Source of the DNA: Plasmodiophora brassicae
Taxonomy: Eukaryota
Direction: 5' to 3'
NCBI GenBank assembly: GCA_036867785.1
Contig: CP145411.1
Span: 434,001 to 498,000 of the forward strand
Length of the DNA stretch: 64,000 bases
Every line of letters starts with the position of its first letter. The first letter of the stretch is position 1. This document shows positions 1 through 64,000 of the stretch, piece by piece. The translations under genes and the position numbers were made by a program. Below the pieces are notes generated by a model. The model did not search any database, was not told the origin of the DNA, and was given only the letters and a program-made list of their open reading frames with translations.

Positions 1-1060
1 GTGAGGGTCGAGACTCGGGTTTCGCCGCGGTCATTGCCCGTACCATCGTCGCCACGTCGGGGAACTCACTGGTCCAAGGCATTGAGAGCGCCCCAGATCG
101 AACGTCATTGAAGGCAAGCGCACGTTCCATTCCAGTCGAAAACGATGAGAACAGCTCCATCAGGCAGAGGCCCAGCGAGAAAACGTCGCCCTGCATCGAT
201 GCATTGTTCTCCGGCGGTGAATATGATGCTGTTCCCAACACATGCGACGACGAGGCGCCGCAATCGCCGAAATCCCCGATCTTCACAACGCCGGACGTGT
301 CAATGAACGCGTTGTCAGGTTTCACGTCATTGTGGACAACGCCGTTCGTGTGCAAGTGCTGAACACCGCGAACCATTTGACGGAATATGTCCAGCGCCTG
401 TGCAGGATTGATGAAACTACCGCGCGACGTCATCCATGTTCGTAAGGTCTCCTGGCAGCACTCCATCTGAATGAACAGGACATGGGACGCCGCTGCAAGT
501 CCACGCGACAGAGACGACGATACTGAAAGGCCGCCATCCAGGCGGCCTCGCGCGGAGGACATGAATTCGAATAGCGCCAGCGTCAGTTTCTCGACCCAGC
601 AGGAAAAGTATCGCACGAGGTTCTCATGTGGGGGAACCCGAGCCATTGTCTGTACCTCGCGCAAGACACGCGCCGACTCGGACGACCATGAGAACGGGAT
701 GCACTTAATCTGTTCGCACACCCATCACTACCGGTTACCATGTCAGCACTAACGCAACCTGACAGCATATTGTTGCAGGTCGAGACGATTCGTGACCTCG
801 TAGACGACTCCGTTGGCGCCAACGCCAAGGTACTGGACGAACGTAAAGTGGCCGAACGCACCGGGTGCCGTATCACAACGCGTCGGCGTCGCCGCTTTGT
901 GCACCGGTACGGACGGTCGTACGCTTTCCCGCACCGAGGCGCCCGGCCCCGACGGAACCGGGGTCGCGACCGCCGCACCGGACGCGATCGCCGGCAGGCG
1001 GTTACCCGCTCCCACCAGGCACGCCCGGGACAACGCCGAACGCGACCCCGACGCCAACAT
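1..1060 (-). CDS. eIF2-alpha kinase family Ser/Thr kinase (spliced; 3' end runs off the window)
   Basis: Exon 1 reads FTFVQYLGVGANGVVYEVTNRLDLQQYA. After an intron (~710-760) the minus strand reads LREVQTMARVPPHENLVRYFSCWVE...LFIQMECC...HNDVKPDNAF...KIGDFG...GDVFSLG...FSTGMERALAF. The LFIQME and FxTxMER motifs are typical of eIF2a kinases. Confidence 0.8.
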
Positions 1061-1313
1061 CGGCCCCCTGTTAGACTAGTGGCGGGGTTCGACCGACCTG
1101 GGCCCCCCTGGCCCAGAGTGGGGGGTTCCTTTTTGGACATCCGCATGACAGTGACGACTGACGCCACATCATGCGGGACTGCGACTGGCACGTCCCGGTG
1201 GTCAGGTATGTAACGCGGATTCATCTCAGGCCACAGTGCCAAGCAAAAAAGGGGGACGTCCCTGACGAGTGGCGACGAACGACAGAGATGCTGCCTGCCG
1301 TCGGCAGTTCATT

Positions 1314-4300
1314 TCACTTCTTGTCGAGTTGGAGGTCGCGGGACAGGAACCGGTGGACGCGCAGGAGGATGTCCTCGAACGGGTTCGGGTACCGCGTGCA
1401 GGCCAGGGCGATCAGCAGGTCGATGAACTCGGGGAGGAACATGCGGCGGTCGCTGTCGGCGTGCAGGTCGATGATGCGTTCGCCCATGCGCAGGATGTCC
1501 TCGATGGTGAAGCCGTGCGCGTGCAGCTTCGCGTCGTAGAAGAACCGGTTGACGTCGTCGATCGACATGGACGACGATAGCATGCCGAGCTGGTCGACCT
1601 TGGCGGACTTGCCCGTTTCCGCCTTCACCGCCAGTCTGTTGTTGCTGAACTTCTGGAACATGGCCATGATCGGTCTGATGAACGGGCGTAACGTTTGCAG
1701 GAGGTGCGACGCCCGTCCCTCTGTCTCCAGTGCTCGCTTCCCGTATACGACAATGAAATTCTCGATAACGTTCTGAAGACGCAAGCCCAGCTCCGGCCTG
1801 TCGTACGGGTGCAGTTTGGCGATCTTCACCAGCAGGTGCACGAATTGTCGGACGGTGATCTCCGTCCTCAGCTGGACGTTTCCATCGGGTGCGACCTCTT
1901 CGAACAGCTCCAGCAGCTTCACCGGCGTCAGCGCCTGTGACAGCAACTTCGAATCCTTGGTCAGCATCCTGTAGCGGGGGGTTTAACTGCTTGCCACCAG
2001 AGAGCGAACGGCAGACGTACCAGAATTCCAGAAAACTTAACGTGGCATTGTCCTCGTTGGCCTGTGAGGGCTCTCGGCTCATCACGTCCGAAGTGGCATA
2101 CCCCAAGAACACTGATTGCAATTCGGCATAATTTCTGGACAGCACGTTACGGACGCGCAGCACTTCAATAAGGTTTGCTCGCGTCGCAACCGTCTTCGCA
2201 TCGGCTTCCTGATCGGTATCTCCTCCTGAAGCGGTGACGTCAGTCAGAGATGGGCGGCGGCGGAACGACTCGGCACCTGGTGATGTTGCAGGCAGCGACA
2301 TTTCTGCCCGTATCATGTCCTCGTCGACTTCAGCCCACTGCTGGCGATGACGGCGTTGCCTCAGGTCAATGGTATCGATGGGGATCTCCTCGACGCGGTG
2401 GATGAGAACGTCGAGAATGTATCGTCGTATGCGGCTCTGGACCCGTTGCCATATGCCGCGAATCGTCTCCACTTCCTTTTCGTATTCGCTTACGGCGGTG
2501 TACGCGTTGGTCAGGCTGATAACCAGGCTTTCGAGCGGCCTATAATCAATCTGCTCCTGATCATCTGTGGTCGAGTCCAGCGCATTGCACACTTCGTCGA
2601 TAGCCGCATACGAATGCTGTACAGCATCTCGCGCTGCCAACTGCAGAGCGCTTGGCTCTGTGCGTTGCAACGTAGGGAATTCGACGAACAGCCTCGCCAG
2701 GAATGCCACTGTCAGATCAGGTGACATGCCATACGCAAGGTTGTTGGCGCGTAGCATCTGCTGCATGTCAACGGGCAGGAGATCATCTGCGCCGAGCAGG
2801 CTGCCACCCGCCACAGTTAGCCAGCAAACGTGCATGAACGCGTCATCGCGTACATGGTTTCGAGTCGCGTGCAGCGCTCATGGGATCCCAGGGTGGGATC
2901 TATCAGCTTATCGATGTGGGCAATGATACCCGGACGAGTTTTGTGAAGAATCAGGGCCAGGACGACGCCGTTCGACAGATCTGTCGTGAAGTTCTCTACC
3001 GGTGGGCGACGCTGTAAATGGCACAGGTGGAAGTTGACCCAGGCCAACAGCAGTTCCTGTTCGCTGCTGTTGTCAAGACTGAGCTCGTTAGGGATGATGC
3101 GGCGAACGTCCTCCATTGGCTTCGACGAGTACATCGCCAACTCGGCTTCCAGCGAGTTCAGGCCAATCTTGGTCAGGTCCATCAACGTTTTGATAGTGAA
3201 GTTAATATCGCGATCTGCCCCCATCGTCCTATTAGTCGACCGGTACTGCCCGATTATGGCGAGTTGTGCAACCTTTGCTCTGGAACAGCTTGTGTTCCAT
3301 CTGGGCAATCGACTCCTCGATCTCGACCCGTTGGGCCTTCAGGACCTCGACCTGCGATATTGCCCGTATTATGTCCAATGAATGTTGTTTCGGCCTTGAG
3401 CTGACCGACATTCTGACGCATGTTCCCCAGCTCGCGAAGGTCGGTTTCGGCATTCGCCCGTGCCTCCGTTGTCTCCTGTTCGATCGTAACATGACGCTGG
3501 TACGCCTCGTCAAGCGCAGCCTCCATCTTCTCCCGTTTCCTGGAGACGTGGTCTAACTTCCAGGCCATGAACGCGTTGCTCAGCAGCATCGGATTCGTTC
3601 GCCACCGGTTCAACACCGTCCTACGAAGCGTGTCAGCCAGCGGTGTCTCCACGGTGCCGTCATCGGCCTGGCATACGCTATTGTTGCACGTTGCCGCTTC
3701 AAAATGTTCACGTTATTCCTCCAGATGTTGAACACGTTGACCGTCAGACTGGTTTTCCAGTGTCGCGCTGCGGCATCCAGGACGAACGTGCGACGAAACT
3801 ACTATTAACATTAGGGCGCGCGTCCGTGTAGTGTACGTGTGCGGGCACCCAACCTCATCTGTTTCCATCTTCCGTCGTCTCGCTTCGGCAACCGACATCT
3901 CCTGCTGCAAGGCGTTCATCTTGTCGCGCACCGTGGCGACCAGGTGGAAGTAGGGCACGGGCGGTTCCCCCTTCGTGGGGCTGGGCCGGAACACCGACGA
4001 CAGGACCTGCTGCGTCAACGGACGCAGCACGGGCGACAGACGCACCAGCGATTCCGACAACTGATTACCACCCGTCATTGGCGCGCTCCTCGAGCAATGC
4101 AGATTGGCGATGGCGGTGCACCTGGTATAAAAGTTCGGCACAGACTCGAGTGCGTTCCACATTGGGAATGGGCAGGTGTCGCGTCGTCTCCAGCACCTCC
4201 TTGAGCTGTGCCTTGCATCTGTCGAGGACCGCATGGTAACCCGTCTACGGTCGATGATCAGCGCCGGGACGCTGACGGGTCCGCGTCTCACGAGCCTGCT

Positions 4301-4424
4301 CGACGCCATACTGCGCCTGGAGCGACGCCAGGCGTTGTCGTTGTGCGCCTGGTGCCGAATCCGAGGCCAGCGACGCCCGGCGTGGTCGACCTTTCGATTG
4401 CACGGCACCATCACGACCCTCCAT
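1314..4424 (-). CDS. Multi-exon calponin-homology (CH) domain and coiled-coil protein with EF-hand-like C-terminus
   Basis: CH motif LLLAWVNFHL...VENFTTDLSNGVVLALILH in ORF 2817-3308; coiled-coil ORFs 3232-3652; C-terminal ORF 1314-1967 has MFLPEFIDLLIALA. The start position is approximate. Confidence 0.6.
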
Positions 4425-4565
4425 GCCGAGTATAGCGAGGTCGATCTTGCCCAAGGGTACCCGCACAGCCCGGCGAGGTGGTTGCAGAGTGGCAGACTGG
4501 CGAATGGTCGCCCGAACCTGTCACAGAAGATGGCGGTCGGTTGCCGGCCAAGGTAATCGCAATCC

Positions 4566-6253
4566 ATGCAGGGCAGTGGAGACCCGGTCGGCATCAGGTC
4601 GTGGGCGGGTGGCGGCCCCGATGTCTGCCAGGCGCAAGCGCAGACGATCGCGTCGCTGAAGGCAACGCTGGATGACGTCGGGGCTGAGAACGCGCGCCTG
4701 CACGACCGGGTCGCCGAGGAGCGCGCCGAATGCGTCCGCCTGCGTGCCGAGCTTCGCGAGGCGGTCACCCGGATCGGCGAGCTCGACGACCTCGTCACGA
4801 AGACAGTCGAGGCGAAGGATTTGTGCCTTGCGGCCATCAAGGGCCACGAGCAGGAGCGATCCCGGTCGGCGACGCAGCGGCAAGCGCTGGCCAACGCGCT
4901 CGACACGCTGCGTACCAAGACACTGGAGGCGGAATCGGCCTGGAAGAAGAAGGAGAAGCACTGGGCGCAGAACGCCGTCCGCCTCGAGGAGCGTATTCGG
5001 GATCTGGCCGCGCGTCTCGCCGAAGCGAACCGCCTGTTGAAGACCAGGACCGGGGCCGGCCACTACAAGCAGTCGCTGGAGGAGGCCCAGCATCAGATTC
5101 GCCTGCTGAAGCGAAGGTTACGCGCGGAGCAGGTCGGCAAGGTTCGCTCCGATCTGGCACCGAGCTCGACCGTTGTGGAACCGGGTGCCGACCCGGCGTC
5201 CTCCATCGAGGCCCTCGCCCTGAAACGGGACAACGTCCGTTTGACCGTCAAGGTGACCGGCGCGTTTCGAGTGGACACGGCGATCGCTGACACCGGCACC
5301 AGGTGCGCACGCTCGAGGATCGGATCGCCGAGAAGAACCAGGAGCTGAACGGGTTCTCGGCCCAGCTGCGCGAACTCCAGGGCCTTCTGCATGCGAACCT
5401 CGAGAAGCAGAGCCAGTCAGGTACCGACGACGCTGCTCTGTCAGTCGGCAGCGTGTTGCCAATGCGTCTCGTGCAGCGATCGAAGCGAAGACGTTCGGGA
5501 GGGTGATCCAGGACCTGAGAGTCCAGGTTGGGGAATGGCCCCGCTCAATGAGCGGTGTCGTCTGACGGTGGCTGGGGGTAGATGGAGCAACAGACCGCTG
5601 AGATCAGGCGGTTGGACGACGAGAAGGCGTCGATGCAGCAGGAGCTGGATAGCGAACGGGGGGTTGTTGTTCGATTACAACGCGATCTGGCGGGTGCCGA
5701 CAAGCAGCGGAACCGGCTAGAGACCGAGGTCGGCGCCCTGCGGTCGTCGGCCGCCGATATCGAGCAGAAGGCGGATCAGCTTCGTCCGCTGCAGAAGGCG
5801 CTCGTCGAGATCGCCGCCGAACGGGATCGCTGCCGGCATCGTGCCGACGCGATCGCTCGGGAGAATCGCCTGATCACTGAGAAGGCGGGCGCTCTGCAGG
5901 TCACGAACGACGACCTCAGCGTTCGACTGGCTCAGCTGGAGGCACGGGCCAAGACGGCGGAAGACGCCGTTGCCGCCCAGTCGAAATGGTTCGCAGGCAG
6001 CGGGTCCCAGTCGGGGGCAATGCCGACCTGACGGTCCCATAGGTTCCAGCAGTGGAAAGGGGACGTGTCGTCGATATCGGTGGAGATGCGGGCGCACGCC
6101 GACCAGGTCAAGGCGCTGAGGCAGCGGGAGGCGGCCGACGTTGCCAGCATGCGGGCACGACTGGAGCAGAGCGAAAAGGAGCTCCAGGTGGCCCTCGCCA
6201 AGAACGCCAGGATGAACGGCGTCCTCGAGCGATTGATAACCGGCGGTCTATGA
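4566..6253 (+). CDS. Multi-exon long coiled-coil protein
   Basis: Heptad-rich ORFs 4566-5348, 5303-5506, 5582-6031 and 6065-6253 can be joined by short GT-AG introns. Confidence 0.65.
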
Positions 6254-6497
6254 AGTATCCTGCAACCTATGTAGGCAGCCAATATATCATCAACAGTATT
6301 TATATACGTGCGAAGACGTGCCTAAACCCTGTTGGGCATCATGACGACTCTCCTACAGCAGCCGACGTCATCATCGTCCTACCTCGACGGCCAGCTCGGG
6401 TTGGCATTGCAGCAGTATCGGCACCAGTCACCGTCTACGCCGGTTCGGGAGCCACCTCGTCATGGTAGTCATCGTTTACGTAAACCTCTACGGGCGG

Positions 6498-7127
6498 TCA
6501 TGAGCAGCCTCCCGATGCGCACACGACGTTGAGCTGGTTGTTGTGTCGAATGTAGACCTTCTGAATCTGCCACTGCGACAGGGTGCCGCCGCCAGGGACG
6601 CTGAGGACCTCCTGCAGCGTCCCCAGCGTGATCTGCAGGTCGCCCGCTGTCCCTGTTAACGTCAGATCCGTTGTCGTCGACATCGCGCTCTCGACGGCCT
6701 TCAGGTTGTCCTGCGGCAGCGACAGCGTCTGCGCCATGCCCACAGCCAGCTGTGTGCTGTTCACAGGGATCGCCGTCTGCACCGTCATCTGCGATGCGAA
6801 CACTTCCAGCGGGTTCGACGTCGTCGGCGGCGCGGTCGACGCCGGCGACGACGACCCCGGGTGCACTGTCGACAGGACGACGGCTACGACAATGACGATG
6901 ACGACGAGCAGGATGCAGACGATCGTGGCGATCGACGTTGCGTCGAACGGGTTGCGTCGCGCCACCACGAAATCCATATCGCTGATCGCCGTCGTCGGCG
7001 CCACCGGGAACGTCGGGTCGATGGCGACAATGGCCGGGCCGTCGCCGCTCGACGACGATCGGTGCCGAAGCGTCTCCCCATTGGCGTGCATCGACCAACG
7101 TCGGCGACAGGCGTAGATATCGGGCAC
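6498..7127 (-). CDS. Single-pass membrane protein of unknown function
   Basis: 209-aa ORF with the hydrophobic segment IATIVCILLVVIVIVVAVVLS; GC3-rich codon usage. Confidence 0.55.
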   Translation of the reverse strand: MPDIYACRRRWSMHANGETLRHRSSSSGDGPAIVAIDPTFPVAPTTAISDMDFVVARRNPFDATSIATIVCILLVVIVIVVAVVLSTVHPGSSSPASTAPPTTSNPLEVFASQMTVQTAIPVNSTQLAVGMAQTLSLPQDNLKAVESAMSTTTDLTLTGTAGDLQITLGTLQEVLSVPGGGTLSQWQIQKVYIRHNNQLNVVCASGGCS

Positions 7128-7210
7128 AGATACGAACGTCGTATCTGTTGAGACAGCAAATAGAGGAGCGCCCCCGATTTCATTTACGAGATGTCGACCA
7201 CGCGCGGGCC

Positions 7211-9402
7211 CTACAGGGACGGGCCCGGCTTCCTGTCCAGGGTGACCTTCGACGACGACGACGACGACGGCGTTGGCGCGTCGAACGACTCGACGACGGA
7301 CGTGTGCTGGGCGGATCCGGATCGGTCGGTGCGGATGTCGCCGCCGTCGCGCGCGACACGCTTCGCCCCCGTTCGGGTCGACCCGGTGGCGACGAACGAC
7401 CCGTTCGTGTTCTGGTTGCCAAAGTTCTCCCAGGACTGCTTCTGCGACGCCGATTGCACCTGCGCCTGGCGCTCGTGCTGCCCGTCGGCCGTCTTCTCGT
7501 CGGCCGACGCCTGCACCGTCGACGACTTGGCGACGTCGAACTCGCCGCGGTCGTTGCCGCGCGCGAACACGTCCTTGGACTTGCTGACGTCGCGCTCGAG
7601 GCGGTCGGCGGAGACGGTGCCCTCGTTCGGGAACTTGGCCTTGACGAGGTCGGCGTCGATCACCTCGGACGACTCGGTGACGTCGCCCTTGGCGCCGGCG
7701 TCCGACCCGAATCGCTCGACCTTGACGTTGCGCTTGGCGAGGACGTTGCCGGATTCGATCGTGGACGGCTCCGGTTGCTCGGGCGCTTTGGCCGTCCAGA
7801 CGTCGACCGTGGTGTGGTCGGGCGTCTTGGCCGGCGGGTCCTTGCGCCCCTTGTACTCGCGAAGACCGACCCGGGACAGCTCCGGTTCCGGCTGGACTTG
7901 CGACGCCTGCAACGTCTTCTTCTCCAGGTTGCCGTCGATCTCGATCGTCTCCGTCGTGCGGTTGATGATGACAGGGGACGGCGGCGGCGACGTCGTTGTC
8001 GGGGCGGGTGTCGGCGCTGGTGTCGGGAACGGCGTCGGCGCCGGTGTCGGGAATGGGGTCGGCGATGGGGTCGTCGGGAACGGCGTTGGCGCTGGCGTCA
8101 CCGTCACGTTCACATTGTTCGTGTTGACATTGTTCACGTTGACGCTGTTCGTGTTGACGTTGTTCGTGTTGACGTTGTTCGTGTTCACGTTGTTCGTGTT
8201 GACGTTGTTCGTGTTGACGTTGTTCGTGTTCGCGTTGTTCGTGTTCACGTTGTTCGTGTTCACGTTGTTCGTGTTCACGTTGTTGACGTTGTTCGTGTTG
8301 ACGCTGTTCGCATTCACGTTCGTGTTCGTGCCGACCGTGTTCCTGTTCACGTTCGTGTTGCTGACGCCGCTGACGGTGTTCGAGCTGAAGTCGTTGATGG
8401 TGACATCGCTGTCGTCGTCGTCCTCGTCTTCGACGATGGTGCCGTCCACGACGGTGGGCGTAACGATGATGATGCGGCGGGCGGGCGGCGGGCGAACGAT
8501 GGCGACACGATCGGGGCGCGATGGGCTCAGGTCGATGGGCAACGTGTCCACAGGAGGCAACGGTTCGTTATCGCGACGCCTGGTCCCGACAATGACGACG
8601 TTGGAGCGCGTCGTCGGGAACGCCGATCCGCCCGTACGCGGCACGTCGGTGTCATCGACAACGAACTCGCTGTTGACGTTGACGCCCGCTGGCGGGTTGC
8701 GGGGACGCTGGGGACCAGCTGGAACAGGTTCCTGCCAGCCAGCAATGGCGACACTCGGCGACGACCCTCGCACAGGGCCATTCGGCATCGCATCCATGAC
8801 GAAGCCAGGCGCGGTAGGCGGCATGACGATCGGCAGGGGCGGGTCGTCATCGTTGATCGGCGACTGAGGGCCGGGCAGGTTGCCGCCTGGCGCCTGGGGG
8901 CCCACAGAGTTACCGCCTGCGACAGGCGCCTGGGGGCCCACAGAGTTGCCGCCTGCGGCAGGCGCCTGCGGTGGCACGATAACGGGCCTGGGGCCAACGT
9001 GGTTCAGCTGCGTCTCTGGGAACCAGACCTGCTCGTCGGCAACGGGGACGTTGACGCGTTGGTGCATGATGTCATCGTCGACAACGGGGGCCGACCCGTC
9101 AACAACGCCCGCGTACGTTGGCGACGTCGTGGGCGGCGGAACGACAACGTCTCCGTTGTAACTGTTCGTGTTCTTGACGACGGTTGCCGGGTTGTAGGCG
9201 GCGATAGGTGGCAGATGCGGGGCGGCCGTGGTCGGAGGCGGCACGGTCGGCGCCGGTGTGGGCGCTGTCGTCGCGTTCATCCCCATCGTCGTCGTAATGA
9301 CAACGCGTTTCTTGACAAGTTTCGTGTTATCACTCAGCTGCTCGTTTTCTTGTTGCTGCTGCACCTGCTGCTGGTTCTGTTGCACCTGCTGCTGCGTCTG
9401 CA

Positions 9403-9467
<65 letters not shown>

Positions 9468-9616
9468 ACGTTATGCTGCTGCTGCTGTTGCACATTCTGC
9501 TGCTGTTGCTCTTGCTGAAATTGATGCTGCTGTTGCCCCTGTTGCTGCTGTAACTGCTGGCCGGCAGCAGCAGAGATCGCGACGAGCGCGAGGAGGGCGA
9601 GGGCGTCGAAGCGCAT
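7211..9616 (-). CDS. Secreted low-complexity protein (signal peptide, polyQ, NTNNV repeats, PTP/mucin-like repeats)
   Basis: The ATG at 9616 gives MRFDALALLALVAISAAAG, a signal peptide. The intronless ORF contains a polyQ tract, NTNNV/NVNTN repeats and TPAPTPFP repeats. Confidence 0.8.
8100..8360 (-). repeat. 15-bp coding minisatellite (N-T-N-N-V units)
   Basis: Tandem ttgttcgtgtt(g/c)acg units on the + strand. Confidence 0.9.
9403..9467 (-). repeat. (CAG)n coding microsatellite, polyglutamine
   Basis: Uninterrupted (ctg)n run on the + strand. Confidence 0.95.
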
Positions 9617-10690
9617 GGCGGCCCGGGCGAGAATTATTTCTCGGTGATAGGCGCGACGCAGGTATCCAATAACGAAGTGGTATCGGCCATTGACGTAAGT
9701 TCCAGGGCACAGCACAGCACAGCGGTGACTCAACTGGAGCGCGACACATGACACTATATCTCGCGACGATATTGTCAGTCGGGCGGCGTGACTCATCGTT
9801 GGCCTACCCGGGCGCAGGCTATCAGGTGCATGCCGCTGGAACCGTCGGCGGGACGTTCGGTTTCCGCTTGCATCTCATCGCCTCATTCAAACGCGAAAAG
9901 CGTAACCCAGGGAATCCTGTTCACCGATTCGTCATCAAGGCGCGGAGGCGTGGACAACGTCAGCGAGAAGTCTTCCGATGGCCGCAGAGAGCGAGCCGAC
10001 GCCGTTGGTGGGCGTGCCGCAATGGCACCCGTCAACGCGGGACAATGCAATCAACGCCGGTAGGTACGTTCCTGTTGCAGGAGGTTCCCCACCCACCCAT
10101 AACTCGCGATGAAAACCGCAAGGCGTCCCTGGTCGGTTTCCTTGATATGCGCACCGCGCTGAACTGAACATCATTGTGAAACGTCTGTGTGGCATACCGC
10201 TAGCCTCGTCATGGACGACAGGCGGCGATACGAGCTGTGTTGCTGCATTGGATGGGCGCTCAATGCCCAGTGCTTCAGGCATTGCGTCAGCTGCGTTCGA
10301 ATCGTTGAGCGCCACCCAGCGCGCAAGCTTCGTCGCGTCGACGTCTAAATGCTCCAGCTCGCATTGAAAGCACTAACTTAGGTACTAGGTACGTCTGATG
10401 ACACCAAACCGACGTGAGACATGGCAGCATGGCAGCGCGTAGACCGGGGCGCCAATTACATAGGTCACAGAAGCAGCTGCTCCTCTGACCTAGTTGGCGC
10501 CCCGGTCTACAAGCGACATGGCTTGAAGTGTCGGTGACAATGTCATGATCTCTAGGCACCACAGGCAACAACAGCGATGACAGCAACGACAACATAATCC
10601 ATGATCATCCTAGGCCTTTATTGGTCATCAACGTTGATTGTCAACGAGGACACGTTTAAATCGGGTTCGTTCAGCGGTCGAACGTAATCG

Positions 10691-12722
10691 TCAGACCGTC
10701 AAACAGACCTCGACGTTTGCCAATGGTTGCCTTCGGATGACCTCGTACAGATCGGTTAGGACATGGGCATCAAGGCCAGCATAGTTCATCTGGACCAAAG
10801 CTTGCACTGAGAAGTTACAAATAGATACAGAGGCAAATCTACCTGTTCTGGTCGCAACGGTCGCCTCGCCCAATTCGACAGCTGCTCTGTCTTGTCCAGT
10901 GGCTTGCCGAGTAGCAGCTCGCATAGCTTCGACAGACTGACATGGTTGGTTTCGGGGAGCCCGTCGATGGCGAGAGAGCGTACGGCACTCTGAAGGTCGA
11001 TCATCGGTCCGACTGATGAGAACACATCCGTTTCTCGATGTGACTCCATCAGAGCCTGCACTGAACAGGAGCAACGTCATTACTGAGTTTCTTAAAGGCT
11101 GTATCGTTTCGCCTACAGTCGCCTTTTAAGGAAAATCCGAGCTTGAGCACCGGTTCGGCTCGGAAGAGCTCTCGCAGGAATGTTGCCCTTCTTGGCGATA
11201 ACGGGATACACATGTCGAAAATGACACACAGTGATGGTGTTGACAGCTAACGAAATGTTCATCCAATCGTATCAGCCCTGCGAATGTGATGGAAATGCTT
11301 ACTTGCAAGGTCGCGGCTCGATTTGTACGACCTTCGATGCTGGTAAACGAAGGGACGAATTCAACGTCGATTCCGACAACGTCACTCGACAGGAAATGGC
11401 TAACGAATACGTCGTCCTCAGGTTCGAAAAGGATTGGTACTGACATCTGCAGGAACTCATTGGGGTTTGGCACCGCTTTTGCAGGTTCTGGAAACCTGCG
11501 GGACGATGCATTATAATCACATCGGTTCCGGTACACCGCGTTACGCTCACAAATGGGGGCTCGATATATACTTGTAGTACAGATTACGCAGCGATTGGCT
11601 AGAGATGCCGCCCTGAAAAGCCTCATACGCTTCTCTGAATGCTTGCATTTGACCGGCTTGACTAAGGAGCGTCAAAGCGTATTCCTGCAGGCGACGGTTG
11701 TCCCCGCAGACGCCTATCGCGAACTCATGAAGCTTTCCTGGACAGACTTTAGGTCAGGGATGACGGATAAACGATATCAGCAGACACACACACAACGGTA
11801 CCTTCCTTTGCTAGCCAACGCAACGTTGGGCGCTTGGCGGCGTATTCAATGTCAGCAAACGCAGCTACATCGAGACTGTTTTCGACGACGGCTCGAAACG
11901 CTGCTGTCGGATGAATGTGCACGATAGCGCGAATTGTAGCGGGGAGAAATGGCGGGTACGCTTGGGCGGCCTGCAACGCAAGTTTGGATTGCCTCGCGTC
12001 CACCATTGGTCGGATAAGCTCGTCGAACGTCATCAGAGGAAATAGCCTTAGGTTGGACACGAATTGGAGAGCATCGATCAGGCGCGTCGACTGCTGCAAC
12101 ATGTCACGAGCTTGTTGAAGTAGCAGCCCTTGCGGGACAGCAAGCGCCAGCTGATTGACCAGGAGCGACCACGGAACGGGTAGAATGAAATCCCTATCGT
12201 TGTCAATTGTGAGTGTCAGCGACTGAGGGCCCACAGCGGAGGACGGCCTTTATGAGACCCACGATAATGGATGAATCCTTCGTCGAATTTCGTCTTGTCT
12301 AACGACGGGCAGGGAGTCGAAATGCACATCACACACATTTACCAGCAGTGCTGACACAGGTCGACTCATCCAAGCGAGCCGATTCCGTTCGTCGGCCGCA
12401 GCAGATGACTGGGATCCAGATGTGTCTGCCAACCTGGCAGCGCACGATGCAGATATGTCTGCCAACCTGGCAGCGCACGCTTCAGCAAGGCCCTACCAAT
12501 CCCCGCATGACTATCAACGGCGGCGCCGATCGATGCATCGTGCGTACCACAGCAAACTCCAGCGGCGCCTCACTCCTAAGGCCGATTTCCGTGAGGTTCG
12601 TGTTCACCCAGTCGAACCCACCGGGGCGAGCAAGCCTCGACAGCGCATGGAGCGTTGCATGAGCACATCCAGACGCTTGCGCTGCTAGAAATTCCCGAAT
12701 GCACTCTTCCCTAATCGCCATC
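10691..12722 (-). CDS. EXD3: EXD3/Mut-7-like DEDDy 3'-5' exonuclease (multi-exon; ends approximate)
   Basis: ExoI VVGIDVEF, then ATLQ, SLSKLCELLLGKPLDKTEQLSNWARRPLRPEQ and ExoIII YAGLDAHVL across ORFs 11126-11626, 10786-11061 and 10691-11080. The upstream helical ORFs (11749-12757) are probably the N-terminus. Confidence 0.7.
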
Positions 12723-13289
12723 TTCAGCAATGCAGAGCGCCGAACAGCCACAGTCATGTACCAACTTGTCGAACGGCACCCTGGACTCGCGTTTCCGCTT
12801 GTGCCTTCTCCTCGCGGTATCAGCCCCGCCAGACGACGGCGCCAGCACGTCCCTCTGCGAACGGCTACCTACAAACATCCGGGTTCGACTCCACATACAC
12901 ACACACAACGATTCCGCTGCCTGGACGCGCTACCGTTCCGACTGTCAGCATGGTCGCCACGTACGTGGACGACCCGGCGATGCATTGCGGCCGAGCCACG
13001 AATTGCGGGACGGCCTTCTCGCGCTATCCAGAGCCGCCAGCTGAAGCAGGCCAGCCAGCCAGAACGTAAACGAAGGGGATCGGGCTCTCCCACACGACCG
13101 TGGCGCAGCCCAGCGCAGATCCAGCTGGGCGATGATTCTATCCTGGCCTGCGTCTCCGATTGCTGGCCCTGCCCGCATTGCAAACCCCAGACGTCGTACG
13201 ACGATGCCGTTATAGACTGTATATGTCGTCGGAGGGCAACGCTGGGCGCCACGTTGCGTGCGCTGCTGGACATTAGGGGTGTATGTGGC

Positions 13290-13790
13290 TTAATGCTGGA
13301 ACCAGCTGTTGACGTATTTCTTGGCCTTGTCGACGGTGTAGAGCGCACCGCCGAGTGCCACGCCGGCCGTCAATGTGAACCCGATGGCGCACCCTTTCTG
13401 AATCAGCTTCCCCGGAGACTTCCAAATCAGGTCTGCGCGAACCGCCAGATCAGAAGGGATGCGCTGTGCAGAACGCGATGCCTGACCTGCTTGCGCGTGC
13501 TTGGACATCGGCGCCGCTGCTGGCGGGGCCGCCGGCGCCGGCCCGCCACCCCCGCCCATGGCATGAGACGGCCCGGACGCCACACCGGTCCCCGGAGGCA
13601 TCGACCCCTCGCCCCCTGCGATCGGAAGCCCGGACCCGCTCGACGGCGGCGGCGCCGTCATCGCATTCGACGGCGCGCTCGGCGACGTCACGCTGATGCT
13701 GCCCGGCGTGATCGCCTCGCCCTTGCCGCCATGCCCGGCGGCGGCGCCCTTCTTCTCGTGGCGGATCGTGCTAACGAGCCCCCTGGCCAT
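13290..13790 (-). CDS. Small Pro/Gly/Ala-rich protein with C-terminal hydrophobic anchor
   Basis: 166-aa ORF with C-terminal AIGFTLTAGVALGGALYTV; divergent from the gene starting at 14003. Confidence 0.55.
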   Translation of the reverse strand: MARGLVSTIRHEKKGAAAGHGGKGEAITPGSISVTSPSAPSNAMTAPPPSSGSGLPIAGGEGSMPPGTGVASGPSHAMGGGGGPAPAAPPAAAPMSKHAQAGQASRSAQRIPSDLAVRADLIWKSPGKLIQKGCAIGFTLTAGVALGGALYTVDKAKKYVNSWFQH

Positions 13791-14002
13791 GGCCCTCGTG
13801 TGTAACGCCGCAGCCGACCCGCGCGCGTCGGACGATTCGGTCGCAACTACAAATAATCCCCGTTGTGCAGGAATTCATCCAGGCGGCGGAGCGGGGGGCG
13901 GCGGCAGTCGGCGGACCCGCCTAAAATCAGGGCCCCGAAATTGCAGTTGGGTCCGCCCACTCCGCGGGCCCACGGGCCCACCCCACGGGCCAAGCGATCC
14001 GA

Positions 14003-14571
14003 ATGTCCCGGAAAGGCGTCGAGTACGTCAAGCAGGTTCGGAACGCGGATTCTCCCCCCGTCTGGGTCACTGGCGGCGGACGCGCTGACGTGCTAGTGTC
14101 TGCGGGCAGGTACCCAAGTTCCTGCAGGCGTACCAGGAGGAGCACCCGGAGGTCGCCGCGCCGACCAGCTTGCACGCGGCCGCTGATGCGCACGATGCGC
14201 GTGAAGCGGAGCGAGCGGCGAAGAAGCGCAAACAGGGTGACGACCTCGTACCGGTTGTCGTAAACATTGACGATTACAAGGACGAATTGCAAGACCCGAA
14301 GAATGCTGAGCTGTTGGCTGAATTGGGCGTGTCCGGCGTTCAACGCGAAGACGAGGAGCGAGAAGAGACGCAGCCGGATCTGGAGCCGGAACCCGCTGCT
14401 GTTAACCCATCCGATGCTAAAGCAGATGCGTTGGAAGCGGAAAATCCTGGACGTCATGCGTTCCGAAAGCGGAACCGTGCCAGCAAGGCGTCTACTGCGA
14501 AGGCGTCGTCCTCGCCAAGGAGGCCTGGCAAGGTGCAGGCCAACCTGCTGTCATTCGGGGATGATGAATAA
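14003..14571 (+). CDS. KIAA1143/DUF4604-like protein (2 exons)
   Basis: MSRKGVEYVKQ, intron 14036-14109, then VPKFLQAYQEE...; C-terminal LLSFGDDE is characteristic of this family. Confidence 0.65.
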
Positions 14572-15118
14572 TGATATAATGGTACGATGTCAATGTTCCA
14601 AGCACGCGGCGTGTGTCCGGTCTGCTGGGTACTTTTGCAAGCATCTCGTAACGACGAGACATCAGTCGTCCCGCCTCCCGAGGCACCCTGGATCTACGAC
14701 ATCTAACGGCGACAAAGCCTGGACGGAGAAGCACTGGGTGACGCCTCTGGGCACAACGTGAGGATCGTTGGTGTACTGAAGGCTCTGTTGGCATCCACGG
14801 GCATCATTCGGTGATATGTATCGTCCCAGAGCGTATGAGCGCGCCCAGCGTAGGATCGTCAAGTTACAGATCTGGTCCAAGGGTATGGAGCCTATGGGCT
14901 CATCACTGCCATGGCAATCTGAGAACAACATCTCTGATTGCCTGGCGTTGGCTACCTGGAGTCCATCGGACGCGAACACGGTGCTCTGGCGCCTAGGAAA
15001 GTCTTCGCTGTTGCCGAGCACGAGGTAAATCATAGTAGCTAGTTCCGTCAGGAGCACCGGTCTTCAGGTCAAGCGTTAAGTTGCGATTCATTTTATGGAT
15101 ACAGTGTCCGGACCTGCA

Positions 15119-16014
15119 TTAGACGATACGCTCGAGTTCGGTCGCGTATCCCAGCCCCTGCTTGATGAGTTCCTTTGACGGAATGAAGAACGTTTGGTCG
15201 ACGACGGGGCGGAAGTGGACGACATTGTTCTTGAGCTCCCATCCTCGTTTGGCGCAGAAGTCACTTAGTGCGGCGGTAGACGACAGCTTCAACAGTTTGA
15301 TGGCGTCCTCCGGGGTGAGCTCCCGATAGGCCTTCTCAGAGCATTCGGCAATGTTGTCCCTTGCGGCACTGACGAGGTGGTCAACGAAGAACCTGTATTC
15401 GGGGAACGGGACCTTCGAGCTCGCATCCCACAGGGACCGGTAGCTGCCTTCCATCAACTCCTGCTCGAGAGCGATCGCGTACGAGATGAACTGGTTCCCA
15501 TGTGATGCAACCGGCAGAAGCTCCAGTTCCGTATGGAACTCGGCAATTCGAGATTCGGCGAGGAGACTCAGCAAGCGCAGACCAAGGACAGGCCACTTTT
15601 GAGACGATTCAGGCAGCACCGATCTATAAAACCCATATCAGTCTACCAGCGAAAGCGGGAGAAAACCGAGGGTTCTCACGCAAAGTCGAAGTAATACGGT
15701 TTCAGCTGCTGGAAATTCAATTCGAAGGCAGCCAGATCGCTGAGGTGCAGACTGAGCAGAACAGCGACTTCAAACCCGTCTCTGGCGGTGACCAGATGCT
15801 GTCGAACAGCGGGATCCGACGGGTTGAACGGCGGCGTGACCGGAAGTTTCAGCAAGGCCAACTGCGCCCCGCATCAGACGCGTGCTTCCCGACAGCACCT
15901 CGCCCGCATGCATACCTTAAACGAGTCGACCAGCGCCTGGCACTTCTTCAGGTCGGGCGACTTGGCGGCGAACGCCGTCTTCAGTTCGTTGAGGATCTTG
16001 GTGGCGTCCGACAT
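15119..16014 (-). CDS. RPN12: 26S proteasome regulatory subunit RPN12/PSMD8 (3 exons)
   Basis: FQQLKPYYFD, VLGLRLLSLLAESRIAEFHTELELL, LEQELMEGSY and C-terminal LGYATELERIV. Confidence 0.92.
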
Positions 16015-16187
16015 CGAGACGACGATCCGCAACAGTGGCGGCGACCCAAAAAATTTCCGTTGTAGGGGTTCACCTGGCAATCCCGACGTCAGGCGAGTCC
16101 CGCTATTCGTCGGTAATCTCGATAAAGATGTATTTAGACAGTGGATATGTATCTGCGCTGATATGGGTAGAGACCGTGAAAAACGGT

Positions 16188-18665
16188 TTACGGGAGCGGG
16201 GAGGGCGGGTCGATGAAGTTATTGGATTCGCGGCGCTCAGCAGTGCCCGGGTCCTCGTAGGCGGCAAGGAGGAGGAGAAGGTCGTTGTGCTGGTCGAGAA
16301 GAACGTTGTGCTCCGTCCGCAATTCACCGAGTTTCATTTCAAGGGCACGGTCCCCATCAGAGACGGGATGACCGGCCTTTGAAGATAGGTCGCGAAGCTC
16401 CTGCTGAACAAGGTCGAGACGATACCGGGTCAGGGCGACGTCGTCGGTTTTATCTGCCAGCTCGTCCAGGGCAGCTTGAAGACTTGACTCAAGCTCGGCG
16501 ATTCGTGACCGGGCAGCGATAAGCTCGTCTGATATTACGGACGACGGTATCACTCGTGGCTGCTCGGGAACACTGTCGTCGGCCTGCCCATCCCGCTTGA
16601 TGACAATCAAGAGCAGCCGGGAATCGCAAAGGTCGACGACCTTCTCGAACTGGCTCGAAAAATAACTGTCGAATAGCACTAGTTGCATTATGGGCATCGG
16701 TTCCCAGCATGGCTCATCTCGAACCTTGGCAAGTTCTGGAGACGCACGAAGTCGCTGAAGGCACATCTTGAATCGGTCAACGCCAATAACCGAAGTAACA
16801 ACCCGACGGAGAGTGGGACGAAACGTTTCAATATCTGAATGCACAAGACATAATGCCCATACGAACGTGCCAAGTCCACTAACAACGACGTCGGTGGACG
16901 TCCAGGGCGCCACAGCAAGCAGGCTCTCGGTGAGATGCGCGGACCCCAGCAAGATCGACACTGACTCACTGGAGTCAGCAAGGCATTCGCACAGCAGAAG
17001 CAGCAGCGACGAGCGAACACGAGCATCAGCATGTGATGTATCAAACGCGGCCTGAATCGTGCGAACGATGGAATCCATTAATCGTTGAGCAGGGCGCTCG
17101 TCAACGGGTTCTGCTATCGCTGTCGACAGCGCAATCTGTTTCGCCGTCTCGTTCCGTCGAACCAGAAGTGACAGAAGACGCGTCGTGATCCAGTACCGAA
17201 TCGAATCCCGGAATGATTTGGGGTCGTTGCGCCAGAGTTCAAGTGACTGCACGAGCAGTGGAGCAATGGAGGATGGAGCAACATCAGACGGGTGGGGAGC
17301 GAGTGCGGATACGGCAGCCACCTGCGCCTTTTCGTTATCGTAGTAGAATGACTCCAGAAGGAACAACGCGTTCGAGCATTGGTTGATGTCATGACCATCA
17401 AGGGCAATGCGAAGGACGTGAACTAGAGCAGTGAGCCCGTTAACTCTACAAGAGGACAGAGCGGTGCGAGAAGCAGGGCAGCACAGAACGCTTCGACCGA
17501 TGATTCGCAGAAGGCCACATGCTATGTCTGACGGCAAATCCCCATCGTTGATAATGGAAAAGTAGGCGTCAATGGCAGGTATAGTGGCCAGCTGCGCTTG
17601 CGAACGTTGGCCAGCATCAACAACAGTGATGATGTCGAAGAGGAGCGACAGAGATGCGGTCGGCTTGACAGCTGGAACAGGTGGTACACCAGGGTCTGAT
17701 GTTTGGCGTTGTACCGCGCCAGGCGGCGGCGACTTGAGATGAAATGCCTTCTGCACTGAAAGCAGTAGCGGGAACAACCGTTGAATGCATCCGACCTCCC
17801 GGAAATAATTGACGTTGGACACATTCTCGCGAATGAGGGCAAGAATCAAAGTGTAGCAGTCATCGGCGACGATGCCATGGCCACCTTCGTCTTTGGCGAT
17901 GCCAAGTAGAATCTCGAAGATCCCATTGAAAGCGCAGATGCCCTGAATGGCAGCGTTTCCAGTGACGAGTGCCTCCATGACCAAAATTGCCTCATTGCGA
18001 AGAATTTCGCCAGCAGCACCGAGCAGCTCAATCAAGATCTTGATGAAGCCGGATCGTGAGAGAATCGCCTCCTGGACCAGGCTGGTGCGCTGGCGCAGCA
18101 ATTGCAGAAGGAGGCGTAGCGTATGCACGCGAACCAAGACAGAGTGGCTGGGTTCAAGAAACATCTGCAGAATGTCCAGCGCGTCCTCATTCTGCAAGAA
18201 CATATCCGCGTTTTCTTGGGCGTCGGCAGCTGAACTTTGCCCTTCGTCTCCATCGATATCATCACCTGCAAGACCTCGCCTCAGAATAATTGCAGAGCTG
18301 AACACAATGTGAATAGAATGTTGAACAACATTGGTACTCGCTGGCTAACGCAAATCATGTCGGAGGCTACCTTGAAGGTCGATATCGTTCACGCCGCCTG
18401 GTGTCGGCGTTGTCGTCAACAGCGTCAACGTTTGAATGATTTCAATGTGTACGTCGGCATCATCGAGATGATGTTCGGCAGTATTCACGAGCACCCTGGC
18501 CAGGTGTTGGGCGGCACGATGCTTCGTCAGCGTATGCAGCGGGATCTCATTCAACTGGCGTAGAGCGTCGACGCGCTCGTCGACGACGCTCGAATGCTCG
18601 ACGCGAGACAGCAATCGCGACGTCGGCACGGTCGTCGACGTCGACCCGGTCAGGAAGGAGAACAT
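16188..18665 (-). CDS. USO1: General vesicular transport factor p115/Uso1 (2 exons)
   Basis: N-terminal RLLSRVEHSSVVDERVDALRQL, EILRNEAIL, IQGICAFNGIFE, NVSNVNYFREVG and C-terminal QHNDLLLLLA. Confidence 0.85.
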
Positions 18666-19093
18666 GGTCGAGCCGGCAGCGTGCGGCTGCGGCTGCGGCT
18701 GCCGCCCCTACGACCGCACTCGGCTCTGCAACGATCGGTTTCACACTACCGGGGCAGAACGCATCAAAAGCCCCGTGAGGCTGACCTCCACCTCGCACTG
18801 TGTCACAGACTCGAACGACGCCATGGCCGATTTTTCCCAATTCCAAGCCCGTGGGCAGCACGGGTCCATACGGAAGTCGCAGCCATCCTCGCATAGATCA
18901 CATGCTTGACGCGACGTTCCATCGTCTGCGATTCCTCTGATGTTACGCTCTGAAGAGGGTGCCGAGCCACTTTCGGTTGCGTGCCCAATGACGTGTATGT
19001 CAGTCGCCAACAACGCATGGTATGGGACAAAGACCTCGCGAGCCAGCATGCGAACGTGCCAGTCGACGAACGATGGATGAGCCGGGCCAAAAA

Positions 19094-19213
19094 GGTTACA
19101 TCACCATGCGGTTCCCCGGTGGTCCCCCTCCCGAGTACTGAACAGGCCAAACACCATTTGGCTTCGCAATTCGGAATGAGATACGGCACATTCGGTGTTG
19201 TATGAACGTAACC
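19094..19213 (-). rRNA. 5S rRNA (copy 1)
   Basis: 120 nt on the minus strand, GGTTACGTTCATAC...CCGAATTGCGAAGCCAA...AGTACTCGGGAGGGGGACCACCGGGGAA...GTAACC. The 5' and 3' ends pair (GGTTAC/GTAACC) and a TTTTT Pol III terminator follows. Confidence 0.88.
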
Positions 19214-19342
19214 GAAGGTCCTTCCGGCGGTGCACCCACTTCACGGGAGCACGCTTCTTTCAAGGCGCACTGCCATGCCATGGCGCACGTTGCAGTGAGC
19301 CGACAAAGCAGTTGATGACTTCGGCGAGCACCGGGCAAAAAA

Positions 19343-19462
19343 GGTTACATCACCATGCGGTTCCCCGGTGGTCCCCCTCCCGAGTACTGGACAGGCCAAA
19401 CACCATTTGGCTTCGCAATTCGGAATGAGATACGGCACATTCGGTGTTGTATGAACGTAACC
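19343..19462 (-). rRNA. 5S rRNA (copy 2)
   Basis: Same 120-nt sequence with one visible substitution (tactgaac vs tactggac), followed by TTTTTT on the minus strand. Confidence 0.88.
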
Positions 19463-19734
19463 AGTGTTGGTGGTTCACTTCCGCCTTCATGTATGCAATA
19501 GCTGCCGCCCCGTTGCCTGCCAATTTGGGGATCTGGTCCGACGTAAGGATACGATACGCTGGCCCCCACTATCTCGTACGGTACCGGGTCGGCCATGGTC
19601 AGGATCGGGGGATATATGTGTGTGCAAGGGCACATACATATAGGCCCAGTAATATCTTTCGATCTGTGTGTACTATTAGAACGAGGTCGTACTATCGACA
19701 AGCGTGCGTATTACACTTTAACACGCAACACGGC

Positions 19735-21133
19735 ATGGAGGGGGCTATCGGCCTCGCCCGGCGTCGCCTAAAGAAGCGGACCCTGCTGGCACACCTGCAT
19801 GGCACCATCTCCTGCGTCACGGGCCTCGCCAAGCACACCCTAGTCGGATCCAAGCGGCGCCTGATTGATCGATGCCGGCACGACGACCCATCCCTAACCA
19901 GCGTCAAATGGGAGGACAATCCTGGCGACGTACAACGACGCGCCGTCGTCGCCACCTGCCGGGCCTGTGAAGGGTTCGAAATCACAATGCTGGGATCGGC
20001 CCTGCTCCCCAACCGACACGTCCGCCTGCTCGACATCTCCGGCTTCCGATTGTCACCACCGGCCATCGACAGCATCGCTACCGTCCTGCACTCCAACACC
20101 GCCCTCGTCCACATCGTCCTGGACCAGACCGGCTTGGGCGACGATGGCCTCGCCAAAGTCGCCCACTCACTCAAGGACAACGCCACGCTCCTGATTCTGT
20201 CGATGCGCCGAGTCGATGTTACCTGGGCCGGCGCCGAATCCTTAGCGGGCGCCCTGGCCGTTAACTCGACGCTAACCACGCTAGACATTAGGTAAACCGT
20301 CGCTCGTCGTCTGCACCGAGACGCGTCTGACCTTTGCCGGGCGCTTCAGAGATAACTATATCTACCATAAGGGCGTTCGAGCGCTGACCGAGGCCGTGTC
20401 AGCGAATCGCCGGTCGCGGTTGTCGCGGTTCGACGTCCAGTCGACGGCCGTGAACCACAAGGGCGTCAACGCGCTATCGAGTCTGCTGCTGCTGCCCCAT
20501 TTCCGATGCCAGCTCTTGCACCTGAACCTGAGCAACAACACCGCCGGCGCCATGGGCATCGCCACGTTGGCGTCCGCCCTGCGCGTGAACCGCTCGCTGG
20601 TGTCGCTGGACATCAGCGGGAATTCGTGCGGCGAGGACGGCGCCGCCCAGATGGCGGATGCTGTTCGCTGCAACACCTCGCTGGGCCACCTGGACCTATC
20701 CAGGAACGAGATCGGCGATCGGGGAGCGATCGCCATCGCCATGGCGATGCAGGAGAACTCGTCGTTGCAGCACATGGACGTCGGGTACAACAAGATCGGC
20801 AACCTGGGCCTGCGCGCGTTGTCCCGGGCGCTGCTGATCAACGGGCGCATCGTCTCGATGGACATCAGCAGTAACGTCGCCGACAGGGTCCTGCAGGGTT
20901 GCTACACGTACGAGATCTGCAGGCGGCAGCGTCGCAACCGGTCCAGGTTCGCGCTGGCCGCCAGGCTCTCCACCATGCTCGGCGTCCGCTACAAGCGAGA
21001 TGGGGCTGCCGGGTCGCCGCCGCCGCCGCCGCATTCCTGCTCGAGTTGTTTCGATCGGCGCATGGGCGCCAAGACGGACGACGACGTCGGGGACGTTATC
21101 GAGCGCATACGGACGTTCACGTTCGGGTTCTGA
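19735..21133 (+). CDS. RNI-like leucine-rich repeat protein (2 exons)
   Basis: Repeated NxSLxxLDLSxNxIGxxGAxxLA units in ORFs 19444-20295 and 20396-21133; intron ~20292-20349. Confidence 0.8.
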
Positions 21134-21183
21134 ACCGCCGCACCCATCATACAAGTGTATACGAATATGCTATAGACATCCTG

Positions 21184-24100
21184 CTAGGAGGCGGACGCCG
21201 ACGCCGGTTTCAACGTGACGACCAGGCTGCCGTTTCGTTCGATGACGACGGGCGCCGCACCAGCGACCAGCGCCGGGCACTTGCTGTTGCTCTTCGTGTG
21301 CCCGACCATCTTGCAGCGCGAGCATCGAACCGTCACCACCTTCTTGGCTGGGGCCGCGCTCACAATGGTGTCCGTGTCGCCGGTCGCACGTAACGGCGCC
21401 GGCGATCCCGCTGCCGCCCCGCCAACCACTAGCATTGACGGGCGGTCGGACGACGACGGTGCAAGCACCTTGGGCCTCCCTCGCTTCCTCCCTGCGACCC
21501 CTTTCTGCCTGCCTTGCTTGATGGCTAGCAGCAGCGTCGACTTCTTACGCGCGTTGCTGCCTGGGAGCCGTCCACGGCGACGTTTCTTGGTGTCCAGGCG
21601 CTGCCTGGCGCGTTCCAGCCCCGCGTCGACAGCGGACGTCATCGCCCCAGCGTTTCCGCTGGCCGATGGATCCACGATCTCGTGCTCGGCGGTCGCGGAC
21701 GACGACATCAGCTCGTAGAATCGGGTGCCGTTGTCGACCAGATCGGCGGCGTACGCCTCGACCAGGTCCGGGTCATCGATCATCGTCACCATCGTCGTGG
21801 TCGTCCCATCCGACGCGTTCATCGTCGTCACGACCTTCTTCAGACGTTTCCTCTTCACCGTTTTCCGCTTCTTCACCGTCGTCGTCGTCGTCGTCATCGT
21901 CGCCGGCAACGCTTCGTCTCTCGTACTGGACTGCTGCGACGGCGTCTCCTTGGGCAACTTCGCCGTTTGCTTCGACTCGACCCAGTTGTTGTACTCGGCG
22001 GCCTCGTCCTCGTCAGCGGCGCCCGCTTTACCGTTCTTCTTCTTCCTGCCGAGATCCTCGCTCTCCATCATCGACTCGAGGTCCTTCGCCCATTCCTCCA
22101 TCTCGTCCACCGTGGCATCGTCCTGGTCTGTCGTCCCGACCAGAGCGCCTTCCTGCCCGGCAAGCAACTCGCATTGCCTCTCCAGCAACCTCTGCGCGTC
22201 CTTCAGGAACTGGGCCCTCAGCGCCCGGTACGTGTTCCTCTGCGACCTCGCGAATCTCGACCATTCGTTGTCGTGACCGTCGCGAGCCGCTTCGGTCGCC
22301 TTCAAGCGCACCAGGTCCACCCTCTCCCACCTGCCACACGTCAACGGTCAGCCGTCGAACGCTCTGCGATGCGCACGACGCGTCCCCAACCGGAGCAGCT
22401 TATCGATCCGGGCCTTGGGCACGCCGAACGACAGGAGAACGTCCCTGAGGCCGTTCATGTCGAGCTTCCGCAGGTCCTTGTTGGTGCCCGTGAGCCCGGT
22501 GGCCGGGCCGAGTTTCTCCTCGATGGGGTCCGGCTCGGCGCGGGTCGGCGCCCGCAGGTAGCTCAGGCCGCCGCCGCGCCCGATCGGGTTCCCGGGGCCG
22601 TTCAACCGCAACACGCAGAGGCCGTTCATGGCCGTGCAGAAGTTCGACGACAGGTTCCAGGGCGTTAGCCGCGTCTGCTGCTCGATGAACAGCGCGACGC
22701 GCTTCAGCGGGTGATCCGCGGCCATCTTGGCGATGAAGATGCGCTCCGACTGCGTCAGCGTGGCCAGTAACGCGATGCCGAACTGGTCGCGCAGCGCCTG
22801 CCGCCCCGACTCCAGGCGCTCGTAGACGCAGAGCGCCTCCGGGGTGACCAGGTCCCACAGGACGGTGTCGCGGACCGGCGGCCGATCCGGCCTCGGCGTC
22901 CAGTACCCGCTGAGGTCGCCGCGACGCTGGAACGCGGCGACCTCCTTCAACTTGGCGCGGATCGCCGTCTCCGACTGGTCCGGGAACGCGGTGAACACCT
23001 CGGAGATCTGAATGGCGCCCCGCTCCTGCAACTTGCGATGCATGTAGACGGTCAGGCGCCGTTTCATGAACGCGGACGCGGCACGGGAGTTCGGGGCGGG
23101 CACCTCCATCTTGGGCTGGATCTGCCCGGCCAGGAACAGGGCCGGCAGCGGCCGCAGCGAGAACGATGTCCCCCGCGATGACACGCACAGCAGAAAGTCA
23201 GTGGTGGACGTCGACAGGTGCTGCCGGACGACGGGGACGGCGAACATGTTGTTGTTCAGCGCCTGAATGCAGACGCCCGGGCGGATCTTGCCGAGGAACG
23301 GCGTCTCGTCGTCCATCTCGCTGGACACGACGCGGATGGTGCCGTGTTCGGGCTGCGGCTGGAACCCGTCCTTGTCGTTGCGCTGACGGTAGAACGTGAC
23401 CAGCTCGCTGGCCATGCCCGTCGTCTGGATCAGCAGCGGGTGCTGCTCGACGTACTCCATCAGGACCAGATCGCCGTCCTTGCCGGAGACCTCGCGTACC
23501 CGCCTGGGCACGAACTTCTTCGTCGACGACGACGCCTGTGGCGATGGGCGGGTCTGCCCGCTCGACACCTTCAGCGCCATCGGGGACCCACGAGCCAGGC
23601 GCAGCTGGGGGCGGTGCCATTCCGCCCACTCCTGCGGCTTACGATCCGTCGGGAACAGGTCCTCGATGAGGTTCTTGGCGAACAGGGCGTGCTGCAGGCC
23701 GGTCTTGCCGACGACGGCCCCCATGTCGTCGCGGTACGACGCGTACTTTCCCGAGTCGTCATGCGACACGTTGAACCGCGACGCCGGCGCCTGCTGCGGA
23801 GGCGGTTGGGACTCGGTCGGCACCTCCGTCTCGTCGCCTTCCTCGACGAAGATCATGTTGCGGTCGTTGGCGTTGAGAAGCAGGGGGACTCGGCCCGCCT
23901 TCGGCTTGCGGTCCCAGGCGACGTCCTCCAGCCAGGACATGCTTTCGAAATCGTCGTTCCTGCCGACGAGCGCTGCGGGCGTCTCTGGCATCGAGGTCGC
24001 CCGCTGTGGAACGCATGGCGTGTCCCAGTGCTGATCCCAGCAGTGCACCGTTGGCAGGTTCCATTGCGGAAGACTTTGGCCATGTCGTACGTCCCTGCTG

Positions 24101-24933
24101 GGACGCCGTCGCCGACCCAGATGAAGCATCAATGGGCGATGCGCCTCGGGGAGCGCCGAGGCGCTATACGGTTCAGGAGGTGCCGAGTCAATGAACGACA
24201 TTGCTGCCCTGGACGCATCGCTGGCCGTTGCTGCCGGTCGTGCATCGGGAACGGCATCGCCGCCCGGCGGTGTCGCCGGAGGCGTCTCCATGCGAACGTC
24301 GTCCTCCCACTGGAGCTGCTCGATCAAAGAGAACGACGATGGGTCCAGACGCGCTGCCAACTCGGGCGCATCATCGCCTTCGTATAGAGCCCGCCCGACG
24401 GCATACCTGGGGTCATCTTCCACATCGTCGTCATCACCGGGGCCAGCCCCAGACTCAGGCGTCCACGCCTTCGACCCGCTATCGAGGAACGTGGCCGCGT
24501 CGTCGGCGTCCGCGTTCGCCATGGCTTGCCGGCGATGCGTCCCACGTGCCTTGACCAGCTGGACGTCGTTCGCGTCGGCGATCGCCATCGGCCCGAACAG
24601 CCTGGAGAATCGCAGGACGAGTTCCCCGTCGGTCTCCACTCGCAGCACGTTGCCCGGGTCACGAAGCAGGGCGTCCGCCTCCGACGGCGACGCCTGCGAT
24701 GCCGGCGGCCACGTTACCGCTGGCGAAACGTAGACCATGGCCGGTGTCGCCTGGGGCCCCGGTCGCTTCTGAGGCTGCTGGTCGTCTTCCGTGTCCCAGT
24801 CGTAGTCGTCGTCCTGGTGCGGGGGAGAAGGCCAGCTGAAGCCGGGCGCCCCGACCGCTGGCCGGGGCGGAGGAGCATCCTCAGCGGCAGGGTGACGCCA
24901 GGGATGGGCAACGCTGTCGTCGGGCGACGACAT
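21184..24933 (-). CDS. TAF1: Transcription initiation factor TFIID subunit 1 (no bromodomains)
   Basis: DUF3591-type motifs LVLMEYVEQHPLLIQTTGMAS, GQIQPKMEVPAPNS, TPWNLSSNF, GPGNPIGRGGGLSY and TGTNKDLRKL; C-terminal zinc knuckle CSRCKMVGHTKSNSKCP. Confidence 0.9.
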
Positions 24934-25066
24934 AGAGCAGGGAGCGCAGATTCACTCCTGGGCACGCGACCCAGCACAGCCAACGTTCTGGATCATTCCT
25001 TCCGCAATGGTATGCCACCCCCTGGGACAGGGATCGACCTCGGGTACCATTGTCGACGGGGCGCGC

Positions 25067-25804
25067 ATGGCGCCGCTGTCGCAGGAGGATCGCGACCGGA
25101 TCCTGAGCGCGCTCGATGCCCCCGACAGCATCGAGGGCGGCTCGTCCGTCCTGAAGTTCGATAACGGGGTCGCCTACGACGGCGAACTGTCCAACGGAAG
25201 GTTCGTCGGTCAGTGAGCGGGCGCGGCCCCGACCAGTGAACAGACGAGCCAGGTTCCATGGCACGGGAACGATAGTCTTCCCGGAAGGGACAGTGGAAGC
25301 CGTATGGGCGCATGGCGTTGCTAGTGACGTAAGTGGAGGGTGGTCTCATGCGTTTCGAATTGAAGAGGTGGATCTGTGGGGCAGCCCGTCGTGACGTTCC
25401 ATGACGGTCTGCGGTTCCATGACGACGTCAGCTGGGACTATTGCACGGAGGACGACCAGCGCTTCCAGAGCGAGATCACCGACCCGCTCCTGCTGCAAGG
25501 TCGGGGCTCCCCAGACAGTTCCTGCCGATCGTGGCCCTAACCGCCCATTCCAGATCCTGTGCGTCTGCGTAACGATGGAGGCCCGGCCGCGATACCGCAA
25601 GGGACGTACGACATCGGCACTGGTTTCCTTGACATTGGGAAGGACGCGGTCTTCACCTACGATGTCAGGCGATGCCCAATCCCGTTTGTGAATGGTAACT
25701 GAGCCGATGACGCCCAGGGCAAGCTCATCGAGAAACCGAGCGAGGCGCTTCGACAGTGGGCCGTTGCCAACTGCTACGTCGCGACCGGTGCACAGTACTC
25801 ATGA
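25067..25804 (+). CDS. MORN5: MORN repeat-containing protein 5-like (multi-exon)
   Basis: Manual translation across short introns: YDGELSNGR-FHGTGTIVFPEGTVEAVWAHG-TFHDGLRF...WDYCTEDDQRFQSEI-IPQGTYDIGTGFLD-QWAVANC, matching the MORN5 motif order. Confidence 0.75.
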
Positions 25805-25809
25805 ACGAT

Positions 25810-27420
25810 TCATTCATCAGCGTATTCGTCGTCCTGGTCGTCGTCGTCCTCGGACTGCTTAGCGTCGCCGTTCAGTTCGCTATAGTCGCGCTCGAGGTTG
25901 GCCAGGTCGTCCCGCGCCTCGGTGAACTCGCCTTCCTCCATGCCTTCGCCGACGTACCAGTGCACGAAGGCGCGCTTGCCGTACATCATGTCGAACTTCC
26001 GGTCGATGGCCGACATGACGTCGGCAATCGCCGTCGTGTTCGAGATCGTCGTCAGCGAGCGCTTCAGGACGGCAAGGTCCCCATCGGGGACCGTCGCCGG
26101 CTCCTGGCTGTTGATGCCGACCTTGAACCCAGTGGGGCACCTTCCCCAAGCGCTTAGACGCGTGATGGCCTGCGGAGCATCGACCCTTACCAATCCACGA
26201 AACGAATGTCGCGCTTGGCCTTCAGCATGGATATCGACGCGTTGACGTCCTTCGGGGCGACATCGCCTCGGTACATCAAACAGCAGGCGACGTACCGTCC
26301 AGAGGGAGGACGGCATCGGATCTAGAGACGGTTCAGGTGCTGTGCGCGGGCGCCAGGGCAGCGCATACCATCTGGTTAGCAGGTTCGAACGCGGCGCTCG
26401 TGATGTCAGCGACCGACATTCGCTCGTTGTAGGCCACCTGGGCGGAGACCACGGGGGCGTACGCCGTCACCGGGAAATGGAGGCGCGGGTACGGCACCAG
26501 GTTCGTTTGCAAATCGGACAGGTGCAGGTCGAGAGCGCCTTGGAACCTCGTCGACACCTGCACGAAATGTTCAGTGCGTTGCCCAGCGACTCGTCGTCAT
26601 ACCCACCGTCAGCGATGAGACGACTTGAGCGATGACACGGTTGAGGTTAAAGTACGTTGGCCTGGTGGCAGCTTTCGGTTGGGTTAACGTTATTATCAAC
26701 GAGCGAGTTCGTTACCGGTCGACGGCGAGGTTCCTTGAAGCGATGTCATACAGGGATTCGTTGTCGACCAGGAACGACAGGTCGGCGGTCGACATCGTGG
26801 CGTGTGTGGCCAGGACGGAGTTGTACGGTTCGACAGCGGCCGTGGTCACGTTCGGCGACGGGCAGATGGCCATCTGGACCTTTGTCTTCTTCGGGTACTC
26901 GGCGGCGATCTGCTCCAGCAGCAGCGACCCGAACCCGGACCCGGTCCCTCCGCCCAGACTCTGCACCAGGACGAAACCTTCGCACGTTGTCAGGTCAGTG
27001 TCGTGGGGCGGTACCGCATGCAGCGGGGCGACCTTGGAGCGACGAGCACCCGTCGGCGAGCTTGCGTAAGCGAGACAGGCTGCGTTCGAGGATCTCCTTG
27101 CCGATCGTGTAGTGCCCGCGCGCGTAATTGTTCGACGCGTCCTCCTTGCCGGTGATCAGCTGGTCCGGGTGGAACAGGTCGCGGAACGCGCCCCTCCTGA
27201 TCTCGTCGCAGACGGTGGGCTCCAGGTCGATCAAGGCCGACCGTGGGACGAACTTCCCCGTGTCCGTCTCGGCGAACATGGCGTCGTACTCGCCGACCAG
27301 CGGCGCCTCCGTCTGCATGCCATCCGGCGAGATGCCATGCTCCAGGCAGAACAGCTCCCAGCACGCGTTCCCAACCTGGACGCCACCCTGCCCGACGTGA
27401 ATCGTAACGATCTCGCGCAT
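25810..27420 (-). CDS. TUBA: Divergent alpha-tubulin (multi-exon)
   Basis: [63 protein letters not shown] and [17 protein letters not shown]. Confidence 0.92.
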
Positions 27421-27724
27421 GCTGCCAATGTGACCCGGTTCGGTGCACGTGCCCTGGGCGAGGCTGGGCCACTGAGCGCCCCACTGGAGTCACCGGCATG
27501 GCGCGTGCCCAACTACCGCGTTCGTCTGCCTCCCCGTGTTGTCCACGTTCCGTTCGCAGGTCGCCCTCCCTGGGCGGGGCGAACGTCACGAATGTTCCAG
27601 GCGCGCGCAGTCTTCTGCAGGACCATTTCGGGTGGACGCTCGGGCCTCGTTGCCGCACCTCACCTGCTGGCGTTCATTTGGATCGCAGGCGCCGGGCAAG
27701 ACCACCACATCGGCATCGCGAACC

Positions 27725-28039
27725 ATGCGGCCGGTCATCGTGGCACTTCTCGCTGTCGTCGTCATGAGCGCGCTCATGTCCGAGGCGGCCTTCGAGAACC
27801 AGACGCAGGCGATCGCGATCGCGCGCAGGGTATCTCAGGAGAAGGTCCTGGTGAGCCCGTCGTCGGCGTCGCCGAAGACGCCCAAGGCGTGGATGCTTAA
27901 GGAGTTCCTGGACGTCGACACGGACGAGGACGACCTGACCGAGCACATGGTGCAGCCGTGTCAACGCGTACGAAAAGTCGTGCGTCGTCGTAACTCGAAG
28001 AGCAGCTGGACCGGCCCCGATGATGACGAGGACTTCTGA
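27725..28039 (+). CDS. Small secreted protein (~104 aa), effector-like
   Basis: MRPVIVALLAVVVMSALMSEA signal-peptide-like start; intronless; GC3-rich codons. Confidence 0.6.
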   Translation: MRPVIVALLAVVVMSALMSEAAFENQTQAIAIARRVSQEKVLVSPSSASPKTPKAWMLKEFLDVDTDEDDLTEHMVQPCQRVRKVVRRRNSKSSWTGPDDDEDF

Positions 28040-28110
28040 ACGACCTGAGCTACGCGAACACACACACACATGTACACGTGTCCTATACAATTCATGGTTT
28101 ACGGCAGCGA

Positions 28111-28830
28111 TCACCATGCCATGACGTAGTCATTCAGGCCGATCATCGACTTGTCGTCACTGTCGCAGCTCGTCACCGACACCTTGCGTTTGTCGTCCGC
28201 CTTGAACACTTTTGACGATAGCGGTTCGGGTTCCTGTACGTTGCCGCCGTCGATGGAGCATCGCTTCCTGCTCGACGATTCATTGGCGTCGGCCAGCTCG
28301 GTGACGCCCAGGTCGCGTTCGTAGTTGATGGCCAAAAGCGAGAGCCGCACCGATCCTGGACTACAATCGTGTAAGCCGGCCATGAACAGCTCGTTCTGCA
28401 GAAACGTGATCTTGTCTCGCAGCGGAAGCGACGCCAGCAACACGAGGTCCACTCTGCCCCAGACATACGTGCGTCAGACTGAAAGAGCCTACGTCTGGAC
28501 ACGCGCTGCTTACTTGACATGCATGGCATCACAGAGCTCGCGAAGGTTTCGGTAGAACTTGGCCGACAATGACTTCGGGCGACGCAGGCGACGAGGTTTG
28601 GATTGGAACGGCGTCCGGTAACGGAGGCACTCGACGACACTGTTCGTCATGCGGCGAATCGCGTCACGGTACAATGTGAGGGAACCTTCGGGAAGTTGGA
28701 GTTCCTGTTCGAGGAACTGACGGATCAGTCTGGGGGTGGCAGGCTGCTCCAAGCCATCGTCGAGAAGGCGTGTGCGGATCAGGAATCGGATGCGGTCGGC
28801 GTCGGAGCGCAGCACGGCGGCGATGGACAT
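28111..28830 (-). CDS. DEK-C/HIRIP3-like small chromatin protein (2 exons)
   Basis: N-terminal TPRLIRQFLEQELQLPEGSL resembles a DEK-C-like helix module; the second exon is ORF 28111-28452. The family call is tentative. Confidence 0.4.
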
Positions 28831-29116
28831 CTTTAAAATAGAAGTATTCAGGAGGACGATTTGTTAGTTTGCGTTCGTGCAGCGGGGGGAGACCACTGCC
28901 AATTGTGATCCCCGACCAGATCGATCGACGGACTAATCGCGCAAGGCAGCTGTACGATGGACCTTGCCCGTACGCCTTGCCCGGGTAGGTGACGTAGACA
29001 CTAGAAGTACCATAATAACATCGACGTATATAGGTAGGTACATAGGACGGTAGTGTACACAGATCAGCCCTCGATATTGCAGACAGTGCATCTTCAGCCA
29101 ACCGCCAACCGGTACC

Positions 29117-30066
29117 TAGAGATGGCAGCGGGTCGACCCGACCCGAGTCGACCCGGGTCGACCCGACCCGACCCGACTCACCCGTGGGGGTTCCCAGTCG
29201 ACCCGGGTCAGACCCGCCGCGCCCGCCCATGACCCGGGTCGACCCGGGTCGACCCGGGTCATGGACCTGCAGTTGGCATAGCGGACTTGGGGGTGGCAGA
29301 CACTGATCTCGACAGACTCGACTCTCGGCCCTCGGGGTGCCGGGACTTGCTGACGGCCGGCCCGCCGTCCCTGGCCGCAGATTGGGCTCCGGAGTCAAGG
29401 CGATCCTCTGGATCGAGCACCTTCGTGTTGTGTCAACGTACACTCGTCGTCGAGTTTACTTGGCACTAGAGTGCTCGCAAGAATGCCAAGATTGCAAGTC
29501 ACTCAGTTGCAGACGGCGCCACTTCAAATCCCGAATCTTCTTCGTTGGATGCGACGACAGCGATAAACAGCCTGCGAACTTTGCTAAAGTCGAACGAAAA
29601 GCACCCAGACCACCTAGAGAAGTGAAGCTTCCAGCGAGTCCTTCGAGAACGAACTGCAGCGGTGGTTCTCCCACCGGAAATGTCAGGGGAGAAGAGCGCC
29701 CGTGACGTTCGCACGTGGTTAGGTTAGTTAGCAACTGTTTCCACGGGTCGCGATGAGGGCACGTGACTTCATGGGCTTCAACCTCGGTTACGCCGCACGC
29801 GCCTGAGCGACCCAGCGGGCCAGCAGCGAGTGCCATATGCGAATTGCAGTCCTTCAGACGACGTATTCTATTAATTCGTCGACAGTCATGTCTTATGGAG
29901 GTGTTTCCCGGCCAGTGGCCTGACATTCATTCCGACCCGGGTCGACCCGGGTCTGACCCGGGTCTGACCCGGGTCCGACCCGTTGGCCTCAGGACTCGAC
30001 CCGGGTCAGACCCGACTCGGCAGGTCCCTGACCCGCCCGACCCGGGTCGACCCGTTGACATTACTA
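29117..30066. mobile_element. Non-autonomous hAT-type element/MITE (950 bp)
   Basis: 8-bp TSD CCGGTACC at 29109-29116 and 30067-30074; imperfect TIRs TAGAGATGGCAGCGGGTCGACCCG and CGGGTCGACCCGTTGACATTACTA; dense GACCC/GGGTC subterminal repeats at both ends. Confidence 0.88.
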
Positions 30067-30123
30067 CCGGTACCCCGCACGGACTCCGTGACGGACCCCG
30101 TGGAATTTCGACCAGACGGCACT

Positions 30124-32888
30124 ATGGCTGACAATCGCGACGTTGTCGACAGTGATAATGATAACGGTGCCATCGAGCATCTTCGGAATGAAAAGTCCTC
30201 GAAGAAGACAGGTAAAGGAGGGTTCCAAGGCATGGGGCTGTCACCGCCTGTGTTCCGGGCTATTATGAAGCGAGGTTGGGCTGGTCAGTGCGATATGTCG
30301 AGTTTTCTGTTAACATTTTGACTGCCAGGGTATCGGATTCCTACACCAATCCAAAGGAAATGTATCCCGTCGATACTATCTGGTAGAGACATCGTCGCGA
30401 TGGCTCGGACTGGAAGCGGTAAAACTGCTGCCTTCCTAATTCCTATTCTTGAGAAGTTGAAAGAACACTCGACCACTGTCGGCGCCCGGGCCGTTATTAT
30501 CTCTCCCACACGGTCAGGACGATTCTAAATGACATATTCTGCTTTCGTACTGAGACACCTACAGAGAGTTGACGCTGCAGACCTCAAAATACGTTCGCGA
30601 GCTTGGCAAGTTCACAGACCTGCGCCACTGCTTGCTTCTCGGAGGTGACTCGATGGAGGAGCAGTTTGACGCCCTGGCCAGTAATCCAGACATCATCATT
30701 GCAACGCCAGGACGGCTATGCCACGTTGCCAAAGCGACCAACCTGAGCCTCAAGACCTGCGAATACGTCGTATTTGACGAAGCCGATCGCCTTTTCGAAA
30801 TGGTTACAAATTCTGCGTTGCATTCATGTGCGGTGACCTGACGTTGGGGAATAGGGGTTTGCCGCCCAAGTTCGTCAGATTCTTGAACTGATGCCGGACA
30901 CTCGGCAAACCCTTCTCTTCTCGGCGACTATGCCTCGTATGCTGGCAGATTTCACGCAAGCTGGGCTGAACTCCCCCCAGGTTTGTCGCTTGGTATGTCG
31001 GCGTGAGGCGCTGTGGACTGACCCAGACGGATATCAGTTGATTCGCTTGGATGCGGAAGCGCAAATTTCGTCGTCGCTGGAGAACAATCTGCTTGCTGTT
31101 CGCCCTGATCAGAAGCTGGGCGCATTCATGTACCTCATGCGGCATGTCATTGGGCGCACAGAACAGACGATTGTATTCGCGTGCACTCGTCACCACGTTG
31201 AATTCCTGAATCGCATCCTTGTCGATGAAGGGTTCGAGGCAACCTTAATTTACGGTAGATACTCGTCCGGCTGGAGAAAGTATAGACGTCATTAACGCGC
31301 TGGACAGGTGCAATGGACGCGTTTGCACGCAAGGTCAACCTGGGCAAGTTCCGTGCTGGTAAGGCCCGCATCTTGGTAGTGACGGACGTCGCTGCCCGAG
31401 GACTTGATCTTCCTCTTCTCGACAACGTCATCAATGTGCACTTCCCGAGCTCGCCCAAGCTGTTCGTTCATCGAGTGGGCAGAGTTGCCCGTGCAGGTCG
31501 AACTGGACGTGCATTTTCTCTCGTCGAACCGGTGAGTTATTATACGGTTCTGTCTTGCGAAAGGGTGGTAACACTTGCCGATAGGCGGAGGTCCCGTACA
31601 TGCTGGATCTCTGTCTGTACGTCGGATCTGGAGAACCGCAGGTTGTGCTGGATACATCGGCTGCGCCGTCTAGCGACACGACGACGGGGAAACCATGCCT
31701 TGGCGCCATGCCAGTGGCGGTTGACGAAGAAACCGAGGCCTGCCGGCGCCAGATCGCTCGAACAAATGATCTCGTGTCTTTGGAGAGAGTGTGCGACCGT
31801 GCGTACAAACTGTATTGCAAGACGAAACCCAGTGCATCTCCATCTTCGGCAGCGCGAGCTAAGGACCCTGGGTTCTGCATTCGATCACTCCGGCAGCACC
31901 CTCTGTTCAAGAGTGAGGCCAGCGCTATTGACGATGAGCACCAACATCTTCTCGCAGGCATTCGCGACTTCAAGCCAAGTCAGTATTCTCTTTCGCTCTC
32001 TCTGTGCTTGAAAGTGTGTGCGATCCGGCTGACGTTCTATTCAGAGGGGACTGTGTTTGAAATCGGGAAGCAGGATGCGGTGATGAGGGAAATGCGGCAG
32101 GTTCATGGCGCGAAGATTGAACGGAATCGCCAAACGAACGGTCACGTTGATATCGAACGCCGTAACTTCAGGTATCGTTCTCGCGTCGATGCACGTTTGT
32201 TCGAGCTTTTCCTAATTTGAAGTGGCACCACAGGGATGATCAGCATTTCATCGGAAAGAATGGAGCGATGGATCAGGATGGCCTGGAAGTCGTGCTCCAG
32301 TCTGAACCGAAACGTATTGCCGACCTTACCGTCGAGGTTGATGGAGATGATGCCGAGATGATGCGGAGCATGAGGTCGAGACGTTGTTGATGTTCCTATG
32401 GGACTTCGAGCGGTTGCTTACATTCCAGCACAGGTCAATTCGTCGGTGGGACCAGAAACAAAAGAAATTCGTCCGCCTGGGACAAATTGTGGATGAAGCC
32501 CGTAATGAGGCTGGGGCCAGGATAAAGAAGAATGAACGCCAGGGCGGCGCGGCTGATCCGTACCTGAAGTGGTGCTCGAAGAACAAGAAATCTATCCCTG
32601 AGGTGGGAGCCACTTTACCGATGGTCGTGCTAACCCTTCTGACATCCGAGGGCATAGGCGGGATCCAGCGAACCGAGCAACGGACCTGTACGAGGCGGGC
32701 TGCTGAACAGAGTCAGCAGTAGGTTCGCGGCGAACAACAAGAACTCGGAGAACAACTCGAAGCCAGTACGCAGCGAGCTGAAGTCTATCGAGGAGGTTCG
32801 GAAACAGCGGAAGACAACTGCCAAGCGCTCGCGGGCAGCCGGCAAGCCAACTCGAAAGCGTACCGGGAACAAGCGGCAACGACGCTGA
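30124..32888 (+). CDS. DDX54: DEAD-box RNA helicase DDX54/Dbp10 (multi-exon)
   Basis: [66 protein letters not shown] and C-terminal WDQKQKKFV...NEAGARI. Confidence 0.92.
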
Positions 32889-33310
32889 CATTTATCGAGA
32901 CATTTATCGATCCCCTACTACAGTATTCGCTCGTCATGCAAGGATGCTTCGCCAGGTCGCGATTGGCTAGGCTTGGCCACAGCAGCCGACCTTGGACAAC
33001 AATACGCGATAGACGCGCGCGCGCGCACATGTCGTCCCGTGTGCCATTCAGGTTCTTGCAGCACGACATGCCGTTCCCGATATGTGCGGCAAAGTTCATG
33101 GTCGGATATCGTTGAGCGGCAGACATGAATGCTGCATCAGGCCAGCATCACACACGCGTGACGAGACAAATGGAGCGTACCGCATACGAACGGATGCACA
33201 TTGCACCACCTATGGGTACCGTCCTGTGTCCCGGGGATTGCACTTTGTCTGATCAGGTCACAACACGTCACGGGTTTTTTGATCCGTCGTCAGACGCGGT
33301 TGATCGCAGG

Positions 33311-35503
33311 ATGATGATGATGTGGTGTCTGGTCGCGGCCTTCGTTGTGGCACCCTGCCTGGGGTTCCTGTCGCAGGATGCGCTGCGAGCTGATGTGTCG
33401 TCGCGCCTGACGACGGCCCAGTTGAAGTCGCACGATATCGGCGATCTGCTCGCGACCGTGCACGCCGCGACCCTGCTCGGCGTGTCGATGCCGAACGGGG
33501 TGTGTGCCGCGCTGAAGAAACGGGACGAACGCACCATCGTCTTGGCTCGTACCGCTGCGCTTGCCGGGTGCGAGCCGCTCCCTGCCATCAAGAATCCGGA
33601 CAACGTCGAGGTAGTGCCGTCCCACCACGTCGTCTGCCATACCGTTCCTGATTCATGTTTACCCCTTCAGGAGGTTTATCACTCTGCGATGGTGGCACTT
33701 CGATCGGAGGCCTTCCCTGGCCTTGTCGCCAAGTTGAAGGGCGCGACGTCCGATCGGGACACGGCTCTTCTGCTTGATGCCGCTGCATCGGTGGCGACGA
33801 AGCATCCCGAGGTCGTCAAGACAGCGGACTTCAAAACCTTCGTGACATCTCTGGAGCGCGCTGTGACGACGATCTTCCGCTCGGGGTCGTTTCAGTAAGT
33901 ACCCTGGTGGCTGGCGACATTATTCATTGCTTACGTGGTGTGCACGAAAGTGTCGACGGGAAGGCGTCTACTGCGGTCGTTCTGTCACATCTCGGCTCTG
34001 CTGCGTTCACCATGGCGTCCGGTGGACATTTCAAGATCGCTAGCGAGTTTGCGCACCATCTCGCCCAGACAATTGTCCATGTCGGCACGTCAACCGCGTC
34101 GCCCGGGGATCAGGCCGCCGTTATTCGCCTGTCTCAGATCCTGGCTAAGAACTCTGCGCTTGTCCCCGTGGTGTTCGATGTCGTACAGGCAAAGGTTGGT
34201 TGCCGTTGTGGTTGGACCCATGCCCATCACTAACTACGGGACGTAGGACGGCGTCCTGAAAGTTAAATTCGGCAATGTGTTCGGCGAATCCACACAGGTT
34301 TCGTCGGCGTCTGTTGCTTCGTGCAAATCGGCGTCCGGGGCTTCGCTGACGTCGGGAGTGCTGGCGATGAAACCGCTGGGGTCGGGCTCATTCGAAGCTG
34401 TGCTCGATACGAAGAAGGCTTCTCCTGGGGTATACGTTCCAGAGATCCGCATCTCTTCGCCGTCGTTAGGCGATGTTTCATTACCCTCAAAGCCTGAAGC
34501 CGTCATTGCCGTTTTCGGAGATGCAAAGGTTGGACCCGTTTCCGTCTGGACGTCAAGTGGGAAATCCGAGAGCGATCATATTACGTACGTTTGACGGATC
34601 TTCTGCCATCATTGCACTTACAAATGGTCCTAAGGGTGTCCTTCCCGAAAATGGCTGGCGAAGAGCTACAAATTGACTCGTCATCGAGGTTCTTTCATGC
34701 CAAGTTCAAGCTGGAGGGATCCGTTGATCAGCCCGCATACGTTGGCCTTGCTCTTAAGAACCAAGACACAGGACTCTCCACTGTATTCGTTCCCAAATTC
34801 AAATCTGGCGAGTACAGCTTGAAACTCAAGTACACGCATCCAGTTTTCGCTCAGGCCGTTCCTGGCAACGGTTTGGGCAGTCATTCGTGGGTGACCTTAC
34901 GCCATGTTTACACTGGATTTGACAGGCAAATACTTTCTTCGCCTTGTGGTCAGCGACCCTACGCTGGAGAGTGTGTTAGACTGGAAGATCTGTAACGTCA
35001 ACATTGACCTGGAACGTGTTCCCGGTGCAATTCGACTCGCGCAAGCGCTATCACACAGGTACTGCCAGTTGTAGAACGTTTGTGTTCGATTTTATGCTGT
35101 AATAATTCGTTTATTGCCTTTATTGGATGAGTGCACGCGTCCTTGATCATGACTTTGACTTTACAGGACGCTCTCGGAAATCAGTCATATGTTTCGTCCG
35201 CGCGATTCCAGGCCGTCGTCGATCTTTGCTCTCGTTTTCACTGTCTTGGCCATATTTCCAATGGTGGCTCTTGTATCGGCATGGAAAGCCATTGGGCTCA
35301 ATGTTGCTGTTCCCGATACCCGCTCCTTTCTCTTCCATGCCCTTCTGGCATCGATTCTGCTGCTATTCACAACGTATTGGATCGGGTTAACGTTCTTCGA
35401 CACGTTGAAATGGCTGGTGCTTGTCGGAAGTGGTGCCATATTCGCGGGCCATAGTGCTCTGCAGGCGCGCATTTCTGTCGACGCCCAGAAGAAGAACGAC
35501 TAA
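33311..35503 (+). CDS. RPN2: Oligosaccharyltransferase subunit ribophorin II/Swp1 (multi-exon)
   Basis: N-terminal signal peptide and a long lumenal region; last exon EISHMFRPRDSRPS followed by three TM segments (FHALL, YWIGLTFFDTL, FAGHSAL) and a KKND C-terminus. Confidence 0.78.
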
Positions 35504-35630
35504 TGACGAGGTCTGGCGACCTCGCCATCTCAATACAGTTGAAAAACCCGCTGCAGTTAACCCATTTGTTGAGTTTGGATTTGTTTCGTGAGATGCGCTC
35601 CCCCAGAACGCTCTAAATGTGTTCCTTCAG

Positions 35631-35991
35631 GGTCTTACCGGAGCAGCAATTTACATTCCGATCAGAGATTCCTGCTCCCCATAGGGTTTTCTCGGCAATC
35701 TTCATGATCTTGGCAGCGGGCCCGCTGCTCGCTCTTGTACGATGGTGGGTTTATATTGGTGTCAACGTCGACCTCAACGGAAACTATCTTGCGATTGCTT
35801 TCCATGCCGTTCTGATGGCTGCTATGCTGTCCCTGGGTTCGTACTGGTGGGGGGCAACTGTATTCCAACCATTGCGCTCTCAGGTCGTTCTCGGAACTAT
35901 TGCGGTTGTGGTTGGCAACCGTCTGCTACGCCAGTGCCGAGTGTGCGAAGAGGACGATGAGAGCGCGACAGAGAAGCTGAAACGTGACTAA
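35631..35991 (+). CDS. Paralogous duplicate of the ribophorin II terminal exon (candidate alternative last exon)
   Basis: Acceptor ttccttcag at 35630 is in the same phase as the 35166 acceptor. The exon encodes LPEQQFTFRSEIPAP...FHAVL...YWWGATVFQPL...VVGNRLL...KLKRD, colinear with the first last exon. Confidence 0.65.
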
Positions 35992-36313
35992 TTGCCATTC
36001 CTTTCCCTGCTGACCACTCGTGCCCACTCCATGCTTCTTGACGTACACACTACGCCATTATTGATCATGGTGGTTCCCCATTGCCTAAGCAGACCGAGGG
36101 CGGGACCCGCTGCTGTGAGACGAATAGCGTCACATCGGCAGGAGCGTGCGCGCATCGCTCAACAGTATGCTGAATACGTCAGGCACAGCAGGATCATGCT
36201 GCACATTTGGACGCATACATCATCAAACGTATAGGCACATGTATTGAAGACAGCTTGGGCCTGTGGAAGATGACTCGAAGAAAACCCTGCCGGGCAGCGC
36301 GGCAACGACGAGA

Positions 36314-37376
36314 TTAGGCGGTATGGACTTGACTGTAGCGACGGGTGACGACCTTGGCGTAGACGACGAAGCCAACGAGCAGGGCGAGGTCGCCTCCGAG
36401 GACGCTCCACGACTGTTTGCTGCCCGTGTCGCGAAACGCTTCCGTCACGCGAACAAGGACGTACACGTAGCAGACGCGAAACGCGTTCGGTAGCAGGTTA
36501 AACAGAACGTGCCTGACGACGTTGTCGTTGCGCTCCGATTGAGACGTGCCGACCGTCGCATACATCATCGTCGACAGGCCGTGCATGACGATCTGCAGAA
36601 GCGCCAGGGACACGAGGATCGATCCGAACAGAGTGTCGGCCTCGACCGAATCCGACGGCGGCGCCGGCGTCACGTACGTGTACTGCCCCGTGCTCGGGTC
36701 GTAATGGGAGGTGGCAGACGATGGGGGCGTCGGCGAGAAGATCACCTGGGGGATCGCCATGGCCAGGCTGACGAGCAGGCCGTCCGACGCCGCGTACCCG
36801 AGCGCGTTCGCCAGCATCGGCAGGATCGAAGACGTCTTGCCGCGGTGAATATATTCAATGACGGCGCCTTGCTTGGAAGCCTCCTGCAATGTCACCAACG
36901 TGAGGACGGCGAACAGCTGGACCTTATGGTTCAGGAAGTCGGGCCCGTTGTCCGGGACGTTGTTGTGCCTGGCCGTCGCCGTGGCTTGAAGGGCACCCAG
37001 CACGTCAACGGCGAACGTCAGGATCAGGGCGCAGATCTGGAGTTTGACGTTTGTGGCGAATCCGCGCGCGAACCCCATCAGCGTGTGCCCTGCGTATCGG
37101 GTCAGACGTCGCATCGGTGGGATCTGGATCGTCCTTACCGACGGTGACGTCCGTGTGGCCCCGTTTCGACGCAACGTAAACGACCGTGCCGAGGATCGGG
37201 ACGCAGAACGCGGCGAACAGGAGGGCGCTGCGCCAGTTGATGGTGGCGGCCACGATCCACAGGACCAGGAAGGACAGGGCCGAGACGAACAGGGAGCCGT
37301 TGTGCGGGCGCGCATCGTCGTGACGCGGGTGCAGGTCGATCCCGTCGTGCGCGGAACTGGGCTCTTGCAGGATCAT
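36314..37376 (-). CDS. Multi-pass membrane protein, degenerate PrsW-like
   Basis: Several TM segments across ORFs 37005-37376 and 36314-37315 (intron ~37090-37138). QEASK, LGYAASDG and MHGLST resemble PrsW motifs with substitutions. Confidence 0.5.
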
Positions 37377-37920
37377 CGCTTACGTGTACCGGCAGGGGAT
37401 GCTCACCGTGTGCTGCAGGAGCTGGCCTCGCTATTTGGGATATGAGGTTCAGATGTCGCGCGCTGATCGCGTCCATATCCCTGCGGTGGATTCACTGATG
37501 TTGGAATATCCACTCGCCCGACGATATCTCAGCGTCGTTCGCCGCCGCGAATCTGTATGTGGTGGGCACCGTGCAGGATTTTATGGGTGAAGCTTGCTGT
37601 TGCGAGGCGATAGGTGCAGGGCCTTTGAAAACGGGCGGGCGTGGGCCCGGTTGTCGGCAGGGGAACGGGCACGCTGACGAGCGAGGGCGTTGTTGTCCGG
37701 GTAGTGGGCCGTCGACGGCACCGCTTCCTCGTCCTGGACCGCCTCCTCGGTCGTCTTCTGGGCGGCAACCTCGACGTCTTCGACCTTCTCTTTCTCGTCC
37801 TTGACATGCAGCGGTTTCTCATGATGCCGCGCCATCGGGCGTCGAGCGCCACCTGCGATCCGCGCCTTCTGGGCCTTGGGCTTCGTGGCTTGCATCGTCT
37901 GCGACTCCACCATTGCGTTC

Positions 37921-38955
37921 GTGGTTGGCAACCGTCTCCTACGCCAGTGCCGAGTGTGCGAAGAGGACGATGAGAGCGCGACAGAGAAGCTGAAACGCGA
38001 CTAACTGCCATATCTTTCCCTGCTGGCCACTCGTGCCCACTCCATGCTTCTTGACGTACACACTACGCCATTATTGATCATGGTGGTTCCCCATCGCCTA
38101 AGCAGACCGAGGGCAGGACCCGTTGCTGTGAGACGAATAGCGTCACATCGGCAGGAGCGTGCGCGCATCGCTCAACAGTATGCTGAGTACGTCAGACACG
38201 GCAGGATCATGCTGCACATTTGGACGCATCCATCATCAAACGTATAGACACATGTATTGACGACGGCTGGGGCCTGCGGAAGGTGACTTGAAGAAAACCC
38301 TGCCGGGCAGCGCGGCCAGACGTGAAACGACGATTAGACGTTGTGGACTTGATTGTAGCGACGGGTGACGACCTTGGCGTAGACGACGAAGCCAACGAGC
38401 AGGGCGAGGTCGCCTCCGAGGACGCTCCACGACTGTTTGCTGCCCGTGTCGCGAAACGCTTCCGTCACGCGAACAAGGACGTACACGTAGCAGACGCGAA
38501 ACGCGTTCGGTAGCAGGATAAACAGGACGTGCCTGACGACGTTGTCGTTGCGCTCCGACTGGGACGTGCCGACCGTCGCATACATCATCGTCGACACGCC
38601 GTGCATGACGATCTGCAGAAGCGCCAGGGACACGAGGATCGATCCGAACAGAGTGCCGGCCTCGACCGAATCCGTCGGCGTCACGTACGTGGCGGCAGAC
38701 GATGCGGGCAGCGGCGAGAAGATCACCTGGGGGATCGCCATGGCCAGGCTAACAACCAGGCCGTCCGACGCCGCGTACCCGAGCGCGTCCGCCAGCATCG
38801 GCAGGATCGAAGACGTCTTGCCGCGGTGAATCCATTCAATGACGGCGCCTTGCTTGGAAGCCTCCTGTAACGTCACCAGGGCGAGGACGGCGAACAGCTG
38901 GACCTTGTGGTTCAGGAAGTCGGGCCCGTTGTCCGGGACGCTGTTGTGCCTGGCC
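37921..38955. repeat. Diverged direct duplicate of ~35908-36975
   Basis: gtggttggcaaccgtct...ctacgccagtgccgagtgtgcgaagagg through ...gttgtgcctggccg is repeated with scattered substitutions and indels. Confidence 0.92.
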
Positions 38956-39170
38956 GACGTCGCCGGCGTCCCATTATTTCTCGCGATGTCTCTCGGGGTC
39001 TCGGTGATGTTGCTGGTGACTTCGCTGAGCGGGTTGCCGTCTCTGTCGATCCCCACTGCATCGGCAAGCCGTTGCTGGTGTAGATACAACGCGGCTCGGC
39101 GTGCCCAGGCGAGGAACGTGTCGGCCTTGCCGTCGAACCTGGGTGGACTGCGGGCCGTTGGCAGGCGCAT
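38334..39170 (-). pseudogene. Chimeric ORF: copia-like gag N-terminal fragment fused in frame to the duplicated membrane-protein 3' half
   Basis: PPRFDGKADTFLAWARRAALYLHQQRLADAV (gag-like PxFDG...W motif) followed by RHNSVPDNGPDFLNHK... from the duplicated gene. Confidence 0.5.
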
Positions 39171-40541
39171 ACTCGACCCTTGCCTTACGGACGAGGCCGG
39201 TGACGATCTGGTCGCTGCTGCCTCGTTCTCGGCTCGGAGGCGGCGGTATTCTCGATCGCAGCAGTCGCTGTCGAGTCTCCTCGATCGCGGCTGCGAGTTG
39301 ATCCGCAGTCATGCTCTCGATCGTGTCCTCCTCCTCGGTGCCTTGCGTCATGGGAACCGCGATGACGTCTTAGCGATTCCCAAGCATATCACGATGCCCG
39401 GCCGACTCCATCGTCCAGGCTTTGCAATTATCAAGGTCAATTGCAGGAAGGTGGGCAGAGAATATGCTGGCCGATCAACCGTGTCATCGTCTGCACCAGC
39501 TCCACGCTCTGAGTCCATCCGCACGTTCACATTGCATGACTTGTTTATAATGAATTCGTCGTGAGACTGGCTGGTGAGGGTTCGTATCGTTTCCAGGGTA
39601 GACTCGTCAACAACGTTGCATCGCCATCTTCTGTCGTTGCCGCAATTATCGGTTGTAGGAAATGTATATTCTTCAGGGACAACGTCTTGCAGCGTGGCCG
39701 AGTTGCCCTCAATACAGGTTGGGTTGGACGATCCGGAACGGGATCGTCCAACCCACGTACTGATGGCCACATGTATCAGAAGAAGTCAGACACCCGTGGA
39801 GAGCAGCAAAGAATCCGATTGACGAACCTGGGGGTTTGCCCCTAACCTGTACGATGACAATGCAAGAGGCAGCAAAGCACTCATGTCAGAACCGTAATTG
39901 CTTCGGTAGCGGGTGAACGCGTACAGTTGCCATGTCAGATCCGGAGGAATACGACGTTCTCTACCTCCTGCGCGCATCGTATCAAAAGCGTGGACAGGAA
40001 CTTCTTGACTGGACACGAACCTGACAACCATGCGCAGTTAGACGTGGACGACGTTGCTCTCAAGGAATAAACGTACCTCGTGGAACCAAGTTCGGCGGCA
40101 ATGCAGTAACACACTTAGGTTGGTCCAGGACGCGATAATGACCTGGGGAGCTCGGAAATGTAATTCACTTGACGAACAAGCGCATATCGCCCAGACGGGA
40201 TGGTAATAGCGAATCATTAGCGGCCAAGGAATCATCTGACGGGTACAAGACACGAAGCCGTTAGTCGGCCGAGAGTGGTCGGCGGAACGTACCACGAGAA
40301 GCAAAGAAACGGATTCGATGGGGGTCGCATCTAATGGACAGAAAGTAGGGCACGGAGGCCATCAGTCGTTTGCAACGTTCCGGAAAACATACCAAGGGTC
40401 ACGAATAGCGATCGGATCGTACTCGATGGAATCAATACGGGCACCCCAACTGACGACAGAGGAAAGGGTTCGGAGACCATCAGTTGATCATACAGAGGGT
40501 GACGAGCACGCCAAGAGAGGGGAAGGGCCCGATATCGGCTG

Positions 40542-40860
40542 CAAGGCGGCCAACATTGGCATCAAGTGCTGCGCGGGCAGCGCCCAGATGCCGGCGTTCG
40601 ACGTGACCATTACAAGCCTGCTGCAATCATCAACACTGCCATCTGCAGCGGCAACCGACCTCTTCATGGCCCGGCAAGACCACCACGTCGAGCTGCGGAA
40701 GTTTGCTGACGCGTGCCGCGCGGCTCACATCGACTTCAGGCCTTGACATTCAAGTCGACGGGCGGCGCCATGCCGACCGAGCAGTCGACCCTGGATTTTT
40801 GGTGCAACATCTCGGCTCTCCGAACGGGCCGTTACCGCCACGCTCCCGACCCGCTTGCAC
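40542..40860 (+). mobile_element. Fragment resembling the restriction-like endonuclease of CRE-type non-LTR retrotransposons (second copy ~60942-61260)
   Basis: AFDVTITSLLQ...ELRKFADACRAAHIDFRPLTFKSTGG. This copy has a 1-nt deletion (ccttgac vs cctttgac) relative to the 61141 copy. Confidence 0.45.
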
Positions 40861-40994
40861 ACGCACAATGCCGACGCAACGTCGAACAGCCTGGGTTTCC
40901 CGGCGTCGAGCTTCGTTCTTTGTTCATACGCCATCGACAATTCTCAGAAAAGAATGTAACAATGTATGTAGTCCTGGTTTCTGGTGGACGTGGA

Positions 40995-42368
40995 TAGGGG
41001 TCGGCGCGGTTTGGTTTGGTTTGAACCGGTTTTTTGAGGGAGCGAACCAAACCAAACCAAACCAAACGGCCCTCAGGCCTGCTAAACTGAACCGAACTAA
41101 ACCGTGGACCTGGGAACCGAACTAAACCGAAACCGAACCAAACAAACCCCGGTTTATGAGTCGCAGAAAATGGTAATCTACGAGCCTTCGTCATAATCCA
41201 GCTTGTCGACGAGAAGCTTGGCGACCGAGTCGCTGCTTGCCAGCTCACGCAGCTCAGCAGAACTTATCGTACTTAGCAAATGTCGAAAGGCCTGATTGAC
41301 GTCGTCAGGAATTGTAAAATCGAGTTGATGGAAGAGATCCATCCAAGAGGAAACACAAATTTCCGCTTTGAACATGGCGTTCGACAGCGTTTCACGCTCA
41401 TCAAAAATCCGCCTTGCTGTGCTGTTAGCACGCTCGGATGGAATCGAGGTAGCTGGGGCTGCCAGGTAATCCACCGCCATGGGACACAACCTTCTGTACT
41501 TGTTATGATGATCTTGCCACCAGCGGACTATATCTGTATGCCTCGGCTGCACGTTCTCGTCGACCGCAGCAATGTAAGACGATAGCTCTTTGTCGATGCC
41601 GTCCAAGGATAACCTAAGATAGATTATGTCAAAACGCAGCAATGGTTCCAAGCATATCCTATTTGTACGTGTTAGCACTGTGCCCGCTGTCATTCCACAG
41701 GTCGTCGTCTGCAGCAGGATGAGGCACATCGTGAGGGAATTCCGCGTCCGACGACGCGTTGTAGCTCATAAGATGAACTTCGACGATCAGCCACCTGCAC
41801 TTAACAACCTAGGTCCACACCTTCAGGCTTCGCGTTCCTTGGGTCAAGAAACATGGCAATCTGGCCATACTTTTGATGATACTCTAGTGCAGAAGGTATC
41901 GCTTCTCGCAGCATGTTGTCACGATCACACGACGCCAGCATATCCCGGCAGTGGCTCATCATTTGGGCAAGAACGTGAAGCATTAAGCTCGACAACGGCG
42001 CCACTATCCGAAGAAATCGACGAGCCGCTTCGACCGGGCGGCGCAGCAGAGCGAGGAGCTGGCATGGTGCCTGGCAGGTGCTTCGTTCCACGTTGCAGGA
42101 ACAAGCGCAGGGGGCGCGGGCGGAGTGATACGCCCGACGCCGGAGCCCGGACACCGTGGCAGACTGCCTATGTACATAGGTAGCCCAGTGACCAGTTAAA
42201 CCACGGTTTAAACCGGTTTCAAATTTGCAAACCGGTTCAAACCGGTTTGCGCTAACCATCAAACTAAACCGAGCTGAACCAAACCGTATACGGAAAGGCC
42301 AAACCAAACCGCCCAGTTCGGTTTGGTTTTGCCGGTTTTGGTTCGAAACCAAACCGTGCCGACCCCTA
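40995..42368 (-). mobile_element. Internally deleted hAT DNA transposon (1374 bp)
   Basis: TIRs TAGGGGTCGGC(G/A)CGGTTTGG; AAACC/GGTTT subterminal repeats; transposase remnants AMFLDPR and dimerisation domain DIVRWW...MAVDYLAAPATSIPSERANSTA (41178-41729). The empty site is seen at ~61385-61400 and the duplicated target is CGTGGA. Confidence 0.9.
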
Positions 42369-42776
42369 CGTGGAGCAGGCATCTGGCCGAGCCGCGTCTC
42401 GCCCGCCCGCCCTGGATGGTTCGGCAAAAAAGCGGCTCTCACCCTGCGCCGACGGACTTGCCAGTTGCCACCCGTTCTCGCCCACAATGGCATTTGCTAG
42501 ACCATTCGATGTTCGGCCGCGACTCAGTGCAATCATCGGATACCGCAGACAGCCTCGACGTATGGCTCAGGCTCAATCCAGGCGCTTCAACGGCCATCCG
42601 CTGCGCGCCCTCATCCGCATCTACCGGCTGTATTTGAACGCGCTCGGCACATCGGAGGAGATGGGGCGCTTTCTGCTCGAAGCTGCGGTTATCGCCATGG
42701 ACGACGTCACGGCGGACGATCTAGAAGAGTGGTTCGCAGGTCCGTAATTACAAGTCTATCATCAGCTGTTGATACC

Positions 42777-43260
42777 ATCGTTAAAGTATTCATTCTTGCG
42801 CTCGTAGTCTGGCAAGACTTGGGCACCCCGCCCAGGTCCCGCGACCCTAGTCCCGCTAGCTCGGAGTCGAACCACATAGGACTCGGCCGATGGGCGTTGC
42901 CGCCTGCCGATATGATTACTCAAGTGTACGATTCCCATCTGAGCTCAATCGGCATAGTGCTGATTTGCTTCCAGCTGTGCCATTTGCCTGCACGACTTCG
43001 CCGACGCCGTATCGCAGGCAGTCGATGTACCCGCATTCGACAATGACGGCAAGGTGCCCGAAGTCGCTACCATCCGTTCTTTGCCTTGCGGGCACATATT
43101 CCACGACAACTGCATCCGTGAGGTGTGCATTGCTTTCATTTGAAATGTGATTTACTATTCATATGACTTGCAGTGGTTCAATACGGACCACCACATTTGC
43201 CCATACTGTCGCCAGCAAGTCCCTAGAAGACAGTTAGGATCCCAGAATCCAAGCACGTGA
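42777..43260 (+). pseudogene. Small RING-H2 E3-ligase-like gene with hydrophobic N-terminus, no ATG at the expected start (copy 1)
   Basis: The spliced reading gives VCAICLHDFAD...IRSLPCGHIFHDNCIRE|WFNTDHHICPYCRQ. The N-terminus (I)VKVFILALVVW begins at accATC. Confidence 0.65.
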
Positions 43261-43479
43261 GCAACTACGGCGACAGATTAACAAACACAAGAAATCGCAT
43301 TCGTGTTCACGACCCATACCGAGCAGAACATGTTTACATGTATGGCCTCGCAAGTAATACGGGCAGGTACAAGACCAACAATGCGAGCGTGAGCAGATTT
43401 CCCATACTCTGCATGGCCTGCCGGCAGTGACCTATAGAGAGTTAGCAATGAACATTGATCCAGCGAAGCAGCGATGTAG

Positions 43480-43851
43480 TGTGTACGTCTTCTGTTTCGT
43501 CATTGAACTTGAACAAAATCGCGGTCGATACCAGCTGGACAGGCAGGCACGCTATTCTCGTCGAAGTGTTCCAAACAGTGAACCACATATGATGTTTCAC
43601 TAGTTCGGGAAGGCACGACAAACGTCCTTCTTTCCGCGCCTATTGCTTCTGTAACAGATTCAGGACGAAGCTGCAACATTTTCTTGCAACTTCGTCGAAA
43701 TGACGCATCAACGCTCTGTGCAACGAGGCAATACTTCAACCTGCACAATCAATCAGCAACCTATCCAATACTAATGGTGTGAAACATCACCTCAATATCT
43801 TTGCATATACGTCCTTTTCATACTCGAGCAAGATGTCGATCAACTTCGGTA
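43480..43851 (-). mobile_element. Mutator (MULE) transposase C-terminal fragment
   Basis: PKLIDILLEYE...FVVPSRTSETSYVV; same sequence as 63302-63670, where it is preceded by TTGHNEAMHNVLK. Confidence 0.6.
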
Positions 43852-43852
43852 C

Positions 43853-44030
43853 AGTTCCCTGTTCAATTGAATTTACTTCCATATTTAGAAAAAACATCCC
43901 GACATGGACATTAAGTTCCATCTCTCCGATGACGACAATATGGCCTGGAGGGAGGCTAAACGAGTATGGCCTAACATAAGGCATTTCTTGTGTGTGTGGC
44001 ATGTTGACCGTAACTGGCGGCGGCAGGTTA
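43853..44030 (+). mobile_element. MULE transposase core fragment in inverted orientation
   Basis: The + strand reads KHPDMDIKFHLSDDDNMAWREAKRVWPNIRHFLCVWHVDRNWRRQV (catalytic D plus CxWH motif). Confidence 0.7.
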
Positions 44031-44372
44031 TAGGAGTGTGGTGATTTTTGTTTGCCACGGACCCACGGACCCACGGACACAAACAAACAAAAATACCCGA
44101 TGACAGGCTCCCACCCCATGTTTGGACCGACTCGTTTGAATTCGAGAAAAATTCAAAAGCTGGCCTGCAACGCGCGAGCGCGTTGCAGGCCAGTAACACA
44201 CGCGAAGAGAGTTACCCTGAGTTTACGAAGGCGCGCTGCCCTACTCCAATAGTGAACAGCTGACAAGTCGGCAGCTGACTATATGTGCAGCCACGATGAT
44301 GATGGGACGAATGTACTATCGATCGCATAATATCTAACGTAAAGAGCGCATGGGGCAATGATTATAGCGATA

Positions 44373-46092
44373 TCACTGTGACGCGTCTGGTGCTCCAGTG
44401 CACCAGTTCCTGTTGTACATGCCCTTGCAGGATTGCTGCTTGCACTTGCCGCAGACATTCTTAGGCGCTCGTGGTTTCTTGGGCTGACCTACATTCTTTG
44501 TCGGTTTGGAAATGCCTGATCGCATAGCGTCATGGACGGTGCCGTTGACGGCCAAGGCAGCAACAGGAGACACAGGAGGTACCAGACGGGCCATAATCGC
44601 GACAGAGCCACCTGTGGTACTGCGATCGGGTGAAGTAGGCGATGCACCCGTCGGTGACGCGAGAAGGCTTTCGGACGGTGGAAGGGTGGAGCGCCTGGCT
44701 AATGGGACCAGCGCGGGAGCATGAGCATGGCCGCCACTTGCACACGCCCGCTGTTCTGCAGAAGATGATTGTAGCGGTAGTGGTTCAGGGCGTGGGAAAG
44801 GAACCGCAATTGGAGTGGCAGCAGTTCGCCCATCTTCAGTCACGCGGTTTCGTGTCATTGTCAGCCGAAGTCGCTGGCGGTTGTGTGCAGGCAAGGACGT
44901 TTGAACGGCCTTTGCCTGCCATTTGGTGTGGTACGCCTTCAGCTGGACGTCCGTCTTTCTGAAGACGTCCACACCATTGGCCAGGCCGTTGAACATGTCG
45001 GCGATTCTGGAGAAGCCGGCCTGCGCAGATTGATTTGCCAAAGCTAGCACAGCCTCGTTGAACAGCGCACGTTCACGCTCGGTGTTCACTGGGAGAACTG
45101 GGATCGTCTGCTGCAGACGTTGTGCAACGAATGCGGCGCACCCGCGTAACAGCTGTTGCGGTGCCGGGCAATCCTCTTCCACAGACCTCTTGGTCAGGCG
45201 CCCGACGCCGAACTGCTCATGACTGGACACATACTCGGACAACGGGACCCAATTCGGGTACGCCAACCGGCCTGTGACACCCTGGCTCAACCTCTGGACT
45301 TCTTCAATCTCCAGAATGTTGTAATGTCCGAAGAACGGGACATCATCCCGGTGCCGTACGCTTGAACGCATCAAAAGCCGGTGGCGCTTCTCTGCCACCA
45401 ACGCATCGCCCAGCTCGATCGAAGCACCGAATGAGCCAAAGCAGCGGTAGAGTTCACGATGTACGCCTCCTTCCAGCGAGTTTGTCCCCCGTGAGCAGTG
45501 GTAGACAGGGATACCAAGGCGATCGAAGCCGAGTTGCGTATAAAACTGAAACCCTGGAGGGTCACTTAAGCACCCCTTCCTGACGTGTTTGCGCATAACC
45601 TGTCAAGTTCGAAGAGGTCAGCCACGTTGTCATTCGTATTTCGTGTTGCTGATGCGAGCATTACCTCAATCTGGCTTAGAGCCTCCTTTGTCAGCAATGG
45701 TTGCCCAGTTACGGGGTCGGAGATATCCTTAAATTCATCTACAGTCCTCGCGATGGCGGCGTCCATTTCGACTGGACTTCGGGTATAGCGTGGTATGCGC
45801 CTTCGTGCCCATTGAGAGCGATGAATGAAATCACCGAAATCGCCTGGGGGCAACAGGTCGCACTGCTCCAGACGATGTTTGACCAGATCGACGGACCGAT
45901 GCTCAACCATGAATATGGCATCTCGCATTAATGCCATGAAACGATCATGCGATGGGTGCGAAACTTTGACTGGAATGGCGTCCAGCCAGTGCCAAATATC
46001 CTTCAAGACGACAACCTCGCGGTTGTCCTCAGCAGACGGTAGCATCCGGCTCTCGTGGCGAAGCGAATCGATGGGGACAACGACGTCAACAG
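44373..46092 (-). CDS. C-terminal part of the transposase-exonuclease ORF
   Basis: LKDIWHWLD, intron 45600-45664, GCLSDPPG, CSRGTNSLEGGVH, GHYN and C-terminal CGKCKQQSCKG...C. It is in frame with 51429-54554 once the LTR element and one TSD are removed. Confidence 0.75.
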
Positions 46093-49000
46093 TGTGCTAA
46101 CGCCGCCGCTGCCCACTACGGGGGCGGTCGGTCGCAAGAGTCGGCGCCTGGTGATATAACGAACTGATGTATTTGGACAGGATCGTCACAGCAAGGGCCG
46201 CTGCGGGGTCGAGTACGGTCATGATCATGTGACCGGGTGGCAGCAGCATCTGAGCAGCATCATCTGAGTACTGGTACTCTGGATGAACACTCCCCGTGTT
46301 AGAAATCTGCTAACAGTCGTGAGCAGAGCGGGTCTCCTTCGGCTTGTCGTTCGAGGAAGGCCCTGACGATATCAGGAACATCGGCCGCCATGACCGAGTA
46401 AGGTTCCCATGAATTGTCGGTGGCATCGAATCCGATCCAGTTGATCAGTAGTTCAGTGTCACCTGACGTAGAGTTGACTCGAATGTCCTCGACTGCGTTG
46501 ACTTGGTAAGCCACGCCGGTGAGCGCGATGTTGTGCTTCAGGGAAGAGGTGACATTCAAGTGCGCATCTGCATAGAACATTAAGCGCTGGGCGTGTACAT
46601 CTGAGATACGATCAGTCAAGAGATCTCGAACTCGATACACCCAGTCGTTGATGGTGTCGATAATCTGGGCAGGTCCAGTCCAGTTGTACTCGGACTTGGA
46701 GTGCTTGCCATGGTTGGCCACGAGAACATAGTCGCCCGTCGTGAAGTTGATCTCGCGAACATTGCGTCGGCGACGCCGGGCGCGTTGCTTGAGATCACGT
46801 AGATGGGTGCGTGTACGTGCCACTGCTTTGTGCATGTCCTCGAGAGAATCGATAAGTTCCGTCGTCATTTCCTTGAGACGGTCAGGGGTCAACGGTACGT
46901 CGATAACCGCGTCGATGCGTTTGTTGAAGATAATCGAGATAGGTGTCGAGGGTGGCAAACCCGTAAACATCGTGACAGGCGCGTAGCCCACACTTGATCG
47001 AACAGTGTGATTTACCGTCATGTTGATCAGCGGAAGGACATACGGCCAATCCTGGAATGGAAGATTTAGCTCGGAGAGGAGGGACTTCAGCAGAAAGAGA
47101 AGCCGCTTGTTGACAACCTCAACCGTGCCGTTCGCCCAAGGTGTGTAGGCAGTTGTGAAATGATGGTTGCAGTGTAACCGGCTATTAAGCTCGGCGATAA
47201 CCGCGTTTTTGAAGTGTGTGCCGCGGTCAGAGACATGTTGGAAAACAATGCCGAAACGTTTGAACCAATCCAGAAGAGATTCGGCGACAACGCTGTGATC
47301 CGCGAATTGACAAGGAATTAACTCGACGAATGCTGTAGCGTCGTCCTTCAGAACCAGAACATAACGAAGTTGATGAGAATCGCCTGGACGAGGTTTGGAT
47401 AAGAACAGAAAGTCATAGTGGATGACCTTATTGGGCTTGTCCGCATGCATAGCCGTGCCATAAGGTCGGGGGATCATCGAATCTTTGTTGCGTAGGCAGT
47501 GTAAGCATTTGTCCACAAATGCACGAACAAAGGAATCGAGATCAGGCCACCAGAAGAGTTGCGCGATGCTCGAAATAGTCGATGCAGCAAGTTGATGACC
47601 AGACAGTCCCATATGTGAAATCACTGCGATGCGTAGCTGCAGTGCATGTGATGGTACCCAGAGTTGATTGTCTGGAGTACGCCAGCCAGATTCCGGGCTA
47701 AGGTGGAGAGACATGTCCCCTTCGAGTTGGAGAATATCAGAAACGGCAGATAGGTCGTGTTGGCGAATGTAGTCGGTCTGAGCGTTACTAATCTCGTCGA
47801 CAGACGGCCAGATAAACTCATCGGTCATCTTGTAATCGTCGAAGTCAAGATTAATTGCCATATGACGAATAGAACGGAACGATGGAGGGGAAAATGAGGA
47901 GAGTGGTTGCAGGGCGACGCCCCACCGCGTGGCGAGGTCGGCCCAAACGTTGTCCTCCCCAGCAATGTGCTCAATGTGAAAATCTAGGTCGATAATCTGA
48001 AGTCGCCAGCGCTCCAAGCGATCGCCGGTCGTCCGACTAATTCGTGCAACCGAGGCTGGGTTCAGAATGAAAACCAAATTACGGTGGTCTGTGAAGATTC
48101 GAAGTGCCAGCTTTGACATAGAGATGAAGTGTCTGAGGCGATAGCAGCCTTCAATGATGGCGTAGGCCTCCTTCTCAATGGTCGCCCACTTCAATTGAGA
48201 ACCACGGAATGTCCCCGAGATGAACGACAAAGGTTCGTGGTGTTGCTCACCGTACGGGAGATCAATATCTTCCGGAGGGATCTGCGACAGGAAAACAGAC
48301 CAGAAACGGTCACTCGCATCCGGAAAGAGACACATGATCCATTCGTCCTTGGTGTGCGCCAGCGTCATGGCCTCCGATAGTCGATGCTTCAGAGAATTGA
48401 AACTGGTGAGATGGTCAGTGGTCCAGCCGATGTCGGCTAAACGAACTCGACGTAGGTGTGATTTCTTCAGACTGCTGACAGAACGAGAAGCGGACAGAAG
48501 TAGATCCTGTAGCGGATGAACATGTGCCGCGAATTGAGGGATAACAGAACGGACCCAATTGAGGCCCGAGAGGAACTGTTGGAGATCAGCAGCCGTGATA
48601 GGAGTTGATAGATCGTGCAAGGCGTTGAGATACGAGCGATCGAACGACACTCCATCAGCGGATATAACGCGACCGCACCATGTCACTGAAGTGAGATATA
48701 ACTGGCAGCGATCAGGGTTGAGTTTAACTCCAAACTCGTCGAAAGCGTTGAGAAGAGATTCGAGTGTGTCCATGTAGGCTCCGAATCCAGATACGTAGCC
48801 GAGGATATCGTCGATCCAGAGTAGGGCGCAGATATATAGAAGTTTCCCCAACACCTGTTGCATTCCCGCCTGGAACGCAAACACGCAATCAGCGATTCCC
48901 TGGATGATGCGCCTGGGTGTAAACGTGGCGATGTGCGTCATGAACGAGCAGGCCTCCTGCGAATCAGGGTGCAACGGAAATTGCCAATAGCCTTTAAAGG

Positions 49001-51428
49001 CATCGAACAGCATGAAGATGGTCGCGGAACGTAGGTAGGTCAGGATGATGTCGATGTGAGGCATCGGCCATGCAATGCGTTCGGTCTGTTTGTTGACGGC
49101 TTCATTGATGTCGACGGTCAGCCGATGGCCGCGAACCTCCGTGTCCTTCTTGTCGACGACCAGACACGGCGACGCGTACCTGCTGTGCGGATTGCGGTAC
49201 ACAAAATCGTTTTCCGCCAAGGTTCCTACGTGATCATCCATGAATTTTTGATGTTCGAGGGTATACCTTCGTGTTCGGCAACGAACAGGACGAGCATCTG
49301 CTTTGAAGTGTAGTTTCAGTGGACTTACTTTCGCAGGTGGATCACGGCCAAGCTTCGTTCGCCATATGTCTTTGTGTCGATTGACAGTTGTGCGTAGACG
49401 CGGGACTTGATCGTTAGGGAAACCGGAGTCAGTTGCACGTTGTATCATCCGGTCTATTGCCCTGTCCACGTCTGTATCGGAGTGTTCTCCGATTTCGACA
49501 TCATAGTCGTCACCCGGATCATTGGTGTCCAATTGGGGCTCATGATCGCGAGTTGTTCCACTTACCTCCGGGTGTCTTACCGCTCTCATCGTGATCCCTT
49601 GACCACCTGGGGCGTGACGTTCCGGGGTCGGATCCGCTTCGATGATGATAGGACCATTTGCCTCGATTAACATCTCCTTCAGTTGTGTAGCTGGATTGAT
49701 ACCCAACGCGTCCAGTTCCGGGGCTCCTAAAAGGACAATGTCATCAGATAGGTCTTCGCGACATACGTTGATTTCCCGCCCGCGTAGATGTGCAGGTTTG
49801 CCATGCGAAGGTGGGACAATGGTGATGTCCACGATCGCTGTGGCGACAATTGTTGTCGTAGCCCCGATCGTTGCAAGTTTCGCCTCCGTTGGATGGTCGA
49901 ACACTTTGACTGGGACATGCTGGATGGCTTGAATCCGTAGCAGTTGCGATTGCGAAATGACGGTCTTCGTCGCACCACTATCGGCTTCGAATGGAAGGTC
50001 GAGCGAGTTCTGGAAGCGAAGTCTCATAGGGGACGGTGTTGACGGCGACGGCGGGCCCATGCGCTTTGCCGTGTCTGCGTTGCCCTTACTCTCCTCCTTC
50101 TCTTTGCGCTCTTTCTGGAACTTTTCAATGGCAGCTTTGCGTTCTCCTTGAGTTGCCTTCGGGCACACTTGGACCCAGTGCTGCTCCTTGCAGATTAGGC
50201 AACCTGCCTTTGGAGGATCCTTACCTTCGAAACGTTTTCGGATGTGCTCGGGGATGTCCCTCGATTCGTCTTTCGTTTGCGATGTGGACGATTGAGCTGT
50301 CTTCAGTCCGATCGGATTTGTCGGATGCTTGCCGCCATTCCTATTCGGAGCAACAACGTCCTTACCTTTCTTACCTGCAGGTGGGGACATGGTCTGCGCT
50401 GGAGACTTCTTCTTCTCAGCTTGCAGCCGGAAGTGTTTGTCCTGCTCTTTGGCAAGACGGTCGACGAGGTCGAAGAATTTGAGCTCGTCCTTCTCAGCGT
50501 CCCTGCACCCTCCGAACTCGATCGCGCGTTCGACTAGAACCGCAAGGTCAGTGGGACGGATACCTCCGCGTAATACCTTGATCTTGCGCTTGGTTCCTTT
50601 CGTTCCTTTGGCGTATGTGTCTTGTAGCCCATAGTCGTCGATTAGCTCATCGAACTTGGCGAAGAAAGACGTGACACGTTCCTCAATACTCTTGATTGAC
50701 AGGTTCATGACCACTGTCTTCGTGAGAAGCGCCTTGATGTCTGTCGAACTCTCGACATCAGCCTCCCTGCGTTGGACTGACCTCAAGTAGCTCATGATGT
50801 CGCCATCCGTGATCGTGCTGGCGGGTTGACGTAGGCGATATTTCGACATCCCTCTGAGGACGTCCTCGGTAATGCATGACTTCACCGTTGGCGGATGAAT
50901 ATCCTCCTTGTAGATCAGTCGGCGCTCGTTAACGATCTCGACGTGTTTCCTATATTTCTTGAGGAAATCGTTAATTCCGTCCTTGGCCGTAAGGCTCAGG
51001 GTACGTAGGATGGGCGGTTTCAAAGGCATAAAGATCGGGCTCTTACCGTGCAGGTTTGTTGACTGAAGCCCTCGATCGATTTCGTCATCTGTCGACGATT
51101 CATGCTCCTTGGCCTCGGCGTCGGAGTTGGTCCTGGCGTCGTCCTCCATCTGTAGACGAACGGGCGCTCTGCGGCCACCTCCTGCCATTAAGTGAGTTCG
51201 TTTGCTTGGGGCTCTTTGCGCAAGAAGCTTCTGTGCTAACGCCGCCGCTGCCCACTACGGGGGCGGTCGGTCGCAAGAGTCGGCGCCTGGTGATATAACG
51301 AACTGATGTATTTGGACAGGATCGTCACAGCAAGGGCCGCTGCGGGGTCGAGTACGGTCATGATCATGTGACCGGGTGGCAGCAGCATCTGAGCAGCATC
51401 ATCTGAGTACTGGTACTCTGGATGAACA
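46093..51428 (-). mobile_element. Full-length Ty3/gypsy chromovirus-type LTR retrotransposon
   Basis: Identical 197-bp TG...CA LTRs (46093-46289 and 51232-51428); 5-bp TSD AACAG (46088-46092 and 51429-51433); short PPT GGGGAG next to the 3' LTR. Confidence 0.97.
46299..51188 (-). CDS. Gag-Pol polyprotein (gag CCHC, protease, RT, RNase H, integrase, chromodomain)
   Basis: Single 1629-aa ORF: CLICKEQHWVQVC, DSGA, FDAFKGYWQ, LWIDD, PDAS...IEKEAYA...TDHRNL, HHCC, SDRGTHF...NGTVE, WTGP and LLINWIGFDATDNSWEP. The PR-RT-RH-IN order indicates gypsy. Confidence 0.96.
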   Translation of the reverse strand: MAGGGRRAPVRLQMEDDARTNSDAEAKEHESSTDDEIDRGLQSTNLHGKSPIFMPLKPPILRTLSLTAKDGINDFLKKYRKHVEIVNERRLIYKEDIHPPTVKSCITEDVLRGMSKYRLRQPASTITDGDIMSYLRSVQRREADVESSTDIKALLTKTVVMNLSIKSIEERVTSFFAKFDELIDDYGLQDTYAKGTKGTKRKIKVLRGGIRPTDLAVLVERAIEFGGCRDAEKDELKFFDLVDRLAKEQDKHFRLQAEKKKSPAQTMSPPAGKKGKDVVAPNRNGGKHPTNPIGLKTAQSSTSQTKDESRDIPEHIRKRFEGKDPPKAGCLICKEQHWVQVCPKATQGERKAAIEKFQKERKEKEESKGNADTAKRMGPPSPSTPSPMRLRFQNSLDLPFEADSGATKTVISQSQLLRIQAIQHVPVKVFDHPTEAKLATIGATTTIVATAIVDITIVPPSHGKPAHLRGREINVCREDLSDDIVLLGAPELDALGINPATQLKEMLIEANGPIIIEADPTPERHAPGGQGITMRAVRHPEVSGTTRDHEPQLDTNDPGDDYDVEIGEHSDTDVDRAIDRMIQRATDSGFPNDQVPRLRTTVNRHKDIWRTKLGRDPPAKVSPLKLHFKADARPVRCRTRRYTLEHQKFMDDHVGTLAENDFVYRNPHSRYASPCLVVDKKDTEVRGHRLTVDINEAVNKQTERIAWPMPHIDIILTYLRSATIFMLFDAFKGYWQFPLHPDSQEACSFMTHIATFTPRRIIQGIADCVFAFQAGMQQVLGKLLYICALLWIDDILGYVSGFGAYMDTLESLLNAFDEFGVKLNPDRCQLYLTSVTWCGRVISADGVSFDRSYLNALHDLSTPITAADLQQFLSGLNWVRSVIPQFAAHVHPLQDLLLSASRSVSSLKKSHLRRVRLADIGWTTDHLTSFNSLKHRLSEAMTLAHTKDEWIMCLFPDASDRFWSVFLSQIPPEDIDLPYGEQHHEPLSFISGTFRGSQLKWATIEKEAYAIIEGCYRLRHFISMSKLALRIFTDHRNLVFILNPASVARISRTTGDRLERWRLQIIDLDFHIEHIAGEDNVWADLATRWGVALQPLSSFSPPSFRSIRHMAINLDFDDYKMTDEFIWPSVDEISNAQTDYIRQHDLSAVSDILQLEGDMSLHLSPESGWRTPDNQLWVPSHALQLRIAVISHMGLSGHQLAASTISSIAQLFWWPDLDSFVRAFVDKCLHCLRNKDSMIPRPYGTAMHADKPNKVIHYDFLFLSKPRPGDSHQLRYVLVLKDDATAFVELIPCQFADHSVVAESLLDWFKRFGIVFQHVSDRGTHFKNAVIAELNSRLHCNHHFTTAYTPWANGTVEVVNKRLLFLLKSLLSELNLPFQDWPYVLPLINMTVNHTVRSSVGYAPVTMFTGLPPSTPISIIFNKRIDAVIDVPLTPDRLKEMTTELIDSLEDMHKAVARTRTHLRDLKQRARRRRRNVREINFTTGDYVLVANHGKHSKSEYNWTGPAQIIDTINDWVYRVRDLLTDRISDVHAQRLMFYADAHLNVTSSLKHNIALTGVAYQVNAVEDIRVNSTSGDTELLINWIGFDATDNSWEPYSVMAADVPDIVRAFLERQAEGDPLCSRLLADF

Positions 51429-54400
51429 AACAGGGAGGCGCTCGATCCGATTGAAGTCTATGTCAGCAATGCCCATGCGTGATCCTAGTCGTAGACCCGG
51501 AGCATGGATTTCGTCGAGGCGGACGCACACAGCTCCTGATGGACCGCTTGAAAGATCGGTAATCGAGCCCGAAGCAAGCCGCTTTCCGTTCGATCCAATG
51601 ACGACATCGACGCGTAAACCGCAGGCAACGGTCGCTGGCGCAATCGGAACGGTGCAGTCGTTGAATTGCATGAAGTAATCGTACAGCGCCAAACATGCGT
51701 ACGCATCCCGACAAGCATACCGCACGAACTCGACAGGCAATGGTTTCTTCAGCCATTTGTCGGAGACCCGGATGTTTGGATCTTTCTCCATTGCGACGCC
51801 GAAAACGCGCTGCATCAAGTGAGCAAGTGATACCTTGCTGGACGCGATCTTGCCACAGCGTTTGCCGATCTTCGCCACATCGACATGACCGGTCATTAAC
51901 ACACCGAAGTCCTTCTGCAGTTTTTTGAGGTCCCCTTCAATAGATAGCCCGGCCTTCGTAACGGTTGGATCTTCAAGCAACATCTTCAGCCCAACTGGAC
52001 AATCGCTGAGCAATTGCAGAACGCGAGGAGGATGGCCGCGAAGTGCGATTTGTACCGTACAAACCGGTGACGTGATTGATTTCCACCTTGCGCCGTCCTT
52101 CATAAAGGTGACGTTGGACTCCGTATCGAAACCAACAACACGGTCAGCGATGGGAAGATTGCGGATGGCGCTACAGAAATCCGAAATGGCCCGGGTGTTG
52201 TTCAGGACAATGCCGTCGGGATCAGGCCAGCAGAACGCAGGAAACGGATCAGCGCCACGTCTGGAACTGTCATCCATCGACGTATCCTTGGATACAGTCT
52301 CTATAGCGGATGCAATCGAAGCGACTACGCGACCGATTATTTCGTCGTCAGGAGCTGCAGGATTGCTTGAATAACCATCAGCGACTTCCCGAGCGACAAG
52401 CAGGGCCGTCTGTGACATCATCTGAACGACATTCTTTACGATCGATTGTTCAATCGGCAAGTCTTCGTCTTCCACAGCAATCCTCAGCATGGTTTGAGCC
52501 TTATGACGAGCAGCAGAGATCACGCGAACGTTGAGGTCGGATAGCGCAGCGTGAATAGGGGTATCAGAGGAAACGGACGAAAGGAGTTGATCGAGAATTC
52601 GTTTCAAACTCGAGCAGAAAGCATCGCGCCTCGCCAATGCTTTGCGAACCCAGATGATCTCCATGAACGCGGAAGCGTCCTGGCAGCACCGATCCGAAAC
52701 GATAACCGATGCAAGTTCGAAGCCGTTGAGAAGACAGCGCAGCAAGTAACCTCGAAGCGCGACAAAGACTTCATTGAGCGAAGTGCTGTAGGTGAACCGT
52801 TGGAGCGTGGGTTCCTCGAACTCATTGACCGCTGTCAGGAGTGCGCTAAAGAGGGGATACGGGCCGAACATGCGCAACAGCTTCGGCACTTTAAAAGAGT
52901 GGTCCAGCTTCAGAACACGCCCATCGACAGTCTGTTGCAGCCGGTCCATCAGCGGGCGGTGCTCAGACAGGTATTTGAGGTACATAGCTTCTAGGAAAGA
53001 CGCCGAAGGAACGAAGCCATCGTAGCCGTTCGGGTCGTCGAAGGCCGAGAACTGTTGCGGCGAAATGGCTTGCTGCTTGGTAAAGGCATAGCCGAAACGA
53101 TGCAGACAATGTTGGAGGGCACCAAAATATTGGATCTGCGTCCTCGTGTACCGCAGCGTATGCGTCTCCATGAGATGGCGGGCGAATCCAGCGATCGATA
53201 CACCATGATCGACCAGCGACCTCATTTCGTCGAGTACCGACTTGTCGATCCCGCTGCGGTGCGTAATGAAGGCAGGAAAAACGGTGCGAACGAACGACGG
53301 CAGACTGACCAAGAGCTCGGGGTCATGGCCACTGAACGTGGACGGAGTCAGACCACGTGCTTGGCAATTGCCGCATCGGTAACGGCGGGTGACAACGTAG
53401 TAGGAGCGATCACGCCCAACAACGCGACGGCCCATGGTCCATCCCTTTCGCACGACATTGGGACGGCCGCGAATCTGCTTGTTGAAGCGTTCATGTCCAC
53501 ATCTCGGCCACTTTAACTGAAGATCGCAGAACATGGTCTCGACGTCCCAGATGAATACAGGAACCAAATAGAACAAATCCAATGAGATGTCCTTAATGTT
53601 CTCCCGCACACATGGCACTGGTGGATGCACCCAGCACTGGCCGTGCTTAACACCCGCTAGCAAAGCGCTATCATCTCGCCGAAGGTCGTTGACAATGCAC
53701 TCGAGATGGTTCCGCATGGCCGACGATATACGCCGTGAACGATTCTGAACCGAAGGGCCTGCATCCACATGCCCACTGTCCTCGTCATCTTCATCTATAT
53801 GCGCATGTGTGTAAGTGAGGGCCGCATGACAGCATTTGTCATCGACGATGCGCTCACCGGTTGTAATGCCGCCGTCGTCGGACTCATCGGTGGAGTCGGA
53901 CGTTTCCAAAAGTGCATCTGACGCTTGTAGCTCGAACGGCAGTTCATTGGCGTCGGCGCCATGGTCAGCAGAGCCATCCCTCCCCGACCGACCAAAGCGT
54001 CGAAGGAACCGATCCAATGATCCGCTTCCTGTAGTCAGCAATGGCATTGGCGGTACTCCCGAATGCACAGGTGAATTGCTCGACGGCGGCGACGATGCAG
54101 GGCTAGACGCCTCAGATGACATAACCGGTGAATCGCGTGTCTGGGCAATCGCAGCAGCAGTACCGGGAAGACACCGTACAGCAGTGCCTTGTGCAGTCGC
54201 CATACGAAGAGCGGCGGACGTCGAATCCTCAAGTGCTCGAAGAAGAGCGTTGTTGGTGGCCGGCTGGGCCGCTAGGGTCGATGACGATGTCGGCAGTGAT
54301 GCTACATCTGGCCGAGAACTGGACGAAACCGGTGGAATCACGACAGCACTGTCGTTGGCTGGTGTGACCGGTTCTGACGATGGCAGTGCAGGCAATGCGA

Positions 54401-54554
54401 GAGCTCGGGCATCTCGATCAGGACTGGAAGACACCGCGCGTGTTGCTGATCCAAGAAAATGATGCATGGACGTCTGCCGGCCGCCAGTCGGCGCTGGCGA
54501 CAGCGCCCTCGTTCGCTTGCGCCCTGCGCCTGGACGCGCTCCTCCCCTGGGCAT
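51429..54554 (-). CDS. N-terminal part of the transposase-exonuclease ORF (AT-hook-like start, DUF6729-like region, DDE residues, WRN-type DEDDy exonuclease)
   Basis: MPRGGARPGAGRKR; PVFIWD...RRYRCGNC...FPAFITHRSGIDK; VLKLDHSFK; VNEFEE; IVSDRCCQD; exonuclease motifs VVGFDTES, GLSIEGDLKKL, SDKW and YACRDAY. Confidence 0.78.
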
Positions 54555-54697
54555 GACCGACTACACAATGACACCCCAGAGTCAGCCCTGCGGACCAAGG
54601 AGCCCTCGTCCAACAAAAAACAACAACATAAAACGTCAAGCAATCGCTGCAATCCTCGTAAAACGTTGGTATCGAAAAAACAGCCATTCTCCACGGA

Positions 54698-55195
54698 GTC
54701 CGAGTCAAGGATGACTGTCAGTCCGAGTCAAGAGCGACTCGCGTCCGAGTCAAGCTCTGACTGGGCGAGTCGGTCCACTCACCGCGTGGCTGCCCCAAAC
54801 AAACAAACCCAACCGGAAATGCCACGGGTACTTAGCCATTGGACCCGGAAATGCCACGGGTACTTAGACATTGGTTTGTGCGCTTCACGGACAAACAAAT
54901 TTAGCCGACGACAAACCCAACCGTAAATGCCACGGGTACTTAGCGGAAATGCCGTAAATGCCACGGGTACTTACCGGAAATGCCGTAAATGCCACGGGTA
55001 CTAATTAGCCAATGGTTTGTGCGCTTCACGGACAAGCACAATAGCAGACGACAAACCCAACCGGCCATTGGACCGGAAATGCCACGGGTACTTAACCATT
55101 GGTTTGTGCGCTTCACGGACAAGCACATCAACGAAACCCAACCGGAATGCCACTGGCCACTGGACCGTCCGACTCAGTGCGCTTCACGGACAAAC
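54698..55195. repeat. Complex subterminal repeat array
   Basis: About 6 copies of AATGCCACGGGTA, 4 of GCGCTTCACGGACA and 3 of GTCCGAGTCAAG, interspersed. Confidence 0.88.
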
Positions 55196-55283
55196 ACGGT
55201 CATGTGAGTATCACACTCACATGACCGTTGAAATGCGCCGGCACCACGTTGTTGAAACAGGGCCACAGAGATGCATACTCCTA

Positions 55284-58200
55284 AGTCCTTCATCGGTAAC
55301 GATGGCCACCGTGAAGTGGGTGCGTGAGGAGTTGTGAAACATTATAGCTGCCAGTTCGTACAACTCGCGCTTCAGCTTGATATCCATCCCGATTGACTCC
55401 ACTGACCGAGTGGTCATCGGATGGTCCTCCCAGTACGGGACATTTAGAACCAATATCTTCGGACGGGTCACAACGTCTCGCTCGAGGATTGTCAGCGTTC
55501 CAGCGCATCTGAACCATCCATCCGCTGGCCTGAACATGGATTCGTCGTAGAGTAATTCCATATCAGTGCCGTCATCGGGGACAGCATTGCATCGCCTCTC
55601 TGTTGGACGGGACGATATGAAGCGCTCGATGATACGCTGAGCAATAGCTGGAACGCCGCCTCCTGCCGAAGTTTCGACGACAATCGCCCGGTGGGTTTTT
55701 CTCAGCTGGGATTGCGGTTGCGGGCAAGTGCTCTTCTGACATGAGGTTTCATCGACTGTCTTGAAATCGAACAAGTCCGGCTCGACGGCGTACAACGCAG
55801 AATGCAGGTCTCCATAGAAGTCCCATGTACGTTGAGAACCGTCGACAGGTCGCTTCATTCGCTGAGTTGCCCATATATATCGAGCTTCTTCATGCTGCCC
55901 AGCATGAAGAAGTCTTAGCACCCTAAGAAGGCATTCGTGCTCCTTTCCGATATCAAACTTGCGATATTGCTGCACAGACCAATATTAGATTCTTCAGATC
56001 GGAAAAAACAAGGCAGTGCTCAACCCATAAAAAGTACACGGCCATAAGAGCACTGTCCATTGGGCATGTATTGGTCGCTTGAAATGACCTAGCACAAAAA
56101 GCGTCAACTGCCTCGTTAGGTGCTACCTTACATTAACAAGTACCGGTAGGTGAACGACCATGGTATACCGACTCGTTGGAGCTCGGTGGATAAATCATAC
56201 ACGGCGCTATTGGTGTTGTCGGCCTGTAACGACTCATCTGGTGCCCGTTGAGAAGCCAAGTGACCATCAGCACCAGGGACCCTTCCTTGAGCACTCTGTC
56301 TTTGCTTCGCGTGAGGAGGTTCGTGTCTCGTCGAAGGAGATTCCGAGGCATGGGGTTCCGCCCTGCCATCACGGGTTTCGACAGCGCTTCCGCTTTCAAC
56401 CTTGTCGACCAGCGCGTAAAACGCGTACATTATCGGTCTATTTGGCGCCTCATCACGAGATACCCTTCTGAGTTTTGGGGACTGGAGACCATCATACAAA
56501 ATCCTTAGCCCTCCTGGCAGGTATACCATGCCAGAGAAGTGAGTGGCGTTGGAATTCGTGAAGAGCAAGCCGCACAGCTCGTATCTGAGTCCGCCGAACC
56601 TCAAAGTTTCAGAAGCCGAACGTACCAGAAGGTCCGAGGTGTCGATTCGGAGAATGGAAGGAGCTCTGAAGACATTCCACTGCTTATGGATGCGATCGCT
56701 GTCACATTTGTACATTATCGTGCCGTGCGGCCGGAGCCACGTCCTCGAACCACAATGCGGAACTGTTTGCCGTTACATGATCAGGTGATGCCAGGGCTCC
56801 GCATTTGCCCACACGTACTCCTGTAACCATGTCTAGCACAGTGTCGTTGATTCCTTGACAGTTAGGAGGCAGAGCGATACGGTCGAGCAAGTCGGACTCA
56901 ACTGTTTGGACGCTTTGTGGGCAATAGTCTGACGAACACGATGTGTCGACGACGTACTGGAAAGCGAATAAATCGCTCAAATAGTTGAGAAATCGTTCGG
57001 CCGGATCCCCTGACAAGTCGATCTGGTGTCCCTCCCCATCAGCAGGTCCGTTCAACTTGGCTGTCCACCACAAGTAGCGCGCCTCGCCATACTTCTCCTT
57101 CCGTACGCAGTCAAGTACTTCGTGCAGGATCGGATCGTCAGGAATGCTCAGAGCATTGTACTTGTACCACAAGTACACCATCATTAGAGGCGTATCGAGG
57201 TGTTGGTATAAGTCACGTCCCCGTAAGTGAAGCTCCAAGGTATCCCGAATGTGGCCCAGTTGACGTCAGTTCCCACTGGTGTGAGCCTGTCTTCGCAGCG
57301 ACTACCTCTTATCTTCTTGATGACGCGTTCTGTCGCAGCTTCCTGTTGCCGTCGTTTCCTCTTGGTCGCGGACCGGATCCTTGGAATTGTGTCTGGCGGT
57401 CTGCCATCGTTGCGAGCCTTGCGTGGCTTGTACTTGTCGCGAATGCCCACGAGTGCGTTGTTGTATGCAGCCTCTATCTCTTTCACGAATCGGTGAGTGT
57501 GACCAATTGTCTGACCGATTGTCATTTTCAGTGATGGTGCGCTGCGTTCCCAGGAACCACCAACGCTCTCCTGGGCGTTCGTGTCCCGGGACATGAATGC
57601 CATTTCGCTGGAGCCCAGAGCAGGAAAAATGTGCTTTCCACGACTCTCGTGCAGATGCCAATCCAGCCATGCTTTGAGCTTCGGATACTTACGAACGATC
57701 CCTTCAACACGATCTGCAAAGGATTCAGGATCAGTCTGCTTCAGCAACGACACCAGATTCTTGTAGCAAGCTTTCTGTTCAGAGCTGGGTACGAGCGCGT
57801 GATTGTTTGTGACCCTGGACAGGGTCCGTTTGAAATGAACTTCACAAAAACGGTAGTACCGCTCCATGTGAACATCGACGTCATCAGGAATCGAGCAGTA
57901 TTCCCGTAAGGCGGTTTCGAAGCCTGCCCGTTCAGCGTCCGAGAAATCGCAAGTGTTGCCGGGGAAAGTGTCCCCCCACTCATCCAGGTTACGGGGCATT
58001 TGCATCGACTGGAACAACGAATCGAAATGGAATGCATAATGGTCGGCACTTTTTCCATAGAGCAGGCTTATTAGGACAGGAATATTCCTTTGGAGTAAAG
58101 GACAATGACCTGTCGTCATTGTTATCGTCGCATTCCTGTAGGCATCTCTGCTGGCACCGATGATGTGCAGCTTTTCGATCGAGTCGCTTTGAAGTGCCGA

Positions 58201-59264
58201 TTCCCTGGCTTTAAGCCTTTCCCTCATAAAGTTGGTTTGAATCACGAAGCCCAGCACACTGATAAAGGGGAAAATCCGCTCTACACAATCCCGCTCATAC
58301 GTGTAGAGACCGGCCATGGACGAGTCGGGCCTCTCGACAATCTTCGATCGGTAGTATTTCACGCGATCAATGTTTGCAAGCGCACTGTGTAGTTGGCCAA
58401 GAGCAGGCCTGGTTTGGGCACCCACAAGTAGCTGCTTCGGCGTCAGCTCCGGCGCGAACTTGACCATCTGCTTAAACGCGGCATATGCTTCCGCCGAGGG
58501 CCGGGCCTGATGGGGGGTGGCCTCGGATGTCGGTGAACACCGTTGTTGGAGACGATAACTACGGTGGTAGACTGCCTATCGTGCTCCTCAATGGTGATCG
58601 TAGCCTCGCATGACAAGTGCAGCAGCGGTTCCTGGTGCTGCACGCATAGTGCTGCAGATTTCATCGGCAGGCAGTGTTTGCTGCGATTGCGCCTGGGAAC
58701 CTTCGGGCGCTCGACGTACCCACAATGCTCACGTGGGCAGACGTACACGCCGAGGCAGGATTTTACATGCCTTTTGCGGGCGGTTTTGTTCCCACTCGAG
58801 GTACTATACGTTACGCCTGCCCACCCGATTTGTCGATACAGCAATACATCTTTTCTGTTTGTCACCTCGGCCCTGTAACAAACGTTGCCGTTGGGGTATT
58901 CGCGCGAGCTGTCGATTTCTGGAGTCGGCCTGTTCGCGTTGGCCATGTTGTCGTCGTCATCTTCGTCAAGGTGTCGTTGCGCAGAGATATCGTGGGACTG
59001 GCCTTTGCGGATCGCCTGGTCCAAGAGTGGTCCGGGGACGTCAGCCTCAAACGTGCCTCCATGGGCGTCGTAACTGGCGACTCTGTCCTCTTCCAATGAG
59101 CAAACTGCCCCAGAGTCATGACGCGTCGTATCACGGTGTTGTGTTGCAGTCGGCTGTCTGTCGATGCCCAACGCTGCCAGGACAGCACCCGTATCTACAT
59201 CGTCAGTCGCTAGCTGCAACAACAGCTTCAGGCCGTTCACTAGCAGCTTGTCCAGCTGCGCCAT
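55284..59264 (-). pseudogene. Frameshifted GCM-like + Mutator-like transposase gene with two tandem USP-like cysteine protease domains
   Basis: KSCLGVYVCPREHCGYVERPK...CVQH...HLSC...NNGVHRHPRP (GCM-like); LQSDS, TCDFSDAE, FCEVHFKR and DTNAQES (DDE plus CxxH); then twice GIPWSFTY...NT(C)xxD, Cys pairs and YEL...THF. Frameshifts near 58500, 57200 and 56720. Confidence 0.62.
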
Positions 59265-60042
59265 CGAGGCCAAAATACCAAGCTCCAGGTGCAACTGCAC
59301 GAACCAGGTATGAACTCCTTCAACTCTTAGCACTCTCAACCTGCACTCTCAACCTGTGTGATTCCTCTTGTGATATTTCCAGCCGTCTGGCCCATGACAT
59401 TGAGTAATTTAGTAAGATGACCATAGCTGCTATCTAAATGTCTGCACAAAGCCAACCGTACAACAATGTATCAACAGCTGTGCGTGTTGAGAACCACCCG
59501 ACAAGCAGACAAGTTTTGGACAATGCTGGACTGGTTTGGTTTGGTTTTGGTTTGGTTTGGTTTTGGTTTGGTTTTATTTGTTTTTCGCGCTTTTTCTTTT
59601 CACGCAGGCGCCTCGGTCTCGAGTCCGAGGATCGAAGGATCAGCAGCAGAACGCCAACATCCCCCGGCCTGGCAGTGCCGGCCCGTCACCTTTGTACTGG
59701 GTTCATCGCGCCTTGGACGATATCGGAACGGGACGTGATTCGCTCGGACTTGTCGACTGCACTCTTGTCGGACCTCTTTCGCCATACCGCCTATGCCGGG
59801 GAGCCGACATACACTTGTTACGGGCCGTTCCTTTACCTCCCAGACGCTCAAGCGAGACCCCTAATTGCTCTGGCACTTTGGGCTGCCTGATCAGTAAACA
59901 CCCCTTCAACATTTACGGCTGTTGGTCACCGGGACTTTTTTGGGGGAGTTCGTGCCTCGAACTGGGGACCTTGCGGTCCCGCGACTGCTTGCTGACCTGT
60001 TGCTAGTACTCCTGACCAGCTAGGCCACTGGGGCAGCGCCCC

Positions 60043-60541
60043 CTCATTATGGCCGGTGGTATCTGGCATGTCTCTGCTCGGGAAAGCCAGGGACCATTGA
60101 TCTGGCCGGTTGAAATAATAATCCTCGAGATAACTCAGAGCCTGCGGTTCTCGTCCAGACCAGAACTTCCGGAACCAGTCCAGCATTGTCCAAAACTTGT
60201 CTGCTTGTCGGGTGGTTCTCAACACGCACAGCTGTTGATACATTGTTGTAAACGTGATGTTTCAGTCGAGAAAAATCGACGATGCCATCAACGTCACAGA
60301 AGGGGCACGTAAAAGGAGATTTGCATGGTTCACTGGCTTGAGTGGGAGAACTCCTGTCTCCTGGATCGCGATGAGCACGGTCCAGGTGCCGGCACAGGCT
60401 ATCCATGTCTTTCAGCTGGCTGGGACATTGCTGGCACGGCACCGGGCGAGCGTCGGTGTGCGTCTTCACGTGGCGCGTCAACTTCTTCTCTGAGAAGGTT
60501 TTCGAGCACATGCTGCATGTCAATGCCATGCTAGCAACCAA
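60043..60541 (-). mobile_element. Internally deleted MULE: C2H2 zinc fingers joined to transposase C-terminal sequence
   Basis: CSMC...HVKTH, CQQC...HLDRAH and CPFC...HH, then WFRKFW...YLEDYYFNRPDQWSLAF...DTTGHNE. Segment 60043-60186 repeats at 63725-63868. Confidence 0.6.
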
Positions 60542-61790
60542 GTTCGACGCGAAACAAAGTTCGACGCGAAATACCTACATAGTCGGGTAGGCCGCGTCTC
60601 GGAGCGGTAACCCCGAGAGACATCGCGAGAAATAATGGGACGCCGGCGACGGCCAGGCACAACAGCGTCCCGGACAACGGGCCCGACTTCCTGAACCACA
60701 AGGTCCAGCTGTTCGCCGTCCTCGCGCTGGTGACGTTGCAGGAGGCTTCCAAGCAAGGCGCCGTCATTGAATGGATTCACCGCGGCAAGACGTCTTCGAT
60801 CCTGCCGATGCTGGCGGACGCGCTCGGGTACGCGGCGTCGGACGGCCTGGTTGTTAGCCTGGCCATGGCGATCCCCCAGGTGATCTCCTCGCCGCTGCCC
60901 GCATCGTCTGCCGCCACGTACGTGACGCCGACGGATTCGGTCAAGGCGGCCAACATTGGCATCAAGTGCTGCGCGGGCGGCGCCCAGATGCCGGCGTTCG
61001 ACGTGACCATTACAAGCCTGCTGCAATCATCAACACTGCCATCTGCAGCGGCAACCGACCTCTTCATGGCCCGGCAAGACCACCACGTCGAGCTGCGGAA
61101 GTTTGCTGACGCGTGCCGCGCGGCTCACATCGACTTCAGGCCTTTGACATTCAAGTCGACGGGCGGCGCCATGCCGACCGAGCAGTCGACCCTGGAAATT
61201 TGGTGCAACACCTCGGCTCTCCGAACGGGCCGTTACCGCCACGCTCCCGACCCGCTTGCACACGCACAATGCCGACGCAACGTCGAACAGCCTGGGTTTC
61301 CCGGCGTCGAGCTTCGTTCTTTGTTCATACGCCATCGACAATTCTCAGAAAATAATGTAACAATGTATGTAGTCCTGGTTTCTGGTGGACGTGGAGCAGG
61401 CATCTGGCCGAGCCGCGTCTCGCCCGCCCGCCCTGGATGGTTCGGCAAAAAAGCGGCTCTCACCCTGCGCCGACGGACTTGCCACCCGTTCTCGCCCACA
61501 ATGGCATTTGCTAGACCATTCGATGTTCGGCCGCGACTCAGTGCAATCATCGGATACCGCAGACAGCCTCGACGTATGGCTCAGGCTCAATCCAGGCGCT
61601 TCAACGGCCATCCGCTGCGCGCCCTCATCCGCATCTACCGGCGGTATTTGAACGCGCTCGGCACATCGGAGGAGAGGGGGCGCAATCTGCTCGAAGCTGC
61701 GGCTGTCGCCATGGACAACGTCACGGCGGCCGAGCTAGAAGAGTGGTTCGCAGGTCCGTAATTACAAGTCTATCATCAGCTGTTGATACC

Positions 61791-62274
61791 ATCGTTAAAG
61801 TATTCATTCTTGCGCTCGTAGTCTGGCAAGACTTGGGCACCCCGCCCAGGACCCGCGGCCCTAGTCCCGCTAGCTCGGAGTCGAACCACATAGGACTCGG
61901 CCGATGGGCGTTGCCGCCTGCCGATATGATTACTCAAGTGTACGATTCCCATCTGAGCTCAATCGGCATAGTGCTGATTTGCTTCCAGCTGTGCCATTTG
62001 CCTGCACGACTTCGCCGACGCCGTATCGCAGGCAGTCGATGTACCCGCATTCGACAATGACGGCAAGGTGCCCGAAGTCGCTACCATCCGTTCTTTGCCT
62101 TGCGGGCACATATTCCACGACAACTGCATCCGTGAGGTGTGCATTGCTTTCATTTGAAATGTGATTTACTATTCATATGACTTGCAGTGGTTCAATACGG
62201 ACCACCACATTTGCCCATACTGTCGCCAGCAAGTCCCTAGAAGACAGTTAGGATCCCAGAATCCAAGCACGTGA
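61791..62274 (+). pseudogene. RING-H2 gene, copy 2
   Basis: Near-identical to 42777-43260. Confidence 0.65.
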
Positions 62275-62492
62275 GCAACTACGGCGACAGATTAACAAAC
62301 ACAAGAAATCGCATTCGTGTTCACGACCCATACCGAGCAGAACATGTTTACATGTATGGCCTCGCAAGTAATACGGGCAGGTACAAGACCAACAATGCGA
62401 GCGTGAGCAGATTTCCCATACTCTGCATGGCCTGCCGGCAGTGACCTATAGAGAGTTAGCAATGAACATTGATCCAGCGAAGCAGCGATGTA

Positions 62493-63299
62493 CAGTGTTT
62501 ACCGTAATTAGTCTGTATGCGCGATTAGTGTTAGTTCATAACTAGTCGTTCGGGGCTCGCTGCGCTTCGCCCGCTCCCTCCTAGGTGCAACCCCCTCCAC
62601 CAACCCCGTTGAGCGCAACCCCTTGCAGGTTACGTGCCCGATGACGCCACTCGGTTTAGTGGTGTGGATTAGTGTGATACACGCTATTCAGGGTTGGCTG
62701 CTCTTGCCACACGTCAGTATATATAGTACAACGTTGGTAAATACATGCGAAGTGTACCATGAAATTGAGATCTCGTTATGTACCTTAACATGTATGGACC
62801 GACTCCGCCTTCAAAATGGTTGCAAAGTTTGCAACAATCGCCTGTAGTTCAGGCGATAACTGTTGGATGCGCCATTCGCCAGTGACATCCTTAGACAAAC
62901 CGCGGCACTGTCGCTGCTGCTGGTGCAGCTTCGAGCGAGCAAACGATGCAGCAATATTACGTGACGCGGAAAAAGACCGACTGCGCTTGCGACGATGATT
63001 ATGCAGGTGGTGCCATCGTTGTATCTCACCTGAACTGAATGCAATCAATTCCGGGTCCCGGCGGCCTTAGCGGTCAGCACCTGCGGCATCCATGGGGACT
63101 GACTAGGTAGCACTGCGGCGCTGCGTATGCCTATACACACTAAATAAGTGTGAAAATAAATAGTGTGTATCACAGTATTCATGCCAGCACCTATATAGTG
63201 TTAATTCCCATTTAGTGTTATACACACTAATCAAGGGTTGGGCCTCGAAATCTGCTAACACCTAATTAGTCTGATACAGACTAATTACGGTAAACACTG
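62493..63299. mobile_element. Tc1/mariner-type MITE (807 bp)
   Basis: Perfect 26-bp TIR CAGTGTTTACCGTAATTAGTCTGTAT with a TA target duplication; empty site gatg-TA-gt at 43477-43478 in the paralogous copy. Confidence 0.93.
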
Positions 63300-63301
63300 T
63301 A

Positions 63302-63869
63302 GTATGTACGTCTTCTGTTTCGTCATTGACTTGAACAAAATCGCGGTCGATACCAGGACAGGCAGGCACGCTATTCTCGTCGAAGTGTTCCAAACAGTGA
63401 ACCACATATGATGTTTCACTGGTTCGGGAAGGCACGACAAACGTCCTTCTTTCCGCGCCTATTGCTTCTGTAACAGATTCAGGACGAAGCTGCAACATTT
63501 TCTTGCAACTTCGTCGAAATGACGCATCAACGCTCTGTGCACCGAGGCAATACTTCAACCTGCACAATCAACCAGCAACCTATCCAATACTAATGGTGTG
63601 AAACATCACCTCAATATCTTTGCATATACGTCATTTTCATACTCGAGCAAGATGTCGATCAACTTCGGTACCGACGTGCCGACTCTGCCGGCAAAGTAAA
63701 CATACTTTAAAACATTATGCATCGCCTCATTATGGCCGGTGGTATCTGGCATGTCTCTGCTCCGGAAAGCCAGGGACCATTGATCTGGCCGGTTGAAATA
63801 ATAATCCTCGAGATAACTCAGAGCCTGCGGTTCTCGTCCAGACCAGAACTTCCGGAACCAGTCCAGCAT
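63302..63869 (-). mobile_element. MULE transposase C-terminal fragment
   Basis: YLEDYYFNRPDQWSLAFR...DTTGHNEAMHNVLK (catalytic E motif)...PKLIDILLEYE. Confidence 0.7.
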
Positions 63870-64000
63870 TCATTGGGCGCTGCCCCAGTGGCCTAGCTGG
63901 TCAGGAGTACTAGCAACAGGTCAGCAAGCAGTCGCGGGACCGCAAGGTCCCCAGTTCGAGGCACGAACTCCCCCAAAAAAGTCCCGGTGACCAACAGCCG

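Follow-up and report, generated by a model that had tools for sequence, protein, structure and literature searches.

Very probable remains of a MuDRF-type transposon with a doubled USP-like protease module in Plasmodiophora brassicae

The combination of a GCM zinc domain and a DDE transposase within a single protein defines MuDRF, a branch of MuDR with a target site duplication of 9 bp (Cantu et al. 2011, PMC3164196). The available excerpts of this account name no protease, whereas the family described here would carry a USP-fold domain, which is doubled in the copy under study. In other Mutator transposons and in Ginger, the transposase also bears a papain-like deconjugating domain on the C-terminal side of its DDE domain, as in the present case, but this domain is of the ULP1 or OTU class and not of the USP class (excerpts of PMC1702500 and PMC2836005). 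One Trichomonas transposase_11 protein harbouring a peptidase C19 domain is also mentioned (PMC2836005, in part), so the fusion of a transposase with a USP as such has a precedent. Further, the VTD deubiquitinases of Helitrons, which belong to another transposon class and another protease family, are likewise borne by transposons, sometimes two in tandem, have tamed host derivatives, and are active on K48, K63 and K11 chains (PMC9741609, in part); by analogy, they may be regarded as a precedent for active transposon-borne deubiquitinases. In a literature search of openly accessible papers, no account came up of GCM-Mutator or MuDRF elements carrying a USP domain, and the available parts of PMC5751038, PMC6446971 and PMC12730594 name no GCM element. 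The copy reported here is of a known type, the GCM-Mutator element itself having already been published, and its USP cargo is a variation on it.

With regard to P. brassicae, the gene of interest occupies positions 55284..59264 on the minus strand of the window, i.e., the whole 64,000-nucleotide stretch of contig CP145411.1 that was analysed. We consider it very probable that this locus is a decayed MuDRF-type cut-and-paste transposon, from a family equipped with a USP-fold deconjugating domain, whose module was doubled before the copy died. The original prediction had joined five minus-strand ORFs into one gene through three frameshifts and introns. The five ORFs and all the motifs that it named were found in place, and alignment with relatives positioned the three frameshifts (Table 1). 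The frameshifts thus stood, the introns remained predictions, and the translation into one protein did not hold, the gene being untranslatable as a single protein in the present genome. Copy 2 of the module is colinear with its relatives under the assumption of two GT-AG introns, for which 1034 splice models were enumerated and 170 were open; both introns are predicted, their splicing being unobserved. Their length is compatible with the local splice joints, which measure 52-85 nt, and a related copy of the element carries a 2-nt deletion at 56100, inside the first of them.

Table 1. Features of the transposon copy, with their positions in the window
Feature	Position	Strand	Remarks
5' reading frame, with GCM zinc domain at ~58904-58503	58443..59264	-	ATG at 59264, 273 codons; matches Pfam GCM and family GCM profile (123 bits)
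Frameshift 1, between GCM and core	58498..58507	-	5-nt direct duplication in the sequence; relatives colinear across the site
Predicted Mutator-type DDE catalytic domain	57460..58242	-	D 58185, D 57948, CxxH 57846-57837, W 57669 and 57660, E 57570
USP-like module, copy 1	56401..57246	-	Short deletion (break at 57198-57197) removes the Cys codon; second frameshift near 56740-56716
Linker from copy 1 to copy 2	56170..56400	-	77 codons, in frame; open frame 56772-56131
USP-like module, copy 2	55285..56169	-	Retains Cys (56066) and His (55318); short or cut at its 3' end
Predicted intron 1 of copy 2	56089..56143	-	55 nt, GT-AG; shared by the three top-scoring models among 170 open ones
Predicted intron 2 of copy 2	55970..56024	-	55 nt, GT-AG; alternative donor 56009 scores alike (113.2 vs 113.6 bits)
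Spliced antisense transcript(s) over both modules	55294..56859	+	Six joints in runs X15/X16 (presumed RNA), none in DNA runs X1/X4

The GCM domain of the original prediction is matched by Pfam PF03615 with an E-value of 8.7e-4 and 19.7 bits, under the 25-bit cut-off, and the family profile matches mouse GCM1 (1odh) with an E-value of 3.5e-6. The proposed MULE-like core likewise found support. Its structural model (pLDDT 85.6) has as best match ISCth4 (Foldseek E 1.5e-5; Z 11.6, rmsd 5.6, 253 aligned residues), which we take to be a member of the IS256/Mutator family, while integrases and Hermes reach Z 9.6-9.8. In an alignment of 84 sequences, D131, D210, the CxxH motif, W303, W306 and E336 are invariant or nearly so; C244-H247 lie 34 residues past D210, and the two W precede E336. 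The Mutator superfamily is characterised by a (C/D)xxH motif 15-45 residues after the second D and a W before the E, features also present in hAT (PMC5499845, in part). Fold and residues support a putative Mutator-type DDE domain with an RNase H fold and an insertion domain. GCM and DDE are encoded together in one ORF of intact relatives, and the presence of both in the window gene would place this copy, as judged from sequence, in the published MuDRF group.

In the case of the element ends, comparison of 54400-55300 with 59200-64000 yielded no inverted ends beyond chance matches of 10-15 nt for the window copy, and no target site duplication was found for it. Among 32 relative loci, mostly on short contigs, long inverted ends surround the gene in three, L003 (136 nt), L004 (193 nt) and L012 (66 nt), each represented by a single metagenome contig, and the inverted ends of the relatives contain repeated motifs. 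L012 is without flank, and a target duplication of 8-11 bp is absent from L003 and L004, the two loci with flanks, L003 displaying a 5-bp candidate. The original prediction had pointed to intact copies with terminal inverted repeats and target duplications: intact relatives and three loci with inverted ends came to light, while the ends of the window copy and a duplication of 8-10 bp did not.

The repeated module had been proposed to be a USP- or papain-like protease. As single sequences, the window modules have no match in Pfam or PDB, and none of 17 modules gives a Pfam USP match. The fold was modelled on the module of a relative, P0117, and not on the broken modules of the window (pLDDT 85.7, 44-row alignment). 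This model exhibits a thumb-palm-fingers fold and has 424 PDB matches at E <= 0.001, with USP18 retrieved at E 2.9e-10; its best 26 structural matches are all USP-family or USP-like proteins. USP35, USPL1, CYLD and USP12 align with it across 220-245 residues at Z 17.7-18.4, the highest value being that of USP35 (rmsd 3.5, 245 aligned). The module profiles match USP46 with E-values of 3.5e-5 and 9.4e-5, and the Cys and His boxes are aligned. In 42 full modules, the Cys is conserved in all, the His in 41 and the oxyanion Asn in 40, and the third residue of the triad is Asp in 38, Asn in one and a gap in three. With the USP family (USP35, USP12/46, USP7, USPL1, CYLD), the module shares the fold over 220-250 residues, the Cys box, the His box and the Asp. 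It differs from these proteins by its low identity (8-17% for P0117), the lack of a Pfam UCH match, a Trp-bearing hairpin ahead of the Cys box, and five additional Cys that are conserved. The modelled fold, in agreement with the proposal, supports the assignment of the module to a predicted USP-fold protease family using Cys, His and Asp. Giant-virus USPs match the module by general fold only, and none of 19 candidate stretches on viral contigs encodes a relative.

The protease and the transposase, predicted to be linked, reside in one ORF in intact relatives and not in separate genes. Of the 61 proteins whose DDE end is complete and whose tail has 300 residues or more, 47 match the module profile (17 of the proteins in this count had gone into building the profile); the other 14 comprise 11 that match a richer profile weakly (E-values referring to a 22-sequence set), one with a Pfam UCH domain, one with ULP1, and one with neither. 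A search with the family profile that also matches GCM1 retrieved, among 1.84 billion, 3066 representatives at E <= 0.001, which is an upper bound since the profile contains charged linkers. The named relatives belong to Schizophyllum, Mycena, Mortierellaceae, Attheya, Pigoraptor and Spongospora. Schizophyllum commune, found among them, is also a host named in the excerpts of PMC3164196; hhalign gave no match of the module profile with P0144 and P0019, so the S. commune link stands on weak HMMER matches (E ~5e-5 in the 22-sequence set). One relative (P0085) carries a second protease, ULP1, besides the module, another (P0143) possesses the start of a canonical UCH, and chromo, PHD and weakly PARP-like fingers also occur. 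On these sequence comparisons, the USP module holds as a putative family-level cargo of MuDRF-type elements. In other respects, P0021, P0069, P0071 and P0098 carry a PDZ domain inside the USP module, or N-terminal ZF-HD-like or BRCT domains.

The presence of the module in two copies was confirmed, since tblastn aligns copy 1 with copy 2 (E 1.8e-10, 37% across 71 residues) and both exceed 130 bits on a profile made from the relatives only, copy 1 (with X at its breaks) scoring 133 bits and copy 2 151 bits. The further claim of a transposon lineage with tandem cargo did not survive: none of the 178 proteins retrieved has two modules, and intact relatives, including P0188 of Spongospora subterranea, carry one each; by tree path, the Spongospora module is the nearest. 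The doubling appears to be restricted to the window copy or a small local subfamily and not to be a trait of the lineage. With regard to its origin, we lean towards an internal duplication. Somewhat less probable, though a serious competitor, is the proposal that copy 2 was left by another, older element, or by an intron-bearing gene of the family that had been tamed, and became joined to copy 1 by deletion or recombination. The identity of the two copies is indeed only 28% overall, with no DNA similarity, and introns are predicted only in copy 2. The maximum likelihood tree also keeps the copies apart, joining them in 0% of 200 bootstrap trees, and the linker between them weakly resembles (29%) the post-DDE linker of P0188. 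However, a clade uniting both copies is not rejected (p-AU 0.169), GIPWSFTY starts both, and both contain an insertion of 3 residues that none of the six relatives compared possesses. Moreover, the junction is in frame through all 77 codons, where 5.5% of 10000 shuffles are stop-free, and a second copy of the element, with a similarity of about 90%, spans the same junction besides parts of the GCM region, which makes the doubling older than the split of these two copies.

From the domains, we can propose how the element would have worked. The GCM domain would bind the repeated motifs in the inverted ends, and the DDE domain, judging from its fold and conserved residues, would cut and join DNA. 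The USP domain would most likely strip ubiquitin or a ubiquitin-like tag, and we hold such a deconjugating activity to be probable in view of the modelled fold. USPL1, a SUMO protease, ranks level with the ubiquitin USPs (Z 17.8), so the substrate may be ubiquitin or another tag. The target might be the transposase itself, which would then be spared from the proteasome, or proteins of chromatin and of repair acting where the DNA is cut; that USP, UCH and ULP1 replace one another in one slot, together with the fingers found in relatives, suggests targets of these kinds. It is unlikely that the domain is instead a self-processing protease cutting a transposon polyprotein, as suggested for OTU-bearing Mutator proteins (PMC1702500, in part). 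Viral papain-like proteases do share the fold, with Z 9-12 against P0117, but cellular USPs reach Z 14-18, well over these values, and in some relatives this slot is occupied by a canonical UCH or by ULP1, which points to deconjugation. Within the small subfamily of this genome, a deconjugating module would have been doubled long ago; three frameshifts and the loss of the 3' end would then have killed the copy, which would now be read mainly in antisense.

The window copy is dead, a pseudogene with three frameshifts and a copy 1 devoid of the catalytic Cys. A complete catalytic triad is present in neither of its two modules. Copy 1 has retained the His (56541) and the Asp of YDG (56493); in copy 2, the third residue is unrecognisable, a Glu being aligned there with an unsure alignment, and the match to the family ends shortly past the His box. 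The frameshifts are biological, being unchanged in two DNA data sets: contigs from runs X1 and X4, which come from two studies (one of them possibly the source of the window itself), extend over 56509-58711 and 55181-56180 with neither a difference nor a gap, and the window-type contigs of both runs show no difference at the site of frameshift 1. That the locus might be an intact or tamed host gene, with frameshifts due to assembly errors or unrecognised introns, is highly improbable: the transposase core is at single-copy depth and copy 2 has kept its Cys and His, as such a gene might, but the DNA contigs agree with the window over the two stretches just given, the base loss at 57198 is inexplicable by an intron, and the listed splice joints are on the opposite strand.

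All splice joints in X15/X16, presumed to be RNA although no run is recorded as such, are antisense to the window gene; the low cover of the core in these two runs is given no weight here. Five of the six are GT..AG and one is GC..AG on the plus strand, and the longest ATG ORF of the spliced models has 103 residues. We read these plus-strand transcripts as putative antisense non-coding RNA, their strand being deduced from the intron ends. At 58397-58711, the cover of the GCM region in the same runs derives mostly from the related copy. The contig of that copy is shorter by 6 nt at this place and, in the DNA runs, continues for more than 9 kb in a sequence unlike the window.

Several further features were noted around the gene. 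On the minus strand, a 1053-codon ORF at 51399-54560, continuing below 46093, combines DUF6729 with a DDE-like core and a 3'-5' exonuclease domain; it is split by an LTR element, and its frame is open for ~200 codons across the empty site. Its tandem repeats (54803-55197) adjoin copy 2, as does what may be its end, near 55284, and a perfect 14-bp hairpin lies at 55196-55228, just beyond the end of this copy. The idea that copy 2 might resume on the far side of the neighbouring element, near 44030, was unsupported in all three frames, each compared with 200 shuffles. An intact Ty3/Gypsy element with a chromodomain occupies 46093-51428; its two 197-nt LTRs are identical, its ORF has 1651 codons, and it is a recent insertion. 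Upstream of the transposase, a minus-strand ORF with three C2H2-like fingers (60574-60251 and 59458-59430) ends ~170 nt before the ATG; it is split by a small insertion (59459-60250), which has TA on either side and whose inverted ends are perfect over 78 nt. Much of this insertion is at 30-40 times single-copy depth. Finally, 60610-63671 and 35896-43852 share several duplicated blocks, 94-99% alike, including pieces of another transposase-like gene.

A search of the Atlas with the module, whose feature and structure rankings count as one source, placed first the cluster of chordate C14orf28 (features 0.96, 196/256 shared; structure TM 0.69), followed by ordinary USP clusters (TM 0.63). With the partial copy 2 of the window, USP clusters came at 0.91-0.94, and C14orf28 was not among the matches listed. 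C14orf28/DRIP1 is similar in size to the module and, like it, has no Pfam family, but it is a stand-alone host gene in vertebrates. We presume that the motif layout of human C14orf28 agrees with that of the module. This protein, also covered in the accessible portions of PMC9992864 and bioRxiv 2024.05.15.594113, has a predicted USP-like structure that includes an additional fingers-like sheet (PMC10318531, in part). Short extra strands preceding the Cys helix in the P0117 model may correspond to this sheet, and on the models the module may be kin to C14orf28. Two profile searches requiring shared exact words did not retrieve C14orf28, and no transposon link for it was found in the literature, the main text of PMC10318531 containing no word with 'transpos'. 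We tentatively propose, at somewhat less than even chances, that MuDRF elements own an undescribed USP subfamily across fungi and protists, and that C14orf28/DRIP1 is a tamed copy of it.

The doubling in the window is no more than a local oddity in a copy that is dead, and the interest lies in the USP cargo at the level of the family and in the C14orf28 lead. Invisible to Pfam, the USP domain is yet apparently standard equipment of a widespread transposon family, and it brings a further protease class into the question why deconjugating enzymes are found on transposases; the intact single-ORF relatives make its role testable. If the tamed-copy proposal is true, one transposon family would be tied both to an animal transcription-factor domain, GCM, and to an animal deubiquitinase-like gene, and an uncharacterised human protein would gain an origin and natural homologues.
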